A stretch of 64,000 nucleotides of DNA from Patescibacteria group bacterium (lineage in GTDB: Bacteria > Patescibacteriota > WWE3 > UBA101185 > UBA10185). The position numbers and the translations under genes are program-made. A model generated the notes under the pieces. It was given only the letters and a program-made list of their open reading frames with translations, had not been told where the DNA came from and did not search any database. Every line of letters begins with the position of its first letter. The stretch's first letter is position 1. Where the stretch lies: the NCBI GenBank assembly GCA_026004595.1, contig BPJL01000001.1, positions 26,486 to 90,485 of the forward strand, given 5' to 3'. Below are positions 1 to 64,000 of the stretch, piece by piece.

Positions 1-239
1 GTTCAGACGCGGTTCCTTTTGCCAAAGTGACGCACGGCCACGGCAATAATTCCGAAGATGGGACGGAAGGATTGCTTTTAGGCAACTGTGTTGGTACATA
101 CTTTCACGGACCGCTACTTGCAAAAAATCCTCATTTGGCGGATTATCTAATTGCAAAAGCTCTCGGTGTTTCTGAATTGCCCAAGCTTGATGACAAGCTT
201 TCTATCGCTTCTTACACTGCCTCAAAGAAGCTGAGGTAA
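1..239 (+). CDS. 3' end of a CobQ/GatD-type glutamine amidotransferase-like protein; partial, continues upstream of the window
   Basis: The frame is open from nt 3 with no in-window start, so the gene begins upstream of the window. C-terminal motif ...GTYFHGPLLAKNPHLADYLIAKALG resembles GATase3/CobQ-type (lipid II isoglutaminyl synthase GatD-like) C-termini. This is recognition by eye only. Confidence 0.35.
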   Translation, partial: SDAVPFAKVTHGHGNNSEDGTEGLLLGNCVGTYFHGPLLAKNPHLADYLIAKALGVSELPKLDDKLSIASYTASKKLR

Positions 240-1457
240 ATGAAGAAGATACAACCTTCAAGAATATTTCTGCTCACTTTAATAGCCCTGCTTCCGGTGA
301 ATTTGGGAAAGCATTTTGAGTTTTCTGGTTCTTATGTTTACGGAAACCTTATTGATTATCTCGTTCCCACTCTTTATGTGCAGGACATTCTGGCTTTACT
401 ACTTCTTATAGCTCTGATTCTGGAAAGAAAGAGAATCTTGCTGGAGGGGCCGATAAAGAAAATTGCGATGTTTCTTGGTGTCCTTCTACTCTCTTCTTTA
501 TTTGCTTCAAGGGCTCTTCCTTCTCTGTGGTTCTTTTTCAGGATATTTTTGTACACCGTTGTTGGGATTTATGTTTATAAGTGGGTTGATTTGAAAAAGG
601 AAGGACGCCTTATCCAAAAAATATTGGCAGTGCAATTACTGTTCGTTAGTGTGCTGGCCATCGCCCAGTTTTTTGTGAGGGGCTCGGTATTTGATAATTA
701 TCTTTTTCTTGGGGAGCAGCCTTATTCCTTGAGTACGCCCCAAATTACAAAAGAAGTTTTGCTGGGCCGAGTGTTTCTGCCACCGATGGGGCTGTTCCGC
801 CACCCCAACATTCTCTCGGGATATTTGGCTATACTGCTTGTCTTTGTGGTTTTCTGGTTTCCGAAAAACAAACTTAGCATTGCCTGTTTGGTTTTGGGAA
901 TGGTTGCGTTTCTTTTGACTTTCAGCGTATTCACATGGGCGGCATTTTTCGCAACATTGGTCTTATATAAGTTTTTGAAGGATAAGAGAAAGATAATGTA
1001 CATTTATCTTTTGGCCGCCTCCCTTATTTTACTTGTACCGTTTTTTCCTTTCTCGTCTGACAACGCCTCTTTTTATAGGAGAGATAGCCTTCTTGCCGCT
1101 AGTTATAGGATCGCTGGGAAGTTTCCCGTTTTGGGAGTTGGCACAAATAATTTCACCTCGTACGTTGATGATTTCCAGATAAGTAACGATATAAGGTTTA
1201 CCCAGCCAGTGCACAACGTTTTTGCTTTAATATTAGCTGAATCTGGAATTTTTGCTTTTTTCCTTTTTATCTTGATCTTTTTTGATTCTTATTCGGCAGC
1301 TGCGAAAAAAGGAGACGTTCCTCTTTTGCTTGCATTTTCTGCGGCCCTTCTGCTTATGAGTTTTGATCACTATTTTTGGACCATACATCAAACAACCCTT
1401 ATACTTTTCATTCTTTTCGGTCTATCATGGAAGCATTCCTATGGACAAGGAAAATGA
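240..1457 (+). CDS. Polytopic membrane protein, O-antigen ligase/Wzy_C-like
   Basis: 405 aa with about 10 hydrophobic helices and a larger loop near the C-terminal third, an architecture typical of WaaL/O-antigen polymerase-like proteins. The family assignment is tentative. Confidence 0.4.
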   Translation: MKKIQPSRIFLLTLIALLPVNLGKHFEFSGSYVYGNLIDYLVPTLYVQDILALLLLIALILERKRILLEGPIKKIAMFLGVLLLSSLFASRALPSLWFFFRIFLYTVVGIYVYKWVDLKKEGRLIQKILAVQLLFVSVLAIAQFFVRGSVFDNYLFLGEQPYSLSTPQITKEVLLGRVFLPPMGLFRHPNILSGYLAILLVFVVFWFPKNKLSIACLVLGMVAFLLTFSVFTWAAFFATLVLYKFLKDKRKIMYIYLLAASLILLVPFFPFSSDNASFYRRDSLLAASYRIAGKFPVLGVGTNNFTSYVDDFQISNDIRFTQPVHNVFALILAESGIFAFFLFILIFFDSYSAAAKKGDVPLLLAFSAALLLMSFDHYFWTIHQTTLILFILFGLSWKHSYGQGK

Positions 1458-1478
1458 TATTTATGTATAATTTTTACA

Positions 1479-2798
1479 ATGCGAAATAAGCTAATACTTA
1501 CTGCCCTAATACTTGTTATCCCTTTTCTTCTAACTGCGTGCACCCTAAAGGATATTCCTGTTGTCGGTAAGTTCTTCGGTGGAGGTGGACTTTCGCTTGG
1601 TGGGCCGGTGACCCTTAATGTGTGGGGTCTCTGGGAAAACCCCGAAGTTATGCAGCAGATCGTCGCCAAGTATAAAGAGACGCATCCTAATGTAAATATA
1701 AATTATGATGATAGAAGTGTGTTGGGTGCCTCTCAGTACAAGGAAACCTTGTTGGGGAGAATAGGACAGCCTGAGGTAGCCGACATAGTTCTGGTCCACA
1801 ATTCTTGGGTGCAGGACATAAAAGGCTCCTTAGCTCCCGCTCCTTCCAAAATCATGAGCGAGCAGCAATACGCCGAAAAATACTATCCGATTGCCAAAGA
1901 CAGTGCTGTTTTTGACGGGAATGTTTACGCCGTTCCTATGTACCATGATGGTATCGTGCTTGTTTACAACAAGAAGCATTTTGAGGAGGAGGGACAGCAG
2001 TCTCCGCCAACATCGTGGGAGGAGTTTAGAAGATTAGCATTTAACCTTACGAAAAGAGACGAGAAGGGGGAAATAATTCGTGCGGGGGCGGCCATGGGAA
2101 CCGCAAACAACATAGATTTCTTTTCCGACATTCTAGGAACCTTTTTTGCTCAGGCAAAGGTGAACGTTCCGCAGGATCTTGATGGGAAGCCTGCTAGAGA
2201 CGCTCTTGCATTTTACGTTCTTTTTAGCAAGTCAGACAAAGGTTGGGATAACACTTTTCCCGAGGCTTCGGCGGCTTTTGCACAGGAAAGAGTGTCTATG
2301 ATCTTTATTCCTAGCTGGAACTTGCTCGATATTCTTAGAGAAAGGCCGAATCTCCAAATAGGAGTTGCTCCCGTGCCGCAAGCTAAGCTTGACAATCCGG
2401 TTTCTTGGGCGAGTTTTTGGATGTACGCTGTTCCGGCAGTAAGCCCAAATAAAGAAGCGGCGTGGGAATTTATCAACTACCTTGCTCAGGAAGATACGCA
2501 AAGAGCTCTTTTTGACGCCGCGGCAAGACAGAGGGTTTATGGCGCCCCCTTTAGTTTAGTTTCGTTGAAAGATCAGGTTGCCTCCGGTCCTTATGGCAAC
2601 TACCTCAAACCGCTTTTGGATTCAGCCGCTTTTGCACAGAGCTCACGCTTTGCCGCACGCGCGGGAAATGATCTTTACGTAGCCGCATTAAAAGAAGCTG
2701 TGAACTCGGTTTTGAACTCTCGCGAGGATATTACGGTTGCAAGTGAGGCGGCTTTAAAAAAGGCTAAGGCGACTATAGTGTCGGGCGGGAAACAATAA
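1479..2798 (+). CDS. Extracellular solute-binding lipoprotein (ABC transporter substrate-binding protein, family 1-like)
   Basis: N-terminal signal peptide with lipobox (LLTAC). Roughly 440 aa, the size of a family-1 sugar/oligosaccharide SBP. A Gly-rich linker follows the lipidated Cys. Confidence 0.5.
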   Translation: MRNKLILTALILVIPFLLTACTLKDIPVVGKFFGGGGLSLGGPVTLNVWGLWENPEVMQQIVAKYKETHPNVNINYDDRSVLGASQYKETLLGRIGQPEVADIVLVHNSWVQDIKGSLAPAPSKIMSEQQYAEKYYPIAKDSAVFDGNVYAVPMYHDGIVLVYNKKHFEEEGQQSPPTSWEEFRRLAFNLTKRDEKGEIIRAGAAMGTANNIDFFSDILGTFFAQAKVNVPQDLDGKPARDALAFYVLFSKSDKGWDNTFPEASAAFAQERVSMIFIPSWNLLDILRERPNLQIGVAPVPQAKLDNPVSWASFWMYAVPAVSPNKEAAWEFINYLAQEDTQRALFDAAARQRVYGAPFSLVSLKDQVASGPYGNYLKPLLDSAAFAQSSRFAARAGNDLYVAALKEAVNSVLNSREDITVASEAALKKAKATIVSGGKQ

Positions 2799-2834
2799 TT
2801 TTCAAACCTCTTTCTTTTGAGGTATTCTTTCCCT

Positions 2835-3866
2835 ATGAAAATATTGGCAATTGAAACATCGTGCGATGAAACTGCATGCGCTGTAGTGGAAGATGGTGTT
2901 AAGGAGCTGGCTTCTGTAGTAGCTTCGTCAAAGGAACTACATGAGGCGACGGGCGGAGTTGTGCCTGAAGTGGCTTCAAGAAAGCAGATGGAGTTTATGA
3001 TGCCGGTATTGGAAAAGACGGTTGAGGATTACCGCCAAAAGATGGGGTTTGAGGGCAGGGAGCAGGTTGTTGAGTCAATTGACGCATTGGCTGTGACTGT
3101 TGGGCCTGGACTGATAGGCTCTTTGGTTGTAGGGGTTACAACAGCAAAGGCTCTGGCTTTGGCTTGGGAGAAACCATTGATACCTGTAAATCATCTAATC
3201 GGACATATTTACGCAAATTTTGTGGATAGCCAAAAAAAAGTGGAGTTTCCAGCAGTTTGCTTGCTGGTTAGCGGAGGGCACACCGATTTGGTTTTGATGA
3301 GGGGGCATGGTGAATTTGAGTATCTTGGGGGAACTTTAGATGACGCGGCCGGGGAATGTTTTGACAAGGTTGCTCGTATGATGGGGATTTCAAAATATCT
3401 AGGAGGTCAGTTACTGTCTGAGAAAGCGGCAGGGTGCGAAAAGGCATTTCCGGATAAACTCTTTCCGAGGCCGATGATATTTTCCGATGATTATGACTTC
3501 TCCTTTTCCGGGCTTAAAACCGCTGTTAAAAGATACATCGACGGTGGAGAAAGGGACATACCCTGCACAGCCAGAGAATTTGAAGAGGCAGTTGTGGATG
3601 TTTTAGCTGTTAAAACTATGAAAGCGGTGAAAAATTTTAGGGTTAAATCGCTGTTGATTGGGGGAGGAGTCTCGGCTAACAGAAGGTTGCGAGAAAGGCT
3701 AAGAGAAGAAGCGGAGAAAGTTGGTGTTTTTTTGCACTTACCTCCCCCGAGACTTTGTACAGACAATGCAGTTTATATAGCCTCGTCGGCTTATTTCAAT
3801 AACAAGAAAGTTAAACTGCAGGATATAAAGGCCGACCCGTCATTGGGAATAATGGGAAGGCTTTAA
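2835..3866 (+). CDS. tsaD: tRNA N6-adenosine threonylcarbamoyltransferase TsaD (Kae1/Gcp family)
   Basis: N-terminus MKILAIETSCDETACAVV is the canonical TsaD start. HxxH-type metal site (NHLIGHIY) and SGGV..N glycine motifs are present. The start is taken at the internal Met of the 2817 ORF. Confidence 0.85.
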   Translation: MKILAIETSCDETACAVVEDGVKELASVVASSKELHEATGGVVPEVASRKQMEFMMPVLEKTVEDYRQKMGFEGREQVVESIDALAVTVGPGLIGSLVVGVTTAKALALAWEKPLIPVNHLIGHIYANFVDSQKKVEFPAVCLLVSGGHTDLVLMRGHGEFEYLGGTLDDAAGECFDKVARMMGISKYLGGQLLSEKAAGCEKAFPDKLFPRPMIFSDDYDFSFSGLKTAVKRYIDGGERDIPCTAREFEEAVVDVLAVKTMKAVKNFRVKSLLIGGGVSANRRLRERLREEAEKVGVFLHLPPPRLCTDNAVYIASSAYFNNKKVKLQDIKADPSLGIMGRL

Positions 3867-5110
3867 GAGAGTTTATTGACGAGTTCTTCAAGGGTGTAAA
3901 GTTTTCCTTCGCTTTCCTTGCGTCCCTTCAATTCTATTTTAGCCCCCGTTTTTTTGGACACCACAGCTCTGTAGGGAATTCCTATTAGATCGGCGTCTGA
4001 AAACTTGACCCCGGCTGTCGTATCTTCCCTGTCGTCGTATAGAACCTCGATGTTACTTTTGGTCAAGACTTCATAAACTTTTTCGGCCAGTTCTTTAGTA
4101 CTACTATCTTCAAAATTTAATCCGACCAAGTGCACTTTCGCCGGAGCAACGCTTTCGGGCCACACTAAACCCTTATCGTCACCATGTAGTTCTACGATTG
4201 TGGCCATAACTCTTGCAGGCCCTATACCGTAGGCACCCATAATTACCGGCTTTCTCTTTCCTTCTTCGTCTGTGAAGTAAAGGCCTGCAGGTTCGGAAAA
4301 ACGTGTTCCTTGTTTGAATATGTTACCGACCTCAATCGCCCTCACCTCTTCCAAATCTTGTTTATTGATTCCTAAATCCGCAAGGACCCCGTCCGTTAAA
4401 ACCTCTTTGTTTACGGCGACTTTCTTTTTGCGATCAAGATAAATGGTATCTTCTCCTGATTCGCATACTGTCTGAAATTCATGGCTGTATTTGCTAAAGG
4501 TTCCACCAGAAGCGAAGGTTAAATATGTTTGTTCTCCTATTCCCACGCGGGAAAAAGAATTGAAGTATGCTACTTTGACCTTTTCATAAAAGGCGTCAAG
4601 GTCTTCTTGTGTCTTATTGAACGAGTAAAGATCTTTCATCAAAAACTCTCGTGTCCTCAAAAGGCCGTTCTTAGCTCTTACCTCGTTTCTAAATTTTGTC
4701 TGGAATTGGAAAGGGTAGAGAGGCAAATCTTTGTGAGAATGTATTTGTTTTGACATCAAGGCGGCAAGAGGTTCCTCATGAGTTGGGGCCAATCCGACTT
4801 CCGTACCGGTATTTATCTTTGTTTTGAACCATATATCTACAACACTGTCGTCCCACCTTCCAGATTTTTTCCAGTTGTCGGGGTTCTGAAGAGCAGTCAT
4901 TTGAAGTTCCTGGCCGCCGATGGATACCATCTCTTCTCGGATTATCCCAACAATTTTATTTAGAACCCGAAGTCCTAAAGGCAGAAAGCAGTAGACGCCC
5001 GCCATTTCCTTATAAATGTAGCCACCCCGGGTTAAAAGCTGGGCGTTTTTGCTAACCTCATCTTTAGGCGCCTCTTTTAGTGTTTTGCCTACCATTAAGC
5101 TATAGCGCAT
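3863..5110 (-). CDS. proS: Prolyl-tRNA synthetase (class II)
   Basis: N-terminus MRYSLMVGKTLKEAPKDEV...LLTRGGYI...GVYCFLPLGLRVLNKIVGIIREEM aligns with the bacterial ProRS N-terminus (E. coli MRTSQYLLSTLKETPADAE...). Class II motifs and a C-terminal anticodon-binding region are present. The start is taken at the second in-frame Met. Confidence 0.8.
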   Translation of the reverse strand: MRYSLMVGKTLKEAPKDEVSKNAQLLTRGGYIYKEMAGVYCFLPLGLRVLNKIVGIIREEMVSIGGQELQMTALQNPDNWKKSGRWDDSVVDIWFKTKINTGTEVGLAPTHEEPLAALMSKQIHSHKDLPLYPFQFQTKFRNEVRAKNGLLRTREFLMKDLYSFNKTQEDLDAFYEKVKVAYFNSFSRVGIGEQTYLTFASGGTFSKYSHEFQTVCESGEDTIYLDRKKKVAVNKEVLTDGVLADLGINKQDLEEVRAIEVGNIFKQGTRFSEPAGLYFTDEEGKRKPVIMGAYGIGPARVMATIVELHGDDKGLVWPESVAPAKVHLVGLNFEDSSTKELAEKVYEVLTKSNIEVLYDDREDTTAGVKFSDADLIGIPYRAVVSKKTGAKIELKGRKESEGKLYTLEELVNKLS

Positions 5111-5172
5111 TGATTTATTATATACTATCTGATTGAGAGGCCGCTTTTTTTGTGATAATCTCAAGCAATATT

Positions 5173-7422
5173 ATGGATAAACGTTACGACCACAAAGTGA
5201 AAGAAGCTGAAGTTCTCAAGAAATGGGAGGACGCCAAAGCTTTTACAGCCGATCCCAAGTCCGGCAAAAAACCCTATACAATTATCCTTCCTCCACCAAA
5301 CGCTTCTGGAAAAATGCATGTTGGAAATGTTCTGATGATAGCTATAGAGGACCTGCTTATACGTTGGAAAAGAATGAAAGGATACGAAGCTTTGTGGGTT
5401 CCGGGTACAGATCACGCAGGATTTGAATCCCAAACCACGTTTGAAAGAGAGCTGAGGGTAAAAGGGAAATCTAGATTTGATTACGACCGAGACACTTTTT
5501 ACAAAATGATGATGGAGTTTGTTCTTAGCAACAAGGGCCAAATTGAAGAGCAGATAAGAAGCATGGGAGCGAGTGTTGATTGGACGCGCTACACATTTAC
5601 TCTTGAAGAAAAATCCATAAACACCGTAGTAAATACATTTAAGAAAATGGTTAACGAGGGCTTGATTTATAGATCTGATTATGTTGTTAACTATTCTTTT
5701 AAGTATGGGACAACTTTTTCGGATGCCGAGACTGTGATGAAAGAACAGACCGACCCTCTTTATTACATTAAATACGGACCTTTGACAGTTGCTACAGTTA
5801 GGCCCGAAACGAAACTTGGCGATACTGCTTTGGCGGTTAATCCCCGTGATGAGAGATATAAAGATTATGTAGGAAAAGAAATTGTTTTTGAAGACGTTAC
5901 CGGACTAAATCGCTTGAAGGTTATAGCTGATGAATATGTTGACTCCGCTTTTGGCACAGGGGTTTTGAAAGTTACCCCAGCCCATTCCAAGGACGATTAT
6001 GAGATAGGATTAAGGCACGGTTTGGAGATTAAGCAGGTAATAGGAACAGACGGAAAGATGACTTCTTTGGCAGGAAAATATGCCGGTATGAAAGTGCTGG
6101 ATTGCCGTGCCCAAATTGTTGAAGATTTGAAAAAACTCGGATCCCTGGAAAAAATAGATGAGAGTTATGTGCACACTGTGCCCGTTGATTATAGAACTGA
6201 AGACTACATTGAACAGCTCGTAATTCCCAATTGGTTTGTGAGAGTTGAGGAGTTGAAAAAAATGGCTTTGGATGTGGTGAAGAATGGAGATGTTAGGATA
6301 TTTCCCAAGTGGCAGGAAATAACTTACACCAGATGGGTGGAGAATATGAGGGACTGGGCAATTTCCCGCCAGATAGTTTGGGGAATAAGGGTTCCCGCGT
6401 GGTACAACGTTGATGAAAATCCTGACATCACGGTAACGTTTTTGGCCGAAGGAGAGGTGGTAAGAGGCCAAGTTTCCGATTTGCTCCGCAGGTACGATTT
6501 AAAAGAAATATCCTCGGGGCTTCAATCTCTCACAGCTCCGAACAACGCGAATTATGTTATCAGCAAAGAATCGCCGGGAGACAGGTACCTTCCCGAAACC
6601 GACACTTTTGATACATGGTTTTCGAGCGGCCAGTGGCCATTGATAACTTTGGGGTATCCGGATTCTGAAGATTTTAAATACTTCTACCCAACGGATGTTC
6701 TTGAGACAGGCTGGGAAATTATAACAAGGTGGGTGTCCCGCATGATAATGTTCGGATGCTACCTAACCGGGAAAGCGCCATTCAGAGATGTTTATCTTCA
6801 TGGGAGGGTGATGGCCATTGACGGTAAGAAAATGAGCAAAAGCTTGGGTAACGTGATTAACCCTGAGGAGTATCAAGCCGAGTTTGGGACGGACGCTTTG
6901 CGCATGGGTATGATAAGCGGAACGGCAAATGGAAAGGACTTTGCCTTCCCACGAGATAAAGTTTTAGCATATCGAAATTTTTCCAACAAGATTTGGAATA
7001 TGGCCAGATTCTTAATTATGTTGGTCAATGAGGAGGGGTTGACCAAGAAGGATCTTCAAGATTTCAAGCCATGGAATTTACAAAGAGGAACTACCGATTT
7101 GGAGATGTATGAGGGATTTAAAAAACTGGTAAATAATGTGGATAAATCTTTGGGCAAGTATAGATTCTCTGACGCGGGGGACTTTATTTATCATTTTATG
7201 TGGGATGAGCTAGCCTCAAAATATATTGAGGAAGTCAAGGTGCGCGAAAATAGGGAAGACAAGATAAACGGTCTTAAAAATCTTGCTTATATATTTTCAA
7301 ATTGCTTGAAAGTACTGCACCCCTTCATGCCTTTTATAACCGAGGCAGTGTGGGGAGAATTAATAAAGGAAGGATTGATTAAGGGGAGACTTTTAGCAAA
7401 GACTGAGTGGCCGGGAGTTTGA
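5173..7422 (+). CDS. valS: Valyl-tRNA synthetase (class I, compact form)
   Basis: HIGH-like region PPPNASGKMHVGNV, the ValRS-typical PGTDHAG motif and KMSKS (KMSKSLGNVI) are present. At 750 aa it is shorter than canonical ValRS, which is compatible with reduced genomes. IleRS cannot be fully excluded without alignment. Confidence 0.7.
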   Translation: MDKRYDHKVKEAEVLKKWEDAKAFTADPKSGKKPYTIILPPPNASGKMHVGNVLMIAIEDLLIRWKRMKGYEALWVPGTDHAGFESQTTFERELRVKGKSRFDYDRDTFYKMMMEFVLSNKGQIEEQIRSMGASVDWTRYTFTLEEKSINTVVNTFKKMVNEGLIYRSDYVVNYSFKYGTTFSDAETVMKEQTDPLYYIKYGPLTVATVRPETKLGDTALAVNPRDERYKDYVGKEIVFEDVTGLNRLKVIADEYVDSAFGTGVLKVTPAHSKDDYEIGLRHGLEIKQVIGTDGKMTSLAGKYAGMKVLDCRAQIVEDLKKLGSLEKIDESYVHTVPVDYRTEDYIEQLVIPNWFVRVEELKKMALDVVKNGDVRIFPKWQEITYTRWVENMRDWAISRQIVWGIRVPAWYNVDENPDITVTFLAEGEVVRGQVSDLLRRYDLKEISSGLQSLTAPNNANYVISKESPGDRYLPETDTFDTWFSSGQWPLITLGYPDSEDFKYFYPTDVLETGWEIITRWVSRMIMFGCYLTGKAPFRDVYLHGRVMAIDGKKMSKSLGNVINPEEYQAEFGTDALRMGMISGTANGKDFAFPRDKVLAYRNFSNKIWNMARFLIMLVNEEGLTKKDLQDFKPWNLQRGTTDLEMYEGFKKLVNNVDKSLGKYRFSDAGDFIYHFMWDELASKYIEEVKVRENREDKINGLKNLAYIFSNCLKVLHPFMPFITEAVWGELIKEGLIKGRLLAKTEWPGV

Positions 7423-7439
7423 AATATTCGGAGACGGAT

Positions 7440-8105
7440 CTATTCTTTTTCTTGTTTTTCTTTTGACTCTTCATTTTCACCCGCTTTTTCTTCCGTTGCC
7501 TCTATTTTCTCTAGGGCTTCTTCTTCGCTAACGGGGGCTTCTTCAACCTGCTCTTCAATTTTGTCAAGTTTAATCACCAGATCGTCCGGCTTAAGGTCAA
7601 CAAGTGAGACTTTTTCCTTATCATAATTCAGCTGCCCCGCAGTGATGGTATCTCCTATTTGCATATTTGAAACATCAATCTCAAAAGAATGTGGAAGATC
7701 GGTAGGAAGGGCCTCAACCGCAATTTCGTTTGCCAAAATGAGAACAATGGCCTCACCGTTTTTCACAAACTCGTTGTTTTCTTCGCCGATAATTTCTACG
7801 GGCACTTCAGCTTCGGTTTTCTCTTTTAGGTTGGGTTTATAAAAACCGGCGTGTATTATTCTGCCGGTGATAGGATCCTCTTGTATTTCCTTAAAGAGGA
7901 CCTTTTCTGTCTTATTGCCGATTTTAATGTCAATTAACGTTGTTTCCCCACCTTCGTTATAGGCTTTTTCCACTTCGGGTTGTGATACGGTTATGGGGAG
8001 AGACTCAATCCCTTTTCCGAATATGACCGCAGGAATTACACCTCTTGATTTTAAGCTTTTCGAGGCTTTGCCGATTTTTTCTCGTTTTTCTGCAACAAGT
8101 TCCAT
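7440..8105 (-). CDS. rplY: 50S ribosomal protein L25 / general stress protein Ctc, with an acidic C-terminal extension
   Basis: N-terminus MELVAEKREKIGKASKSLKSRGVIPAVIFGKG matches the L25/Ctc family. The C-terminal E/K-rich tail is as found in Ctc-type L25. Confidence 0.8.
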   Translation of the reverse strand: MELVAEKREKIGKASKSLKSRGVIPAVIFGKGIESLPITVSQPEVEKAYNEGGETTLIDIKIGNKTEKVLFKEIQEDPITGRIIHAGFYKPNLKEKTEAEVPVEIIGEENNEFVKNGEAIVLILANEIAVEALPTDLPHSFEIDVSNMQIGDTITAGQLNYDKEKVSLVDLKPDDLVIKLDKIEEQVEEAPVSEEEALEKIEATEEKAGENEESKEKQEKE

Positions 8106-8422
8106 ATATGTTCTTTTTTAAGGGCAAGGTGGAGGTCAAGAACCTCATCATAACTTACCGACTTAATTCCGACAAACTTTTTAAACTCCGTACCTTTTAG
8201 GTCGGATTGAACGGGCACTATTCCGTTGCCTGTCGGTGTGATGGTTACCATGCTTTCAGCTTTACACTTCGGGCAGACGGCGTGCGCGACCCACGCTAGG
8301 CTGGTTTCGTTTGAAATGGGCACGATCTCGGCTCTCTCTAAACTTCCTCCGCAGCGATAGCAGTGTGTCTTCCGTAGGTTTTCCAAAATATAATTTTCCT
8401 TGGTTATCATCCTACTGAGCAC
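8051..8422 (-). CDS. Hypothetical zinc-ribbon protein
   Basis: CYRCGG ... CPKC forms a four-Cys ribbon. The 3' end overlaps the rplY start by about 55 nt. Confidence 0.4.
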   Translation of the reverse strand: MLSRMITKENYILENLRKTHCYRCGGSLERAEIVPISNETSLAWVAHAVCPKCKAESMVTITPTGNGIVPVQSDLKGTEFKKFVGIKSVSYDEVLDLHLALKKEHIWNLLQKNEKKSAKPRKA

Positions 8423-8515
8423 TTGGTATTTTACTGACTCTCACTAGCTAGGTCAATGACTTAATTAAGGTAGAATACGCCAAGCGCCAAATTCTATAGG
8501 TTTCAGCAGCTGAGC

Positions 8516-10330
8516 CTATTGCCCATTTTCTAAACCTATTTTCATAACCTTGCTTCCGTTCAAAAGATATAATGCTGTTTCATCAGAAGTTACTGTCATA
8601 TCTCTTAAATCCTCCCACGATGTAAGTGGCTGGTGTGTGTACTGCTTTACTAAATTTCCTTCAAAATCCAAAACGACTACTCTCTGGTTGGCAGGATCAA
8701 GGACATATATGTAATCAAAATCTATCGTAGTTAAAACTTTGGTGGCTCCAGAAAGATCGTTGTTTAATCCTTTTATTTCAAAAGTATTTTTATTTCCGCT
8801 TGTGTGTTTTGTCAGCTCACCGTTTTTGGTAAGAAGGTAAATGCTGTAGGCGACAGTTATTGATCGGGCGTTCTGGAATTCTGCGCTTTGGCCCCAAAGC
8901 GTTTCTGTGTATTTGTTTCCGTCTTTTTCGTATCTAATGAGTTTGTCATCAACTATCCCATACAGGTAGTCAGAGTATGTTCCCAGTATGTTAGTTCCGG
9001 CGATATCATATGAAAGAGTTTTTGTTGAGTCAGAGAGATTGTAAGCAAAATATTTATTGTTCTGAAGAAACCCGAGAGTTCCATCCACATTGATTAGAGA
9101 TTTAAGGCCAGGGTAGGCAGTTGTCTCCGTTTCAAATTTTGCTGTTTCCATTGAGGATTTATAAATTATTCCGGAGGAGGGGTCTGCCACAACGATAAAA
9201 TTTCCTACAGCAGCGATTTCTCTTGGTTGTGCGTTCTGATCAGTTATTTTTATGTCGTAAAAAATTTCAGGATCAACCCTCAATACCTTATATTGTCCAT
9301 CGTCTTTTGTTATTTCATTCACATCTACTTGGGACGCTGGAGTTTCTGTTTTTTCTACGGTTAGAGGCGGGGTCGCCGATGTTTCGGTTTTTTTCTGGCC
9401 TAATAACTGAATGCCTAAAACTATTATCAGCACCAAACCGAGTATTGGAAGAAGGAAGGCGAACTTTTTAGGCAACTTTTTCTCTTTAGGCAGTCTAGTT
9501 TTAGGGATTTTCCCTATGCCCGAAATGTCTAGTTGCGTGTTACTTTTTTTACGACGAGATAAAATTTCTTTGATTTTATTTGCTAGAGGAGCCGCTCTCT
9601 CAACGTTTCTTCTTGCGCCAAGCAGAATTTTTTGAACCTGCTCTCTTCTTCTGTTCTTGCTGGCCTGTTTTTCAAGACCGAAATCAATGGTTTCTTCCTC
9701 TGTAAACGATGTATCTACGATGAATTTTAATAAGATGCAGGCTTCGTTTTCTTTAAGATTTTGCTCGGAAATTCTAGTTGTGGGAAGTTTTTGGGGAGGG
9801 TAGATCTGGCTGAATGATCTTGAACTTAAAATAACCACATCTTCATCTCTTACAATTCCTGAAGCGGCCGCGAAAGACCCCTCACTTACCGCTTCTATGG
9901 GCTTAACTACGCCATCCCTCATTAAGAAGCCATCAGCTTCTCCAAATTGTACGGCATAGAAAACATTTCCCCACAAAACGCCTGCAGATATATTGAGCTG
10001 TATGTTTGTGGGTTCCGCGCTTAGCGCGTCGTTTGAAAGTTGCAAAATTTTTTCTCTCGCTTCCATTATGGCTTTTTCCAAAGATTGAATCGGAGAAATG
10101 TTGTCTGATTGGTAGTAGCTGTTGTGCAAAATATCTCTCAAGGCTGTGTTGGTCAGGGAGGTGTCAAAATTTGCCGAGCCCGTAACCTCATAAACCGCGT
10201 ATATAGAGCCTTTTTTGAGAGAGATGTCTTTTGATTCAGGTTCAACGACCAAGCAATGGGCAAAAGATGTAGAAAACTGCTGCAGCTGGGGGTTTATTTC
10301 CTGTACTTTTGCGGTTAATTTCTTTTTCAT
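8516..10330 (-). CDS. Membrane-anchored protein with an N-terminal PP2C/SpoIIE-like domain (possibly inactive) and a C-terminal extracytoplasmic domain
   Basis: The N-terminal ~230 aa show a PP2C-like pattern (..YAVQFGEADGFLMRDG.. and ..GIVRDEDVVILSSRSF..). A single TM (FAFLLPILGLVLIIVLGIQLLG) lies mid-protein. The C-terminal ~300 aa are probably beta-rich and extracellular. Confidence 0.4.
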   Translation of the reverse strand: MKKKLTAKVQEINPQLQQFSTSFAHCLVVEPESKDISLKKGSIYAVYEVTGSANFDTSLTNTALRDILHNSYYQSDNISPIQSLEKAIMEAREKILQLSNDALSAEPTNIQLNISAGVLWGNVFYAVQFGEADGFLMRDGVVKPIEAVSEGSFAAASGIVRDEDVVILSSRSFSQIYPPQKLPTTRISEQNLKENEACILLKFIVDTSFTEEETIDFGLEKQASKNRRREQVQKILLGARRNVERAAPLANKIKEILSRRKKSNTQLDISGIGKIPKTRLPKEKKLPKKFAFLLPILGLVLIIVLGIQLLGQKKTETSATPPLTVEKTETPASQVDVNEITKDDGQYKVLRVDPEIFYDIKITDQNAQPREIAAVGNFIVVADPSSGIIYKSSMETAKFETETTAYPGLKSLINVDGTLGFLQNNKYFAYNLSDSTKTLSYDIAGTNILGTYSDYLYGIVDDKLIRYEKDGNKYTETLWGQSAEFQNARSITVAYSIYLLTKNGELTKHTSGNKNTFEIKGLNNDLSGATKVLTTIDFDYIYVLDPANQRVVVLDFEGNLVKQYTHQPLTSWEDLRDMTVTSDETALYLLNGSKVMKIGLENGQ

Positions 10331-10381
10331 TTTTGTCCTTTCAAGTCAATTATCGCCGTTTTGACCGAAAATTAACAATTT

Positions 10382-19616: not shown

Positions 19617-20945
19617 ATGATGAAAAAGATTAAATTTTTGTTTCCGTTGTTTTTTTTCCTTATTACTCTTATTTTCGGGAGTAAGCACACTTACGCCATC
19701 CAATGTGAAGTTGAGAAGGATATGTTTGACAAGAATTTGGCTAAGTGTTTGTTAGGAATCTCGTTAACAGAGTGCGACTTTCGAGCTTCTTTTGTGACAG
19801 GTGTTTATGGTGATATATCAGGTTATGGTCTAAGTGAGCAGACGGGTTGCGGTTGGTATGTTGCTGATACACTTGGAATACCGCCGGAGGAGAGGGAAGG
19901 TACATATTATGAATGCACAGGAACAAGCAGGGAAATATGTGAAGAAATGATTAGTGTCCAAGGTGGGACAACCGGAAGCCGTGAGAATTGGTTAACCAGA
20001 TACTCGAAGAGCCGTTCCTCAGGCACTTTGCTAGGTTTTGCCTATTTGGCAGAGAACTTTAATCGATATGAAGCTTTGCCAGTAAATCTAGCTTATTACA
20101 CTGATGATGTGGTTTCACGCGTTCCGTTTGTTAACAAAGTTTACGCACAGGAGTACAAGCACCCTCTTATTTCCTCTATTTTGGGTGTTTGGAAGGTGTT
20201 TAGAGACTTGGCATATGCACTTATGGCTATCATCCTCTTATACACAGGAATAATTATAATATTAAGGAGAAAGATAAATTCCCAATTAGTAGTAAGTATT
20301 CAATATGCCCTGCCTAGAATTGTTATCGCGATTGTGCTTATCACATTTAGCTACCCTATAGGTGCCACATTAGGTACAATGGCATGGACCTTTTTCAAGA
20401 GTGGTTGGGCAATAGTTGCGAGTATGTTCGCGGGTAGAATTAATGCCACGGCGGGCGTTCCGCTCCAGGTGCCTGAAACACCTTGGGGGCTAAGGCTTTG
20501 GTTTTTAATGCTTCCCCTTGTTGTTCTTACTGGAGCAGGTTTGTCTGGTCTTGTTCTCGTTCTGGTTTTTCTAGTTATTTTCCTTATTGCTGGGATAATT
20601 TTTAATGTAAAAGCTATAGTTATCTACCTTAAGATTATTTTTTCTATTCTCACCGCGCCTATTGAATTTGCCATTGGTGCTGTACCGGGCAATGATTCTA
20701 AAATAAAGGATTGGTTTATGCGTATGGCTAAGTATCTTTTAACACTTTTGTTTATGGGCATTATCGTTCCCTTGGGTTCTATTGTTGCCCTTCTTATCAC
20801 TAGGGACTATGCTTCAGAAACGGGCGGTGTTGGCTACTTGATCCAATTGGCTTTGCCCATCTTTGTAGTTCTATACTGTTTTGGGGTTGGTATAGGTATG
20901 GAAAAGAGAATCGAAGACTTTCTTGCCATAGGCAAGAAAAGGTAA
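19617..20945 (+). CDS. VirB6/TrbL-like polytopic membrane protein
   Basis: Signal peptide (MMKKIKFLFPLFFFLITLIFGSKHTYA), a ~190-aa exported N-terminal domain with several Cys, then 5-6 TM helices. This is the VirB6/TrbL architecture, and the gene lies in a pilin-like gene neighbourhood. Family membership is not verified. Confidence 0.4.
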   Translation: MMKKIKFLFPLFFFLITLIFGSKHTYAIQCEVEKDMFDKNLAKCLLGISLTECDFRASFVTGVYGDISGYGLSEQTGCGWYVADTLGIPPEEREGTYYECTGTSREICEEMISVQGGTTGSRENWLTRYSKSRSSGTLLGFAYLAENFNRYEALPVNLAYYTDDVVSRVPFVNKVYAQEYKHPLISSILGVWKVFRDLAYALMAIILLYTGIIIILRRKINSQLVVSIQYALPRIVIAIVLITFSYPIGATLGTMAWTFFKSGWAIVASMFAGRINATAGVPLQVPETPWGLRLWFLMLPLVVLTGAGLSGLVLVLVFLVIFLIAGIIFNVKAIVIYLKIIFSILTAPIEFAIGAVPGNDSKIKDWFMRMAKYLLTLLFMGIIVPLGSIVALLITRDYASETGGVGYLIQLALPIFVVLYCFGVGIGMEKRIEDFLAIGKKR

Positions 20946-21000
20946 TAAGAAACACCCAACATCTCTATTATTTTGGGTTTCTCAATCTGTTAATCACAAG

Positions 21001-24000
21001 TTATTTGCACCTTGCCCAAAGGTTTGCCATTTGATTCCAGTACTCGGCTAATCTACCATCGTCATAGGCGCCTATACGTTCAGATCCAAAGGCTTCTGTC
21101 GCTATGCCGTTAAACGCATCTTCCCAACTCCAACTTCCACAATCTTCTCGAGGTCCCATATCGGACAATGTTTTTGCCATTGCGAAAGTGGCGTCGAAGA
21201 AATTACATCTTGAAAGGGTCTCTCCCCTGCCGTTTGATATGTTATTTATTATTGATATGAAATCGCCTGATGATATTACGTTGTTGAATGAGGATAAAAG
21301 CCAATCGTAAGGTCCCTGGGCAGCCCAGCTCAAATCATCGCATGTACCAATTCTTCCATACCATGGAGTACTCGCTTCAAGCAGCGCCTGTTCGCCGCCT
21401 ACAGAGAAGAGGTAGCGATATTCAGGTTTGGAAGGAGCCCATACAACTTTAAGATATGTAATTAAGGAGGCTGCGGGTACCTCAAACGTTGCGGCAGCAG
21501 CATTCAGAATGAGTCTAAATGTCGGTGATAGGTTATAGATGCCGAAGGCCTGTTCACAATCTAGCGTTGTCGAGAGTTTACAAGATTCATAAGTGCTGTC
21601 TCTTGTGAAGGTAGTGAGATCAATAATTTCGGGATTAGGTACTGGGAGAAGAGTACAGCTTGCGCAATGATAGCTCACGGGGTTGCCTCCAGAGGATATG
21701 TTGGCATATAAAGGGTGCGCCGAAACCATTTTATATGCAGGAGAAATTCCACCAATAGCTTTAACATCTTTATTTTTATTTAAAGCTTCGTTGTTAGGTG
21801 TGACTCCGCTTTCTATTCTATATACTGATGTATTTGTAGATTCAAACGCAAGATTGCCCCAAGAAATGGTTTTGAGACCGGGGTGAGCCCACTTTTTTAC
21901 ACCCTCGTTGTTTACTATTCTAGTCTCATCTATTGATATATCCTCTATTTCCCGTCTAATGGTATTCTCTGTTATTCTTAAGTTTGCATCTTTTTCTAAA
22001 TCTGCGGCACAGGCGGAGGAATAAGGTCCTGCATCAGAAAGGTCGCAACCGAATTCAGGACCGCTGGTTTCGGTTAGGTATACATGGCAGGACTCATAAG
22101 GTTCTGCCACTTGACCATTAGGGCAGTTTGCATATTCTCCAATGCCGCGTGGCCAATATAAGGAACTTCCGGGGTTTTCTGGGCAGCTGGGTGTACCGGG
22201 TTCAACGAGGCCCATGCAGCCCCTGTCCCAACCACCATCTTTACAATCTTTTTTTTCGACGGCACAAGACGAGATTTGTCTATTAGTGCAGGCAGTCACT
22301 CTCTCTTGCGTCGGCCCACAATCGGACCTTACCTCCCAAGATGAAGTATTGTTATTGTAAACAACATAGCACTCACACTCCTTTATCAGGGTAATTTGGG
22401 CACACTCGTTTACTCTACAAGTGTCTCTAATGTCGGATGGGGTATTGCTTACCCCAAAAGTATCACTTTCATAACAATGTTTCCCTGCTGGTACGTTGTT
22501 CCATGGGTAACATGCGTGACCCGGCCCCCAAAGATTTGCTATGTTGCCGGTAAACAGAGCATCAGAAGGCCCAAAACTTGTTGGGTGCCAGAAAAAACTG
22601 CTCCAATTTTGTTCACTTAATGGAAAACTAACCTTTATGTCATCTCTAAACTCTATACCTTGGTCCAGAGGGTAGTCAGAAACTCTGTCGAGGAAAGACT
22701 TTGATTTTGTTCCCGCCCCATCATTGAAAAACCAATTTACCGTTACAGTAAGTATATCGAGTATATTGTACCTACCTTTACCTTGCGACATGGTTAGATA
22801 CGAGTCGTACAAGTCTAAATATTTAGCATAGCTCGGGCTGCCTTGTGCTAGTCCCTGATCTCTTGTGGCTGCTGCTGAGGTTACGAATATTGCCGAGGTT
22901 GCAGTTTTTTTATTTCTTGCCTCCAGATCAATAATCGGACCGAAATAATGGTCTGTAGGGCCGCGAAAGTCGCTGTTTACGAGCACTCCGGTTTCTGTAG
23001 CACTGGTTACCTCATAATCTTGCGAGTTTACATTAGAATTTTCGCAATGGGATAAGATGTTGGATCCAGCGTCCTCAATTTTCACTACACCCTGCTGATA
23101 AATTGCTTTGTCTTCTAAAGTTTCGTACGGTCTTTCCAGAACATAGTTTAATTTGTGTTGGGTAGTGGCTCTGGCGTTAGATATTATTCCTGCCATTGCC
23201 GAATAAAGGCCGTTATTTCTAGCCTGAGAATAGTTATTATCTGAAATTAGAGTTCCCCCTTCTATGGGTATACCCGCCTTTTCTCTACCTCGTGAAAAAG
23301 CTACCTGATTTACTGTGTTGGGAGACGGGTTCCAATACGAATCGTTATATGGCTCCACTTCCTTTGGAATTCTTAGAGTTGCACCTTTTGGTCCTTGGAA
23401 GTAGGCGAACTCTGGGTTCCAATATGTTTTGTCAAGTCTGTAAGGGCAATCATCGTTTCCTGGTGTGCAGTAAATCCATGGCGGCTGGATGTCCCCAATC
23501 TTTATTTTCTCCGATCCGAGCATACAAACCTCAATATTCTTGATTCTGTCATCTATATATGCCTGCGCCTCTGTTAGCAGTATTCCTGGATTAGCCAAGT
23601 TTCTGGCGGATCCCGCAATGTATTGTCGGTTTCTATAAATGTTGCTTGTTTCTGATACAGCAGAATTACAGGCTTTTAAGTCTGAACATGGGGGTAGCGT
23701 CTCAAAATTGTTTTGGCCTGTTTTTCTAAGATAAACATTTCCTTTGCAGTTGCTAAAGATAGTTTGAAGTAGTGAAGCGGTAGCAGTAGGGTTTTGAGCG
23801 TAATTAGTAATATCTTGTCGTGCGGTAAGATCTTTAAAAAATAGTAGAGTATTCTTTATTGGTATGTTCGGAAGAAAGTTCATTCGAGCGAAATATGGAT
23901 CATAATAAAGTTTGGCCTCGTATGAATCTAAAGTGTCGCTATTTGTTGCTCCAGCACCTGTTCCGTCTGGTCGATAGCAATAAATATTGGTTGGGTAGTC

Positions 24001-24819
24001 GTAAACCATTTGACAGTCCTTATAATAAAATGCGCCTTTAGTTGGGGTAGGGTTGTCCGATCCCAAAATGTTCACGTTATCTAAAATTCCCAATGGTGAC
24101 TCTCCCATCTTTGAATATCTATTGTCGGCGCTTTGAATTTCCAGCCAAAAATTGAATTCGGTGAGTGATGAGTAATTTGAACTAAACTTAGCTTCATATT
24201 GATGCTCGAGCGGACCCGGCGGGTCGCCAATCTTAGAAAAAGGATCCCTCATATCGCAAGATAGTCTGTTGCCCGGATCCACAGGATTGAGGGCTTCAGG
24301 ACAGGTTGAGGGCGCTGACACATCTGGGCAATTGACTATAACGTTATAGTTGAAACTTGTATACGAAGGTATCTTTGCTAAGTTTGCAAGCTTTCCTCCA
24401 CACATAAATGCAATATACCTAACCATCTTATTTCCAACTTTTCTTAAAGGTATTGAATAATAACCATATTGATCAGAATAGGTAGATGAGTAAAGGTTTA
24501 CTAAAGCACCGTTCCTTTTACACGTTGGCGAATTTGGATCGCATTCATATATACACACGGTAACACCTTGGGCTGGTGGATTAGGGTGTGTCAGAGACCC
24601 ATAATTGGTTTCAGTGGTCTTGGGCGTTGCTTGGCGAGTAATCCCACAAATGACAGCTACTCTCGGATCATTAGGGTTTCGACAGGTTGTACCTGGTTCA
24701 AAAATATTTGTTTGGGCGTACACTTTAATACCACCCAACACACCTGCTATCAAGAAAATAGTGAAAACAGCTAGGGATGCAGGATTTTTTCTTATACCCT
24801 TGTAAGTCATAATTTCCAA
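21001..24819 (-). CDS. Giant (1272 aa) Cys-rich secreted/surface protein
   Basis: N-terminal signal/anchor (LAVFTIFLIAGVLGGIKVYAQT). More than 50 Cys and abundant N/Y/G/P/S typical of extracellular beta-rich adhesin-like proteins. No catalytic motif was recognised. Confidence 0.6.
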   Translation of the reverse strand: MEIMTYKGIRKNPASLAVFTIFLIAGVLGGIKVYAQTNIFEPGTTCRNPNDPRVAVICGITRQATPKTTETNYGSLTHPNPPAQGVTVCIYECDPNSPTCKRNGALVNLYSSTYSDQYGYYSIPLRKVGNKMVRYIAFMCGGKLANLAKIPSYTSFNYNVIVNCPDVSAPSTCPEALNPVDPGNRLSCDMRDPFSKIGDPPGPLEHQYEAKFSSNYSSLTEFNFWLEIQSADNRYSKMGESPLGILDNVNILGSDNPTPTKGAFYYKDCQMVYDYPTNIYCYRPDGTGAGATNSDTLDSYEAKLYYDPYFARMNFLPNIPIKNTLLFFKDLTARQDITNYAQNPTATASLLQTIFSNCKGNVYLRKTGQNNFETLPPCSDLKACNSAVSETSNIYRNRQYIAGSARNLANPGILLTEAQAYIDDRIKNIEVCMLGSEKIKIGDIQPPWIYCTPGNDDCPYRLDKTYWNPEFAYFQGPKGATLRIPKEVEPYNDSYWNPSPNTVNQVAFSRGREKAGIPIEGGTLISDNNYSQARNNGLYSAMAGIISNARATTQHKLNYVLERPYETLEDKAIYQQGVVKIEDAGSNILSHCENSNVNSQDYEVTSATETGVLVNSDFRGPTDHYFGPIIDLEARNKKTATSAIFVTSAAATRDQGLAQGSPSYAKYLDLYDSYLTMSQGKGRYNILDILTVTVNWFFNDGAGTKSKSFLDRVSDYPLDQGIEFRDDIKVSFPLSEQNWSSFFWHPTSFGPSDALFTGNIANLWGPGHACYPWNNVPAGKHCYESDTFGVSNTPSDIRDTCRVNECAQITLIKECECYVVYNNNTSSWEVRSDCGPTQERVTACTNRQISSCAVEKKDCKDGGWDRGCMGLVEPGTPSCPENPGSSLYWPRGIGEYANCPNGQVAEPYESCHVYLTETSGPEFGCDLSDAGPYSSACAADLEKDANLRITENTIRREIEDISIDETRIVNNEGVKKWAHPGLKTISWGNLAFESTNTSVYRIESGVTPNNEALNKNKDVKAIGGISPAYKMVSAHPLYANISSGGNPVSYHCASCTLLPVPNPEIIDLTTFTRDSTYESCKLSTTLDCEQAFGIYNLSPTFRLILNAAAATFEVPAASLITYLKVVWAPSKPEYRYLFSVGGEQALLEASTPWYGRIGTCDDLSWAAQGPYDWLLSSFNNVISSGDFISIINNISNGRGETLSRCNFFDATFAMAKTLSDMGPREDCGSWSWEDAFNGIATEAFGSERIGAYDDGRLAEYWNQMANLWARCK

Positions 24820-24854
24820 TAAAATTATAACATCAACCTGGTAGAATAAAGCCT

Positions 24855-25319
24855 ATGAGTATGTATATTTTAGCCAAAAACCGAAAAGCTCTCCATAATT
24901 TTACGGTTTTGGAAACCTTTGTTGCGGGTGTTGTTCTTCGAGGATATGAAGTAAAAGCTATCAGGGAGGGAAAAGTCAGTTTTGAGGGGGCGTACATAGA
25001 TGTGATAGACGGGCGCCCTTATTTAGTGAACCTGTATATTGGGAGATATTCTAAGCAGTCTAGAAGCTTTAGCGAGGAGGATTCTAAGCGGAATAGGATG
25101 TTGTTGCTGAATCAAGGCGAGGTTTCTAAAGTTGCCAGAGCAATATCCGAAAAGGGCAAGGCGGCCGTGCCGTTATCACTAGGGCTCAAGAATGGAATGA
25201 TAAAGCTTGAGTTTGCGGTGGTGCGAGGAAAGAAAGAATTTGAGAAGAAAATTGTGGTGAAAGAAAGGCAGATCCAGAGGGATCTTGAAAGGGAATCGAA
25301 AGAAGCTGGGGCGAGATAA
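24855..25319 (+). CDS. smpB: SsrA-binding protein SmpB
   Basis: Family pattern (KNRKALHNFTVLETFVAGVVLRGYEVKAIREGKVSFEGAYID...) with a basic C-terminal tail. The gene lies immediately upstream of the tmRNA. Confidence 0.85.
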   Translation: MSMYILAKNRKALHNFTVLETFVAGVVLRGYEVKAIREGKVSFEGAYIDVIDGRPYLVNLYIGRYSKQSRSFSEEDSKRNRMLLLNQGEVSKVARAISEKGKAAVPLSLGLKNGMIKLEFAVVRGKKEFEKKIVVKERQIQRDLERESKEAGAR

Positions 25320-25389
25320 GCTTGTATCGGCGCCTTCGCAGGTTGTTTTTTTCACGTTTTCATAGTAAAATACAACCGCACTTTAAAAA

Positions 25390-25778
25390 GGGGATGCCCA
25401 GGATTTGATTGAGTTCATTTTCGTGCAGTTGCAAGCAGGGGAGCTGAACCCTCAAATTTAGCGAAAAAATAAATGCTGATAGAGATGCATTTGTAGGTGT
25501 GCCAGCAATGGCCGCCGTTGCAGCCTGATTAATCGACGCTGCGGGTCCCAAAGTTTTTGCCCGGAAGAGCTTTTGGGGTCTAATAAATCCGGGAAGAGGT
25601 TTTTCCTGCTTTAGCCGCGCAGGAGCACCGGGGGTGAAAAGCCCGAAGATACTGGCTTACAGTAAAGTTAAAGAGGTTTTTCGAGCACCTGGCTTTGCTT
25701 AAGAAGAGCTCGGATAAGCTTGTAGATGCTGTATGAAAGGTTCTCAAGACGGGGGTTCGATTCCCCCCATCTCCACCA
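25390..25778 (+). ncRNA. ssrA: tmRNA (SsrA)
   Basis: 5' GGGGATG pairs with 3' CATCTCC-A-CCA as the acceptor stem. The 3' tRNA-like end GACGGGGGTTCGATTCCCCCCATCTCCACCA matches the tmRNA T-arm consensus. The internal reading frame ends ...GVPAMAAVAA-TGA at 25528, a typical hydrophobic degradation tag. The gene follows smpB. Confidence 0.8.
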
Positions 25779-25785
25779 GAAAAAT

Positions 25786-26979
25786 TTAGCCATTCCTATC
25801 TTCTGAAATTAAGGTTCGTGTAAGCCACCATGTGGATACAATGATCGCCAATGTTATCACCCATTCAAGGTTTGCCACCGAATAGTATGGTAGTTCAGCG
25901 GTCAGTAAAAGCAACCAAATTGCTGCTAACCACCTTTTCTCATCAAAGAACAGAGGCAAAAGTAGAGTAAGGGATATTAAATGGGGCAAAAGATCTGAGT
26001 ACATCGTGTGGAGATTTAAAACTGGCAAGATAAGGCAAATAAGTGCAAATCTTTTTTCAAGACTCATTTTATTTCTCATGTTCCAAATCATAAGAAAAGT
26101 TAAAACATTAGTTATTAATGTAAATGCTAGGGCAATAAAATTGTTGTACGGTTTATTTAGCCAGGAAGAGATAGTGTAGATAACCCCTGAAATATTTGTG
26201 TTGTTGGCAATAGATGTTCCTGAATGTTCCTCCTCGGTGGACGAAATAAACTTTATATAGTCAGGTAGAAATCCCTTTCCATACAGTAGCATATTCAAGC
26301 CAATTAAAAGCGAAAGTGCTGCGGCAAAACCCATGAGATATTTTTTGAGCTGCTTTTTGTCGTTTAAAAGGGGGAGGATCAGAAACGTTGCCAGCAAGAA
26401 ATTTGGCTTGATAAAAAGAAGCGCTATCCACACACCCGCCATAAATGGCCGGTTGTTTTTAATATTGATAAAAGCAAGTGTGAGAAAGATCAATATGGGT
26501 CCTAAAGGCTGTCCGCCTATTAATGTCATAAGAAGAGGAACCAAAAATGCCGCAATAGTGCCAATCACAAAGGTTTTGTTAAATGATCTTTCTGTTAACA
26601 GCCAAATGGATACCATCACACACAAAAGATTTACGCCTACAGCTAGCCAAAAAGCCAGAACATAATTTTCAACAGGTAAAAGTGACAAGATATAGGCTGT
26701 GGTTGGGGGAGTTCGAAAAGTAAGTGCGTTAGGTATATTCTTGTTGCCCATCAGCCTTTGTTGGTATTCAAATTGGACCTGATAGTTATAAAGGTTCTTT
26801 ATATCTCCTTCGCGAACTATGGATGCTCCGGTCATTTGCGCAAGGAAATCGGTAGTGTGGGCAGGACTCATTTTGGAAAAGTCTGACAATCCTCGAATTG
26901 TGTAAAACACAGCGGTCCACGATACAATAAAGGCCAAAAATGCATTTAACGAAGAAACCCGTTTTAGTGTAGGCCCCAT
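25786..26979 (-). CDS. Polytopic membrane protein (possible GT-C-fold glycosyltransferase, DUF2029/GT87-like)
   Basis: About 400 aa with 10 or more TM helices. The start is taken at the internal Met to give a conventional N-terminus. The family call is speculative. Confidence 0.35.
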   Translation of the reverse strand: MGPTLKRVSSLNAFLAFIVSWTAVFYTIRGLSDFSKMSPAHTTDFLAQMTGASIVREGDIKNLYNYQVQFEYQQRLMGNKNIPNALTFRTPPTTAYILSLLPVENYVLAFWLAVGVNLLCVMVSIWLLTERSFNKTFVIGTIAAFLVPLLMTLIGGQPLGPILIFLTLAFINIKNNRPFMAGVWIALLFIKPNFLLATFLILPLLNDKKQLKKYLMGFAAALSLLIGLNMLLYGKGFLPDYIKFISSTEEEHSGTSIANNTNISGVIYTISSWLNKPYNNFIALAFTLITNVLTFLMIWNMRNKMSLEKRFALICLILPVLNLHTMYSDLLPHLISLTLLLPLFFDEKRWLAAIWLLLLTAELPYYSVANLEWVITLAIIVSTWWLTRTLISEDRNG

Positions 26980-27137
26980 TAACCGATTATAGAGTATTCT
27001 AAGTACGTTAGATATTTTTAGCTTTTCGCAAGCACATTTTGTAGTAAGATTACTACAGGATTGCGCCATATTTTAACTATAGGTCGCGATATATCTTTTG
27101 GTTGCTATGACGGTATAGGAGACATTGTGGATAACAT

Positions 27138-27866
27138 ATGGAAAAGCTCTTAAACTATCTATTTCCACCAAGGTGCTTGTTTTGCAGTTCCTTAGGCAGC
27201 ATTTTCTGCGATAACTGCATGAGCGAGTGTTCGCTTTTGCCCATACAACACTGCATTATTTGTGATCGGATATCCGAAAACGGTGCTACACACGAAACTT
27301 GTATAAAAAACTATTCCAATAAGGTCCCCTCCCGTTTGTTAGCGGTATATAGCTATGAAGGCAAAGTTCGGGACTGTATAAAATTTTCAAAATATGGAGC
27401 TAGACAATTTTTGAGTTTGAGAAGGCTCTGCGCTGAGGCTGTAAGTATTTGTCAAGAGATGTGGGGAAAATTAGAGGGCGATGTGTGTATGCCTGTCCCC
27501 TCAAGCCCCAGAAAGCTTGCTTTTAGAGGATTTAACCAGGCCAACATGATTGCTGAAGAAGTATCAAAAAAATTTCGCATTAATCTTCAAAAAAATATCC
27601 TCTCGAGAACCAGAAATACCGAGGAGCAGTACGCCCGAAGCAGGGTGTTAAGAAGGGAAAATGTAGGCGGGTCTTTTGGTGTTGTCAATGTTAGTGCGGT
27701 AAGAGGAAAGAAAGTTCTTGTTGTTGATGATATATGTACCACCGGAGCTACTTTTCTAGAGTCTGCTAGGGTACTATACGGGGCTGGTGCAGCCGATGTT
27801 CAGTGTTTTGCCTTAAGTAAACGCGAAAAATTTTGTTATAATAATCGCGCGTGGCCGTTATTTTGA
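27138..27866 (+). CDS. comFC: ComF family protein (ComFC-type phosphoribosyltransferase domain with N-terminal zinc finger)
   Basis: N-terminal CxxC...CxxC (PPRCLFCSS...CDNC), and a C-terminal PRT motif VLVVDDICTTGATF. Confidence 0.7.
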   Translation: MEKLLNYLFPPRCLFCSSLGSIFCDNCMSECSLLPIQHCIICDRISENGATHETCIKNYSNKVPSRLLAVYSYEGKVRDCIKFSKYGARQFLSLRRLCAEAVSICQEMWGKLEGDVCMPVPSSPRKLAFRGFNQANMIAEEVSKKFRINLQKNILSRTRNTEEQYARSRVLRRENVGGSFGVVNVSAVRGKKVLVVDDICTTGATFLESARVLYGAGAADVQCFALSKREKFCYNNRAWPLF

Positions 27867-27876
27867 GTTTTTCATG

Positions 27877-27962
27877 GAGGGTTGGCAGAGTGGTAATGCA
27901 GCGGCTTGCTAAGCCGTGCCGGCTAAAACCGGCCACAGGTTCGAATCCTGTACCCTCCGCCA
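27877..27962 (+). tRNA. tRNA-Ser (anticodon GCT)
   Basis: Acceptor GGAGGGT/ACCCTCC. Anticodon loop TTGCTAA. Long variable arm GCCGGCTAAAACCGGCC. T-arm ACAGGTTCGAATCCTGT. Discriminator G followed by CCA. Confidence 0.85.
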
Positions 27963-28224
27963 TTTTACGCCCCATTGACCCCTCCCCACCGCCAATAAAA
28001 CACATTGTCGAGGTCTAACTGATAACAACCTCTAAGCTCCTTCCCGAAACTTCTTTTTCCACAACTTTATGTAACCATATCAGCTTCTATTGTTGTTTCC
28101 GCTATCTTCAAGTGCTATATTAAAAATATGGAAAAGCTAAGGGGCAATAAAAAATTCCGCTTAGTCGTTATCATTCTCCTAATAGTTATTTGCGTGTATT
28201 TACTTTATTCGGTGTGGTAAAAAT

Positions 28225-28602
28225 ATGGCACTACCCAAATTAAAGGCACTAGAAAATGCCGCTCCGGGAAAGAAAAAAACCTTAAAGTCAATTTTGCTGG
28301 TCGTCCTTGCCATTTTATTAGCTGCGCTTGGGCTTGAGGCCACCAATAATGACTGGGATTTAGGCAAGCTCCTTTCCGGGTCTTCCATGTCTGAAGCCAG
28401 GGTTATGAGAGATAAGGAAGGAAATGTGGTCACGTCCGGTGGAAAGTACACCGATGAATACAACTGCGATGATTTTTCTACGCAGGAAGAAGCGCAAAAG
28501 TTCTTCAAGAATGCCGGGGGTCCGAGCCAGGATACAAACCGTTTAGATGGGGATAACGATGGGGTAGCGTGTGAGAGTCTTCCGAAAGGTCCTAAAGACT
28601 GA
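28225..28602 (+). CDS. Membrane-anchored Excalibur (extracellular calcium-binding) domain protein
   Basis: N-terminal TM anchor. The C-terminus has [13 protein letters not shown], the DxDxDGxxCE Excalibur Ca-binding signature. Confidence 0.55.
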
Positions 28603-28794
28603 TTAGGGCTGTTTTTTTTGGGGAGCGGGGCAATCCTTTTATAAAGTTGATAGTACCTCTTTATAAGTCCGGGTGATTGTTGTCTGATAAGAGTCTGTTT
28701 TCAAATTTCCGCTTTCGTTCTCAAGGTTTGCTTTGAAGTATGTTTTTTGAATTAGTTTGTTGCTTATCTTCGGTAAAAAAACTATTATTTAGGT

Positions 28795-29376
28795 ATGCAG
28801 TCAACATTCTCAAGAATACTTAATTTTTTGGGTTTTTCTAACTGGAAGCCTCAAGAAGACAACAAGCCCAAAGAATTTGACCCCCAAACTTTAGGTCCCA
28901 AAGAAGTCTATATAGAGTGGGATTCTATAGTTAGGGCGGAAGTAAAGGACTACAATAAAAGGTTTTCCAGAACCTTTATCATAATTGCTGTGGTAATAGC
29001 TTTATTGTTGTTAGCAATGAAAGAGTTTTGGCTGATTCTGGTTGTAGGCAGTTTAATATTTTTCTTGATTTCTCTGAATAGGTTGCCTGAACACGCTGTC
29101 CATATTGAGGTATCAAGCCACGGTATTAAGTACGGTGACAACATGTATTATTGGCAAGACCTTAAGCATTTCTTTTTTAAGCAAGTTGGGACCGGGGAGA
29201 TTCTGATTGTTGATACTTACAGATACTTGCCGGGACGGCTTTTTTTCAGTTTTGCCCAATCAGATAAAGATAGAATAAAGGAGGCGCTAGATAAGCATAT
29301 CACCTTTTTGTCGACGGAACCCGTGACCTTTTTAGACAAGCTTTTCGACAGCGTCAAAAACAAGTTTAATATATAA
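28795..29376 (+). CDS. Hypothetical membrane protein (two TM helices plus cytoplasmic domain, possibly bPH-like)
   Basis: Residues ~60-105 form two hydrophobic helices. The C-terminal domain resembles YdbS-like PH domains only loosely. Confidence 0.3.
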   Translation: MQSTFSRILNFLGFSNWKPQEDNKPKEFDPQTLGPKEVYIEWDSIVRAEVKDYNKRFSRTFIIIAVVIALLLLAMKEFWLILVVGSLIFFLISLNRLPEHAVHIEVSSHGIKYGDNMYYWQDLKHFFFKQVGTGEILIVDTYRYLPGRLFFSFAQSDKDRIKEALDKHITFLSTEPVTFLDKLFDSVKNKFNI

Positions 29377-29416
29377 TCTCCCTGACATTGTAGTTAGAAT
29401 AGAAGTGCGTGCGTAA

Positions 29417-29492
29417 GCACCCGTAGTTCAGAGGATAGAACGCAGCGTTGCGGACGCTGAAGTCGGGGGTTCGAGTCCCTCCGGGTGCACCA
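29417..29492 (+). tRNA. tRNA-Arg (anticodon GCG by loop position)
   Basis: Acceptor GCACCCG/CGGGTGC. D-arm GTTCAGAGGATAGAAC. Anticodon stem CAGCG/CGCTG with loop TTGCGGA. T-arm GGGGGTTCGAGTCCCTC. Discriminator A followed by CCA. Confidence 0.8.
29472..29492 (+). repeat. Direct repeat copy 1 (attL-like): 21-nt 3' end of tRNA-Arg, CGAGTCCCTCCGGGTGCACCA
   Basis: An identical 21-mer recurs at 31754-31774, about 2.3 kb downstream. Confidence 0.7.
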
Positions 29493-29519
29493 AAACTAAC
29501 TTGTTCGAAATTGACTGCT

Positions 29520-29640
29520 CCGCACGGCAGAAGCGAAACTAAACGCTCGGGCGGGCAAAAAGGAAGGGGGTTGGGGGGAAGGAATTTTTGCCCGCCCGCG
29601 TTTTCCGCCGCCGAATTTCGTATTTCGCTTTGCGAAATGC
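29520..29640. repeat. GC-rich terminal inverted repeat, left copy, containing the perfect 13-bp-stem hairpin GGGCGGGCAAAAA-N23-TTTTTGCCCGCCC (29549-29597)
   Basis: The reverse complement matches 31465-31585 with a ~73-nt identical core (GGGCGGGCAAAAATTCCTTCCCCCCAACCCCCTTCCTTTTTGCCCGCCCGAGCGTTTAGTTTCGCTTCTGCCG). Its GC content is far above that of the flanking genome. Confidence 0.65.
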
Positions 29641-29714
29641 GCCGCAAGAAAATATGGAGTTGTGTTTGCCCCTCCCTCCCGTGCGCACACAACAGATTTT
29701 TTACTCCCTAAAAT

Positions 29715-29790
29715 TTTGACTAATAACATATCTTGTAGTATCATCTTGATAGTACCAAAGTATTGAGCATACTGCAACCTAATGGTACTA
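29715..29790 (+). promoter_or_regulatory. Putative sigma70-type promoter (TTGACT-17nt-TATCAT) plus an inverted-repeat operator TAGTACCA-N25-TGGTACTA upstream of the xre-like gene
   Basis: TTGACT at 29715-29720 and TATCAT at 29738-29743 with 17-nt spacing. A palindromic half-site pair sits at 29750-29757 and 29783-29790, immediately upstream of the HTH regulator start (29804). Confidence 0.3.
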
Positions 29791-29803
29791 CTATAGATAA
29801 ATT

Positions 29804-30013
29804 ATGTCAAAACAAGATTTTCCATTGGCAAAAAACCTCAAGAAATTGAGGGAGAAGAAAGGGCTTTCGCAAGATCGTCTCGCCAAGCTCGCCGATGTTG
29901 CCAACAACACGATTATTAAGATTGAGCAGGGCGAGAATATAAACCCAACGCTTGATACGCTAAAGAAAATGGCGAAAGCCCTTGATGTTAGTGTTGATGA
30001 GTTAATTCAATAA
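29804..30013 (+). CDS. XRE-family helix-turn-helix transcriptional regulator
   Basis: A 69-aa protein whose HTH_3 core is LKKLREKKGLSQDRLAKLADVANNTIIKIEQGENINPTLDTLKKMAKALDVSVDELI. Confidence 0.7.
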   Translation: MSKQDFPLAKNLKKLREKKGLSQDRLAKLADVANNTIIKIEQGENINPTLDTLKKMAKALDVSVDELIQ

Positions 30014-30017
30014 AACT

Positions 30018-30971
30018 ATGGATATTATTTTTTACATCGGGATATTTCTGTTCGTAATCGGTGCTTGGCAAGCGTTTATGCGAGGTACGCATTCTGAAGT
30101 GATTAGTGGTCTCTCGCTTACATTGGGGACGATTTTGGTTTTTGTTGGAAATTGGCGACTGGGATTGTTCTTTATCTTCCTTTTTGCGAGCTGGTTTTTG
30201 TTAATGCAATTATTCAGATTTTCTACCTACCACAAATATTTTTTCAAAATTTCACCTCTCTTAATTGGATATGCCGTTTTGGTTGCTTTCTTACTTCGAT
30301 ATTTTAATTTTCAAAATCTTTTTTGGTGGTATCTCGTCCTTTCGTCTCTTTTCTTATTTATCAACCATAGAAAGCAACTCAAATCCAAAGACGCAGTTGA
30401 TATGTTAGCTGGTCTTGATAAAAGTGTTACGGACACAATACCGGACGGAGAAGCCAAACAGCACGTCGAAAAGGAATTATCCTTATCTTTTAGTCGGACA
30501 ATAAAATATCATCTTTTAAGTGCAATAGTTTTCATCATAAGTTTTGTTCTGGCGTTTTCCTATTTTTCTGGCGGCATTAAAACCGATCAAATTTTTTCTC
30601 AAATTCCAACGGTGTCTGTTAGCGGTAGCAATATTGGACACTTCAGCAAATCAATAGATTTTGCCAATAAAGCGACAAAAATTTCTAATAATGGCGGCGC
30701 ATACCAGCAAATGGGAGAGGAAGAAATAAAAGAGATGGTTGATAATTACAAACAAGCATTAACAGAAGCGAAGCAAGTTGATATTCAAAAACTTAATTCC
30801 GACCATCAAGGTTTTGGCGACCATTACAAAAATGAATTTATTGCCGGAGCCGAAATGTTTATAGAGGGTTTTGAAAAATCTGACGCTCAAAAATTTCTTC
30901 AGGGACAAGTTTTGCTTTCACAATGGGGCGATTGGTATGAAAAAAACTTTGACGCTATTCGTAAATTATAG
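30018..30971 (+). CDS. Hypothetical membrane protein (4 N-terminal TM helices plus a ~170-aa cytoplasmic domain)
   Basis: Begins 4 nt after the xre stop. The TM-rich N-terminus (W/F-rich) is followed by one more TM near residue 170 and a soluble C-terminus. No motif was recognised. Confidence 0.4.
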   Translation: MDIIFYIGIFLFVIGAWQAFMRGTHSEVISGLSLTLGTILVFVGNWRLGLFFIFLFASWFLLMQLFRFSTYHKYFFKISPLLIGYAVLVAFLLRYFNFQNLFWWYLVLSSLFLFINHRKQLKSKDAVDMLAGLDKSVTDTIPDGEAKQHVEKELSLSFSRTIKYHLLSAIVFIISFVLAFSYFSGGIKTDQIFSQIPTVSVSGSNIGHFSKSIDFANKATKISNNGGAYQQMGEEEIKEMVDNYKQALTEAKQVDIQKLNSDHQGFGDHYKNEFIAGAEMFIEGFEKSDAQKFLQGQVLLSQWGDWYEKNFDAIRKL

Positions 30972-30973
30972 CT

Positions 30974-31438
30974 ATGGCCAATAAAGAACAAATCGTAGAG
31001 CTTTCGTGGAATGTGAACGACTTACTGTCTCAATATGTCGCAATTCACGATGATATTTTCAAAACCTCAATTCGTCATGCAATACCAATTCCAGGAATTT
31101 TCAAGGCGATTGATTTTGGTGCTCATCTTGGGAAAGTTGAAAATATCATCCCTGAACTAGAGAATTGCGGCAGTAAAATAAAATCGCTTGCCGAAAGTGT
31201 GAATGGTCAGGAGCGAGAATATCTTGATTTACTCGCCCGATATGTTGGTGCGTTGATTGAGACAGTAAGTCGTCTAAAAGTCGTTGTAGGTGCGCTTTAC
31301 GCCAAGAGCCAAAGTTTTGTTAATTCAAAATACGATTGGAAAAATTATAAAAGCGACCTTGCCAGTTATGAGCAATCGGTGCAAGATTATATGGCAATTG
31401 GCGGAAGATTGAACGAACTTTTTGAGAAAGTAAAATAA
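30974..31438 (+). CDS. Hypothetical soluble protein (154 aa)
   Basis: Begins 2 nt after the upstream stop, so it is translationally coupled. Predicted helical. No motif was recognised. Confidence 0.35.
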   Translation: MANKEQIVELSWNVNDLLSQYVAIHDDIFKTSIRHAIPIPGIFKAIDFGAHLGKVENIIPELENCGSKIKSLAESVNGQEREYLDLLARYVGALIETVSRLKVVVGALYAKSQSFVNSKYDWKNYKSDLASYEQSVQDYMAIGGRLNELFEKVK

Positions 31439-31464
31439 TGCGGCGCGCCAGTTACACTGGCACG

Positions 31465-31585
31465 AAATTTGGCGGCGGCGGAAAGCGAGGGCGGGCAAAA
31501 ATTCCTTCCCCCCAACCCCCTTCCTTTTTGCCCGCCCGAGCGTTTAGTTTCGCTTCTGCCGCGCGAAGCGCGGCAATGGGTCAAT
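31465..31585. repeat. GC-rich terminal inverted repeat, right copy (hairpin at 31489-31537)
   Basis: Inverted partner of 29520-29640. A further GC-rich tract (31680-31753) follows, before the duplicated tRNA fragment. Confidence 0.65.
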
Positions 31586-31753
31586 TTCTTTCAAAAAAGG
31601 TTCGCGCGAAGTGTATAATTACAGCACCAAGAAATTTCGACAGGCCTTAAGCGCATAGCGAAATTTATTTGTGTGCAAAGAAGACTCGAATGGCGCAGGC
31701 GCGGCGGCGCCGAGCCGGGGCCGAGCGGATCGCCAGCAGGCGAGAACGCGTGG

Positions 31754-31774
31754 CCGAGTCCCTCCGGGTGCACC
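31754..31774 (+). repeat. Direct repeat copy 2 (attR-like): duplicated tRNA-Arg 3' fragment CGAGTCCCTCCGGGTGCACCA
   Basis: Exact 21/21 match to 29472-29492. No tRNA body is present upstream of this copy, so it is a fragment and not a second tRNA. Confidence 0.7.
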
Positions 31775-31802
31775 AATAAACTAAAAGGTTAAAAAAGAAT
31801 TT

Positions 31803-32420
31803 ATGTTAATCGCTTTTGAAGGCGGAGAAGGCTCCGGAAAAGGAACACAAATTTGTCTGCTTCAAGAAGTGCTGGAAAGCAAAGGGTTGAAGGTGCTCTC
31901 AATTATTGAACCCGGTGGAACGGAAGTAGGCAAGGCAATTAGAAACATTCTCCTGGACAGAAAGGACCTCGATCTTCTTGGCATTACTGAAGCATTCTTA
32001 TTTTCCGCATCCCGCGCTCAGCAAGTTAGGACTGTAACTAGACCCGCATTGGAAGAAGGAAAAATTGTACTTTCGGACAGAAGTTTTTATTCAACTTATG
32101 CCTATCAAGGTTATGGAAGAAAACAGCCCATTTCAATTCTGAAAAAAATGACGGAGCTAGCTGTAGGCGAAACAAAGCCCGATCTTGTATTTCTTCTTGA
32201 TTTGCCTCCGGAAATTGGTTTGGCAAGGAAAAAGAGTCAAAATCAGATCAACCGTCTAGACGCCGAAGCTATGGAATTTCATCAAAGGGTTAGAGCGGGG
32301 TATTTAACTTTAGCCAAAAAAGATGCTAAAAAGTGGAGAGTTATTGACGCCGCTAAGCCGCCCGAACAGATACATTCCGAAATATTATTTGCGCTTGAGC
32401 CCGTTTTATTCCCAAACTAA
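31803..32420 (+). CDS. tmk: Thymidylate kinase
   Basis: MLIAFEGGEGSGKGTQ P-loop, and a DR(S/Y) motif (LSDRSFYSTYAYQG). Confidence 0.85.
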   Translation: MLIAFEGGEGSGKGTQICLLQEVLESKGLKVLSIIEPGGTEVGKAIRNILLDRKDLDLLGITEAFLFSASRAQQVRTVTRPALEEGKIVLSDRSFYSTYAYQGYGRKQPISILKKMTELAVGETKPDLVFLLDLPPEIGLARKKSQNQINRLDAEAMEFHQRVRAGYLTLAKKDAKKWRVIDAAKPPEQIHSEILFALEPVLFPN

Positions 32421-32446
32421 GCCAATTGACTTAAACTAATATCTAC

Positions 32447-34153
32447 ATGAGTGTGTTTGTTGAACTTAGCATAATTATTGTTGTTGCCGCGTTGCTTTCA
32501 GGGGCGATGCGTCTTCTTAGGCAGCCTCTTGTGATAGGCTACGTTCTTACCGGCGTTATGCTTGGGCCGCATTTTTTGGGGGTACTAAAATCGGCGGAAT
32601 CTATGTCGGCCTTTTCAGAAATGGGAATTGCGATACTTTTATTTATCGTCGGGCTTCATCTAAACCCCAAGGAATTGAAAAACTTCGGTACCGCCTCTTT
32701 TTTGATCGGTTTTTTACAGGTACTTCTCACCACCTTTTTCGGTTTCATTATTTCTGCGGTATTGAAATTTTCACCAATAGAGGGATTGTACATAGGATTG
32801 GGATTGTCTTTCAGCAGTACAATTGTTGTTCTCAAATTTCTTTCTGACAAAAAGGACCTTGAAAAATTATATGGAAGACTAAGCATCGGGATACTTTTGT
32901 TGGAGGATATTTTAGCGGCTGTTGCTTTGATTGTTGTTTCTGGAACTTCCGAAGGAATGGAGGGATTGCCATCGTTCCTGCTTTTGATCATAAAGGGGCT
33001 GATTCTTGTTCTTGCCGTTTCTCTAACCAGCTATTATGTAATGCCCGCCCTTGGAACCTTTTTGGCTCGCTCGCAAGAATACCTCTTTCTCTTTTCGTTG
33101 GCGTGGGGGTTTGGTTTGGCGGTGCTTTTTGGAAATTTGGGCTTTTCGATTGAAGTCGGCGCATTGATAGCGGGGGTGTCCTTGTCCATTCTCCCTTACA
33201 GCGCGGAAATAAGTTCACGCCTGAAGCCGCTTAGAGATTTTTTTGTTGTAATGTTTTTTATCTATTTAGGTTATGAAATATCGTTTGATTCTCTTACAAA
33301 AATGGTTGTGCCTCTCGCGATATTCATTTCGTATGTTTTATTAATCAAGCCCCTTATATTTGCTCTTTTGATAGAGCTTTTTGGGTATTCTAAGAAAACG
33401 GCTTTTTTGGGGGGTTCAAGCCTTTCGCAGATAAGCGAGTTTTCCCTGATTCTGGCCTTGCTGGGGTTGAAAGTCGGGCATCTTTCTGAGGACACTGTTA
33501 GTCTTATCACAATTCTTGGGTTTTTGAGTATCGCCGTGTCGTCTTACTTTATTGTTTATGCTGAAAAGATCTACCCTTTGTTTGTTCCTTTTCTAAAGTT
33601 ATTTGAGAAAAAGACAGTTGTAGCCGATACGGATATCGCGCGGGTTTATGACACTATTTTATTTGGCTGCAATAGGGCAGGGTATGATTTTGTGAAAATT
33701 TTCAAGGAGTTCGGAAAGCAGTTTTTGGCTGTCGATTTTGACCCCGACATAGTTAAAGAGCTTACCTCAAAAGGTATTAATTGTATTTATGGAGATGCGG
33801 AAGACGCGGAATTTTTGGATGAGATTTCAGTGGGTAAGGCAAAAATTGTGATCTCTACAATTCCGGAGTTTGAGACCAATAACTTTTTGTTAAATAAAGT
33901 GAGATCGGAAAATCCTGATTCCCTTGTAGTTCTCATTTCATACAACATTGACGAGGCAATTAAATTGTATGAGGGAGGAGCGACTTATGTGATTTTACCC
34001 CATTTTATTGGCGGTGAGTTTGCTGTGAGAATTATTAGCGAAGCAGGGTTTGATGTTAAAAAGCTTAGTGCCAGGAGAGATGAACACGTGAACTATTTGA
34101 GGGAGCGCAAAAAGCTGGGACATGCGCATCCCGTTTGGACTCACAGTCAGTAA
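32447..34153 (+). CDS. Kef-type monovalent cation:proton antiporter (CPA2) with C-terminal TrkA-N/RCK domain
   Basis: About 380 aa of polytopic Na_H_exchanger-like helices, followed by a Rossmann RCK motif (ILFGCNRAGYDFVKIF...FLAVDFDPD...). Confidence 0.7.
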   Translation: MSVFVELSIIIVVAALLSGAMRLLRQPLVIGYVLTGVMLGPHFLGVLKSAESMSAFSEMGIAILLFIVGLHLNPKELKNFGTASFLIGFLQVLLTTFFGFIISAVLKFSPIEGLYIGLGLSFSSTIVVLKFLSDKKDLEKLYGRLSIGILLLEDILAAVALIVVSGTSEGMEGLPSFLLLIIKGLILVLAVSLTSYYVMPALGTFLARSQEYLFLFSLAWGFGLAVLFGNLGFSIEVGALIAGVSLSILPYSAEISSRLKPLRDFFVVMFFIYLGYEISFDSLTKMVVPLAIFISYVLLIKPLIFALLIELFGYSKKTAFLGGSSLSQISEFSLILALLGLKVGHLSEDTVSLITILGFLSIAVSSYFIVYAEKIYPLFVPFLKLFEKKTVVADTDIARVYDTILFGCNRAGYDFVKIFKEFGKQFLAVDFDPDIVKELTSKGINCIYGDAEDAEFLDEISVGKAKIVISTIPEFETNNFLLNKVRSENPDSLVVLISYNIDEAIKLYEGGATYVILPHFIGGEFAVRIISEAGFDVKKLSARRDEHVNYLRERKKLGHAHPVWTHSQ

Positions 34154-34240
34154 ACGATCGATGGTTGGCGAAGGTTTGGATTTTTGGTTTTTGTGAGATA
34201 ATATTCGCTTGGTGTTGATTTGTGTATGGGTTTGATTCGG

Positions 34241-34316
34241 GGGCCGTTAGCTCAGTTGGTAGAGCGCCGCATTCGCATTGCGGAGATCAGCGGTTCGATT
34301 CCGCTACGGTCCACCA
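34241..34316 (+). tRNA. tRNA-Ala (anticodon CGC)
   Basis: Acceptor GGGCCGT/ACGGTCC with the G3:U70 alanine identity pair. Anticodon stem CCGCA/TGCGG with loop TTCGCAT. T-arm AGCGGTTCGATTCCGCT. Discriminator A followed by CCA. Confidence 0.8.
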
Positions 34317-34322
34317 AACTCT

Positions 34323-34838
34323 GTGATTCGCTACCAATACCACAAACCAAAAATCTTATTCGTAGGAATCAACCCCCACCACGGTTCGTATTTGCGCGGC
34401 GTCCCCTTTTCCAACAACAAAATGTTTTGGTATTTATTGAATAGGGCGGGAATTATTAAAGAAAATATCGCTTCTTTGAAAGATGACGCAAAATTGAAGG
34501 AGTTTTTTGAAAAGAGGTTTAACCCGGTGTATAGGTTGGGCTTAGTTAATATCATAAACCGCCCCACCCGAGATACAGGAGAACTGAAAAAAGGAGAAGA
34601 AACGAGGGGTAGAACGAGAGTTGAACGTATTATTAAATTGGAAGAACCCAAGGTTGTTTGTTTTGTCGCGAAAATAACATACGAAAAGTTTAGCGGACTA
34701 AAAAAGTTTAATTATGGATGGCAGAAAGATATTTTTTCATCAAAGGTTTTTGTAATGCACTTTCCTTTGAGGGGAGAGGCGAGAGTAAGAATAGGAGAAT
34801 TGAGAGCGGTGGGGAAGTCGGCGGGGGTTGTTAAATAA
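34323..34838 (+). CDS. mug: G/U mismatch-specific DNA glycosylase (MUG/TDG family of the UDG superfamily)
   Basis: KILFVGINPHHGSYLRGVPFSNNKMFWYLLNRAGI matches E. coli Mug ([35 protein letters not shown]). The start is a putative GTG just after the tRNA-Ala; the ATG-less upstream extension would overlap the tRNA. Confidence 0.6.
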   Translation: MIRYQYHKPKILFVGINPHHGSYLRGVPFSNNKMFWYLLNRAGIIKENIASLKDDAKLKEFFEKRFNPVYRLGLVNIINRPTRDTGELKKGEETRGRTRVERIIKLEEPKVVCFVAKITYEKFSGLKKFNYGWQKDIFSSKVFVMHFPLRGEARVRIGELRAVGKSAGVVK

Positions 34839-35133
34839 ATTTTTTTGGGTCTACGCCAAAGTTTTTATTGACTTCTATACCCTCTTTTTCAAGCAATATT
34901 TTTTGTTCTTGCGCGGATATTTTGGGGTTTTTAATGCTTATGTAACCTTTTGCATTTATAATTCTCCACCAAGGCGTTTTTCCATCGTCACCCCATCGGT
35001 TGAGAATCCACCCAACTTCTCTTGCGCTTCGTGGTTTTCCAGCAAATAAGGCAATTTGGCCGTAACTTGCCACACGGCCTTTGGGTATTCTGCGCACTTC
35101 TTCTAGCACCCTTTCTTTGAAGCTTTTTTGCAT
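34831..35133 (-). CDS. Alkyltransferase-like protein (ATL; MGMT DNA-binding domain lacking the acceptor Cys)
   Basis: VASYGQIALFAGKPRSAREVGWIL...PWWRIIN: the MGMT helix-turn-helix with PWWR in place of the PCHR active site, as in ATL proteins (E. coli YbaZ has PWHRV). The start is taken at the internal Met, because the longer ORF would overlap tRNA-Ser at 35217-35307. Confidence 0.55.
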   Translation of the reverse strand: MQKSFKERVLEEVRRIPKGRVASYGQIALFAGKPRSAREVGWILNRWGDDGKTPWWRIINAKGYISIKNPKISAQEQKILLEKEGIEVNKNFGVDPKKFI

Positions 35134-35216
35134 GATTGAGGTGTTATTATTGTACCAGTAGGGTATACTTTGTACGGTTTGCGGGTTTGGAGCTTGGATC
35201 TTTTGAATTTGGTTTT

Positions 35217-35307
35217 GGAGGGATACCGAAGTGGTCATAACGGGCTGGTCTCGAAAACCAAGCGTGGGGAAACCCACCCGTGGGTTCGAATCCCACTCCC
35301 TCCGCCA
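35217..35307 (+). tRNA. tRNA-Ser (anticodon CGA)
   Basis: Acceptor GGAGGGA/TCCCTCC. Anticodon loop CTCGAAA. Long variable arm containing the GTGGGGAAACCCAC hairpin. T-arm GTGGGTTCGAATCCCAC. Discriminator G followed by CCA. Confidence 0.8.
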
Positions 35308-35473
35308 TTTTATACACAGTAAATCTTGCCCTCGGTTTTCGGTTTCTCGGGTTTAGTAGCTTAGTAGAGGGAGTTTATACAGTTTATACAAAGAAGCCTC
35401 GAATTTTGTTTTGACCCCAATATACCCCAGAACATAACGACCCATTGCTGTAATGAGTAACAAGGGATGTATA

Positions 35474-36979
35474 ATGACAAGCATGGCGCCTTTTCTTAAG
35501 ACAAAGAAGTTAGAGATCATAGTATTTATTAGCGGGGCCGTGGTTATGATATTGGAAATGGTTGGATCTAGAGTGTTTGGTCCATATCTTGGTAGTTCTA
35601 TCTACACCTGGACAGGATTGATAGGCGTGATAATGGGAAGCTTGAGTTTGGGCTATTATTGGGGTGGAAAATTGGCGGATAAGGACCCCAATTATAAAAC
35701 TCTCTCAATTATCATTTTGTGTGCGGGGGCGTCTGTATTTCTAATGAATGTATTAAAAGATTCTGTTTCTCAATTCGTTTCTTACAGCTTTTCGGATCCG
35801 AAAGTTGCCATTGTTTTTGCGAGCTCACTGCTATTTTTTATCCCAAGCGCTTTGTTGGGGATGGTTACTCCTTATGCCGTCAAGTTGAGATTAGTAAGTC
35901 TTCAAAAATCTGCCTCTACTGTGGGGAGTTTATATGCGATCTCAACTGTTGGCAGTATCTTCGGAACTTTTCTAACAGGATTCTATCTTCTATCGTATCT
36001 TGGAACTTCAAATATTTTGTCATTTCTTTCAATAACTTTGGTTATTTTATCAATTTTCACATACGCCTCGGGGCAAACAGGGATTAAACTGCTCCTAATT
36101 TTTATATCTTTGGCATCCTTTGGTGTTAACAGACTAATAGTTGAACATAACAAAAAGCATGGTTTTGTAGATGTTGACACCATGTACAATAGAGTTTGGA
36201 TAGTTGATGGTGTAAATAAAGCCGACGGACGCCCGATAAGGAGCATGTTTCTTAACAAGCAAGAGGCTTCAGCAATGTATTTGGATAAAAATGCGGGAAT
36301 GGTTTTTACTTACCACCGTATCCACTTCAATCTTATAAAGAAACTTCGCCCGGATTTCAAAAGCGCAGTTGTTCTTGGAGGAGCAGCATACTCATTCCCA
36401 AAAGAACTTGTAACAGAATTTCCTGACGCTACTGTGGATGTGGTTGAGATAGATCCGGATCTGACAAAGTTAGCGATCAAATACTTCGGTTTGGAGGTGA
36501 CCCCCCGTCTCCGAGTTTTTCATGAGGATGGACGCGTTTTTTTGAACAAAAACCAGATAAAGTATGACCTGGTATTTATGGATGCATTCAACTCTCGTAT
36601 ATCCATTCCTCCACACCTTACTACCAAAGAAGCTGTTGAGAGGATGCATGACGCACTTAGTAGCAACGGTGTTTTAGTTACAAATATAGTTTCAGCGGTA
36701 TATGGAGATTACTCTGGTTTTTTTAAGTCTGAATATCTAACATACAAGTCAGTATTCCCAAGAGTACTTGTTTATAAGGTCCACCCGGTAAGCTTAGATT
36801 TGGCGCAGAATTTGGTATTGGTAGCTTTTAAGAATGGTGAGCAAAACATGAATCCGCAGGAGCTGGGCGAATTGATTTTGGACTCTGATAGCGATCAGTC
36901 CGAAGAACTCACTGCAGGGGGTACGGTATTGACAGATGAATTTTCTCCCGTCGAGAAGTATTTTTTTAACATAATGTGA
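35474..36979 (+). CDS. Fused membrane domain + spermidine synthase-like (polyamine aminopropyltransferase) protein
   Basis: The N-terminal ~200 aa have 6-7 TM helices. The C-terminal half has the spermidine-synthase Rossmann pattern (VVLGGAAYSFPKEL...VDVVEIDPDL...RLRVFHEDGRVFL...YDLVFMDAF). Confidence 0.6.
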   Translation: MTSMAPFLKTKKLEIIVFISGAVVMILEMVGSRVFGPYLGSSIYTWTGLIGVIMGSLSLGYYWGGKLADKDPNYKTLSIIILCAGASVFLMNVLKDSVSQFVSYSFSDPKVAIVFASSLLFFIPSALLGMVTPYAVKLRLVSLQKSASTVGSLYAISTVGSIFGTFLTGFYLLSYLGTSNILSFLSITLVILSIFTYASGQTGIKLLLIFISLASFGVNRLIVEHNKKHGFVDVDTMYNRVWIVDGVNKADGRPIRSMFLNKQEASAMYLDKNAGMVFTYHRIHFNLIKKLRPDFKSAVVLGGAAYSFPKELVTEFPDATVDVVEIDPDLTKLAIKYFGLEVTPRLRVFHEDGRVFLNKNQIKYDLVFMDAFNSRISIPPHLTTKEAVERMHDALSSNGVLVTNIVSAVYGDYSGFFKSEYLTYKSVFPRVLVYKVHPVSLDLAQNLVLVAFKNGEQNMNPQELGELILDSDSDQSEELTAGGTVLTDEFSPVEKYFFNIM

Positions 36980-37740
36980 ACATGAAAAATCTGTTGTTAA
37001 AAATTACCGCCGAGAATATGGAAATGATTTCAAAGATCAGGGCCCAACTTAATGAAAATTCGAGCTTGGAGTCGCAACGGAGTTTTCAGAGATTTTTTAA
37101 AGTTCCGGTACTATGTTATGGAGTAAAATCGGCAGTTGTGGCAAAAATAGCAAAAACCAACTTTGTCCATGTCAGGAGACTTTCCAAGAGTCAGTTGTAC
37201 GATCTCTGCGAAGCTTTATTCAAATCCCGGTATTGTGAAGAATCTTGGATCGCTTCAAATTGGGTTTATTGGAAAAACGATTATGCCGTTACCGACCTTT
37301 CATATTATGAGCGCTGGATTGATAAGTATATAGACAATTGGGCTAAATGTGACACCTTTTGTAACCATGTGGTTGGAGCATTTATTGATAAGTACCCCAA
37401 ACATATTGCCAGATTGAAAATTTGGGCAAAGAGTAAAAATTTGTGGCTAAGAAGAGCCGCAGCCGTGAGTTTGATAATTCCAGCCAAAGAGGGAAAGTTT
37501 CTAAAAAACATTTTCGAGATTGCGGATACTCTGCTTAATGATAAGGAGGATATGGTTCAAAAGGGTTATGGATGGTTGCTTAAAGAAGCTAGCAGAACGC
37601 ACCAGAAAGAGGTATTCGAATATGTTATGAAGCACAAGGACATAATGCCGCGTACTGCGCTAAGATACGCTATTGAGAAGATGCCGGATTCGCTTAGAAA
37701 AAAGGCATTGTCTAGGCTTTCTGACCCCGCCGTTTTGTGA
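36976..37740 (+). CDS. DNA alkylation repair enzyme (AlkC/AlkD-like HEAT-repeat glycosylase family)
   Basis: C-terminal pattern WLRRAAAVSLI...KGYGWLLKEASRTHQKEVFEYV typical of the DNA_alkylation family. The start overlaps the upstream stop by 4 nt. Confidence 0.55.
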   Translation: MNMKNLLLKITAENMEMISKIRAQLNENSSLESQRSFQRFFKVPVLCYGVKSAVVAKIAKTNFVHVRRLSKSQLYDLCEALFKSRYCEESWIASNWVYWKNDYAVTDLSYYERWIDKYIDNWAKCDTFCNHVVGAFIDKYPKHIARLKIWAKSKNLWLRRAAAVSLIIPAKEGKFLKNIFEIADTLLNDKEDMVQKGYGWLLKEASRTHQKEVFEYVMKHKDIMPRTALRYAIEKMPDSLRKKALSRLSDPAVL

Positions 37741-37935
37741 TTTTTATGTTTCGGGTTAATTTAGCTACGTTTGTTAAATATACAAACATGACAGCTGACA
37801 GGGCTTGGTTTTCAAAACTGATGTCTCAATGCATTTTCTTTCTGATATTCTTAGTGTTCCCATTTTCTATATTCTTACCGTCTGTTAAATAGTATTTTGG
37901 AGTATGTATATCAACTTGACTTGCTATAATAAATT

Positions 37936-39015
37936 ATGAAATTTATCGTCAGCGCCGGTGGCCAGGGTACCAAACTATGGCCTTACAGCAGGGAAAATAA
38001 TCCCAAACAATTCCAAAAGATTCTCAACGGAGAATCCCTTTTCTCTTACAATGTAAAAACCCTGCTCCGGAAATATCCTGCTGCAGATGTTTTTATTTCT
38101 ACCAAAGAACGCTACCTTAAAATAGCACGTGAGCAGGTTCCTCAAATACCCAACGAGAATTACATTATTGAACCCGATTCGCCAAAAAATAGAGGACCGG
38201 CCGACGGATTAGCAATTGTCTTTCTTGATGTTAAATGTCCCGGTGAGCCATTTATGATAGTCCAATCGGATTGTGTAAGAATTCCGGAATCAAACTATTT
38301 ATTGTTAGTAGAAACTGCTGAAAAGATAGTTAAAGAGCACAAAAAATTTATCTCCGGAGGAATAGCCGTAACATACCCCGATCTGGGTGTGGATTACCTC
38401 AAACTTGGGAGAAAAATACATTCTTATGGAAGCGTTGATGTTTACGAGGCTACTGAATATATTGATCGTCCCGCGAGCTATGCCGAAACAAAAGAGCTGA
38501 TAGAAAACTTCAATGTTGTAAAGCACAGTAATCACAATTGCTGGTATCCCCAAATGTTGCTTGAGGCATACGCTCGTTACAAGCCTGATTGGCATAAGGC
38601 ACTAATGGAGATAAGGAAAATAATAAGCGAAACAAACAGCTTTGACGGGGTAGGCAACATCTATCAAACTATGGAAGCGGGGGCAACTGAAATCGTAACC
38701 AGGCATCTGTTTAAAGACGCGCTTATTTTGCAATTAAACTACAATTGGGTTGACATCGGAACCTGGAATTCTTTGTATGAATATTTTGCCTGTAAGGATC
38801 AGGTTTACAAAGAGGGCAATGTTATAGCTCTTGACTCAAAAAGCTCGCTTATCAAAAGCGACAATCCGGAGAAGCTAATCGCAGTTTTTGGGTTAAAAGA
38901 TATGGTGGTTGTAGATACGGCTGATACGTTGTTGATAGTTCCTAAGGACAAGACAGACAAGATAAAAGATATTCAAGACGAACTGCGCAACAAAAAACTT
39001 AATAAATATCTTTAG
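37936..39015 (+). CDS. Sugar-phosphate nucleotidyltransferase (mannose-1-phosphate guanylyltransferase-like)
   Basis: N-terminal MKFIVSAGGQGTKLWPYSR matches the G-x-G-T-R/K-L nucleotidyltransferase motif. The length and absence of an isomerase domain fit a ManC N-domain-only enzyme. Confidence 0.55.
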   Translation: MKFIVSAGGQGTKLWPYSRENNPKQFQKILNGESLFSYNVKTLLRKYPAADVFISTKERYLKIAREQVPQIPNENYIIEPDSPKNRGPADGLAIVFLDVKCPGEPFMIVQSDCVRIPESNYLLLVETAEKIVKEHKKFISGGIAVTYPDLGVDYLKLGRKIHSYGSVDVYEATEYIDRPASYAETKELIENFNVVKHSNHNCWYPQMLLEAYARYKPDWHKALMEIRKIISETNSFDGVGNIYQTMEAGATEIVTRHLFKDALILQLNYNWVDIGTWNSLYEYFACKDQVYKEGNVIALDSKSSLIKSDNPEKLIAVFGLKDMVVVDTADTLLIVPKDKTDKIKDIQDELRNKKLNKYL

Positions 39016-39062
39016 AAAGGGCAGTTTATGTTTGTGCTAAAATCATAACTGCTTGCGGATAT

Positions 39063-39152
39063 GGAGGGATGCGAGAGTGGTCTAATCGGCTCGCCTGGAA
39101 AGCGACGCGCTGCGAAAGCGGCACGAGGGTTCGAACCCCTCTCCCTCCGCCA
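39063..39152 (+). tRNA. tRNA-Ser (anticodon GGA)
   Basis: Acceptor GGAGGGA/TCCCTCC. Anticodon loop CTGGAAA. Long variable arm with the CGCTGCGAAAGCGGCACG hairpin. T-arm GAGGGTTCGAACCCCTC. Discriminator G followed by CCA. Confidence 0.8.
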
Positions 39153-39635
39153 GGGATTTGCGATCGGTCTTTAGCGCTTGGCGCATATTAATTGAGAAGT
39201 TATTGGGTTCGAATGGTAATGTTGCGGGCGCGATCGAAAACTGGAACAGGCAACCAACCCTCTCATAAATCTAGGAATATTGTTTTCAAGAAACTTCCAA
39301 AGGTACGCGCTTGCCTAAAGTTCTAACCCTTTGGAGATAGTGTTATCGAAATAACGTTCAGCTTTAGAACTATCTTCGGAAAATTGCTTTTTCAGCTCCA
39401 GCAATTTTGCTTATACAGTGCCATCCATTTAGTGTGACTCTTTTTCTTCTCCTTTTATATATTTTTTCAAAGTGATTGAGATGCAGGGATTCTACCACAA
39501 TTTCCCCTTTCTGTAAAATACTATAGGATCTTAACCTAAAGCCATTTCAACCAGCTAAATACCGGTTAATTCTCCTTTTTATTCAGCCGTCTAACATGTT
39601 TGTTAATTAACTCCCAATGTGCTATACAAAGAGCA

Positions 39636-41402
39636 ATGGACACGATCTCCGAAATCAAGCAAAAAATTGACATCGTTGATCTAGTGGGGTCATATGTCAG
39701 CTTAAAAAAGGCTGGGCGGAACTACAAAGGTCTTTGCCCGTTCCATTCAGAAAATACGCCCTCTTTTATGGTTTCTCCCGAGCTTCAGATATTTAAATGT
39801 TTCGGATGTGGTGAGGCCGGCGACATTTTTAAATTTGTGCAAAAAATAGAAGGGGTAGAATTTTCAACCGCTCTTGAACAGCTGGCTCAAAAAGCCGGTG
39901 TGAAATTGGAAAAAAGAGATTACGATCCCGAATCTTCTAAAAGGAAACAGCTTTATCATATCAACAGTCTTACGGCTAGATACTACCACTACATTCTCAC
40001 CAAACACCCTCAGGGGAAAAAGGGTCTTGAGTATCTTACTCAGAAGAGAAAGCTTAAACCGGAGACGATAGAATTTTTTCAGTTAGGTTACGCTCCAGAT
40101 ACATGGGATTCCCTTCTTAAATTTCTCAAAAAGCAAAACATTCATGAAAACGAAATGCTTGACGCCGGGGTTATAACAGAAAGAAGCTCGGGCGGCGGCT
40201 ACATTGATAAGTTCCGAGGCAGAATAATATTTCCTTTCAAGGGAATAGACGGGAAAATTGTCGGTTTCAATGGAAGGACTATTTTTGACCGCGAGCCTAA
40301 ATACCTTAACACTACTGAAACAGCAATATTTCATAAGGGTTCTTTTCTCTTTAATCTGGCCAATGCTAAGGTAGATATAAAAAAAGAAGGGGCAGTCATA
40401 GTTGAAGGCCAAATGGATGTGATAACTGCTTATCAAGCTGGCATTAAAAATGTAATTGCTTCATCAGGGACGGCTTTGGCGGAATCCCAGTTTAAATTGC
40501 TTCAAAGGTATACTAATGACCTCACTTTCTGTTTAGATAGTGATACGGCCGGTGTAAATGCTGTGTATCGGGCGGTGGAGATTGCTGAAAAGCTCGGCTT
40601 TAACATAAAAGTAGCGATAATTCCCCCAGCATATAAAGATCTTGATGAAATTATCAAAGATTCCCCAAGTAAAGCGAAAAAAGTTATAAAAGACGCTGTA
40701 GATGTCTATGATTTTTATATTTCAAGCACCCTTAAAGCTAATAGCAAGGAATCCGCGCTTGGCAAAAAATTGATTCTTGAAACGCTTGTGCCAATATTTT
40801 CTAAAATTCGCAACCCAGTGATAATTGACCATTATTCAAAGATTCTGGCCGCCGAACTTAATTTATCCGAGGATACTATAAATACTATGTTTAAGGCCGG
40901 GAGCGCTAACAGTTATGCCGAAAGTATTCCGGATGAGAATGATAAAACTCCTCTTCTTTCTCGTGATAACCCGGAAGGGTACTTTTTGGCCCTTCTTTTC
41001 AAATCAGATATTGACACCATGCGAAAGTACGCGTATAAAATGGACGTTGAAGATTTTACTAACCCCATAGTGGTTAACATATTTCAGCTGCTTGCCAGCT
41101 ATCTAAAAGAAAACAGAAAATCTTTCAACATAAAACAGATCATCAAAAGAGCCGAGGAAGGCTATGGTGACAACATTTCCGAGCTTTATCTTTGGGATTT
41201 TGATGGTATTATTGATTTCGAATCCCCTCAAATTCTTGAGAGGGAGATTGAAAGCGTATTCAAACGCATAAAACGAGACTCCGCCAAAAGGTCGGTGAAG
41301 GTTCTTACCGAGCAGATAAAAGTTGCCGAGCTCGAGAAAAATTGGGACCTGGTTCTTAAACTGACTAAAAAGGTGGAAAAGCTCAAGAAATTATTTTTGT
41401 AG
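39636..41402 (+). CDS. dnaG: DNA primase DnaG
   Basis: CHC2 zinc finger (CPFHSENTPSFMVSPELQIFKCFGCGEAGD). TOPRIM region (IVEGQMDVITAYQAGIKNVIASSGTAL ... CLDSDTAG). The start is taken at MDTISEIKQKIDIVDLV. An rpoD gene lies immediately downstream. Confidence 0.85.
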   Translation: MDTISEIKQKIDIVDLVGSYVSLKKAGRNYKGLCPFHSENTPSFMVSPELQIFKCFGCGEAGDIFKFVQKIEGVEFSTALEQLAQKAGVKLEKRDYDPESSKRKQLYHINSLTARYYHYILTKHPQGKKGLEYLTQKRKLKPETIEFFQLGYAPDTWDSLLKFLKKQNIHENEMLDAGVITERSSGGGYIDKFRGRIIFPFKGIDGKIVGFNGRTIFDREPKYLNTTETAIFHKGSFLFNLANAKVDIKKEGAVIVEGQMDVITAYQAGIKNVIASSGTALAESQFKLLQRYTNDLTFCLDSDTAGVNAVYRAVEIAEKLGFNIKVAIIPPAYKDLDEIIKDSPSKAKKVIKDAVDVYDFYISSTLKANSKESALGKKLILETLVPIFSKIRNPVIIDHYSKILAAELNLSEDTINTMFKAGSANSYAESIPDENDKTPLLSRDNPEGYFLALLFKSDIDTMRKYAYKMDVEDFTNPIVVNIFQLLASYLKENRKSFNIKQIIKRAEEGYGDNISELYLWDFDGIIDFESPQILEREIESVFKRIKRDSAKRSVKVLTEQIKVAELEKNWDLVLKLTKKVEKLKKLFL

Positions 41403-41434
41403 TGTTCGTACATTTTATTTGCAACTTTTAAACT

Positions 41435-42688
41435 ATGGTTAAAAAAATTAAGGAAGCTACGGATAAAAAAGGCAAATTTGGATTGACTGACGCCATCGTT
41501 TCCCGCCTTGTGACAAAAGGCAAAAAACAAGGGTTTCTAACTCTGGACAACATACTTGAATTATTTCCTCAAGCAGAAGAAGAGCTGGAGCTGTTGGATT
41601 CTCTTTACGAAAGATTAGTGGATGCGGGAGTTGACGTTTTTGACGTTGAGTCCGAGAAAGAAGCGGAAAAAATTAGCAAGCTTGAAGATATAGATCTATC
41701 ACAAATTAAACTGGATAAAACGGTCAGCTCGGATCCGGTGAGAATGTACTTGAGAGAAATTGGCAATTACAACTTGCTAACTTCAGCTGAGGAGGTGGAT
41801 TTGGCAAAGAAAGCAGAAGTTCTTCGTTACAGAAGAGTATTGAACGAACTTCAAAAAGCAGGAAAAAAGAGACCAAGTCCAAAGGAAATAGCTAAGGAAA
41901 TGGGGCTTAGGGAGCGAGAAGTAAAAGAGATAATTGCTTTTTCAAAGAATGTCAGCGAACGAGAGAGTATGAGAGCTCATGAAATGCTTATAAAGGCAAA
42001 TACTCGTTTGGTTGTTTCCATCGCAAAAAAACACATGGGCCGTGGTCTTCAATTTTTAGATCTTATACAGGAAGGAAATATGGGGCTGATGAAAGCGGTT
42101 GATAAGTTTGACTGGCGCCGGGGTTTTAAGTTTTCAACATACGCTACGTGGTGGATAAGGCAGGCCATAACCCGAGCTATTGCCGATCAAGCAAAGACAA
42201 TACGCGTTCCAGTACACATGGTTGAAACTATACACAAGTATAAAAAAATTGAACGTGAGCTGGAGCAAAAATATGAGAGGGCGCCTACTCCCGAGGAAGT
42301 AGCAAAAGTTATGGGCATAGAAGCCGAAAAAGCCCACGATATAGTAAAGATCGCCCAGGATGTAACTTCTCTGGAAACACCGGTGGGTAAGGAAGAGGAC
42401 ACAAGACTGAAAGAGTTCATTGAGGATGAAACCACCCTTTCTCCTTTTGAGGCCGCAAGCCGGGAGCTGTTAAAAGGTCACATTGATGAAGTTTTGCAAT
42501 CCTTGAACCCCCGCGAAAGAAAAGTTCTCGAGCTAAGGTTTGGGTTAAGAGACGGCCGCACCCGAACTCTTGAAGAAGTTGGCAAGGAATTTGGCGTCAC
42601 CCGCGAGAGAATAAGGCAAATTGAAGCCAAAGCCTTGAGAAAACTTAGGCACCCATCAAGAAGCAAACGCTTGAGGGATTATTTATAA
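41435..42688 (+). CDS. rpoD: RNA polymerase sigma factor RpoD (sigma-70 group 1, compact)
   Basis: Region 2.4 [17 protein letters not shown]. Region 4 [32 protein letters not shown]. The dnaG-rpoD synteny matches the MMS operon. Confidence 0.9.
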
Positions 42689-44254
42689 GATTGGGACCGG
42701 AGTTAAAGCTGGTAGGATCTTTTTGTCCAAGTTCCTGTAAATGTACACATCCGAAAGAGGTATAAGGTTTGGTTTGGGTAATGTGAACTTTCTTATCATT
42801 TCAAATTTTTCAGTTGAGTTGATAGTGTCCTCGAATTTATCCCATCGGGCCGAGTACTCGGGGAATGCCCGTTTTACCTCCGTGCGCTTGTGGTTTTCCA
42901 TTGGTCGGGACGAGATCACCACATAGTCGTAGTAAGCGGGATCCTTGGGATAGAAAAACTGTGCTCCGTCTGACGAATAAACTTCGTACTGATATACTTT
43001 CGCGCCCGGCAACTTGTTCATCGGGTCAAGCCCCTCCTCGGTGTAGACAAGTTTTGTGGAAAGCTCGGGAGTGTTTTCTTTCATCCACAAGTAGGCCGCG
43101 GACTTGGGAGTCCATCTCTGAAATTGGAACAACAGCAAAACCGGAAAATATGCATAGTAAACCAGTATAGAAATAACAAGCAGGAACGAAAGTTTGGGAT
43201 TTATTTTCTTTGTTAATCCTCCCAAGGTGACAACCGCAAAGTATAGCACTGTCGGAAGGATGGGAAGCAGCCACCTGTCTATTCTCCTTGATTGAATTGA
43301 GAAGAAAATGAAGTAAATCGTGATATTGAGTATCAGAAAAGTATCAAATTTGTCTGATTCCTGCTTTTTGATTTTTGAAAAAACTCCGACCATTGATAGA
43401 AGCAGGACGGCCGGTGTCACCATGTATGCAAGTGCGGAAACATATTTTAGATAGCTGTAATCTGCCGAGTCAAAAACCAGCCCCCCTTCTTTAAATAACA
43501 TTTCGTAAATTCTAAAAATGAAATCTCCCGCGAATATGAGTGAAAAGGGGTTGGAGATAGCGAACGCCCCGAATGTAATAAATACCAGAGCTAAAGCGTT
43601 CCTGGGTTGTCGTTCTTTGTAAAAAAACCAAATGTAGAGTGGGAGGGTAATAAGGGCTGTTATTTTTGTCCCAGCCGCAAATCCTAGCAAAATTCCCGTG
43701 GCGAGAGTCAGCATTCTGTCGGGGTTCCGCTTTTCATAGTAAAGAAGCGTGGTTAGAAAAGAAGCTGAAATTAAAAGTGTCAGCAGTGAGTCTGCGTTCA
43801 CGTAATGTGCGTGGACAATTAGCTTCCAATTTAAAGCAAGAAGTGCGTACAACAACACACTCAACCAAATGCGCTTGGTTTTTCGGTAAAAGATGTATGC
43901 GACAATGGGAGCAATGAGAAAACCCAGAACCGAATTGACAAGTCTCATGGCTATATAAAGGTCGAGTTTTGATGCAGGCATCCCCAGCAAATTGCTTATC
44001 TTGCTGAAAATCATAGTAGAGAGTGTAAAAAGGTATGATGGAAGGGCACCGTAAACGTAGGATACAGGTATAAGTTTGTAATAATCTCCGTTTCCTATGA
44101 CCCCCCTTATTTCGTATGTATATTTGATGGCTAGCTCTGCGATTTCTGGCTCGTCCGCGTAAAAGCTATGAGGCAAACCGAATTCAATGTGCCAGAGACG
44201 CAGAAATATTCCCGCTAATGTTATAAATGCGATTGCAAGTCGTGATTTTTTCAT
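42683..44254 (-). CDS. GT-C glycosyltransferase family 39 / ArnT-PMT-like membrane protein
   Basis: About 520 aa with 10 or more TM helices and a C-terminal soluble domain, an architecture like ArnT/PMT_2 dolichyl-phosphate-mannose mannosyltransferases. The start is taken at [10 protein letters not shown]. Confidence 0.5.
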
Positions 44255-44332
44255 CTTAAAAATAGTTCTACTGCTGAGTATAGCAGAATAAGTTAATTCT
44301 CCCCGCAACAATTATAAAGTATAATTTACTTT

Positions 44333-44896
44333 ATGGATGATATGGAGAAAACTCGAAAAGCGGCAGGATGGACAATTGTCGGAATTGTTATATCGGGAGT
44401 GATAGTTGTCGGCGCTTTGAAGTATTTGAACAACCTGGAGTTGGTGCTTAAAAACACTGGGATATTAGGGCCTCTTCTGAGTGTGGTTTTGTACGGAATT
44501 TTTAGTGTTACACCAGTGCCCACAGACTCTCTTACCATCGTTAATGGGTTGGTTTACGGAGCATTGTTTGGAACTCTTATAGCAACAACCGGAAATACAT
44601 TCGCCGCTCTTGTTGAATATTTTCTCGGTATGAAGGTTCGGGATGCTGCGCACATTAAAGGGAAAACATTTACCGTGCCTGTGATAAAGAAAAAGTTTCC
44701 TGTGGACTCAACCCTTTTTCTTATTATCGGTAGGTTTATGCCCGGTTATGGGGGAAAGATAGTGAGCTTGGTCGGAGGCATTTACAGAGTTCCTCTGTGG
44801 AAATATACGTGGACCGCATTGGTGGCGAATTTTATCGGAGCAATTATGTTTGCTTACGGAGGCCATCTTCTAAGAGCAATATTTATTGGCCTGTAG
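44333..44896 (+). CDS. DedA/TVP38/TMEM64 (VTT domain) membrane protein
   Basis: 187 aa with the pattern ..VTPVPTDSLTIVNGLVYG.. typical of DedA/SNARE-associated proteins. Confidence 0.6.
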   Translation: MDDMEKTRKAAGWTIVGIVISGVIVVGALKYLNNLELVLKNTGILGPLLSVVLYGIFSVTPVPTDSLTIVNGLVYGALFGTLIATTGNTFAALVEYFLGMKVRDAAHIKGKTFTVPVIKKKFPVDSTLFLIIGRFMPGYGGKIVSLVGGIYRVPLWKYTWTALVANFIGAIMFAYGGHLLRAIFIGL

Positions 44897-44931
44897 GTTG
44901 AATAATAGATCCAATATTGGATAATTAAGCA

Positions 44932-45894
44932 ATGAACATTATATTTCGCGCCGTAATGTACATTTTAATGTTCTTCGTTCTTTGGTTTGGAGCTGGTCTC
45001 ATACTATCGGCCGTAGAAAGAGTGTCCAAGACGCTGAAAATATCTGCATTTACCCTTTCTTTTTTTGTTCTCGGGCTCTTGACTTCTATTCCTGAACTTG
45101 CAGTTGGTGTTACCTCTGTTGTAGAAAATGACCCCCAAATTTTTGTGGGCAATCTTTTGGGAGGTGTTGTTGTAATTTTTTTGCTTATAATTCCGGTGCT
45201 GGCGATACTAGGAAATGGGATAAGTTTAAGCCACAATATGGACCATAAAGGACTTCTCTCTGCAATGGTTGTTTGTGTCGCTCCTGCACTTTTAGTTGCC
45301 GATAAAAGAGTAGGAATCTTTGAGGCCATTCTGATGCTACTTTTATATGCTTCTACTTTATATATTATTCAGCGGAAGCAAAATTTGGTTGAGAAGATAG
45401 AGTCCATACAATACTCGTTGAAGAATGACGGGTCAACACACATTAAGAACGTGTTAAAAATTTTGGTAGGTCTGATTATAGTTTTTTTTGGAAGCGAATA
45501 CATAGTTAGAGAGACCCTATCCTTTTCTAATATGCTTAAAGTGTCCCCTTTTTTAATAAGCATAGTAGTTCTTTCATTGGGAACCAACTTGCCCGAATTT
45601 TTTCTGGCAGTAAGGAGTATAAAACAGCGTAAAAAAGATGTAGCCTTTGGTGACTACATAGGGTCTGCGTCAGCTAACACTCTTCTTTTTGGATTTCTTG
45701 TGTTACTGAATGGGGGGAATGTGACTCTCTCAAACAACTTTTTTCAAAGCCTCATGTTCGTTTTGATAGCTCTGATCTGTTTCTATTTTTTTGCTAGATC
45801 TAAAAACACCGTTTCCAGAAACGAGGGTATAGTTCTGGTATTTATCTATATTTGTTTTCTTGGCTTGGAGGCCCTCGCCGCGTTAAGGGGATAG
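44932..45894 (+). CDS. CaCA-family cation/Ca2+ exchanger (YrbG-like)
   Basis: Two alpha-repeat motifs: GNLLGGVVVIFLLIIPVLAILG, and GTNLPEFFLAVRSI with its GT.LPE signature. Confidence 0.6.
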   Translation: MNIIFRAVMYILMFFVLWFGAGLILSAVERVSKTLKISAFTLSFFVLGLLTSIPELAVGVTSVVENDPQIFVGNLLGGVVVIFLLIIPVLAILGNGISLSHNMDHKGLLSAMVVCVAPALLVADKRVGIFEAILMLLLYASTLYIIQRKQNLVEKIESIQYSLKNDGSTHIKNVLKILVGLIIVFFGSEYIVRETLSFSNMLKVSPFLISIVVLSLGTNLPEFFLAVRSIKQRKKDVAFGDYIGSASANTLLFGFLVLLNGGNVTLSNNFFQSLMFVLIALICFYFFARSKNTVSRNEGIVLVFIYICFLGLEALAALRG

Positions 45895-45901
45895 AATTTC
45901 G

Positions 45902-46204
45902 TCAAGCTTTCTTTTTGTCCAATTTGTCCAATCTTAATATCTTTACCCCAAAATAGACAACAAAAGATATAACCAGAAAGTCGATAAAAACGCTCAAAAA
46001 ACTGCCCCACATCAATTTTGTTTTACCTATTTGCAGATATGCGCCTTGAAGATTTTCAAGGTTGCTGAGTCCCAGGGCCAAAATCGGGCTTATGATATCA
46101 TTTACCAATGAAGCCACCAGTTTTGATACGGCGCCTCCCAGAATAAATCCTACTGCCAGCCCGACTACGCCTTGTTCTCTAATGAAGTTCATAAATCCTT
46201 TCAT
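45902..46204 (-). CDS. mscL: Large-conductance mechanosensitive channel MscL
   Basis: MKGFMNFIREQGVVGLAVGFILGGAVSKLVASLVNDIISPIL is a near-consensus MscL N-terminus. The protein has 100 aa and two TM helices. Confidence 0.8.
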   Translation of the reverse strand: MKGFMNFIREQGVVGLAVGFILGGAVSKLVASLVNDIISPILALGLSNLENLQGAYLQIGKTKLMWGSFLSVFIDFLVISFVVYFGVKILRLDKLDKKKA

Positions 46205-46254
46205 TCAATTCACCTCCTTATATCCCAATAATTATAGGTATAAGCTTATATTAT

Positions 46255-48714
46255 TTAATTTAAGTAAGTTTCACTATCAAACAATCTTCTGACAAATCTG
46301 ATGTTGTAAATAACTTTACAAATCTCAATAAAGAAGAATATTGATATGGACAATAATATTGCAATAATCCAATAGCTAGCACCAAGTGGGTGCAATCCAA
46401 AAAACTGTCTTAGGGAAGGAATTGTAAAAGGAAATATTTGAAGTAACACCCCACCAGCTACCGCTAGAATTAGCCATTTGTTTTCAAACAAATGGCTTTT
46501 CCAAAATGGTTTAGTAAGTATTCTAGCAGAAAATGCATAAGTAAGAGTACTCATGCCGAGTGTTATAAATGTCATAGACCTTGCTATCGTAAGATCGCCG
46601 GTCATTTTATTTATTATTATAAACACACCTAGACATACGAAACCAATTACAAGACTTATAATCCCGATAAAACTAATTATTTGCGAATTGACTAATTTTT
46701 GTTTAGGACTTCTTGGAGGTTCGAACATTACCTCTATTCTTTTAGGATCTATCGTTAGAGATAGGTGGGGGAAGCCATCCGATACTAGATTTATCCATAA
46801 TATTTGAACTGGGGAAATAGGGAGAGGGAATCCAAGAGCAATACTGCCCATCACAATCACGATCCCACTAAAAGCTCCTCCTACTAGATACAGAATTATT
46901 TTTCTAATGTTTTCAAAAATCACCCTACCTTCTTCAATTGCCGCTACTATAGTTGCGAAGTTAGAGTCAAGCAAAACTAAATCAGCTGATTCTTTCGCTA
47001 CATCGGTTGCATCTCCAACCACAATGCCTATATCAGCTTTATGAAGTGCGGGAGCGTCATTAACTCCGTCTCCCATCATGGCAACGATTTCTCCGTTTTT
47101 TTTCAAGGCCTCAACAACAGCCAGTTTTTGATTGGGTGTAGTTCTGGCAAATAATTTTACAGTTTTGACTCTTTTTGATATTTCCTCGTCAGACATATCT
47201 ACAAGCTGATTACCTGTAATAATTTCTTCTTCATTTACCTCAATACCTAATTCTTTTAGAACGAATTGTGATGTCTTAGCGTAATCACCAGTAATTACAG
47301 CAATTCTAATTCCCGCTGTCATAGCTTCGTTTATAGCTTCTTTGACTCCCGGACGGACTGGATCGGTAAAAGCTATAATTCCAACCCACTCAAGACCTTC
47401 TTTAGTATCGGAAATTTCTATTGTTTTTTTATTCAATGGCACTAGCTTTCTGGCGTACCCTATCAACCTTTTACCTTGTTTTGTTAGATTATCAATGTTA
47501 ATAGAAATTTCTTGTTTTTCGTTTTCAGAAAGATTGGATAATTCCAACAATAATTCAGGAGCTCCATTTACAAACATAATGTTATTTTTTGAAGTCCATT
47601 CATGAAGGCTTATAAAAACTCTTTCCTCTGGTGAAAAGGGTATGCTATCTAGACGCTGATGTTCTGATATGAAATCTGTGATTATAGTCCTTCCCCATTC
47701 AAAAGCTGCTATTACAATTGGATCATCAAGGTCATTTGCTAGTAAAACTTGTTGTGCCAATAGATTTTTATCGCCTATGTATTCAACGACTTCCATTTTA
47801 CCTTGGGTTAAAGTGCCAGTTTTATCGACGCATATTATTGTGACGCCCCCCAAGGTTTCTGCGGCTGATAGATTTCTTACTAAGCCTCGGCGTTTTAATA
47901 TCTTTTGCATACCGATTGCAAGAACAACAGTTAAAGCGACAAGTAAGCCCTCAGGTATGCTCGAGACCATTAAAGCGATAGATGTACTGAAGATCTCAAC
48001 AAGACTAAAATTATATGAAATTCCCAGAATAAACACACCGGTTACTAAAAATACAATCAAGATAACAAGTTGCCGACTAAAATATTTTAGCTGTTTTTGA
48101 AGAGGTGTATCTCCTTTTGTGTCTTGTATTTTTTTAGCTATGGTTCCCATTGTGGTTGAAGCTCCAATTCTTTCAACCACCATTAAACCCTGCCCCGACG
48201 ATATAGTGGTTCCCATTAGTACCTCATCATCGTTATTTTTGTTAACAGGAATACTCTCTCCAGTTAATATTGCTTCATCTATGTATAATCTGTTTGCAAA
48301 TAATAGTTTTCCATCAGCTGGAATTTTTTGACCTTGGCTTAAAATTACAGTATCACCAGGCACAAGTTGAGTGGTATCAATAAGCTCTCTTTTACCCTCT
48401 CTTATTACTGTAGCTTGAGCCGTGACATAGTGTTTTAGAGCGTGAAGTGCAGATGAAGCCCTGTTTTCTTGTATATAACCTAAAATTGTATTTATAAAAA
48501 CCGCGATGAAAATGATGACGGCGTCAGAATAGTGCCCTATTGCTATGGTTATAAAAGCAGCAATTAGAAGAATATAAACTAAAGGACTTTTTAATTGTTG
48601 TAGGATAATGAATAATTTGCTTGGAGGAGGTTTTTCTGGCAGAAGGTTAAGGCCATATATTTCTTGCCTCTTTTTTATTTCCTCATAAGATAAACCCTGT
48701 TCGTTTGAAAACAT
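46255..48714 (-). CDS. Cation-transporting P-type ATPase (type II, Ca2+/Mg2+-like)
   Basis: Phosphorylation motif ICVDKTGTLT. Hinge MGDGVNDAPAL. TGES region (ILTGESIPV). Ten TM helices in 819 aa. Confidence 0.85.
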   Translation of the reverse strand: MFSNEQGLSYEEIKKRQEIYGLNLLPEKPPPSKLFIILQQLKSPLVYILLIAAFITIAIGHYSDAVIIFIAVFINTILGYIQENRASSALHALKHYVTAQATVIREGKRELIDTTQLVPGDTVILSQGQKIPADGKLLFANRLYIDEAILTGESIPVNKNNDDEVLMGTTISSGQGLMVVERIGASTTMGTIAKKIQDTKGDTPLQKQLKYFSRQLVILIVFLVTGVFILGISYNFSLVEIFSTSIALMVSSIPEGLLVALTVVLAIGMQKILKRRGLVRNLSAAETLGGVTIICVDKTGTLTQGKMEVVEYIGDKNLLAQQVLLANDLDDPIVIAAFEWGRTIITDFISEHQRLDSIPFSPEERVFISLHEWTSKNNIMFVNGAPELLLELSNLSENEKQEISINIDNLTKQGKRLIGYARKLVPLNKKTIEISDTKEGLEWVGIIAFTDPVRPGVKEAINEAMTAGIRIAVITGDYAKTSQFVLKELGIEVNEEEIITGNQLVDMSDEEISKRVKTVKLFARTTPNQKLAVVEALKKNGEIVAMMGDGVNDAPALHKADIGIVVGDATDVAKESADLVLLDSNFATIVAAIEEGRVIFENIRKIILYLVGGAFSGIVIVMGSIALGFPLPISPVQILWINLVSDGFPHLSLTIDPKRIEVMFEPPRSPKQKLVNSQIISFIGIISLVIGFVCLGVFIIINKMTGDLTIARSMTFITLGMSTLTYAFSARILTKPFWKSHLFENKWLILAVAGGVLLQIFPFTIPSLRQFFGLHPLGASYWIIAILLSISIFFFIEICKVIYNIRFVRRLFDSETYLN

Positions 48715-48803
48715 TTATTTTAGTAAAAACAAAAAATCATATACTTCAAAAATTTTAGCACCGTAAACCAGCTATTTTATTAGGAAGAGGCCATAAAGTG
48801 TTA

Positions 48804-49052
48804 TTAGACTAAAAATACCTCATCGCCTTCCCTGACCTTCTCGTTTACTTTTATGCCTACTTCCTGCCCACCTTTACCTTCTTCAATATTTTGGTGGTTG
48901 AACTGCAATTCCAGCACGTTTTGTTCAAAATCAGTGGTAGAGCCTATTATTCTAATTTTATCGCCTACCTTTATATCATCACTGAGTTTGATTATTCCAA
49001 CTCCAAGCCTATCATAGTAATGAGTGATTGTGCCTATTTTTTTATTATTCAT
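48804..49052 (-). CDS. Small hypothetical beta-barrel protein (82 aa)
   Basis: Convincing ORF with Gly/Val periodicity. No family was recognised. Confidence 0.3.
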   Translation of the reverse strand: MNNKKIGTITHYYDRLGVGIIKLSDDIKVGDKIRIIGSTTDFEQNVLELQFNHQNIEEGKGGQEVGIKVNEKVREGDEVFLV

Positions 49053-49343
49053 CTATTTTATTTCACCCCCTCAAATATGCCGAAATACTTAGGTAATTAT
49101 ACCAAAGGGAAATCTAAGAAATAAAAGATTGTTCAAATATTTTAATAGTTTAAGTGTCAAGCTTACTACTCGTTAAACAATATTATAATCAATAATCCCA
49201 AAATTATTGCCACGACCGGAAAAGGGTTATTTTTCACGAAACGTTTTATCGCTATTAATAATAACGTAAGTGACATGATATTATTTTATACTTTACATGA
49301 AAATATACCACCGGATTTTTATAAAACGCTAACGTGTGGTTTT

Positions 49344-50030
49344 TTACTTTTCACTTTCGAAGAGTCTTAAAATAGGTTTTTCATAAAAGAAAATAATAAA
49401 ATATGCATAAAGCAACCCGTATACTATATCCTCAACAGGCATTGCGTTTATTCTTATCCCCATAGTATATACATAGTTATAAGTAACAATTGGTTTGGAA
49501 GTTAAATAATAGTTGAATAAAAGAGTAAGTAGTATAGTAACTACTGCCATTAACCAAAAACTCATTGTTCTGAGCACAGAGTAATTGTTTCTAGCTTCAA
49601 GTTTAATACTTATTAAAATCAAAACAAATACGCAAAAAGAATAAAACCAGCCTTTTATTGATGAGATTATGCACATTATCGACATAGCTAAGGTACTTAT
49701 TATTATGTAATAACGATTTATTTCTACGGTTTTTTTAACTATTTGTTTGAAATTTACATGTAAGCATAAAAGTGCGTAACCTACTGCTACGAAAAATAAA
49801 AGTTCTTCGAGAGGAACCTTTCCGATATAAATGCCTATAATGTAATCTGTATTGAAAAACCAAAACTTTTGAGTTACAAGACTGTCCCACAAAACAAAAG
49901 GGCCGCCCACGAGTATTATAGATAAAATCGTATTTGTAAGTTTTGGTTTAATAGATCTTTTATATAATGCCATAGATACCGTTGGTAGCAGGATAATAAG
50001 TAGATTGAAAAGTAGGTAATCATAAACCAT
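49344..50030 (-). CDS. Fused lycopene-cyclase-domain membrane protein (CrtYcd/heterodimeric-type cyclase-like)
   Basis: Two internal repeats, each with the acidic membrane motif of lycopene cyclase domain proteins (VPLEELLFF and MPVEDIVYGLLYAYF). About 7 TM helices. It is clustered with crtI, crtB, a UbiA gene and a GGPP-synthase gene. Confidence 0.5.
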   Translation of the reverse strand: MVYDYLLFNLLIILLPTVSMALYKRSIKPKLTNTILSIILVGGPFVLWDSLVTQKFWFFNTDYIIGIYIGKVPLEELLFFVAVGYALLCLHVNFKQIVKKTVEINRYYIIISTLAMSIMCIISSIKGWFYSFCVFVLILISIKLEARNNYSVLRTMSFWLMAVVTILLTLLFNYYLTSKPIVTYNYVYTMGIRINAMPVEDIVYGLLYAYFIIFFYEKPILRLFESEK

Positions 50031-51504
50031 TTTTTGTGAGGAGGTTTGTAACTATTTTTGAGGATAACATAGTTATCGGAACGCCTATTCCCGGATTGGT
50101 ATATTGGCCAACGTAAAATAAATTTTTAACTTTCTTACTTTTATTTTTAGGTCTGAAAATTGCTGTTTGGCCTAAAGTGTGAGCTAGACCTAGTGCGGTC
50201 CCCTTGTAAGCATTGTAGTCTGAAGCGAAATTACTGTGACTGAATATTCTTTTTACGACTACATGGTTGCTGATATCTTCGCCTATTAAATTTTCTAGGT
50301 GTTTGATTATTTTTTCAGCTAAATTATTTCGGATTTCTTCGGTGTCTTGTAGACCGGGAGCAACTGGTACAAGGATCATTAAAGACTCTCCTTCTTCCGG
50401 CGCCATAGATGGGTCAGTTTTGGACGGCATGTGGATATAATAAGAAGGATTAGATGGCCATCTTGGGTTTTTGAAAATGAAATCAAAACTCTCTTTCCAT
50501 GTGTCATTAAAGTATAGATTGTGATGTTCAAGATTATTAATTTTTTTATTAACGCCGAGATAGATGATTAAAGCAGATGGAGACATTGTTCTTTTTCTCC
50601 AATAATTTTCATCGTATGTTTGAAAATCTTTTTCTAATAAATTCATCTCTGCGTATGCATAATCTGCATTCACAACAACATAATCCGCTTTGTAGTCTTT
50701 TTTAAGTGTGCTTACTATGTTGGCTGTTTTTTTATTTTTATCAATGTTTATTTTCTGTACTTCCTCAGAGGTAACAATGGACACTCCCAGATCTTGCGCA
50801 ATTTTGGATAAAGCCTCAACTATTTTGTGCATCCCACCCATGGGGTACCAAATGCCTAGATTAAAATCTGCGTAGTTTATAATCGTGTAAAAGGCTGGAG
50901 TGTTATATGGGGAGCCGCCTAAAAAAACAGTTGCAAACTCAAGAATTTTTTGCAAATCTTCATTATTAAATTGTTTTGAAATAACAGAATGAAAGCTGCC
51001 TGATAAGTTTATGTTCGGTAAAAGATTAAACAGTTTCAGAAATTTTTCAAGTTTGATGTTTTTATAATCCATTAGTATCAGATCTTTCATAGTTATCTCA
51101 TATAATAATTTAGTTCGGTTCAGATAATTTTTTAATTTTTCTCCTGCCCCTCTTTCAGTTTTTTCAAAAGTTTCTAAATTTTTCTCAAGATCGGAATATA
51201 TGGTATAGGTGCGGTTATTATCAAAGAAAACTTTATAATTCACCGGAAGTCTTACGAGATTGTATAAATCCGAAATTTTATAACCGAGGGATTTGAACAC
51301 TTCTTCAAAAACTTCGGGCATCATGTACCAAGAAGGTCCCATATCAAAAACAAATCCTTTATCTTCAAATTTTCTAGCCCGACCACCTAGTATTTCATTT
51401 TTTTCTAATAGTTCGACCTCATACCCTTCTTTAAGAAGTAAAGCAGCTGTTGAAAGGCCTCCTATACCGCCTCCTATAACAATGACCTTGGATTTTATTG
51501 ACAT
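50020..51504 (-). CDS. crtI: Phytoene desaturase family FAD-dependent oxidoreductase (CrtI-like)
   Basis: N-terminal dinucleotide fold VIVIGGGIGGLSTAALLLKEGYEVELLEKNEILGGRA. About 490 aa, the size of CrtI/CrtD-family enzymes. The 3' end overlaps the cyclase-domain gene start by 11 nt. Confidence 0.7.
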   Translation of the reverse strand: MSIKSKVIVIGGGIGGLSTAALLLKEGYEVELLEKNEILGGRARKFEDKGFVFDMGPSWYMMPEVFEEVFKSLGYKISDLYNLVRLPVNYKVFFDNNRTYTIYSDLEKNLETFEKTERGAGEKLKNYLNRTKLLYEITMKDLILMDYKNIKLEKFLKLFNLLPNINLSGSFHSVISKQFNNEDLQKILEFATVFLGGSPYNTPAFYTIINYADFNLGIWYPMGGMHKIVEALSKIAQDLGVSIVTSEEVQKINIDKNKKTANIVSTLKKDYKADYVVVNADYAYAEMNLLEKDFQTYDENYWRKRTMSPSALIIYLGVNKKINNLEHHNLYFNDTWKESFDFIFKNPRWPSNPSYYIHMPSKTDPSMAPEEGESLMILVPVAPGLQDTEEIRNNLAEKIIKHLENLIGEDISNHVVVKRIFSHSNFASDYNAYKGTALGLAHTLGQTAIFRPKNKSKKVKNLFYVGQYTNPGIGVPITMLSSKIVTNLLTKNGL

Positions 51505-51625
51505 AAATATATAATATCACCGTGTTTGTGATTAAGTATATTTAATAAGCTATGTTGTTAGATTTTTTACTCTTTTAAAGAATTTAAAGAGTAAGATATA
51601 TATTAGTTTTCGCAGTAATATTTAT

Positions 51626-52498
51626 ATGAAGGACGCACCAAATTACGAAGTTTTTAAAAAAGGTAGTAGAAATTATTTTTATTCTTCAGTTCTTTTTGAT
51701 CGCAAGACAAGAGATGCTATAACTGATATTTATGCGTTTGTACGTACGGCTGACGATTTTGTAGATGAAATACCCCAAAAGATTGCCGAATACCAAAGGT
51801 TTAAAGGAGATTTTATTAACTTTTACTATAATGGCGAACTAAAATGGTACGCTAATGCTGTTGAGGGAATGATAATAAGAAGATTTGTATATTTGGTAAA
51901 AGAAAAGGGTATAGAGATTTCATGGATAAAAGCATTCTTTGATTCAATGGATATGGATATTGAAAAGAAAGAGTATATGGATATTGATGAGATTATAAAT
52001 TATGTGTATGGGTCTGCTGAAGTTATTGGGCTTATGTTGGCAAAAATCATGGGTTTGTCTAATGATAGTTTTTATTACGCAAAAATGCTTGGGAGATCAA
52101 TGCAGTATGCCAATTTTATCCGAGACTACAACGAAGATATGTTTATAGGTCGTTTATATTTACCCAAAAAAGAAATGATTGAGATGGGTATAGTGTCGGC
52201 CCGCCCACAATCACAAGAGGAGATAAAGAATTTCATAAATTTTTTTAAAAAACAAATCCGGCGTTTTTATGAATGGCAAAAAGAGGCTGAAAAGGGTTTT
52301 ATTTATATACCTAGAAAATATTTTGTGCCAATAAAAACTGCATCAGATATGTATGTTTGGACAATAAGACAGATTGATAAAAACCCTCTTATTGTATTTG
52401 AGAAAAAAATTAAACCATCAGTTTTTAGAATCTTGGCTTATGGAATCAAGAATTTATTGTTTTCTTACTTTAAAATATTAAGTTTAAAAACAAAATAA
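51626..52498 (+). CDS. crtB: Phytoene/squalene synthase family protein (CrtB-like)
   Basis: Asp-rich motifs of trans-isoprenyl diphosphate synthase head-to-head enzymes (VRTADDFVDE ... YANFIRDYNEDMFIGRLYLP). Confidence 0.65.
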   Translation: MKDAPNYEVFKKGSRNYFYSSVLFDRKTRDAITDIYAFVRTADDFVDEIPQKIAEYQRFKGDFINFYYNGELKWYANAVEGMIIRRFVYLVKEKGIEISWIKAFFDSMDMDIEKKEYMDIDEIINYVYGSAEVIGLMLAKIMGLSNDSFYYAKMLGRSMQYANFIRDYNEDMFIGRLYLPKKEMIEMGIVSARPQSQEEIKNFINFFKKQIRRFYEWQKEAEKGFIYIPRKYFVPIKTASDMYVWTIRQIDKNPLIVFEKKIKPSVFRILAYGIKNLLFSYFKILSLKTK

Positions 52499-53291
52499 AA
52501 CCCACGACTGTATTGATAAATGGAAATTTCCAATAAGTTTTATTCAGATCAGGCAGAAATTTTACAATAATCAAAAATGTAATAAACGGGTAGACAAAAA
52601 GTATTAAAGATGAAAAACCTGTATTTAATGTAGCAATTAATGCTGATAATAACCATAAAATTAGGCATAGATATAGAGAGTATTTAAAGCTAAGAAAAAC
52701 GGCAGTTGTCTTAAGACCAGCCTTTTTGTCCGCTTCTATGTCGGGTATGGCTGAGAATAGGTGCATTGAAGATGTCCACAACCAGGCTGCTATAAACACC
52801 CAAATAGGTACCCCCTCATTTTTTATATTGTGGTAGGCGTAAAAACCAGGTAACGCATATAAAATATTTGATAGAGAGTCAATAAAAGGTTTGGCTTTGA
52901 ATCTTAGTGGCGGAGAACTATAAAAATAACTTAGTAAGTAGAAAATTAAAAGCAAAAGTTTTTGATAGATATTTCTTGCATAAAGAAAATACAAAAAGAA
53001 GATAAAAATTGTAATTAATAAATAGGGTTTTAATATTTTTCTCTCTTTTAAAAAGATTTCTTTGGTGCCTTTTTTAGTATTATGTAAATCTGTGTCTTTG
53101 TCGTAATAATCGTTAATACCATATATAAAAAAGTTAGCAGGAAATGAAAAAAACACTAATCCTAAATAAAAGCTTGGGTTTATAAATATGTCCGGCCCAC
53201 CCACAGCCCAGCCCAAAATATAAGGTCCTAATACGTAAAACCAAAATCTCGGCCTCGATATTTTTAGAATTAAACTAAGTCTTTCTTTCAT
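52470..53291 (-). CDS. UbiA-family prenyltransferase (candidate lycopene elongase/CrtEb-LyeJ-like; MenA/DGGGP-synthase-like not excluded)
   Basis: Eight or nine TM helices and the UbiA Asp-rich motif NDYYDKDTD. It is convergent with crtB. Confidence 0.6.
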   Translation of the reverse strand: MKERLSLILKISRPRFWFYVLGPYILGWAVGGPDIFINPSFYLGLVFFSFPANFFIYGINDYYDKDTDLHNTKKGTKEIFLKERKILKPYLLITIFIFFLYFLYARNIYQKLLLLIFYLLSYFYSSPPLRFKAKPFIDSLSNILYALPGFYAYHNIKNEGVPIWVFIAAWLWTSSMHLFSAIPDIEADKKAGLKTTAVFLSFKYSLYLCLILWLLSALIATLNTGFSSLILFVYPFITFLIIVKFLPDLNKTYWKFPFINTVVGFILFLNLIF

Positions 53292-53318
53292 GCTGTGGTG
53301 CTATGGTAAGATTCTACC

Positions 53319-54392
53319 ATGAATGAAAGTAATTTTAGGCACCGCGGTAAGTTAGCACGGGATTTTATTTACTCGTCGAGCCTTAGAATTAATGTTTTAC
53401 TTAATGATTTAATTGATTCAAAAATCAAAGAATTAGGCAGTATAGACAGTACCTTTGAAAAAATGCTAATTCATTTTAAAGAACTTTCGCAAGGAGGAAA
53501 AAAATTTAGAGGAGGTTTAGTTAAGTTAGGATATTTGGCGTCAGGAGGTAGTGCTACAGAAGAAATATATTACCCCGGCGCCGCGATAGAAATTTTTCAA
53601 ACAGGTATTCTGGTGCACGATGATATATCTGATAAGGCAAGTAGAAGAAGGGGAGTGCCTACGATACACGAAGTATTTGAAAGCGAGTATGATTCTTCTT
53701 ATGGTTTTGATATGGCAATGTATGCAGGTGATTTTTCATTTTATTTTTCTTATGAAGTTTTGTTAAACAGTAAATTTCCTAAAGATTTAATTATTAAAGC
53801 GTGTGATGTTTACTCAAAGTATACTCAGAGTATTGTGGCGGGACAGGTGATGGATGTGTCAGCTTCTAAGATGAAGATGGATGTGGACGATGTATTTATA
53901 AAAAAAGTTTATAAGTATAAGACATCGCAATACACAGGGGTTCTACCTTTGCTTTTAGGTTATGAACTAGCCGGTAGTTCAGATGCGGATGTAAGAGAGG
54001 CTTTAATAAAGTACGGTGAGTGTTTGGGTTTAATTTATCAGATACAAGATGATATTTTAGATATATTTGGGGATGAGATAAACACAGGAAAAATTCTAGG
54101 TAGAGATATTACGGAGGGAAAAAATACTTTACTTTCTAAATATGCGCTTACAAGCGGGGATCACGCACATGTGTCGGAGCTTAAAGAATTGTTTGGCAAA
54201 AATTTGACTGAGACGGATATATTAAAAGCAAGAGAAATTATGGTACAAACAGGTTCTTTAGAAAAGGTTAAAAAAATTGTGGATGAAAATAGGGAATTGG
54301 CTTTAAAACAGATTAATAACATTACGAGTATATCTGAAATTTCCTCAATATTAGAATCGTTAATTGATTACGTTTATTACAGGAATCTGTAA
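53319..54392 (+). CDS. Polyprenyl diphosphate synthase (GGPP synthase-like, CrtE/IdsA)
   Basis: FARM LVHDDISDKASRRRG and SARM YQIQDDILDIFGD, the hallmark motifs of trans-prenyltransferases. Confidence 0.7.
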   Translation: MNESNFRHRGKLARDFIYSSSLRINVLLNDLIDSKIKELGSIDSTFEKMLIHFKELSQGGKKFRGGLVKLGYLASGGSATEEIYYPGAAIEIFQTGILVHDDISDKASRRRGVPTIHEVFESEYDSSYGFDMAMYAGDFSFYFSYEVLLNSKFPKDLIIKACDVYSKYTQSIVAGQVMDVSASKMKMDVDDVFIKKVYKYKTSQYTGVLPLLLGYELAGSSDADVREALIKYGECLGLIYQIQDDILDIFGDEINTGKILGRDITEGKNTLLSKYALTSGDHAHVSELKELFGKNLTETDILKAREIMVQTGSLEKVKKIVDENRELALKQINNITSISEISSILESLIDYVYYRNL

Positions 54393-54441
54393 TATTCTTA
54401 CACAGAATTTTTCCATCTATTACATCTATTACAGAAGCTGT

Positions 54442-55080
54442 TTATTTAATGCCGAATAAGTTTCTAAAAAAACTCTGAATTTTAGTCATAACCATCTTTG
54501 TTACACTCAATCTCTCATTTTGTTGCAAATTGTCTACAACCGGCATATTTGTTTCAAACTTCTCAATTAACATATCGTTTTCTGTTGATTCTTGGCGGTC
54601 TGTTGTGTTTTCTATATTTTCATCTGATCCAAGTTCTGGTGATTGTGGTTGTTGTTCGGATACCATGCTAGAAGGATCAGAAGGCACTTCCACATTTTGT
54701 TTTAGTGTGGGCTTCGGTTGGGTGGGTTGTGATGTGTTGGTTGGTTGTGAAGTATCACCGTTTCTATAAACATAGACTTGCGAAGGAAGGGGATTAACTC
54801 TGCTTTTTTGCCCAATTAAATTTCCATTACCATCGTAAGTCTTTGTTGTAATATACACACCATCTATTTTATAGGTTTTTGTAACCACTACAGTGTTGCC
54901 ATCTTTAGAAAATGTCTCAGTATAAGTAGTTCCTTCAGCAATACGCTGTTGTTTTTCAGAATTTACAATGCCCGTCTGGGACTCGCTAAATACTAGGATT
55001 CCCGTAGTACCTAGAGTTAATAAACCTAGCAAGAACAAAACTGGAACATATACATATAAAGTATAGTTTGTAGGTTTCAT
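54442..55080 (-). CDS. Hypothetical secreted protein (signal peptide/N-terminal TM, T/Q/P-rich linker)
   Basis: N-terminal hydrophobic helix. A low-complexity TSQPTQPKPT linker. No catalytic motif was recognised. Confidence 0.35.
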   Translation of the reverse strand: MKPTNYTLYVYVPVLFLLGLLTLGTTGILVFSESQTGIVNSEKQQRIAEGTTYTETFSKDGNTVVVTKTYKIDGVYITTKTYDGNGNLIGQKSRVNPLPSQVYVYRNGDTSQPTNTSQPTQPKPTLKQNVEVPSDPSSMVSEQQPQSPELGSDENIENTTDRQESTENDMLIEKFETNMPVVDNLQQNERLSVTKMVMTKIQSFFRNLFGIK

Positions 55081-55248
55081 ATATACTTTTATGTTAATGC
55101 AACTTGCTCAATATGTCTACTTTTAATATTGTATAGCAATCGCTTGTGTCTTAAGCAGCATTTTTAAATATATTTAAAAAACTAAAAAAGCAAATTTTAA
55201 ATATTTTTTCTGGGTCTGTTATTGTAATGTAATGCGGGGGTGTGGTTT

Positions 55249-55797
55249 CTACAGGGAGTGTTCTTTGTCGTTTATCAGCTGCGTGTACTGTTCAATAAGG
55301 TAATCTATCTTTTCTTGCGTATAGCTAGGATTCTCAGCAAATCCTCGTACTTCGTATCCTCCATCCCCGCCCAATTTATAAACCCACACCCAAAATACCT
55401 TGTCAGGTTTATCGGGGAATAGTATGTTAACTTGTTTTCCTCCTCCGGGAAAGTTTCCAATATCTATCACAACAAACTTTCCTTTGTAATAGTCTTTAGA
55501 AAAACTACTAAGTCCTGTCTTTCTACCCATTGTGAATCCCTCTTCTACCAGACTTTCAGGAACACTTTCTGGCTCGTTTAAGTAGTTATTTAGGGTAGTT
55601 CTGATTTGTAAAACAAAAGGGTCTTTATAAGAGTCATAATAGCTTTGAAGTTCTTGGTCAACAGGTGTTTGTGAGGGCTGTTGTGGCGTTGTCTCATTTT
55701 GTTTGGTCGTCGAATTGGGCCTTGATGTTAAGAGTGTTGTTCCGATAACAAACATGGTTATCAGTATTAGGATGATTAGTATTTTCCTACGTTTCAT
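55249..55797 (-). CDS. Hypothetical N-terminally anchored secreted protein
   Basis: MKRRKILIILILITMFVIGTTLLTS anchor, a Q/T/P-rich linker, then a ~130-aa globular domain. Confidence 0.35.
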   Translation of the reverse strand: MKRRKILIILILITMFVIGTTLLTSRPNSTTKQNETTPQQPSQTPVDQELQSYYDSYKDPFVLQIRTTLNNYLNEPESVPESLVEEGFTMGRKTGLSSFSKDYYKGKFVVIDIGNFPGGGKQVNILFPDKPDKVFWVWVYKLGGDGGYEVRGFAENPSYTQEKIDYLIEQYTQLINDKEHSL

Positions 55798-56158
55798 ATA
55801 TTTTCTTTATAGAATATTAACTCGTTTTTTAAGCAAAGAAAACAAAGTTGAAAATTTAGGTAAACAAACTACTTTTGTTTCCGAGGATTGCTAAGAAGTT
55901 TTTTATGTTTTGGCTATTTATTGTTTGATATTTTGAAATCAGAGGTATAACAGTGAAGCTCTAAATTATAGTATTGTGTGAATTTTTTAAAAGTTGTTGC
56001 TAGTCCAAAATCTCGAAATAGTCGCCTCATAGTATGTACGAGCTTGTCCAGTTACATCTGGCTCGAACGATGGTATGATTTCCGAAGAATAGACTGGGTA
56101 AAAGAGCTGGAATATCCTGAGTTTACAAAAAAAGAAGTGGATAGATTTTTAAACTTTA

Positions 56159-57073
56159 TCACTTGAGTTTTTGTTGAGATAAATCCAAACTTCTAGAATC
56201 ATCAAAATCGATACTCCCAATCTGGTCTTTAAGATGATTGTAATTTCTAGCAGGATATAACATTGCTAAAAACTGCAGATCGTTGTTAATATTAGATGCC
56301 TTCTGCCTTTCATCAAAACCGCCAATAAATACAAGCTGTGTCCCTCTCTTTTTAGTCACAAACTCTTTCCTAACACAGAGAAAGAGAATTTTATTTGAGA
56401 GTTGATGATTTGGAGGAGCTTGTAACGCAAAACACTTATTAACGAAGCCTTCTTTTTTGATAAATGTGTAAACCTTAGTAAATCTGTCACTTTGGGGATG
56501 TATGGTATTGGAGTCATACCACCAGCCAGTGATTTTTATCGAATCATCAGTGCCCTGTCCCAAATCAAAATCCAAGTCTATTTCCTTTTCACTATAACCT
56601 TTAGCATTAGTTTTAACCTCAAATCCTTCTACCCCTTTTATTTGTATAGAAAATAGATGACCAATAGCTTTATCCAACGGGTCGGATGTCTTTTTTATTT
56701 TAGTATAAATCTTCTGATCCTGGGAAAAATGGACATTCCCATCCGACCAATGAGTATATTTCACTTTATGCGATGTAACTTTTCCTCCTGGAACAAGGCT
56801 TAATTTGTCTACTTTCGGTGTATTTTTAGGGAATGTCATTAATGACAGCAATCCCTTGCTATTTTTATGATATGGAAAAGAAACAAAAATAGCGGATTGT
56901 TTTTTGTCTTTTGTCTGGTGGAATACAATTTTGCAGATTTTATATAATACGCCATCTTTTTTGACAGAAATCGTAAATTTCTCTGCTTGATGAGTAAATA
57001 TTCTCCCACGATGACATCTTTTATATTTTTTTCCGCTTCCGCAAGGACACGGATCGTTTCTGCCAATTTTCAT
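56159..57073 (-). CDS. SEC-C motif ([13 protein letters not shown]) metal-binding domain protein, function unknown
   Basis: N-terminal [17 protein letters not shown] is the SecA-C-terminal-like zinc motif. The remaining ~280 aa are uncharacterised. The gene lies upstream of, and divergent from, the RM locus. Confidence 0.5.
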
Positions 57074-57124
57074 CGTTTCAAGTATACCAATTTGCTGTTG
57101 GTTTTAGTATACTTTAGTTGAGGT

Positions 57125-57328
57125 ATGACCAAACCAAAAAACGAGTTACCAAAATTGTTAACTATCAGGCAGGCTGCCGAAATCTTAAATGTTCATGTTG
57201 AGACACTGAGACGCTGGGACAAAGGTGGAAAACTAAAAGCTATCATCGTAAACGAGCGGGGCGACAGGCGCTATGATCCCAAAGATATTGAGACTATACT
57301 AAAAAATAAAAATAAACATGGTAACTAA
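57125..57328 (+). CDS. MerR/excisionase-family helix-turn-helix DNA-binding protein (possible controller of the RM operon)
   Basis: LLTIRQAAEILNVHVETLRRWDKGGKLKAIIVNERGDRRYDPKDI is an Xis/MerR-type winged HTH. The stop overlaps the start of the RM A-subunit gene by 11 nt. Confidence 0.5.
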   Translation: MTKPKNELPKLLTIRQAAEILNVHVETLRRWDKGGKLKAIIVNERGDRRYDPKDIETILKNKNKHGN

Positions 57329-59114
57329 CAATAACGATAAAAATTCAATCTTTCTAAAAAACATTGAGCGAGGTAAACAGGAGGGATTGATTACTCTCAC
57401 CGACGATAACGCCCGTATTACTTACCACTGCTCCAGAGACTACTCAACCTCATTCAAAAACCCAGAAGAAACAGTGAGAGCTTCGTATTTTGTTGAGCTT
57501 GTTCTCGACTACCAATACCCCAAAAACCAAATTGATATTGAGGTAACTGTCCCCAGAAGAACACCAGAAGACCGAGCAGACATAGTTATTTACGAAGATG
57601 ACGACCTCAAAACGCCTTATCTTATTGTTGAGTGCAAAAAAGACGGGGTAACTGACGCCGAGTTTAAGCAGGCTATAGAGCAAGCCTTTGGTAACGCCAA
57701 CAGCCTAAGAGCCAAGTTTGCCATCGTGGTAGCTGGCACAACCAAAACCGCCTTTGATATTGCGGGCTTTAAGCCAAGCGAGCGAGAGAAAAATGTTATT
57801 GCCGACATACCTGTTAAATACGGCAGAACACCCAAATACAGGTTTATTAAAGGCGAAGAAGATAAAGAACTCAAAACCGTTTCCAAAGACGAGTTAATAA
57901 CCGCTCTTGGTAAAAGCCACGATACTGTTTGGCAAGGGGGCAAGCTAGCCCCTACTACCGCCTTTGATGAAGTATCCAAGCTCTTATTTTGTAAATTAAG
58001 GGACGAGAAGCTAACTAAACGAGGCGAGCCTTACAAATTCCAAATCGGCACACACGAAACAGCCGACGAAGTATTTAAGCGGGTCAACTCTATTTACCTT
58101 AAAGCCAAACAGGAAGATAGCGAGGTTTTTAAGGAAGACATTAGGCTTGACCCCAAAGTAGTTTACAGCGTCGTAGAGCATTTACAAGAGTTAGCCATCA
58201 ACAAAATTGACTTAGACACCAAAGGGATTGCCTTTGAGCGGTTTATGGAAGACTTTTTCAAGGGCAAGATGGGGCAATTCTTTACCCCCAGAGAAATCAT
58301 CAGATTTTGCGTTGAGATGATGAACCCTAAGCGAGGCGATTTAGTCCTAGACCCTGCTTGCGGTAGCGGGGGATTTTTACTTAATACCCTAGATAAGGTA
58401 AGAGATTATGCCGAGAAAAATTATGAGGGATTAGAAGCGTGGGAATACTGGCATAGCTTTGCTCAAAACAACCTTTACGGCATTGAGATAAACGACCAAA
58501 TAGCAAGAGTTTGCAAGATGAACATGATTATCCACGATGACGGACACACCAATATCATCTCAACCGACAGCTTGAGAGATTTTAGCGAGATAAACAACCT
58601 GCACCCCAAGTTTGGTAAAGACAAGTTTGATATTATCCTAACTAATCCCCCTTTTGGAGCAACGGTTAAATCAACCGAAAAAAACTATCTTGACCATTAC
58701 GAACTAGGCAAAGGCAAGAAAAACCAAAAAACAGAAATCCTGTTTATTGAGCGGTGCGTCAATTTTGTCAAACCCAAAACGGGCAGGATTGCCATAGTCT
58801 TACCCGATGGCATTTTGTCTAACTCATCTTTGCAATATGTAAGAGATTACATAATGGAAAAGTGCCAAATAGAGGCGATTGTATCTTTACCTCAGTTTGC
58901 TTTTGCGCACTTTGGGGCAGGTGTTAAATCCTCTTTGGTTTTCCTGCGACGCAAAGGCGATAACGAAAAATTAGGCAACTATCCTATCTTTATGGCTATT
59001 GCCGACCACATAGGCTATGACGCAACTGGCAGAAAAGACCCTAAGAATGACCTAGTGGAAATCAAAAAAGAATACGAAAAATTTGTTAAAAATCCAACGG
59101 GCTACAAAGGCTAA
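57318..59114 (+). CDS. Restriction-modification A subunit: N-terminal PD-(D/E)xK (HSDR_N-like) nuclease domain fused to gamma-class N6-adenine DNA methyltransferase (BcgI-A-like, Type IIB)
   Basis: The N-terminal ~190 aa have a DIVIY...IVECKK nuclease core (D..E-x-K). The C-terminal ~400 aa have HsdM-type motifs (LDPACGSGGFLL for motif I, ILTNPPFG for motif IV). No helicase/translocase (HsdR) gene is present anywhere in the locus. Confidence 0.6.
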   Translation: MVTNNNDKNSIFLKNIERGKQEGLITLTDDNARITYHCSRDYSTSFKNPEETVRASYFVELVLDYQYPKNQIDIEVTVPRRTPEDRADIVIYEDDDLKTPYLIVECKKDGVTDAEFKQAIEQAFGNANSLRAKFAIVVAGTTKTAFDIAGFKPSEREKNVIADIPVKYGRTPKYRFIKGEEDKELKTVSKDELITALGKSHDTVWQGGKLAPTTAFDEVSKLLFCKLRDEKLTKRGEPYKFQIGTHETADEVFKRVNSIYLKAKQEDSEVFKEDIRLDPKVVYSVVEHLQELAINKIDLDTKGIAFERFMEDFFKGKMGQFFTPREIIRFCVEMMNPKRGDLVLDPACGSGGFLLNTLDKVRDYAEKNYEGLEAWEYWHSFAQNNLYGIEINDQIARVCKMNMIIHDDGHTNIISTDSLRDFSEINNLHPKFGKDKFDIILTNPPFGATVKSTEKNYLDHYELGKGKKNQKTEILFIERCVNFVKPKTGRIAIVLPDGILSNSSLQYVRDYIMEKCQIEAIVSLPQFAFAHFGAGVKSSLVFLRRKGDNEKLGNYPIFMAIADHIGYDATGRKDPKNDLVEIKKEYEKFVKNPTGYKG

Positions 59115-59115
59115 T

Positions 59116-64000: not shown

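What the first reader, a model, noticed from the sequence alone, without database searches (positions are those of the whole stretch)
29417..31778. tRNA-Arg-associated 2.3-kb insertion: 21-nt att-like direct repeat, ~100-bp GC-rich terminal inverted repeats, three-gene cassette, no integrase
The last 21 nt of tRNA-Arg (CGAGTCCCTCCGGGTGCACCA, 29472-29492) recur exactly at 31754-31774, the classic attL/attR signature of an element integrated into a tRNA 3' end. Just inside each boundary lies a ~100-nt GC-rich segment (29520-29640 and 31465-31585) that are reverse complements of each other with a ~73-nt identical core. Each segment contains a perfect 13-bp-stem hairpin (GGGCGGGCAAAAA...TTTTTGCCCGCCC). 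GC content here is far higher than anywhere else in the window, suggesting foreign origin. Between them are a promoter/operator, an XRE HTH regulator, a membrane protein (4+1 TM, 317 aa) and a 154-aa protein, tightly coupled. No integrase/recombinase gene is present, so this is either a non-autonomous (MITE/miniature-island-like) element mobilised in trans, or a decayed island that retained a functional regulator/membrane-protein/unknown module (for example an abortive-infection or exclusion cassette).
Basis: seen in the sequence. Interest (0 to 1): 0.75.

Follow-up and report, generated by a model that had tools for sequence, protein, structure and literature searches.

The report
Recombinase-less mobile gene cassette at tRNA-Arg
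This is a mobile gene cassette inserted at the end of a tRNA-Arg gene in a tiny-genome (CPR/WWE3) bacterium; it has lost its own recombinase gene by deletion and belongs to a widespread, apparently undescribed family of serine-recombinase elements that swap regulator-plus-cargo cassettes between conserved hairpin-bearing inverted repeats.

Summary
The repeats are real. The 22-nt tRNA-Arg 3' repeat and the ~100-nt GC-rich inverted repeat (IR) are at the stated places and are not chance.

**What it is.** The insertion is a deletion derivative of a tRNA-3'-end-targeting element driven by a large serine recombinase (LSR).
- L154 carries the same XRE, 317-aa and 154-aa cassette at 97% nt identity.
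- There it is complete: tRNA-Arg(tcg), a 112-nt arm, an LSR gene, an inverted copy of that arm, then IR, cassette, IR.
- The window keeps only the first 35 nt of the recombinase-side arm, fused to a truncated left IR.

**True ends.** They are the 6-7-nt core GCACCA(A) at 29487-29493 and 31624-31630. Relatives L149-152 have the empty site.

**The 22-nt repeat.** Its right copy belongs to an older block. A cassette-free relative (L153) also has that block, 94% identical over 88 nt.

**The IR hairpin.** It occurs on more than 120 metagenome contigs, with a nearly invariant 23-nt loop. It brackets XRE-led cassettes with varied cargo: restriction-modification, TIR, metabolic. Arms and cassettes recombine independently.

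**Open points.** The cargo function here is unknown, and so is the role of the hairpin.

The parts
29417..29492 (+). tRNA-Arg (anticodon gcg), the integration target; intact
   Evidence: ARAGORN; Rfam tRNA 66.8 bits
29487..29493 (+). Left copy of the short core GCACCA(A): the last 6 nt of the tRNA plus one A. This is the attL crossover region of the element.
   Evidence: Read from the sequence. Full relatives have the same junction, tRNA...GCACCA|AAACTGAC....
29493..29527 (+). Remnant (35 nt) of the recombinase-side arm X, which in relatives is the antisense of the LSR 3' end. The deletion junction with IR1a lies within 29510-29528, at the microhomology CCGC(A/G)CGG.
   Evidence: Three-way alignment with L154 attL-X and L154 IR1a. 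41-nt inverted match to L154 5205-5245.
29517..29622 (+). IR1a, the XRE-proximal inverted-repeat arm. It is truncated on its outer side by about 60 nt and contains hairpin H2 at 29548-29598 with the G-rich loop.
   Evidence: family alignment; comparison with the complete arms of L154/L156
29622..29638 (+). Type-A inner hairpin (ATTTCGCTTTGCGAAAT), which marks XRE-proximal arms in the family
   Evidence: Alignment A4; type-A copies are followed by XRE in 37 of 45 cases
29716..29744 (+). Promoter-like site TTGACT-17-TATCAT upstream of XRE (consensus match only)
29804..30013 (+). XRE/Cro-C1-type HTH regulator (69 aa), the conserved first gene of the family's cassettes
   Evidence: Pfam HTH_3 7e-18. 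PADLOC control-protein and capH models 1e-12 to 1e-14. About 70 homologues next to IR copies.
30018..30971 (+). 317-aa membrane protein: 4-5 TM helices plus a C-terminal four-helix bundle. Cargo gene of unknown function.
30974..31438 (+). 154-aa four-helix-bundle protein. Cargo gene of unknown function.
31447..31461 (+). Type-B inner hairpin (GCCAGTTACACTGGC) a few bases after the last stop codon; marks XRE-distal arms
   Evidence: RNAalifold on 36 distal arms: two stem pairs kept through double changes in 15 and 13 sequences
31462..31623 (-). IR1b, the complete XRE-distal arm. Hairpin H2 lies at 31488-31538 with the C-rich loop on the + strand. The outer part carries an outward-facing promoter-like site at 31590-31619.
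   Evidence: 169-nt match to the left arms of L154/L156/L158.
31624..31630 (+). Right copy of the core GCACCA(A), the right end of the element. Identity with other copies ends after GCAC (31627).
31630..31672 (+). Native tRNA-Arg downstream flank (the attB right side). Not part of the element.
   Evidence: Aligns with the sequence after tRNA-Arg in L149 and after the second repeat copy in L153
31673..31776 (+). Older GC-rich block (72% GC) that ends in the second copy of the 22-nt tRNA 3' end (31755-31776). Together with tmk it interrupts the native flank. It was not made by the cassette's integration.
   Evidence: 31688-31775 is 94% identical to a scar next to tRNA-Arg in cassette-free L153. 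GC peak. Fold z = -2.4.

Best explanation
Window 29493-31629 (about 2.14 kb) is a recombinase-deleted copy of an integrative element of candidate-phyla-radiation (CPR) bacteria that inserts at the 3' end of tRNA genes.

**Layout of complete family members**
- tRNA...GCACCA
- arm X (112-127 nt), which encodes the C-terminus of the recombinase on the other strand
- the large serine recombinase (LSR) gene, reading towards the tRNA
- an exact inverted copy of X plus the last 6 nt of the tRNA (TGGTGC)
- inverted-repeat arm IR1a
- a promoter, then an XRE regulator and variable cargo genes
- IR1b
- GCAC, then host DNA

**Shown**
- The window's ancestor had this layout at tRNA-Arg(gcg).
- A deletion of about 1.7 kb joined X to the similar outer part of IR1a, which lies in direct orientation. 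It removed the LSR gene, the inverted X copy and about 60 nt of IR1a.
- That left tRNA, 35 nt of X, the IR1a core, XRE, the 317-aa gene, the 154-aa gene and IR1b.
- Both recombination half-sites next to the core survive.

**Inferred**
- The copy is either fixed, or can move only with a related LSR supplied in trans.
- The outer 70-80 nt of each IR arm, together with X, forms the attachment site (attP).
- The conserved central hairpin and the flanking hairpins act as transcription insulators or terminators. They also act as the conserved sequence at which whole XRE-plus-cargo cassettes are exchanged between elements.
- XRE represses or times the cassette promoter, like a C (control) protein.
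- The membrane-protein and helical-protein pair is an accessory module. It may be a defence or exclusion module, but that has not been shown.
For: **Insertion and ends**
- Empty site in relatives L149-152: 193-aa gene, tRNA-Arg, native flank, with no cassette.
- The window sequence right after GCACCA at 31624-31629 aligns with that native flank.
- The same cassette occurs in other contexts: window 29517-31627 is 96.6-97.0% identical to L154-L161. The right-hand flanks of the window, L154 and L156 are all different and diverge right after ...ATTACAGCAC.

**Autonomous relative L154**
- It has tRNA-Arg(tcg) at 3523-3598 and a 547-aa ORF at 3484-5127 on the minus strand.
- That ORF carries Resolvase, Recombinase and Zn_ribbon_recom domains.
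- IR2 is 3593-3704 versus 5134-5245: 112 nt, 100% complementary, starting at the last 6 nt of the tRNA.
- IR1 arms of 136-169 nt follow.

**Deletion junction**
- The window follows L154's tRNA-X sequence up to ...TGCTCCGC(A/G)CGG.
- It then follows IR1a from CAGAAGCG onwards.

**Family-wide architecture**
- The loop is identical in 88 of about 145 copies.
- On 23 contigs with two copies, the copies are always inverted.
- XRE follows 37 of 45 type-A arms and 0 of 44 type-B arms. An LSR lies outside 10 of 19 type-A arms.
- In L058, L067, L086, L094 and L100, IR2 starts at the tRNA end.
- The hexamer at the outer edge of IR1 is the reverse complement of the neighbouring tRNA's 3' end, for example GACACCA and TGGTGTC in L128.

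**Cassette exchange**
- 27 locus pairs have outer arms at least 93% identical but unrelated first cargo genes. Their XRE proteins are mostly 30-60% identical.
- L155 carries the window's cargo with a left arm from another subfamily.
- In L134 the two arms match only over the 58-nt core.

**Cargo in relatives**
- Many restriction-modification genes, ThsB-TIR and RadC, plus metabolic genes.
Against: - No excised circle, empty-site read or inverted-orientation read was seen for the window's own species. All close assemblies carry the cassette or break inside the IR.
- The attP assignment rests on junction comparison only. No clear dyad symmetry was found around the core. LSR activity on these sites is untested.
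- The terminator role of the hairpin is not supported by the simple scan, because its loop is too long for the rule used.
- Single-sequence folds are only weakly better than shuffles (z from -0.7 to -2.6).
- PADLOC finds nothing for the 317-aa and 154-aa proteins. A defence role is therefore only guilt by association, and cargo in the family is not exclusively defence.
- Contigs assembled across 170-nt inverted repeats can be chimeric (L099, L090). Cassette orientation relative to the LSR cannot be trusted (L141).
Confidence: 0.8

Rival explanations
1. One reading: one 2.3-kb element bounded by the 21-22-nt tRNA-Arg 3' repeat as attL/attR. It was integrated by a tyrosine-type integrase that was later lost or acts in trans, and the IRs are its terminal inverted repeats.
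For: - The exact 22-nt repeat is not expected by chance.
- This is the classical signature of tRNA-targeting islands.
- L108 also has a 21-nt tRNA 3' fragment 64 nt beyond a distal IR arm.
Against: - The right repeat copy plus 66 nt upstream of it is present, 94% identical, next to tRNA-Arg in L153, which has no cassette.
- Native flank sequence lies between IR1b and that block.
- Other copies of the same cassette end at GCAC and do not carry the 31630-31776 segment.
- The autonomous relative encodes a serine recombinase, not a tyrosine one.
Confidence: 0.07
2. The IR arms are primarily copies of a structured non-coding RNA or a bidirectional terminator. They happen to flank operons and have no role in DNA mobility.
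For: - The sequence is very strongly conserved, including the 23-nt loop.
- The type-B hairpin just after the stop codon covaries.
- The mRNA-sense fold of the right arm has z = -2.6.
- Single copies are common on contigs.
Against: - There is no Rfam match, even at E = 1.
- The proximal copy lies between two divergent promoter regions (LSR and XRE), where it is not obviously transcribed.
- The outer edge of every arm coincides with an element/host or element/arm-X junction, and it carries the reverse complement of a tRNA 3' end.
- Arms within one element are 97-100% identical, while arms of different elements differ.
- A terminator role for the core hairpin is compatible with the best explanation and is included in it.
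Confidence: 0.1
3. The IR-flanked XRE-cargo segment is an invertible (phase-variable) cassette. A serine recombinase, or homologous recombination between the 100-170-nt arms, flips it and so switches expression of the cargo or of neighbouring genes such as tmk.
For: - The arms within an element are long and nearly identical.
- An outward-facing promoter-like site lies in the arm next to the core (31590-31619).
- One contig (L141) has the distal arm next to the LSR.
- De Bruijn unitigs of the window's species break exactly at the arms, leaving the inner segment as a separate unitig.
Against: - Unitig breaks are expected for any inverted repeat longer than k.
- In 10 of 12 contigs with an LSR, the XRE-proximal arm faces the LSR.
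- The window and the JGI assembly have the same orientation.
- L141 and L099 may be assembly chimeras.
Confidence: 0.15

Closest known systems
Integrative elements and prophages that use large serine recombinases (phiC31, Bxb1, TP901-1 integrases; SCCmec ccr; Tn4451 TnpX)
   Same: - The recombinase has Resolvase, Recombinase and zinc-ribbon domains.
- Insertion is site-specific, with only a very short shared core at the two ends (GCAC/GCACCA).
- The recombinase gene lies next to the attachment site.
   Different: - The target is the extreme 3' end of tRNA genes.
- The recombinase's C-terminal codons form one att arm.
- An exact inverted copy of the predicted attP sits inside the integrated element.
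- Arms of 170 nt with an ultra-conserved hairpin bracket a swappable XRE-led cassette.
- I found none of these features described (literature searches; otherwise my own knowledge).
Tycheposons and other tRNA-seeded genomic islands (bioRxiv 10.1101/2020.12.28.424599)
   Same: - tRNA genes act as seeds.
- Cargo is for defence or adaptation.
- Successive integrations leave partial tRNA copies and degenerate, integrase-less remnants next to the tRNA.
- The window shows this layering: the cassette, plus an older scar ending in a 22-nt tRNA fragment.
   Different: - Tycheposons mostly use tyrosine recombinases, with att sites of about 40 nt and a replication module.
- This family uses an LSR with a 4-7-nt core.
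- It has no replication genes and has the IR1/IR2 repeat system.
- The hosts are CPR bacteria, not marine cyanobacteria.
Integron gene cassettes
   Same: Variable cargo sits between conserved, hairpin-forming recombination-associated repeats. Cargo is shuffled independently of the platform.
   Different: - There is no IntI tyrosine recombinase and no attC or attI.
- The repeats are inverted pairs around a multi-gene, self-regulated (XRE plus promoter) cassette, not direct attC sites after promoterless ORFs.
C-protein (controller) regulated restriction-modification operons
   Same: - A small XRE/HTH gene leads the operon.
- It matches PADLOC control-protein models.
- Many family members carry R-M cargo behind it.
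   Different: - In the window the genes behind XRE are not R-M genes.
- C-box operators were not analysed.
MITEs / non-autonomous TIR transposons
   Same: A short element without its own enzyme, with inverted repeats near both ends, related to longer autonomous copies.
   Different: - The autonomous partner has a serine recombinase, not a DDE transposase.
- Insertion is site-specific at a tRNA end, without a target-site duplication of fixed length.
- The left repeat is internally truncated by the deletion that removed the recombinase.

Membership tests
LSR-driven integrative element (site-specific, tRNA 3' end) | Encodes a large serine recombinase (Resolvase + Recombinase + Zn ribbon) | tested here: not met
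   tblastn of 20 family LSRs against the whole 64-kb window gave no real hit. The feature is met in the sister copy L154, so the window copy is a derivative and not an autonomous member.
LSR-driven integrative element (site-specific, tRNA 3' end) | Inserted at a defined site that is empty in relatives | tested here: met
   L149-152 have tRNA-Arg followed directly by the native flank. The window flank resumes at 31630.
LSR-driven integrative element (site-specific, tRNA 3' end) | Same element ends in independent insertions; short common core at attL and attR | tested here: met
   The right end ...ATTACAGCAC is shared by the window, L154 and L156, which have three different flanks. GCACCA(A) is present at both ends in the window.
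LSR-driven integrative element (site-specific, tRNA 3' end) | Recombinase-dependent excision and integration at these sites | not testable with these tools
   Needs read-level data or biochemistry.
Classical tRNA island with tyrosine integrase | The displaced tRNA 3' fragment (about 20-40 nt) marks the far end of the same element | tested here: not met
   The 22-nt fragment and its 66-nt neighbour exist without the cassette in L153. They are separated from the cassette by native flank.
MITE / TIR transposon | Terminal inverted repeats shared with an autonomous DDE-transposase element; target-site duplication | tested here: not met
   The autonomous relatives carry an LSR. The ends are att-type junctions with a tRNA 3' end.
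Known structured RNA family (Rfam 15) | Covariance-model match to the IR arm | tested here: not met
   Only the tRNA matched at E <= 1 in 29380-31820. Nothing matched at gathering score.
Known anti-phage defence system (PADLOC 2.0) | Model match to the 317-aa or 154-aa protein | tested here: not met
   No hit at E <= 1. Only XRE matches regulator models. PHROGs gave no meaningful hit.
Serine-invertase switch (Hin/Gin type) | Both orientations of the IR-flanked segment present in one population | tested here: inconclusive
   Unitigs break at the arms. One possibly chimeric contig has the opposite arrangement (L141).
Integron cassette | attC site and IntI integrase | tested here: not met
   The repeats are inverted pairs and the recombinase is a serine type. 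No tyrosine recombinase lies adjacent.

The most novel reading that the evidence does not exclude
The family is an integron-like gene-shuffling platform specific to CPR bacteria.
- Each integrated element keeps an intact, inverted copy of its own attP between the recombinase module and the cargo module.
- Each module is therefore flanked by inverted half-sites.
- The ultra-conserved hairpin core then lets the serine recombinase, or recombination at the core, exchange or flip whole self-regulated XRE-plus-cargo cassettes between elements that target different tRNAs.
- On this reading the window copy is a parked cassette that can be picked up again.
Probability: 0.2. Interest if true: 0.85.

Novelty: new variant of a known kind. 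Interest (0 to 1): 0.62.

Why it matters
- Mobile elements of CPR/Patescibacteria are poorly charted, and these organisms have almost no genetic tools.
- This analysis defines a widespread element family, seen on more than 120 contigs from groundwater, sediment and bioreactor metagenomes.
- Its parts can be read precisely: the recombinase, the candidate attP and attB (tRNA 3' ends), a self-contained regulator-plus-promoter cassette, and conserved bracketing repeats.
- That gives testable site-specific integrases with natural tRNA landing sites in CPR genomes.
- It also gives a catalogue of cargo, rich in restriction-modification and TIR genes and including unknown pairs such as the 317-aa/154-aa module. 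That cargo marks what these reduced genomes trade horizontally.
- For the window itself, it corrects the boundaries of the insertion. A textbook-looking tRNA direct repeat turns out to be a scar of a different, older event.

Tried and rejected
- **Split SSV-type integrase.** I asked whether an integrase gene is split across the att site. The minus-strand ORFs over the two repeat copies are in different frames and have no recombinase similarity. Rejected.
- **Remnant of the LSR C-terminus at 31632-31754.** tblastn and blastn against the arm sequences of other loci gave nothing significant. The segment turned out to be native flank plus an older block.
- **Longer tRNA-fragment repeats in relatives.** A search of the fetched LSR loci for tRNA-fragment direct repeats of 13 nt or more found none. 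This fits a very short core, but no fetched contig clearly spans both ends.
- **Viral contigs.** Scans for the hairpin (exact and degenerate patterns) and for the 31700-block gave 0 hits.
- **Genome-contig scan** with the 317-aa family found only 3 loci.
- **Fold searches.** The 317-aa and 154-aa models hit only generic four-helix bundles. A PDB profile search found nothing. The AFDB library was unavailable.
- **Second cargo gene as a fixed partner.** It is not fixed. L016 and L023 pair the membrane protein with unrelated 160-aa and 204-aa proteins.
- **Dyad symmetry around the proposed attP core.** Only a loose similarity between arm X and the outer IR1 arm was seen.
- **G-U versus A-C asymmetry to choose the transcribed strand.** There were too few informative cases.
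- **Literature.** Searches found no description of the hairpin or of CPR serine-recombinase elements.


Full report
**1. Observation**

tRNA-Arg(gcg) lies at 29417-29492. Its last 22 nt, including one base after CCA, recur exactly at 31755-31776. Shuffled sequence gives no such match.

A 97-nt, 96% complementary inverted repeat (IR) joins 29517-29613 to 31473-31569. With indels it reaches about 29508-29622 and 31460-31585. Each arm holds a perfect hairpin, GGGCGGGCAAAAA-23 nt-TTTTTGCCCGCCC.

Between the arms lie four features:
- a promoter-like site at 29716-29744;
- an XRE-type HTH gene (HTH_3, E = 7e-18);
- a 317-aa membrane protein;
- a 154-aa protein. The last two match no family in Pfam, PADLOC or PHROGs.

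No recombinase gene exists anywhere in the 64-kb window.

The claim about GC is only partly right:
- The arms (0.63-0.65 per 100 nt) are the 4th-5th highest peaks.
- The highest peak (0.74) is a block at 31675.
- The insertion as a whole has the window's average GC.

**2. Host and empty site**

The window is 99.8% identical to a 768-kb JGI contig. Its proteins are named Patescibacteria in NCBI, and the nearest named relatives are candidate division WWE3.

Relatives L149-152 share 73% identity in the upstream 193-aa protein. In them that gene is followed by tRNA-Arg(gcg) and then directly by the Na+/H+ exchanger gene. They have no cassette, no repeat and no tmk.

The window sequence at 31630-31672 aligns with the sequence immediately after tRNA-Arg in L149. 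The DNA from the tRNA's CCA to about 31629 is therefore an insertion.

**3. The 22-nt repeat is not the cassette's att site**

A third relative, L153 (WWE3 GW2011_GWE1_42_16), has this layout next to tRNA-Arg:
- the tRNA;
- a GC-rich spacer of about 120 nt;
- a second copy of the tRNA's last 22 nt;
- the native flank, with no cassette.

Its last 88 nt are 94% identical to window 31688-31775, although the neighbouring proteins are only 68% identical.

In the window this block (31673-31776), together with tmk, interrupts the native flank downstream of the cassette. The repeat is real, but it belongs to an older or independent event.

This kind of layering next to a tRNA is described for tycheposon islands.

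**4. The true ends and the lost recombinase**

Looking up a 98%-identical homologue of the 154-aa protein returned the same three-gene cassette on contigs L154-L161. Window 29517-31627 is 96.6-97.0% identical to them.

The window, L154 and L156 share sequence up to ...TATAATTACAGCAC and then diverge into three unrelated flanks. The right end is therefore GCAC at 31624-31627. The full hexamer GCACCA plus A (31624-31630) repeats the tRNA's end (29487-29493).

L154 is a complete element, in this order:
- tRNA-Arg(tcg) at 3523-3598.
- Arm X, beginning AAACTGACTTGTTCGG...
- A 547-aa ORF on the minus strand, with Resolvase, Recombinase and zinc-ribbon domains.
- A 112-nt, 100% exact inverted copy of X. 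It includes the reverse complement of the tRNA's last six bases.
- A full 169-nt IR arm, then XRE, the 317-aa gene and the 154-aa gene.
- The second arm, then GCAC followed by host DNA.

A three-way alignment shows the deletion junction:
- The window follows L154's tRNA-X sequence for 35 nt (29493-27), up to TGCTCCGC(A/G)CGG.
- It then continues as IR1a from CAGAAGCG.
- X and the outer part of IR1a resemble each other and lie in direct orientation.
- Recombination between them would delete about 1.7 kb: the rest of X, the LSR gene, the inverted X copy and about 60 nt of the arm.

That is what is missing in the window. This deletion is the reason for 'no integrase'.

**5. The family**

- *Loop and host type.* The loop GGAAGGGGGTTGGGGGGAAGGAA is identical in 88 of about 145 copies. 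The contigs have 31-50% GC.
- *Two copies on one contig.* On the 23 contigs that carry two copies, the copies are always inverted, and 21 have the same polarity as the window. Within one element the arms are 165-200 nt long and 97-100% identical.
- *Two kinds of arm, told apart by their inner hairpin.* Type A is followed by an XRE gene in 37 of 45 cases. It has a divergent LSR outside it in 10 of 19 cases. Type B sits after the last cargo gene and is never followed by XRE (0 of 44).
- *Recombinase loss.* About half of the XRE-proximal arms therefore lack an intact LSR, so loss of the recombinase is common.
- *tRNA junctions.* In L058, L067, L086, L094 and L100 the LSR-side arm starts at the last 5-6 nt of a tRNA gene.
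- *Edge motif.* The first bases of the IR arm's outer edge (TGGTGC, TGGTGG, TGGCGG or TGGCTC) are the reverse complement of tRNA 3' ends. In L128 they match the adjacent tRNA exactly.

Each integrated element thus contains, between the LSR and the cargo, an inverted copy of the junction expected in the excised circle (IR1b-core-X). That junction would be attP. This is a direct reading of the sequences. Its function is unexplained.

**6. Cargo and modularity**

Among 108 cargo proteins behind XRE, the recognisable ones fall into two groups:
- *Mostly restriction-modification and defence-type genes:* N6 and N4 methylases, Eco57I-type, EcoRI methylase with GmrSD/HNH, Mrr, TdeIII, MvaI and MamI nucleases, plus ThsB-type TIR and RadC.
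- *Also metabolic or housekeeping genes:* GH5, GH130, an ABC transporter, queuosine salvage, and a class I tRNA synthetase.

Evidence that cassettes move as units, independently of the arms:
- 27 pairs of loci share outer arms at least 93% identical but have unrelated first cargo genes. Their XRE proteins are mostly only 30-60% identical.
- L155 carries the window's cargo with a left arm from another subfamily.
- The two arms of L134 match only over the 58-nt hairpin core.

Whole XRE-plus-cargo cassettes are therefore exchanged between platforms. The breakpoints lie in or near the conserved core. Whether the mechanism is homologous or site-specific recombination is not known.

The 317-aa gene also occurs without IRs:
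- next to tRNA-Leu in L016, with the same CCA-AAACTAA junction and a truncated XRE;
- next to tRNA-Ser in L026;
- beside a terminase gene in L023;
- in a non-CPR-like contig, L020, with a truncated right arm.

Its partner gene varies.

**7. What the repeats may do (inference)**

- The outer 70-80 nt of the arms and X are the best candidates for the recombinase's att arms, because every element/host and element/module junction falls at their edge.
- The type-B hairpin right after the last stop codon keeps its pairing through double substitutions in 13-15 of 36 sequences.
- That hairpin, the long GC stem and the U-rich tails fit a terminator or insulator role at both ends of the cassette. The simple terminator scan does not call them, and single-sequence fold z-scores are modest.
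- No Rfam family matches.
- The invariance of the 23-nt G-rich loop is unexplained. Protein binding or a G-quadruplex are guesses.
- In the window's subfamily the outer arm carries an outward-facing promoter-like site (31590-31619, TTCAAA-18-TATAAT). In full elements it would point into the LSR gene. At the distal end it points into host DNA, here towards tmk.

**8. Cargo of the window**

- The 317-aa protein models as 4-5 transmembrane helices plus a confident C-terminal four-helix bundle (pLDDT 76 overall, about 90 in the bundle).
- The 154-aa protein is a four-helix bundle (pLDDT 88).

A defence or exclusion role is a reasonable guess from the company the cassette keeps. I put it at about 0.35. 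No test supports it.

**9. Verdict**

The proposed att sites and the MITE-like reading are wrong.

The window copy is a new, degenerate member of an apparently undescribed variant of serine-recombinase integrative elements in CPR bacteria. I found no paper describing the hairpin or the family. That search covers only open-access text.

Noticed in passing
window 31673-31776; L153 6654-6800; L108 (about 130-290): A 'tRNA gene + 64-125-nt GC-rich spacer + 21-22-nt copy of the tRNA 3' end' recurs in three CPR genomes. The window and L153 versions share 88 nt at 94% identity, although the neighbouring proteins are only 68% identical. Both fold into a multi-hairpin structure better than shuffles (z = -2.4 and -2.95). 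It could be a minimal att scar, a mini-element or a small RNA.
   Followed up: partly
window 31777-32423: tmk (thymidylate kinase) sits between the 22-nt tRNA fragment and the rest of the native flank. It is absent from this position in relatives L149-153. The whole block 31673-32423 is bounded by TTTATT on both sides, so tmk seems to have moved here together with the GC-rich piece.
   Followed up: partly
window 63872-63982 (-): Rfam LOOT RNA match, 65.9 bits against a gathering score of 46.4, near the end of the window.
   Followed up: no
window 25390-25778 (+): tmRNA with tag peptide ADRDAFVGVPAMAAVAA next to smpB. Relatives have ADKEAFVGVPAMAAVAA.
   Followed up: no
L154 5134-5245; L058 7095-7219; L112, L098, L088: Every complete element carries, between the recombinase gene and the cargo, an exact inverted copy of the last 6 nt of the tRNA plus the recombinase's C-terminal coding arm, fused to the IR arm. 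This is an inverted copy of the predicted attP inside the integrated element. No known serine-integrase element that I am aware of has this.
   Followed up: partly
L155 3800-3990; L134 2388-2591 versus 4640-4843: Hybrid elements. The same cargo sits with an outer arm from another subfamily (L155). In L134 the two arms of one element come from different subfamilies and match only over the 58-nt hairpin core.
   Followed up: partly
L141 1-3762; L099; L090; L055: L141 has the XRE-distal arm next to the recombinase, which suggests either cassette inversion or a chimera. L099, L090 and L055 are palindromic contigs with 339-1718-nt terminal inverted repeats. These are probably assembler walks through the IR, so orientation statistics from short-read assemblies are unreliable.
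   Followed up: partly
L154 1-641 and 1653-1726; L068; L101: Second XRE-led cassettes occur close by: XRE + RadC next to tRNA-Pro in L154, and tandem or back-to-back cassettes in L068 and L101. One genome can therefore hold several family members.
   Followed up: no
IR arms and arm X in many loci (e.g. L058 5580-5640, window 31555-31575): Short GC-rich hairpins with 3-4-nt loops (GCCGCGC-TTCG-GCGCGGC, GCCGAGC-GAAG-GCTCGGC and others) are scattered through the arms and even through the recombinase's C-terminal coding region. Their stems vary between loci and they are absent from some subfamilies. They look like small inserted palindromes.
   Followed up: no
L019 versus L020, upstream of 6001: Two contigs with the identical 304-aa/154-aa pair and the same right flank have different left flanks. 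The homology to the window starts inside the XRE 3' end. This marks a recombination or deletion breakpoint in a host with higher GC (47%), labelled Zixibacteria by one source.
   Followed up: no
window 18955 region: The second-highest 100-nt GC peak of the window (0.67). Not examined.
   Followed up: no

What the first reader, a model, noticed from the sequence alone, without database searches (positions are those of the whole stretch)
49344..54392. Compact carotenoid-type isoprenoid cluster (GGPP synthase, UbiA prenyltransferase, crtB, crtI, fused lycopene-cyclase domain) in an otherwise biosynthetically minimal genome
Five adjacent genes carry the diagnostic motifs of polyprenyl synthase (DDxxD x2), a UbiA prenyltransferase (NDxxDxxxD), phytoene synthase, phytoene desaturase (FAD fold) and a duplicated lycopene-cyclase domain (PxEE/PxED). 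The combination of a cyclase with a UbiA-family enzyme resembles C50 carotenoid (decaprenoxanthin/bacterioruberin-type) pathways (crtEb/lyeJ), or beta-carotene production as a retinal precursor for a rhodopsin encoded elsewhere. The rest of the window looks like a reduced, host-dependent bacterium with almost no biosynthesis, so a complete pigment pathway is unexpected. It points to light exposure, and possibly rhodopsin-based energy capture or photoprotection.
Basis: partly seen in the sequence, partly recalled or inferred. Interest (0 to 1): 0.6.

Follow-up and report, generated by a model that had tools for sequence, protein, structure and literature searches.

The report
Mosaic carotenoid gene cluster, CPR bacterium
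A tiny host-dependent (Patescibacteria) bacterium carries five intact pigment genes, a bacterioruberin-type (LyeJ) carotenoid pathway plus a lycopene cyclase, on a low-GC segment that looks recently transferred; similar pathways are already known in this group, so this is an unusual variant and not a surprise.

Summary
Five adjacent intact ORFs at 49344-54392 encode a two-domain lycopene-cyclase protein, a CrtI-family desaturase, an SQS/PSY synthase, a UbiA prenyltransferase and a trans-prenyl-diphosphate synthase, all with their catalytic motifs.

The UbiA enzyme is LyeJ-type (bacterioruberin elongase/hydratase), not CrtEb-type. It passes the NCBIfam model that a Haloarcula ortholog of LyeJ hits. 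Characterised CrtEb and CrtE2 hit a different model and are only 23-27% identical to it.

The desaturase sits 4 bits under the cut-off of the CrtI/CrtD bifunctional model.

The closest relatives of the cyclase lie in crtI-crtB-ggpps-cyc operons that have no elongase, so it is most likely a C40 lycopene cyclase.

LyeJ-type operons (crtI-crtB-ggpps-lyeJ, often with cruF) are widespread in CPR, DPANN, methanogens and Asgard archaea, and they have been published for Patescibacteria. A carotenoid pathway in a CPR genome is therefore not unexpected.

What is unusual:
- LyeJ and a cyclase occur together (0 of about 160 related loci), with no CruF in the window.
- The genes have mosaic origins and alternating orientation.
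- They sit in a low-GC3 segment that is about 15-fold less diverged between two strains than the flanking core genes.

No rhodopsin, Blh or CruF is present in the window.

The parts
49344..50030 (-). Fused two-domain lycopene-cyclase protein (CrtYc/Yd-type, 228 aa). Its start overlaps the end of crtI by 11 nt.
   Evidence: PF18916 in two stretches and TIGR03462. PxEE and PxED motifs are invariant. There are 895 representatives with E<=1e-3, the best at 38% identity. The closest relatives sit in crtI-crtB-ggpps-cyc operons without an elongase.
50020..51504 (-). CrtI-family phytoene desaturase, possibly bifunctional CrtI/CrtD (494 aa).
   Evidence: TIGR02734 scores 458 bits (cut-off 238). NF058655 CrtID scores 636 bits against a cut-off of 640. 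It forms a clade with the CrtI of cyclase-type operons at 96% NJ bootstrap.
51568..51593 (.). Imperfect palindrome TACTCTTTTAAA-GAA-TTTAAAGAGTA in the 121-nt divergent crtI/crtB intergenic region. It is a candidate operator; function untested.
   Evidence: Sequence read. The pattern is unique in the window and appeared in 0 of 100 shuffles.
51626..52498 (+). SQS/PSY-family synthase, inferred to be phytoene synthase CrtB (290 aa). Its 3' end overlaps the 3' end of lyeJ by 29 nt (convergent).
   Evidence: PF00494 at 7.2e-44. No NCBIfam equivalog is passed (HpnD 121, CrtB 84). It is 42-45% identical to the CrtB of LyeJ-type operons and 32% to that of cyclase-type operons. DDFVD and DYNED motifs are read from the translation.
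52470..53291 (-). LyeJ-type UbiA prenyltransferase (lycopene elongase/1,2-hydratase family, 273 aa).
   Evidence: NF009516 scores 276 bits (cut-off 205). The Haloarcula LyeJ ortholog hits the same model at 459 bits. CrtEb and CrtE2 hit NF009608 instead at 449-490 bits. An NJ split separates it from CrtEb-type enzymes at 100% bootstrap.
53319..54392 (+). Short-chain trans-prenyl-diphosphate synthase, inferred to be a GGPP synthase (357 aa). It is divergent from lyeJ with a 27-nt spacer.
   Evidence: PF00348 at 1.3e-49. FARM is DDISD and SARM is DDILD, with no aromatic residue at -4/-5. It is only about 27-31% identical to the cluster GGPPS of related operons. No NCBIfam equivalog is passed.
45502..56064 (.). 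Tract of low divergence between strains that carries the cluster. It overlaps the low-GC3 island (P-type ATPase 46255-48714, an 82-aa ORF, the five carotenoid genes and a 212-aa ORF).
   Evidence: GC3 is 0.27-0.30 from 46255 to 55080, against about 0.40 elsewhere. Against the JGI strain there are 16 mismatches here and 119 in 40.0-45.5 kb. Homology ends at 56064.

Best explanation
This is a functional, horizontally assembled carotenoid pathway in a Patescibacteria genome.

Inferred chemistry:
1. The prenyl synthase supplies GGPP.
2. The SQS/PSY enzyme condenses two GGPP to phytoene.
3. The CrtI-family desaturase makes lycopene, and may also carry out the 3,4-desaturation that the closely related haloarchaeal CrtI/CrtD performs.
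4. Lycopene is then a branch point, as in haloarchaea. The LyeJ-type UbiA enzyme adds a C5 unit at C-2 and water at C-1 of an acyclic end. This gives C45/C50 hydroxylated bacterioruberin-precursor pigments. With no CruF in the window, the end product would be bisanhydrobacterioruberin, or its tetrahydro form if the desaturase lacks CrtD activity.
5. In parallel, the fused CrtYc/Yd-type cyclase closes psi-ends to give gamma- or beta-carotene. A mixed product (one ring, one elongated end) is possible.

The pigments would sit in the membrane. The likely role is membrane reinforcement and/or photo-oxidative protection in a cell that probably cannot make its own lipids.

Shown here: gene integrity, family placement of each enzyme, mosaic ancestry and the compositional/divergence island.
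Inferred: every catalytic step, the chain length, the products and the physiological role.
For: - All five ORFs are intact and carry their catalytic motifs.
- UbiA passes NF009516 (276 bits, cut-off 205). That model scores 459 for the ortholog in Haloarcula amylolytica of the characterised Ha. japonica LyeJ, and 296-346 for the CPR and Methanobacterium cluster enzymes.
- Characterised C. glutamicum CrtEb and M. luteus CrtE2 fail NF009516 (126-129 bits) and pass NF009608 (449-490 bits), which the window protein fails (105 bits).
- The window UbiA is 37-49% identical to LyeJ-type proteins and 23-27% to CrtEb-type. The split has 100% bootstrap.
- The desaturase scores 636 on the CrtID model built around Ha. 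japonica C0507 (PMC11946383).
- Relatives form a conserved crtI-crtB-(ggpps)-lyeJ operon in nearly all of the 80 GTDB loci. CruF is adjacent in 48 of them.
- The nearest cyclase relatives (34-39% identity) lie in crtI-crtB-(ggpps)-cyc operons with no elongase. None of 80 cyclase loci has a LyeJ-type UbiA.
- The locus is conserved in at least 5 independent assemblies, with only 5 nucleotide differences across the five genes.
- The haloarchaeal precedent for a lycopene branch point (CrtY versus LyeJ) is described in PMC11946383.
Against: - No enzyme activity was tested.
- The desaturase is 4 bits below the CrtID cut-off. It also groups with the CrtI of cyclase-only operons, whose members need only phytoene desaturase activity. 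3,4-desaturation is therefore uncertain.
- The SQS/PSY protein passes no phytoene-synthase equivalog, and its best NCBIfam hit is HpnD, below cut-off.
- The prenyl synthase is not orthologous to the cluster GGPPS of related operons (about 27-31% identity), and its product length cannot be read from the sequence.
- No C40 cyclase of proven function was available as a reference.
- IPP/DMAPP supply, CruF and Blh could not be checked outside the window.
- The genes lie on alternating strands with tiny spacers, and no promoter signal exceeds chance. Co-expression is therefore assumed, not shown.
Confidence: 0.6

Rival explanations
1. The main product is a hybrid monocyclic C45 carotenoid. The cyclase closes one end of lycopene (gamma-carotene), and LyeJ, with or without the desaturase, elongates and hydrates the other end. 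This would be analogous to myxol/deinoxanthin logic, with LyeJ in place of CruF.
For: Cyclase and LyeJ are encoded side by side in one compact cluster here, and in none of about 160 related loci. Many homologous cyclases work in clusters with CruF plus a second CrtD-like desaturase, the layout known for pathways that cyclise one end and modify the other (the pathway assignment rests on my own knowledge). crtI and cyc overlap by 11 nt, which suggests tight co-expression.
Against: Nothing shows that LyeJ accepts a monocyclic substrate or that the cyclase stops after one ring. In haloarchaea the same two enzyme types simply compete for lycopene (PMC11946383).
Confidence: 0.2
2. The cyclase branch exists to make beta-carotene as a retinal precursor for a rhodopsin encoded elsewhere in the genome. 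That would make this CPR bacterium self-sufficient for its chromophore.
For: A complete crtE/B/I/Y-type enzyme set is present. Some CPR have proton-pumping rhodopsins but lack retinal synthesis (PMC9296517), so a need exists in the group. The closest cyclase-type operons sit next to a photolyase, which links them to light.
Against: No rhodopsin or Blh/Brp was found in the 64-kb window, in the 10 kb to its left, or in any of about 170 related loci. The rest of the roughly 0.77-Mb genome could not be searched.
Confidence: 0.12
3. This is a cyclic C50 pathway of the actinobacterial kind (decaprenoxanthin, sarcinaxanthin or C.p.450). The UbiA enzyme acts as a CrtEb-like elongase and the cyclase-domain protein as a C50 cyclase.
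For: An elongase clustered with a lycopene-cyclase-domain protein is the hallmark of those clusters (PMC3598387, PMC6393565). The N and C halves of the window cyclase align to CrtYe/LbtA and to CrtYf/LbtB respectively, with PxEE and PxED conserved.
Against: The UbiA protein fails the model that CrtEb and CrtE2 pass (105 bits, cut-off 217) and passes the LyeJ model. It is only 23-27% identical to CrtEb, CrtE2 and LbtC, and the split has 100% bootstrap. The characterised C50 cyclases in PMC6393565 are separate subunits of about 113-149 aa that score only 21-37 bits on the fused-cyclase family profile, against 219 for the window protein. The nearest cyclase relatives work without any elongase.
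Confidence: 0.08
4. The cluster is not a carotenoid pathway. It would be a squalene/hopanoid, quinone or ether-lipid prenylation set, or a decaying relic of transfer.
For: The SQS/PSY protein's best NCBIfam hits are HpnD and HpnC, though both are below cut-off. The same operon type occurs in strict anaerobes, where pigments are unexpected.
Against: HpnE, MenA, UbiA and DGGGPS models score 50 bits or less, against 458-636 (CrtI models) and 276 (LyeJ model). A lycopene-cyclase domain has no role in those pathways. All ORFs are intact and nearly invariant across assemblies.
Confidence: 0.03

Closest known systems
Haloarchaeal bacterioruberin pathway (Haloarcula japonica crtI/crtD c0507 - lyeJ c0506 - cruF c0505, with CrtY elsewhere for beta-carotene/retinal)
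   Same: The same enzyme families are present: a LyeJ-type UbiA in the same NCBIfam equivalog, a CrtI/CrtD-type desaturase, and a lycopene-cyclase-domain protein able to compete for lycopene (PMC11946383).
   Different: No CruF occurs in the window. The cyclase is inside the cluster, not at a distant locus. CrtB and a prenyl synthase are also clustered. Identity to haloarchaeal LyeJ is only 37-39%. The desaturase scores 636 bits, against 764 for Haloarcula. The host is a bacterium.
crtI-crtB-ggpps-lyeJ(-cruF) operons of CPR, DPANN and other archaea (e.g. Roizmanbacteria CP065004.1; Lake Baikal Patescibacteria, PMC9948471)
   Same: The LyeJ (up to 51% identity) and CrtB (42-45% identity) proteins are closest to these operons, and the host group is the same.
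   Different: Those operons are co-directional, often carry CruF (48 of 80) and never a cyclase (0 of 80). Their GGPPS has a DDxxG second motif and is only about 27-31% identical to the window enzyme. Here the genes alternate in strand, and the CrtI belongs to another clade.
crtI-crtB-ggpps-cyc operons of low-GC archaea (e.g. metagenome locus L086, with Pus10 and 28% GC) and related contigs L089, L109, L169, L172
   Same: These are the closest relatives of the window's CrtI (52.6% identity; clade at 96% bootstrap) and cyclase (34-39% identity). They share the low GC of the window island.
   Different: They have no LyeJ. Their CrtB is a different clade (32% identity; the window protein joins that clade in 0% of bootstraps). 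In L086-L089, L109 and L126 a photolyase is adjacent, which the window lacks.
Actinobacterial cyclic C50 clusters (C. glutamicum crtE-crtB-crtI-crtYe-crtYf-crtEb; M. luteus crtE2/crtYg/crtYh; Dietzia lbtA/lbtBC)
   Same: They share the gene-family inventory: a prenyl synthase, CrtB, CrtI, a UbiA-family elongase and lycopene-cyclase domains.
   Different: The elongase is a different subfamily (NF009608 versus NF009516; 23-27% identity). Their cyclases are separate small subunits that are only distantly related.

Membership tests
LyeJ-type lycopene elongase/1,2-hydratase (UbiA superfamily) | UbiA fold with both Asp-rich motifs | tested here: met
   PF01040 at 5.6e-21. N60, D61, D64, D68 and D184, D188 are invariant in A1.
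LyeJ-type lycopene elongase/1,2-hydratase (UbiA superfamily) | Scores above the curated cut-off of the model that the haloarchaeal LyeJ ortholog hits, and not of the CrtEb model | tested here: met
   Window: NF009516 276 bits (cut-off 205) and NF009608 105 bits (cut-off 217). Haloarcula LyeJ ortholog: NF009516 459 bits. C. glutamicum CrtEb and M. luteus CrtE2: NF009608 490 and 449 bits, NF009516 129 and 126 bits.
LyeJ-type lycopene elongase/1,2-hydratase (UbiA superfamily) | Groups with LyeJ and apart from CrtEb-type elongases in a tree | tested here: met
   In the NJ tree the actinobacterial elongases are split off with 100% bootstrap, and the window protein never joins them (0%). Only NJ was used, not ML.
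LyeJ-type lycopene elongase/1,2-hydratase (UbiA superfamily) | Genomic partnership with a CrtD-type desaturase and CruF | tested here: inconclusive
   A CrtI/CrtD-type gene is in the cluster. No CruF is in the 64-kb window. The rest of the genome is unread. CruF is distant from lyeJ in one published Saccharibacteria genome (PMC9948471).
LyeJ-type lycopene elongase/1,2-hydratase (UbiA superfamily) | Catalyses C5 addition at C-2 plus hydration at C-1 of lycopene | not testable with these tools
   This needs expression in a lycopene-producing host.
Bifunctional phytoene desaturase/3,4-desaturase (CrtI/CrtD, NF058655) | Score at or above the curated equivalog cut-off | tested here: not met
   636.0 bits against a cut-off of 640. 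The match is full length (model positions 1-477 of 478). The CrtI-family model TIGR02734 is passed at 458 bits against a cut-off of 238.
Bifunctional phytoene desaturase/3,4-desaturase (CrtI/CrtD, NF058655) | Phylogenetic position among LyeJ-associated desaturases | tested here: not met
   It groups at 96% NJ bootstrap with the CrtI of cyclase-only operons (L086, L089, L109, L169, L172). L086's CrtI also falls below cut-off at 613 bits.
CrtYc/Yd-type (heterodimeric-family) lycopene cyclase, fused form | Two lycopene-cyclase (CarR) domains carrying PxEE and PxE(D/E) motifs | tested here: met
   PF18916 and TIGR03462 each match in two stretches. P73, E75, E76 and P198, E200, D201 are invariant.
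CrtYc/Yd-type (heterodimeric-family) lycopene cyclase, fused form | Works on C40 lycopene, shown by relatives that sit in pathways without an elongase | tested here: met
   The closest relatives lie in crtI-crtB-(ggpps)-cyc operons. None of 80 cyclase loci has a LyeJ-type UbiA; four loci have only weak 29-36-bit UbiA hits. This is contextual evidence, not biochemical.
Phytoene synthase CrtB | SQS/PSY fold with two DxxxD motifs | tested here: met
   PF00494 at 7.2e-44. DDFVD and DYNED are read from the translation.
Phytoene synthase CrtB | Passes a curated CrtB equivalog model | tested here: not met
   The CrtB models score 65-85 bits against cut-offs of 480-550. The best hit is HpnD at 121 bits against a cut-off of 279. 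The C40 assignment rests on the conserved crtI-crtB pairing.
GGPP synthase (CrtE/IdsA) | trans-IPPS fold with FARM and SARM, and a C20 product | tested here: inconclusive
   PF00348 at 1.3e-49, with DDISD and DDILD motifs. The GGPP_syn model scores 130 bits against a cut-off of 500. Chain length cannot be read from the sequence.
Actinobacterial cyclic C50 pathway (CrtEb + CrtYe/Yf) | CrtEb-subfamily elongase | tested here: not met
   NF009608 scores 105 bits against a cut-off of 217. Identity to CrtEb, CrtE2 and LbtC is 23-27%.
Actinobacterial cyclic C50 pathway (CrtEb + CrtYe/Yf) | Two separate small cyclase subunits | tested here: not met
   The window protein is a single fused 228-aa polypeptide. 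The reference subunits score 21-37 bits on the fused-family profile.
Retinal/rhodopsin system | Rhodopsin and carotene 15,15'-dioxygenase (Blh/Brp) in the genome | tested here: inconclusive
   None is found in the window or the left 10 kb.

The most novel reading that the evidence does not exclude
The cluster is a natural 'mix-and-match' pathway, built by fusing a DPANN-type crtI-cyc unit with a CPR-type crtB/lyeJ unit. It would make a carotenoid not yet described: a monocyclic C45 pigment with one beta-type ring and one 1-hydroxy-2-isopentenyl psi-end. Alternatively it would supply both a C50 membrane rivet and beta-carotene (a retinal precursor) in an ultra-small symbiont. That would be the first CPR bacterium able to make its own rhodopsin chromophore precursor.
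Probability: 0.2. Interest if true: 0.6.

Novelty: new variant of a known kind. Interest (0 to 1): 0.4.

Why it matters
- CPR bacteria are thought to depend on hosts for lipids and most metabolites, so any complete membrane-lipid-type pathway they keep is informative about what they cannot borrow.
- LyeJ-type C50 carotenoids span and stiffen membranes. Their wide and largely unremarked distribution in CPR, DPANN, methanogens and Asgard archaea suggests a structural role that goes beyond photoprotection.
- This locus adds a cyclase. That makes beta-carotene synthesis by a CPR bacterium conceivable, which bears on the open question of where CPR rhodopsins get their retinal.
- The mosaic ancestry, together with a low-GC tract that is nearly identical between strains, is a clean example of recent gene flow involving CPR bacteria and low-GC archaea.
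- None of this changes how carotenoid enzymes are understood, so the value is ecological and evolutionary, not mechanistic.

Tried and rejected
- Promoter and terminator consensus scans over 48.7-55.3 kb found 29 promoter-like sites against 29.5 expected. They were uninformative.
- A repeat search for island borders (45.5-57.4 kb) gave only short, chance-level repeats, and no att-like direct repeats. No integrase family appeared among the Pfam hits in the window. The nearest tRNA is about 7 kb from the island.
- tblastn against plasmids to obtain annotated references gave five haloarchaeal 'prenyltransferase' hits for UbiA and none for the cyclase.
- Scans of viral contigs found no relatives of LyeJ or of the cyclase, so there is no evidence for a phage vehicle.
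- A literature search for the sample and run accessions found nothing, so the habitat is unknown.
- Exact-sequence look-ups of the window's UbiA and YceG proteins failed, presumably because the indexed strains differ from the window strain (one residue in UbiA). The right flank could therefore not be extended.
Its sensitivity is limited.
It worked with 11 sequences.
- MenA, UbiA, DGGGPS, chlorophyll-synthase and HpnE readings were considered and rejected on NCBIfam scores.
- Mis-binning or a chimeric assembly was considered and rejected on contiguity with dnaG and rpoD in six contigs.

Full report
**1. The observation**

From left to right they are:
- 49344-50030(-): a 228-aa protein with two lycopene-cyclase domains
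- 50020-51504(-): a 494-aa CrtI-family flavoprotein
- 51626-52498(+): a 290-aa SQS/PSY synthase
- 52470-53291(-): a 273-aa UbiA prenyltransferase
- 53319-54392(+): a 357-aa trans-prenyl-diphosphate synthase

Pfam E-values run from 1e-21 to 1e-50. The genes are tightly packed. crtI and cyc overlap by 11 nt. crtB and the UbiA gene converge with a 29-nt overlap. The two divergent junctions are 121 and 27 nt long.

**2. The host**

- NCBI names the identical UbiA protein 'MAG: prenyltransferase [Patescibacteria group bacterium]', on a 171-kb contig.
- Pfam scans of every other ORF of 120 aa or more show typical CPR content: tRNA synthetases, TsaD, SmpB next to a tmRNA, T4SS-pilin-like proteins, two giant ORFs (1267 and 1272 aa) with no Pfam hit, transporters, DNA repair genes and a type I R-M system. 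There is no other biosynthetic pathway, and no rhodopsin, Blh, CruF or idi.
- The same locus, contiguous with dnaG and rpoD, is present in a 768-kb JGI contig and four Logan assemblies. It is therefore not a binning or assembly artefact.
- dnaA lies about 2-3.4 kb to the left of the window start.

**3. Which UbiA enzyme**

The window protein passes NCBIfam NF009516 (276 bits, cut-off 205). All quinone, chlorophyll and ether-lipid prenyltransferase models score 31 bits or less.

I calibrated the uninformatively named models in two ways:
- The ortholog in Haloarcula amylolytica of the characterised Ha. japonica LyeJ scores 459 bits on NF009516.
- I translated experimentally characterised C5-elongase genes from the supplement of PMC6393565. 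C. glutamicum CrtEb and M. luteus CrtE2 score 490 and 449 bits on a different model, NF009608. They fail NF009516 at 129 and 126 bits.

The window protein fails NF009608 (105 bits against a cut-off of 217). In an NJ tree the four actinobacterial elongases are split from all LyeJ-type proteins with 100% bootstrap. The window protein is 37-49% identical to LyeJ-type sequences and 23-27% identical to CrtEb-type sequences.

**4. The desaturase**

- It scores 458 bits on the CrtI-family model and 636 on NF058655, 'bifunctional phytoene desaturase/3,4-desaturase'. That is 4 bits short of the 640 cut-off.
- NF058655 appears to correspond to Ha. japonica C0507, which knock-out and complementation experiments showed to act as both CrtI and CrtD (PMC11946383).
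- The LyeJ-associated desaturases of Haloarcula, Magasanikbacteria and Methanobacterium score 764, 738 and 698 on it.

**5. How common is this in CPR?**

A scan of one genome per GTDB species with the UbiA alignment returned 80 loci.
- Nearly all carry a co-directional crtI-crtB-(ggpps)-lyeJ operon.
- Hosts include seven CPR lineages, Woesearchaeota, Methanobacterium, Methanolobus, Methanomassiliicoccales, Bathyarchaeia, Asgard archaea, Armatimonadota and haloarchaea.
- CruF (PF04240, confirmed) is adjacent in 48 of 80 loci.
- lyeJ, crtD and cruF in Patescibacteria were reported in 2023, with a proposed role in membrane adaptation in cold, dark water (PMC9948471).

**6. What is unusual here**

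None of the 80 LyeJ loci has a lycopene-cyclase-domain gene within 10 kb. The window has no CruF.

The cyclase is divergent. There are 895 representatives at E<=1e-3, but the best is only 38% identical. A metagenome scan with a cyclase alignment and two exact look-ups gave these results:
- Its nearest relatives (34-39% identity) sit in crtI-crtB-(ggpps)-cyc operons.
- None of 80 cyclase loci carries a LyeJ-type UbiA.
- One of the nearest loci, L086, belongs to a 28%-GC archaeon that encodes Pus10 with the archaeal THUMP domain.

Because its relatives work without an elongase, the cyclase is most likely a C40 lycopene cyclase. The characterised C50 cyclase subunits (CrtYe/Yf, CrtYg/Yh, LbtA/LbtB) are separate proteins of 113-149 aa. 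They score only 21-37 bits on the fused-family profile, against 219 for the window protein.

**7. Mosaic origin**

- The window CrtI groups with the CrtI of five cyclase-type operons at 96% NJ bootstrap.
- The window CrtB is excluded from that group (0%). It is 42-45% identical to LyeJ-operon CrtB and 32% identical to cyclase-operon CrtB.
- The LyeJ is closest (51%) to a Roizmanbacteria-type operon with the layout photolyase | crtI-crtB-ggpps-lyeJ-cruF.
- The prenyl synthase is only about 27-31% identical to every cluster GGPPS. It keeps a canonical DDxxD second motif where the others have DDxxG.
- Gene orientation alternates, instead of forming one operon.

**8. Evidence of recent transfer**

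- From the P-type ATPase gene (46255) to the 212-aa ORF (55080), GC3 is 0.27-0.30, except for one 82-aa ORF at 0.36. Elsewhere it is about 0.40.
- Against the JGI strain there are 119 mismatches in 40.0-45.5 kb (about 2.2%) but only 16 in 45.5-56.06 kb (about 0.15%). The switch lies inside the Na/Ca-exchanger gene.
- All homology ends at 56064. Beyond it the window has a SEC-C protein and a type I R-M system, while the other strain has DUF1189 and sufCBD.
- The five carotenoid genes differ at only 5 nucleotides in total. That is too few for a dN/dS estimate, but it shows that all the ORFs are intact in both strains.
- No integrase family among the window's Pfam hits, no bordering repeats and no viral relatives were found.

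**9. Mechanism**

The steps below are inferred from family membership and the haloarchaeal precedent. None is shown.
1. The prenyl synthase makes GGPP, CrtB makes phytoene, and CrtI makes lycopene.
2. Lycopene is then shared between two enzymes. LyeJ adds C5 at C-2 and OH at C-1, giving C45/C50 bacterioruberin precursors. The end product would be BABR, or TH-BABR if the desaturase lacks CrtD activity, because no CruF is at hand. The cyclase gives gamma- or beta-carotene.
3. A hybrid monocyclic C45 product is possible, and it is the most novel outcome the evidence allows.

The physiological role is open.
- Membrane reinforcement is favoured by the operon's presence in strict anaerobes and in bathypelagic CPR.
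- Photoprotection is favoured by the photolyase gene adjacent to the closest relatives of both the cyclase-type and the LyeJ-type clusters, though not to this one.
- A retinal supply role cannot be tested without the rest of the genome.

**10. Verdict**

It overstates the surprise, and the rhodopsin link has no support. The locus is a new variant of a known kind of cluster, of moderate interest for CPR membrane biology and cross-domain gene flow.

Noticed in passing
window 45502-56064 versus JGI contig Ga0246236_1000002 (L001): Divergence between the two strains drops about 15-fold (2.2% to 0.15%) inside the Na/Ca-exchanger gene and stays low up to the point where homology ends. The tract overlaps a low-GC3 island that also holds a P-type cation ATPase. 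This looks like a recently transferred or recombined segment of about 10.5 kb.
   Followed up: partly
window 56065-61800: This is a strain-variable region directly to the right of the island. The window has a SEC-C-motif protein (56159-57073), type I R-M genes hsdM (57318-59114) and hsdS (59083-60483), and a 427-aa ORF. The JGI strain instead has DUF1189, an HTH regulator and sufCBD.
   Followed up: partly
GTDB loci L018, L019, L022, L030, L034, L035, L037, L043, L052, L062, L073, L081 and others: Complete crtI(D)-crtB-lyeJ(+cruF) bacterioruberin-type operons occur in strict anaerobes: Methanobacterium including isolates, Methanolobus, Methanomassiliicoccales, Bathyarchaeia, and Thor-, Hermod- and Promethearchaeota. 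One comparative study treated CruF as Halobacteria-specific (PMC9258230). A carotenoid, or another product, in methanogens would deserve its own look.
   Followed up: partly
L086-L089, L109, L126 (cyclase-type); L015, L173, L174 (LyeJ-type): A DNA photolyase gene lies directly beside the carotenoid operon in the closest relatives of both cluster types. It is absent from the window.
   Followed up: partly
cluster GGPPS of L006-L016, L024, L026, L042, L050, L054, L057, L086, L089, L109, L137: The prenyl synthases embedded in the related operons have a degenerate second Asp-rich motif (DDxxG in place of DDxxD). The window enzyme keeps DDILD.
   Followed up: no
window 51568-51593: An imperfect 11/12-nt palindrome (TACTCTTTTAAA-GAA-TTTAAAGAGTA) lies between the divergent crtI and crtB genes. 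It is unique in the window and could be a regulator binding site.
   Followed up: partly
representative proteins P0291, P0292, P0322, P0335, P0355, P0365, P0369, P0370, P0372: About 720-800-aa homologues fuse the two-domain cyclase to a C-terminal FAD/NAD-binding oxidoreductase that is only distantly related to CrtI.
   Followed up: no
window 63872-63982 (-): A LOOT RNA (Rfam RF03000, 65.9 bits against a gathering score of 46.4) lies at the right edge of the window, next to yceG.
   Followed up: no
window 15758-19561 (-) and 21001-24819 (-): Two giant ORFs (1267 and 1272 aa) with no Pfam hit lie near two T4SS-pilin-like genes (12993-13931 and 14609-15136).
   Followed up: no
window 24855-25778: smpB is immediately followed by the tmRNA gene, whose tag peptide is ADRDAFVGVPAMAAVAA.
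   Followed up: no
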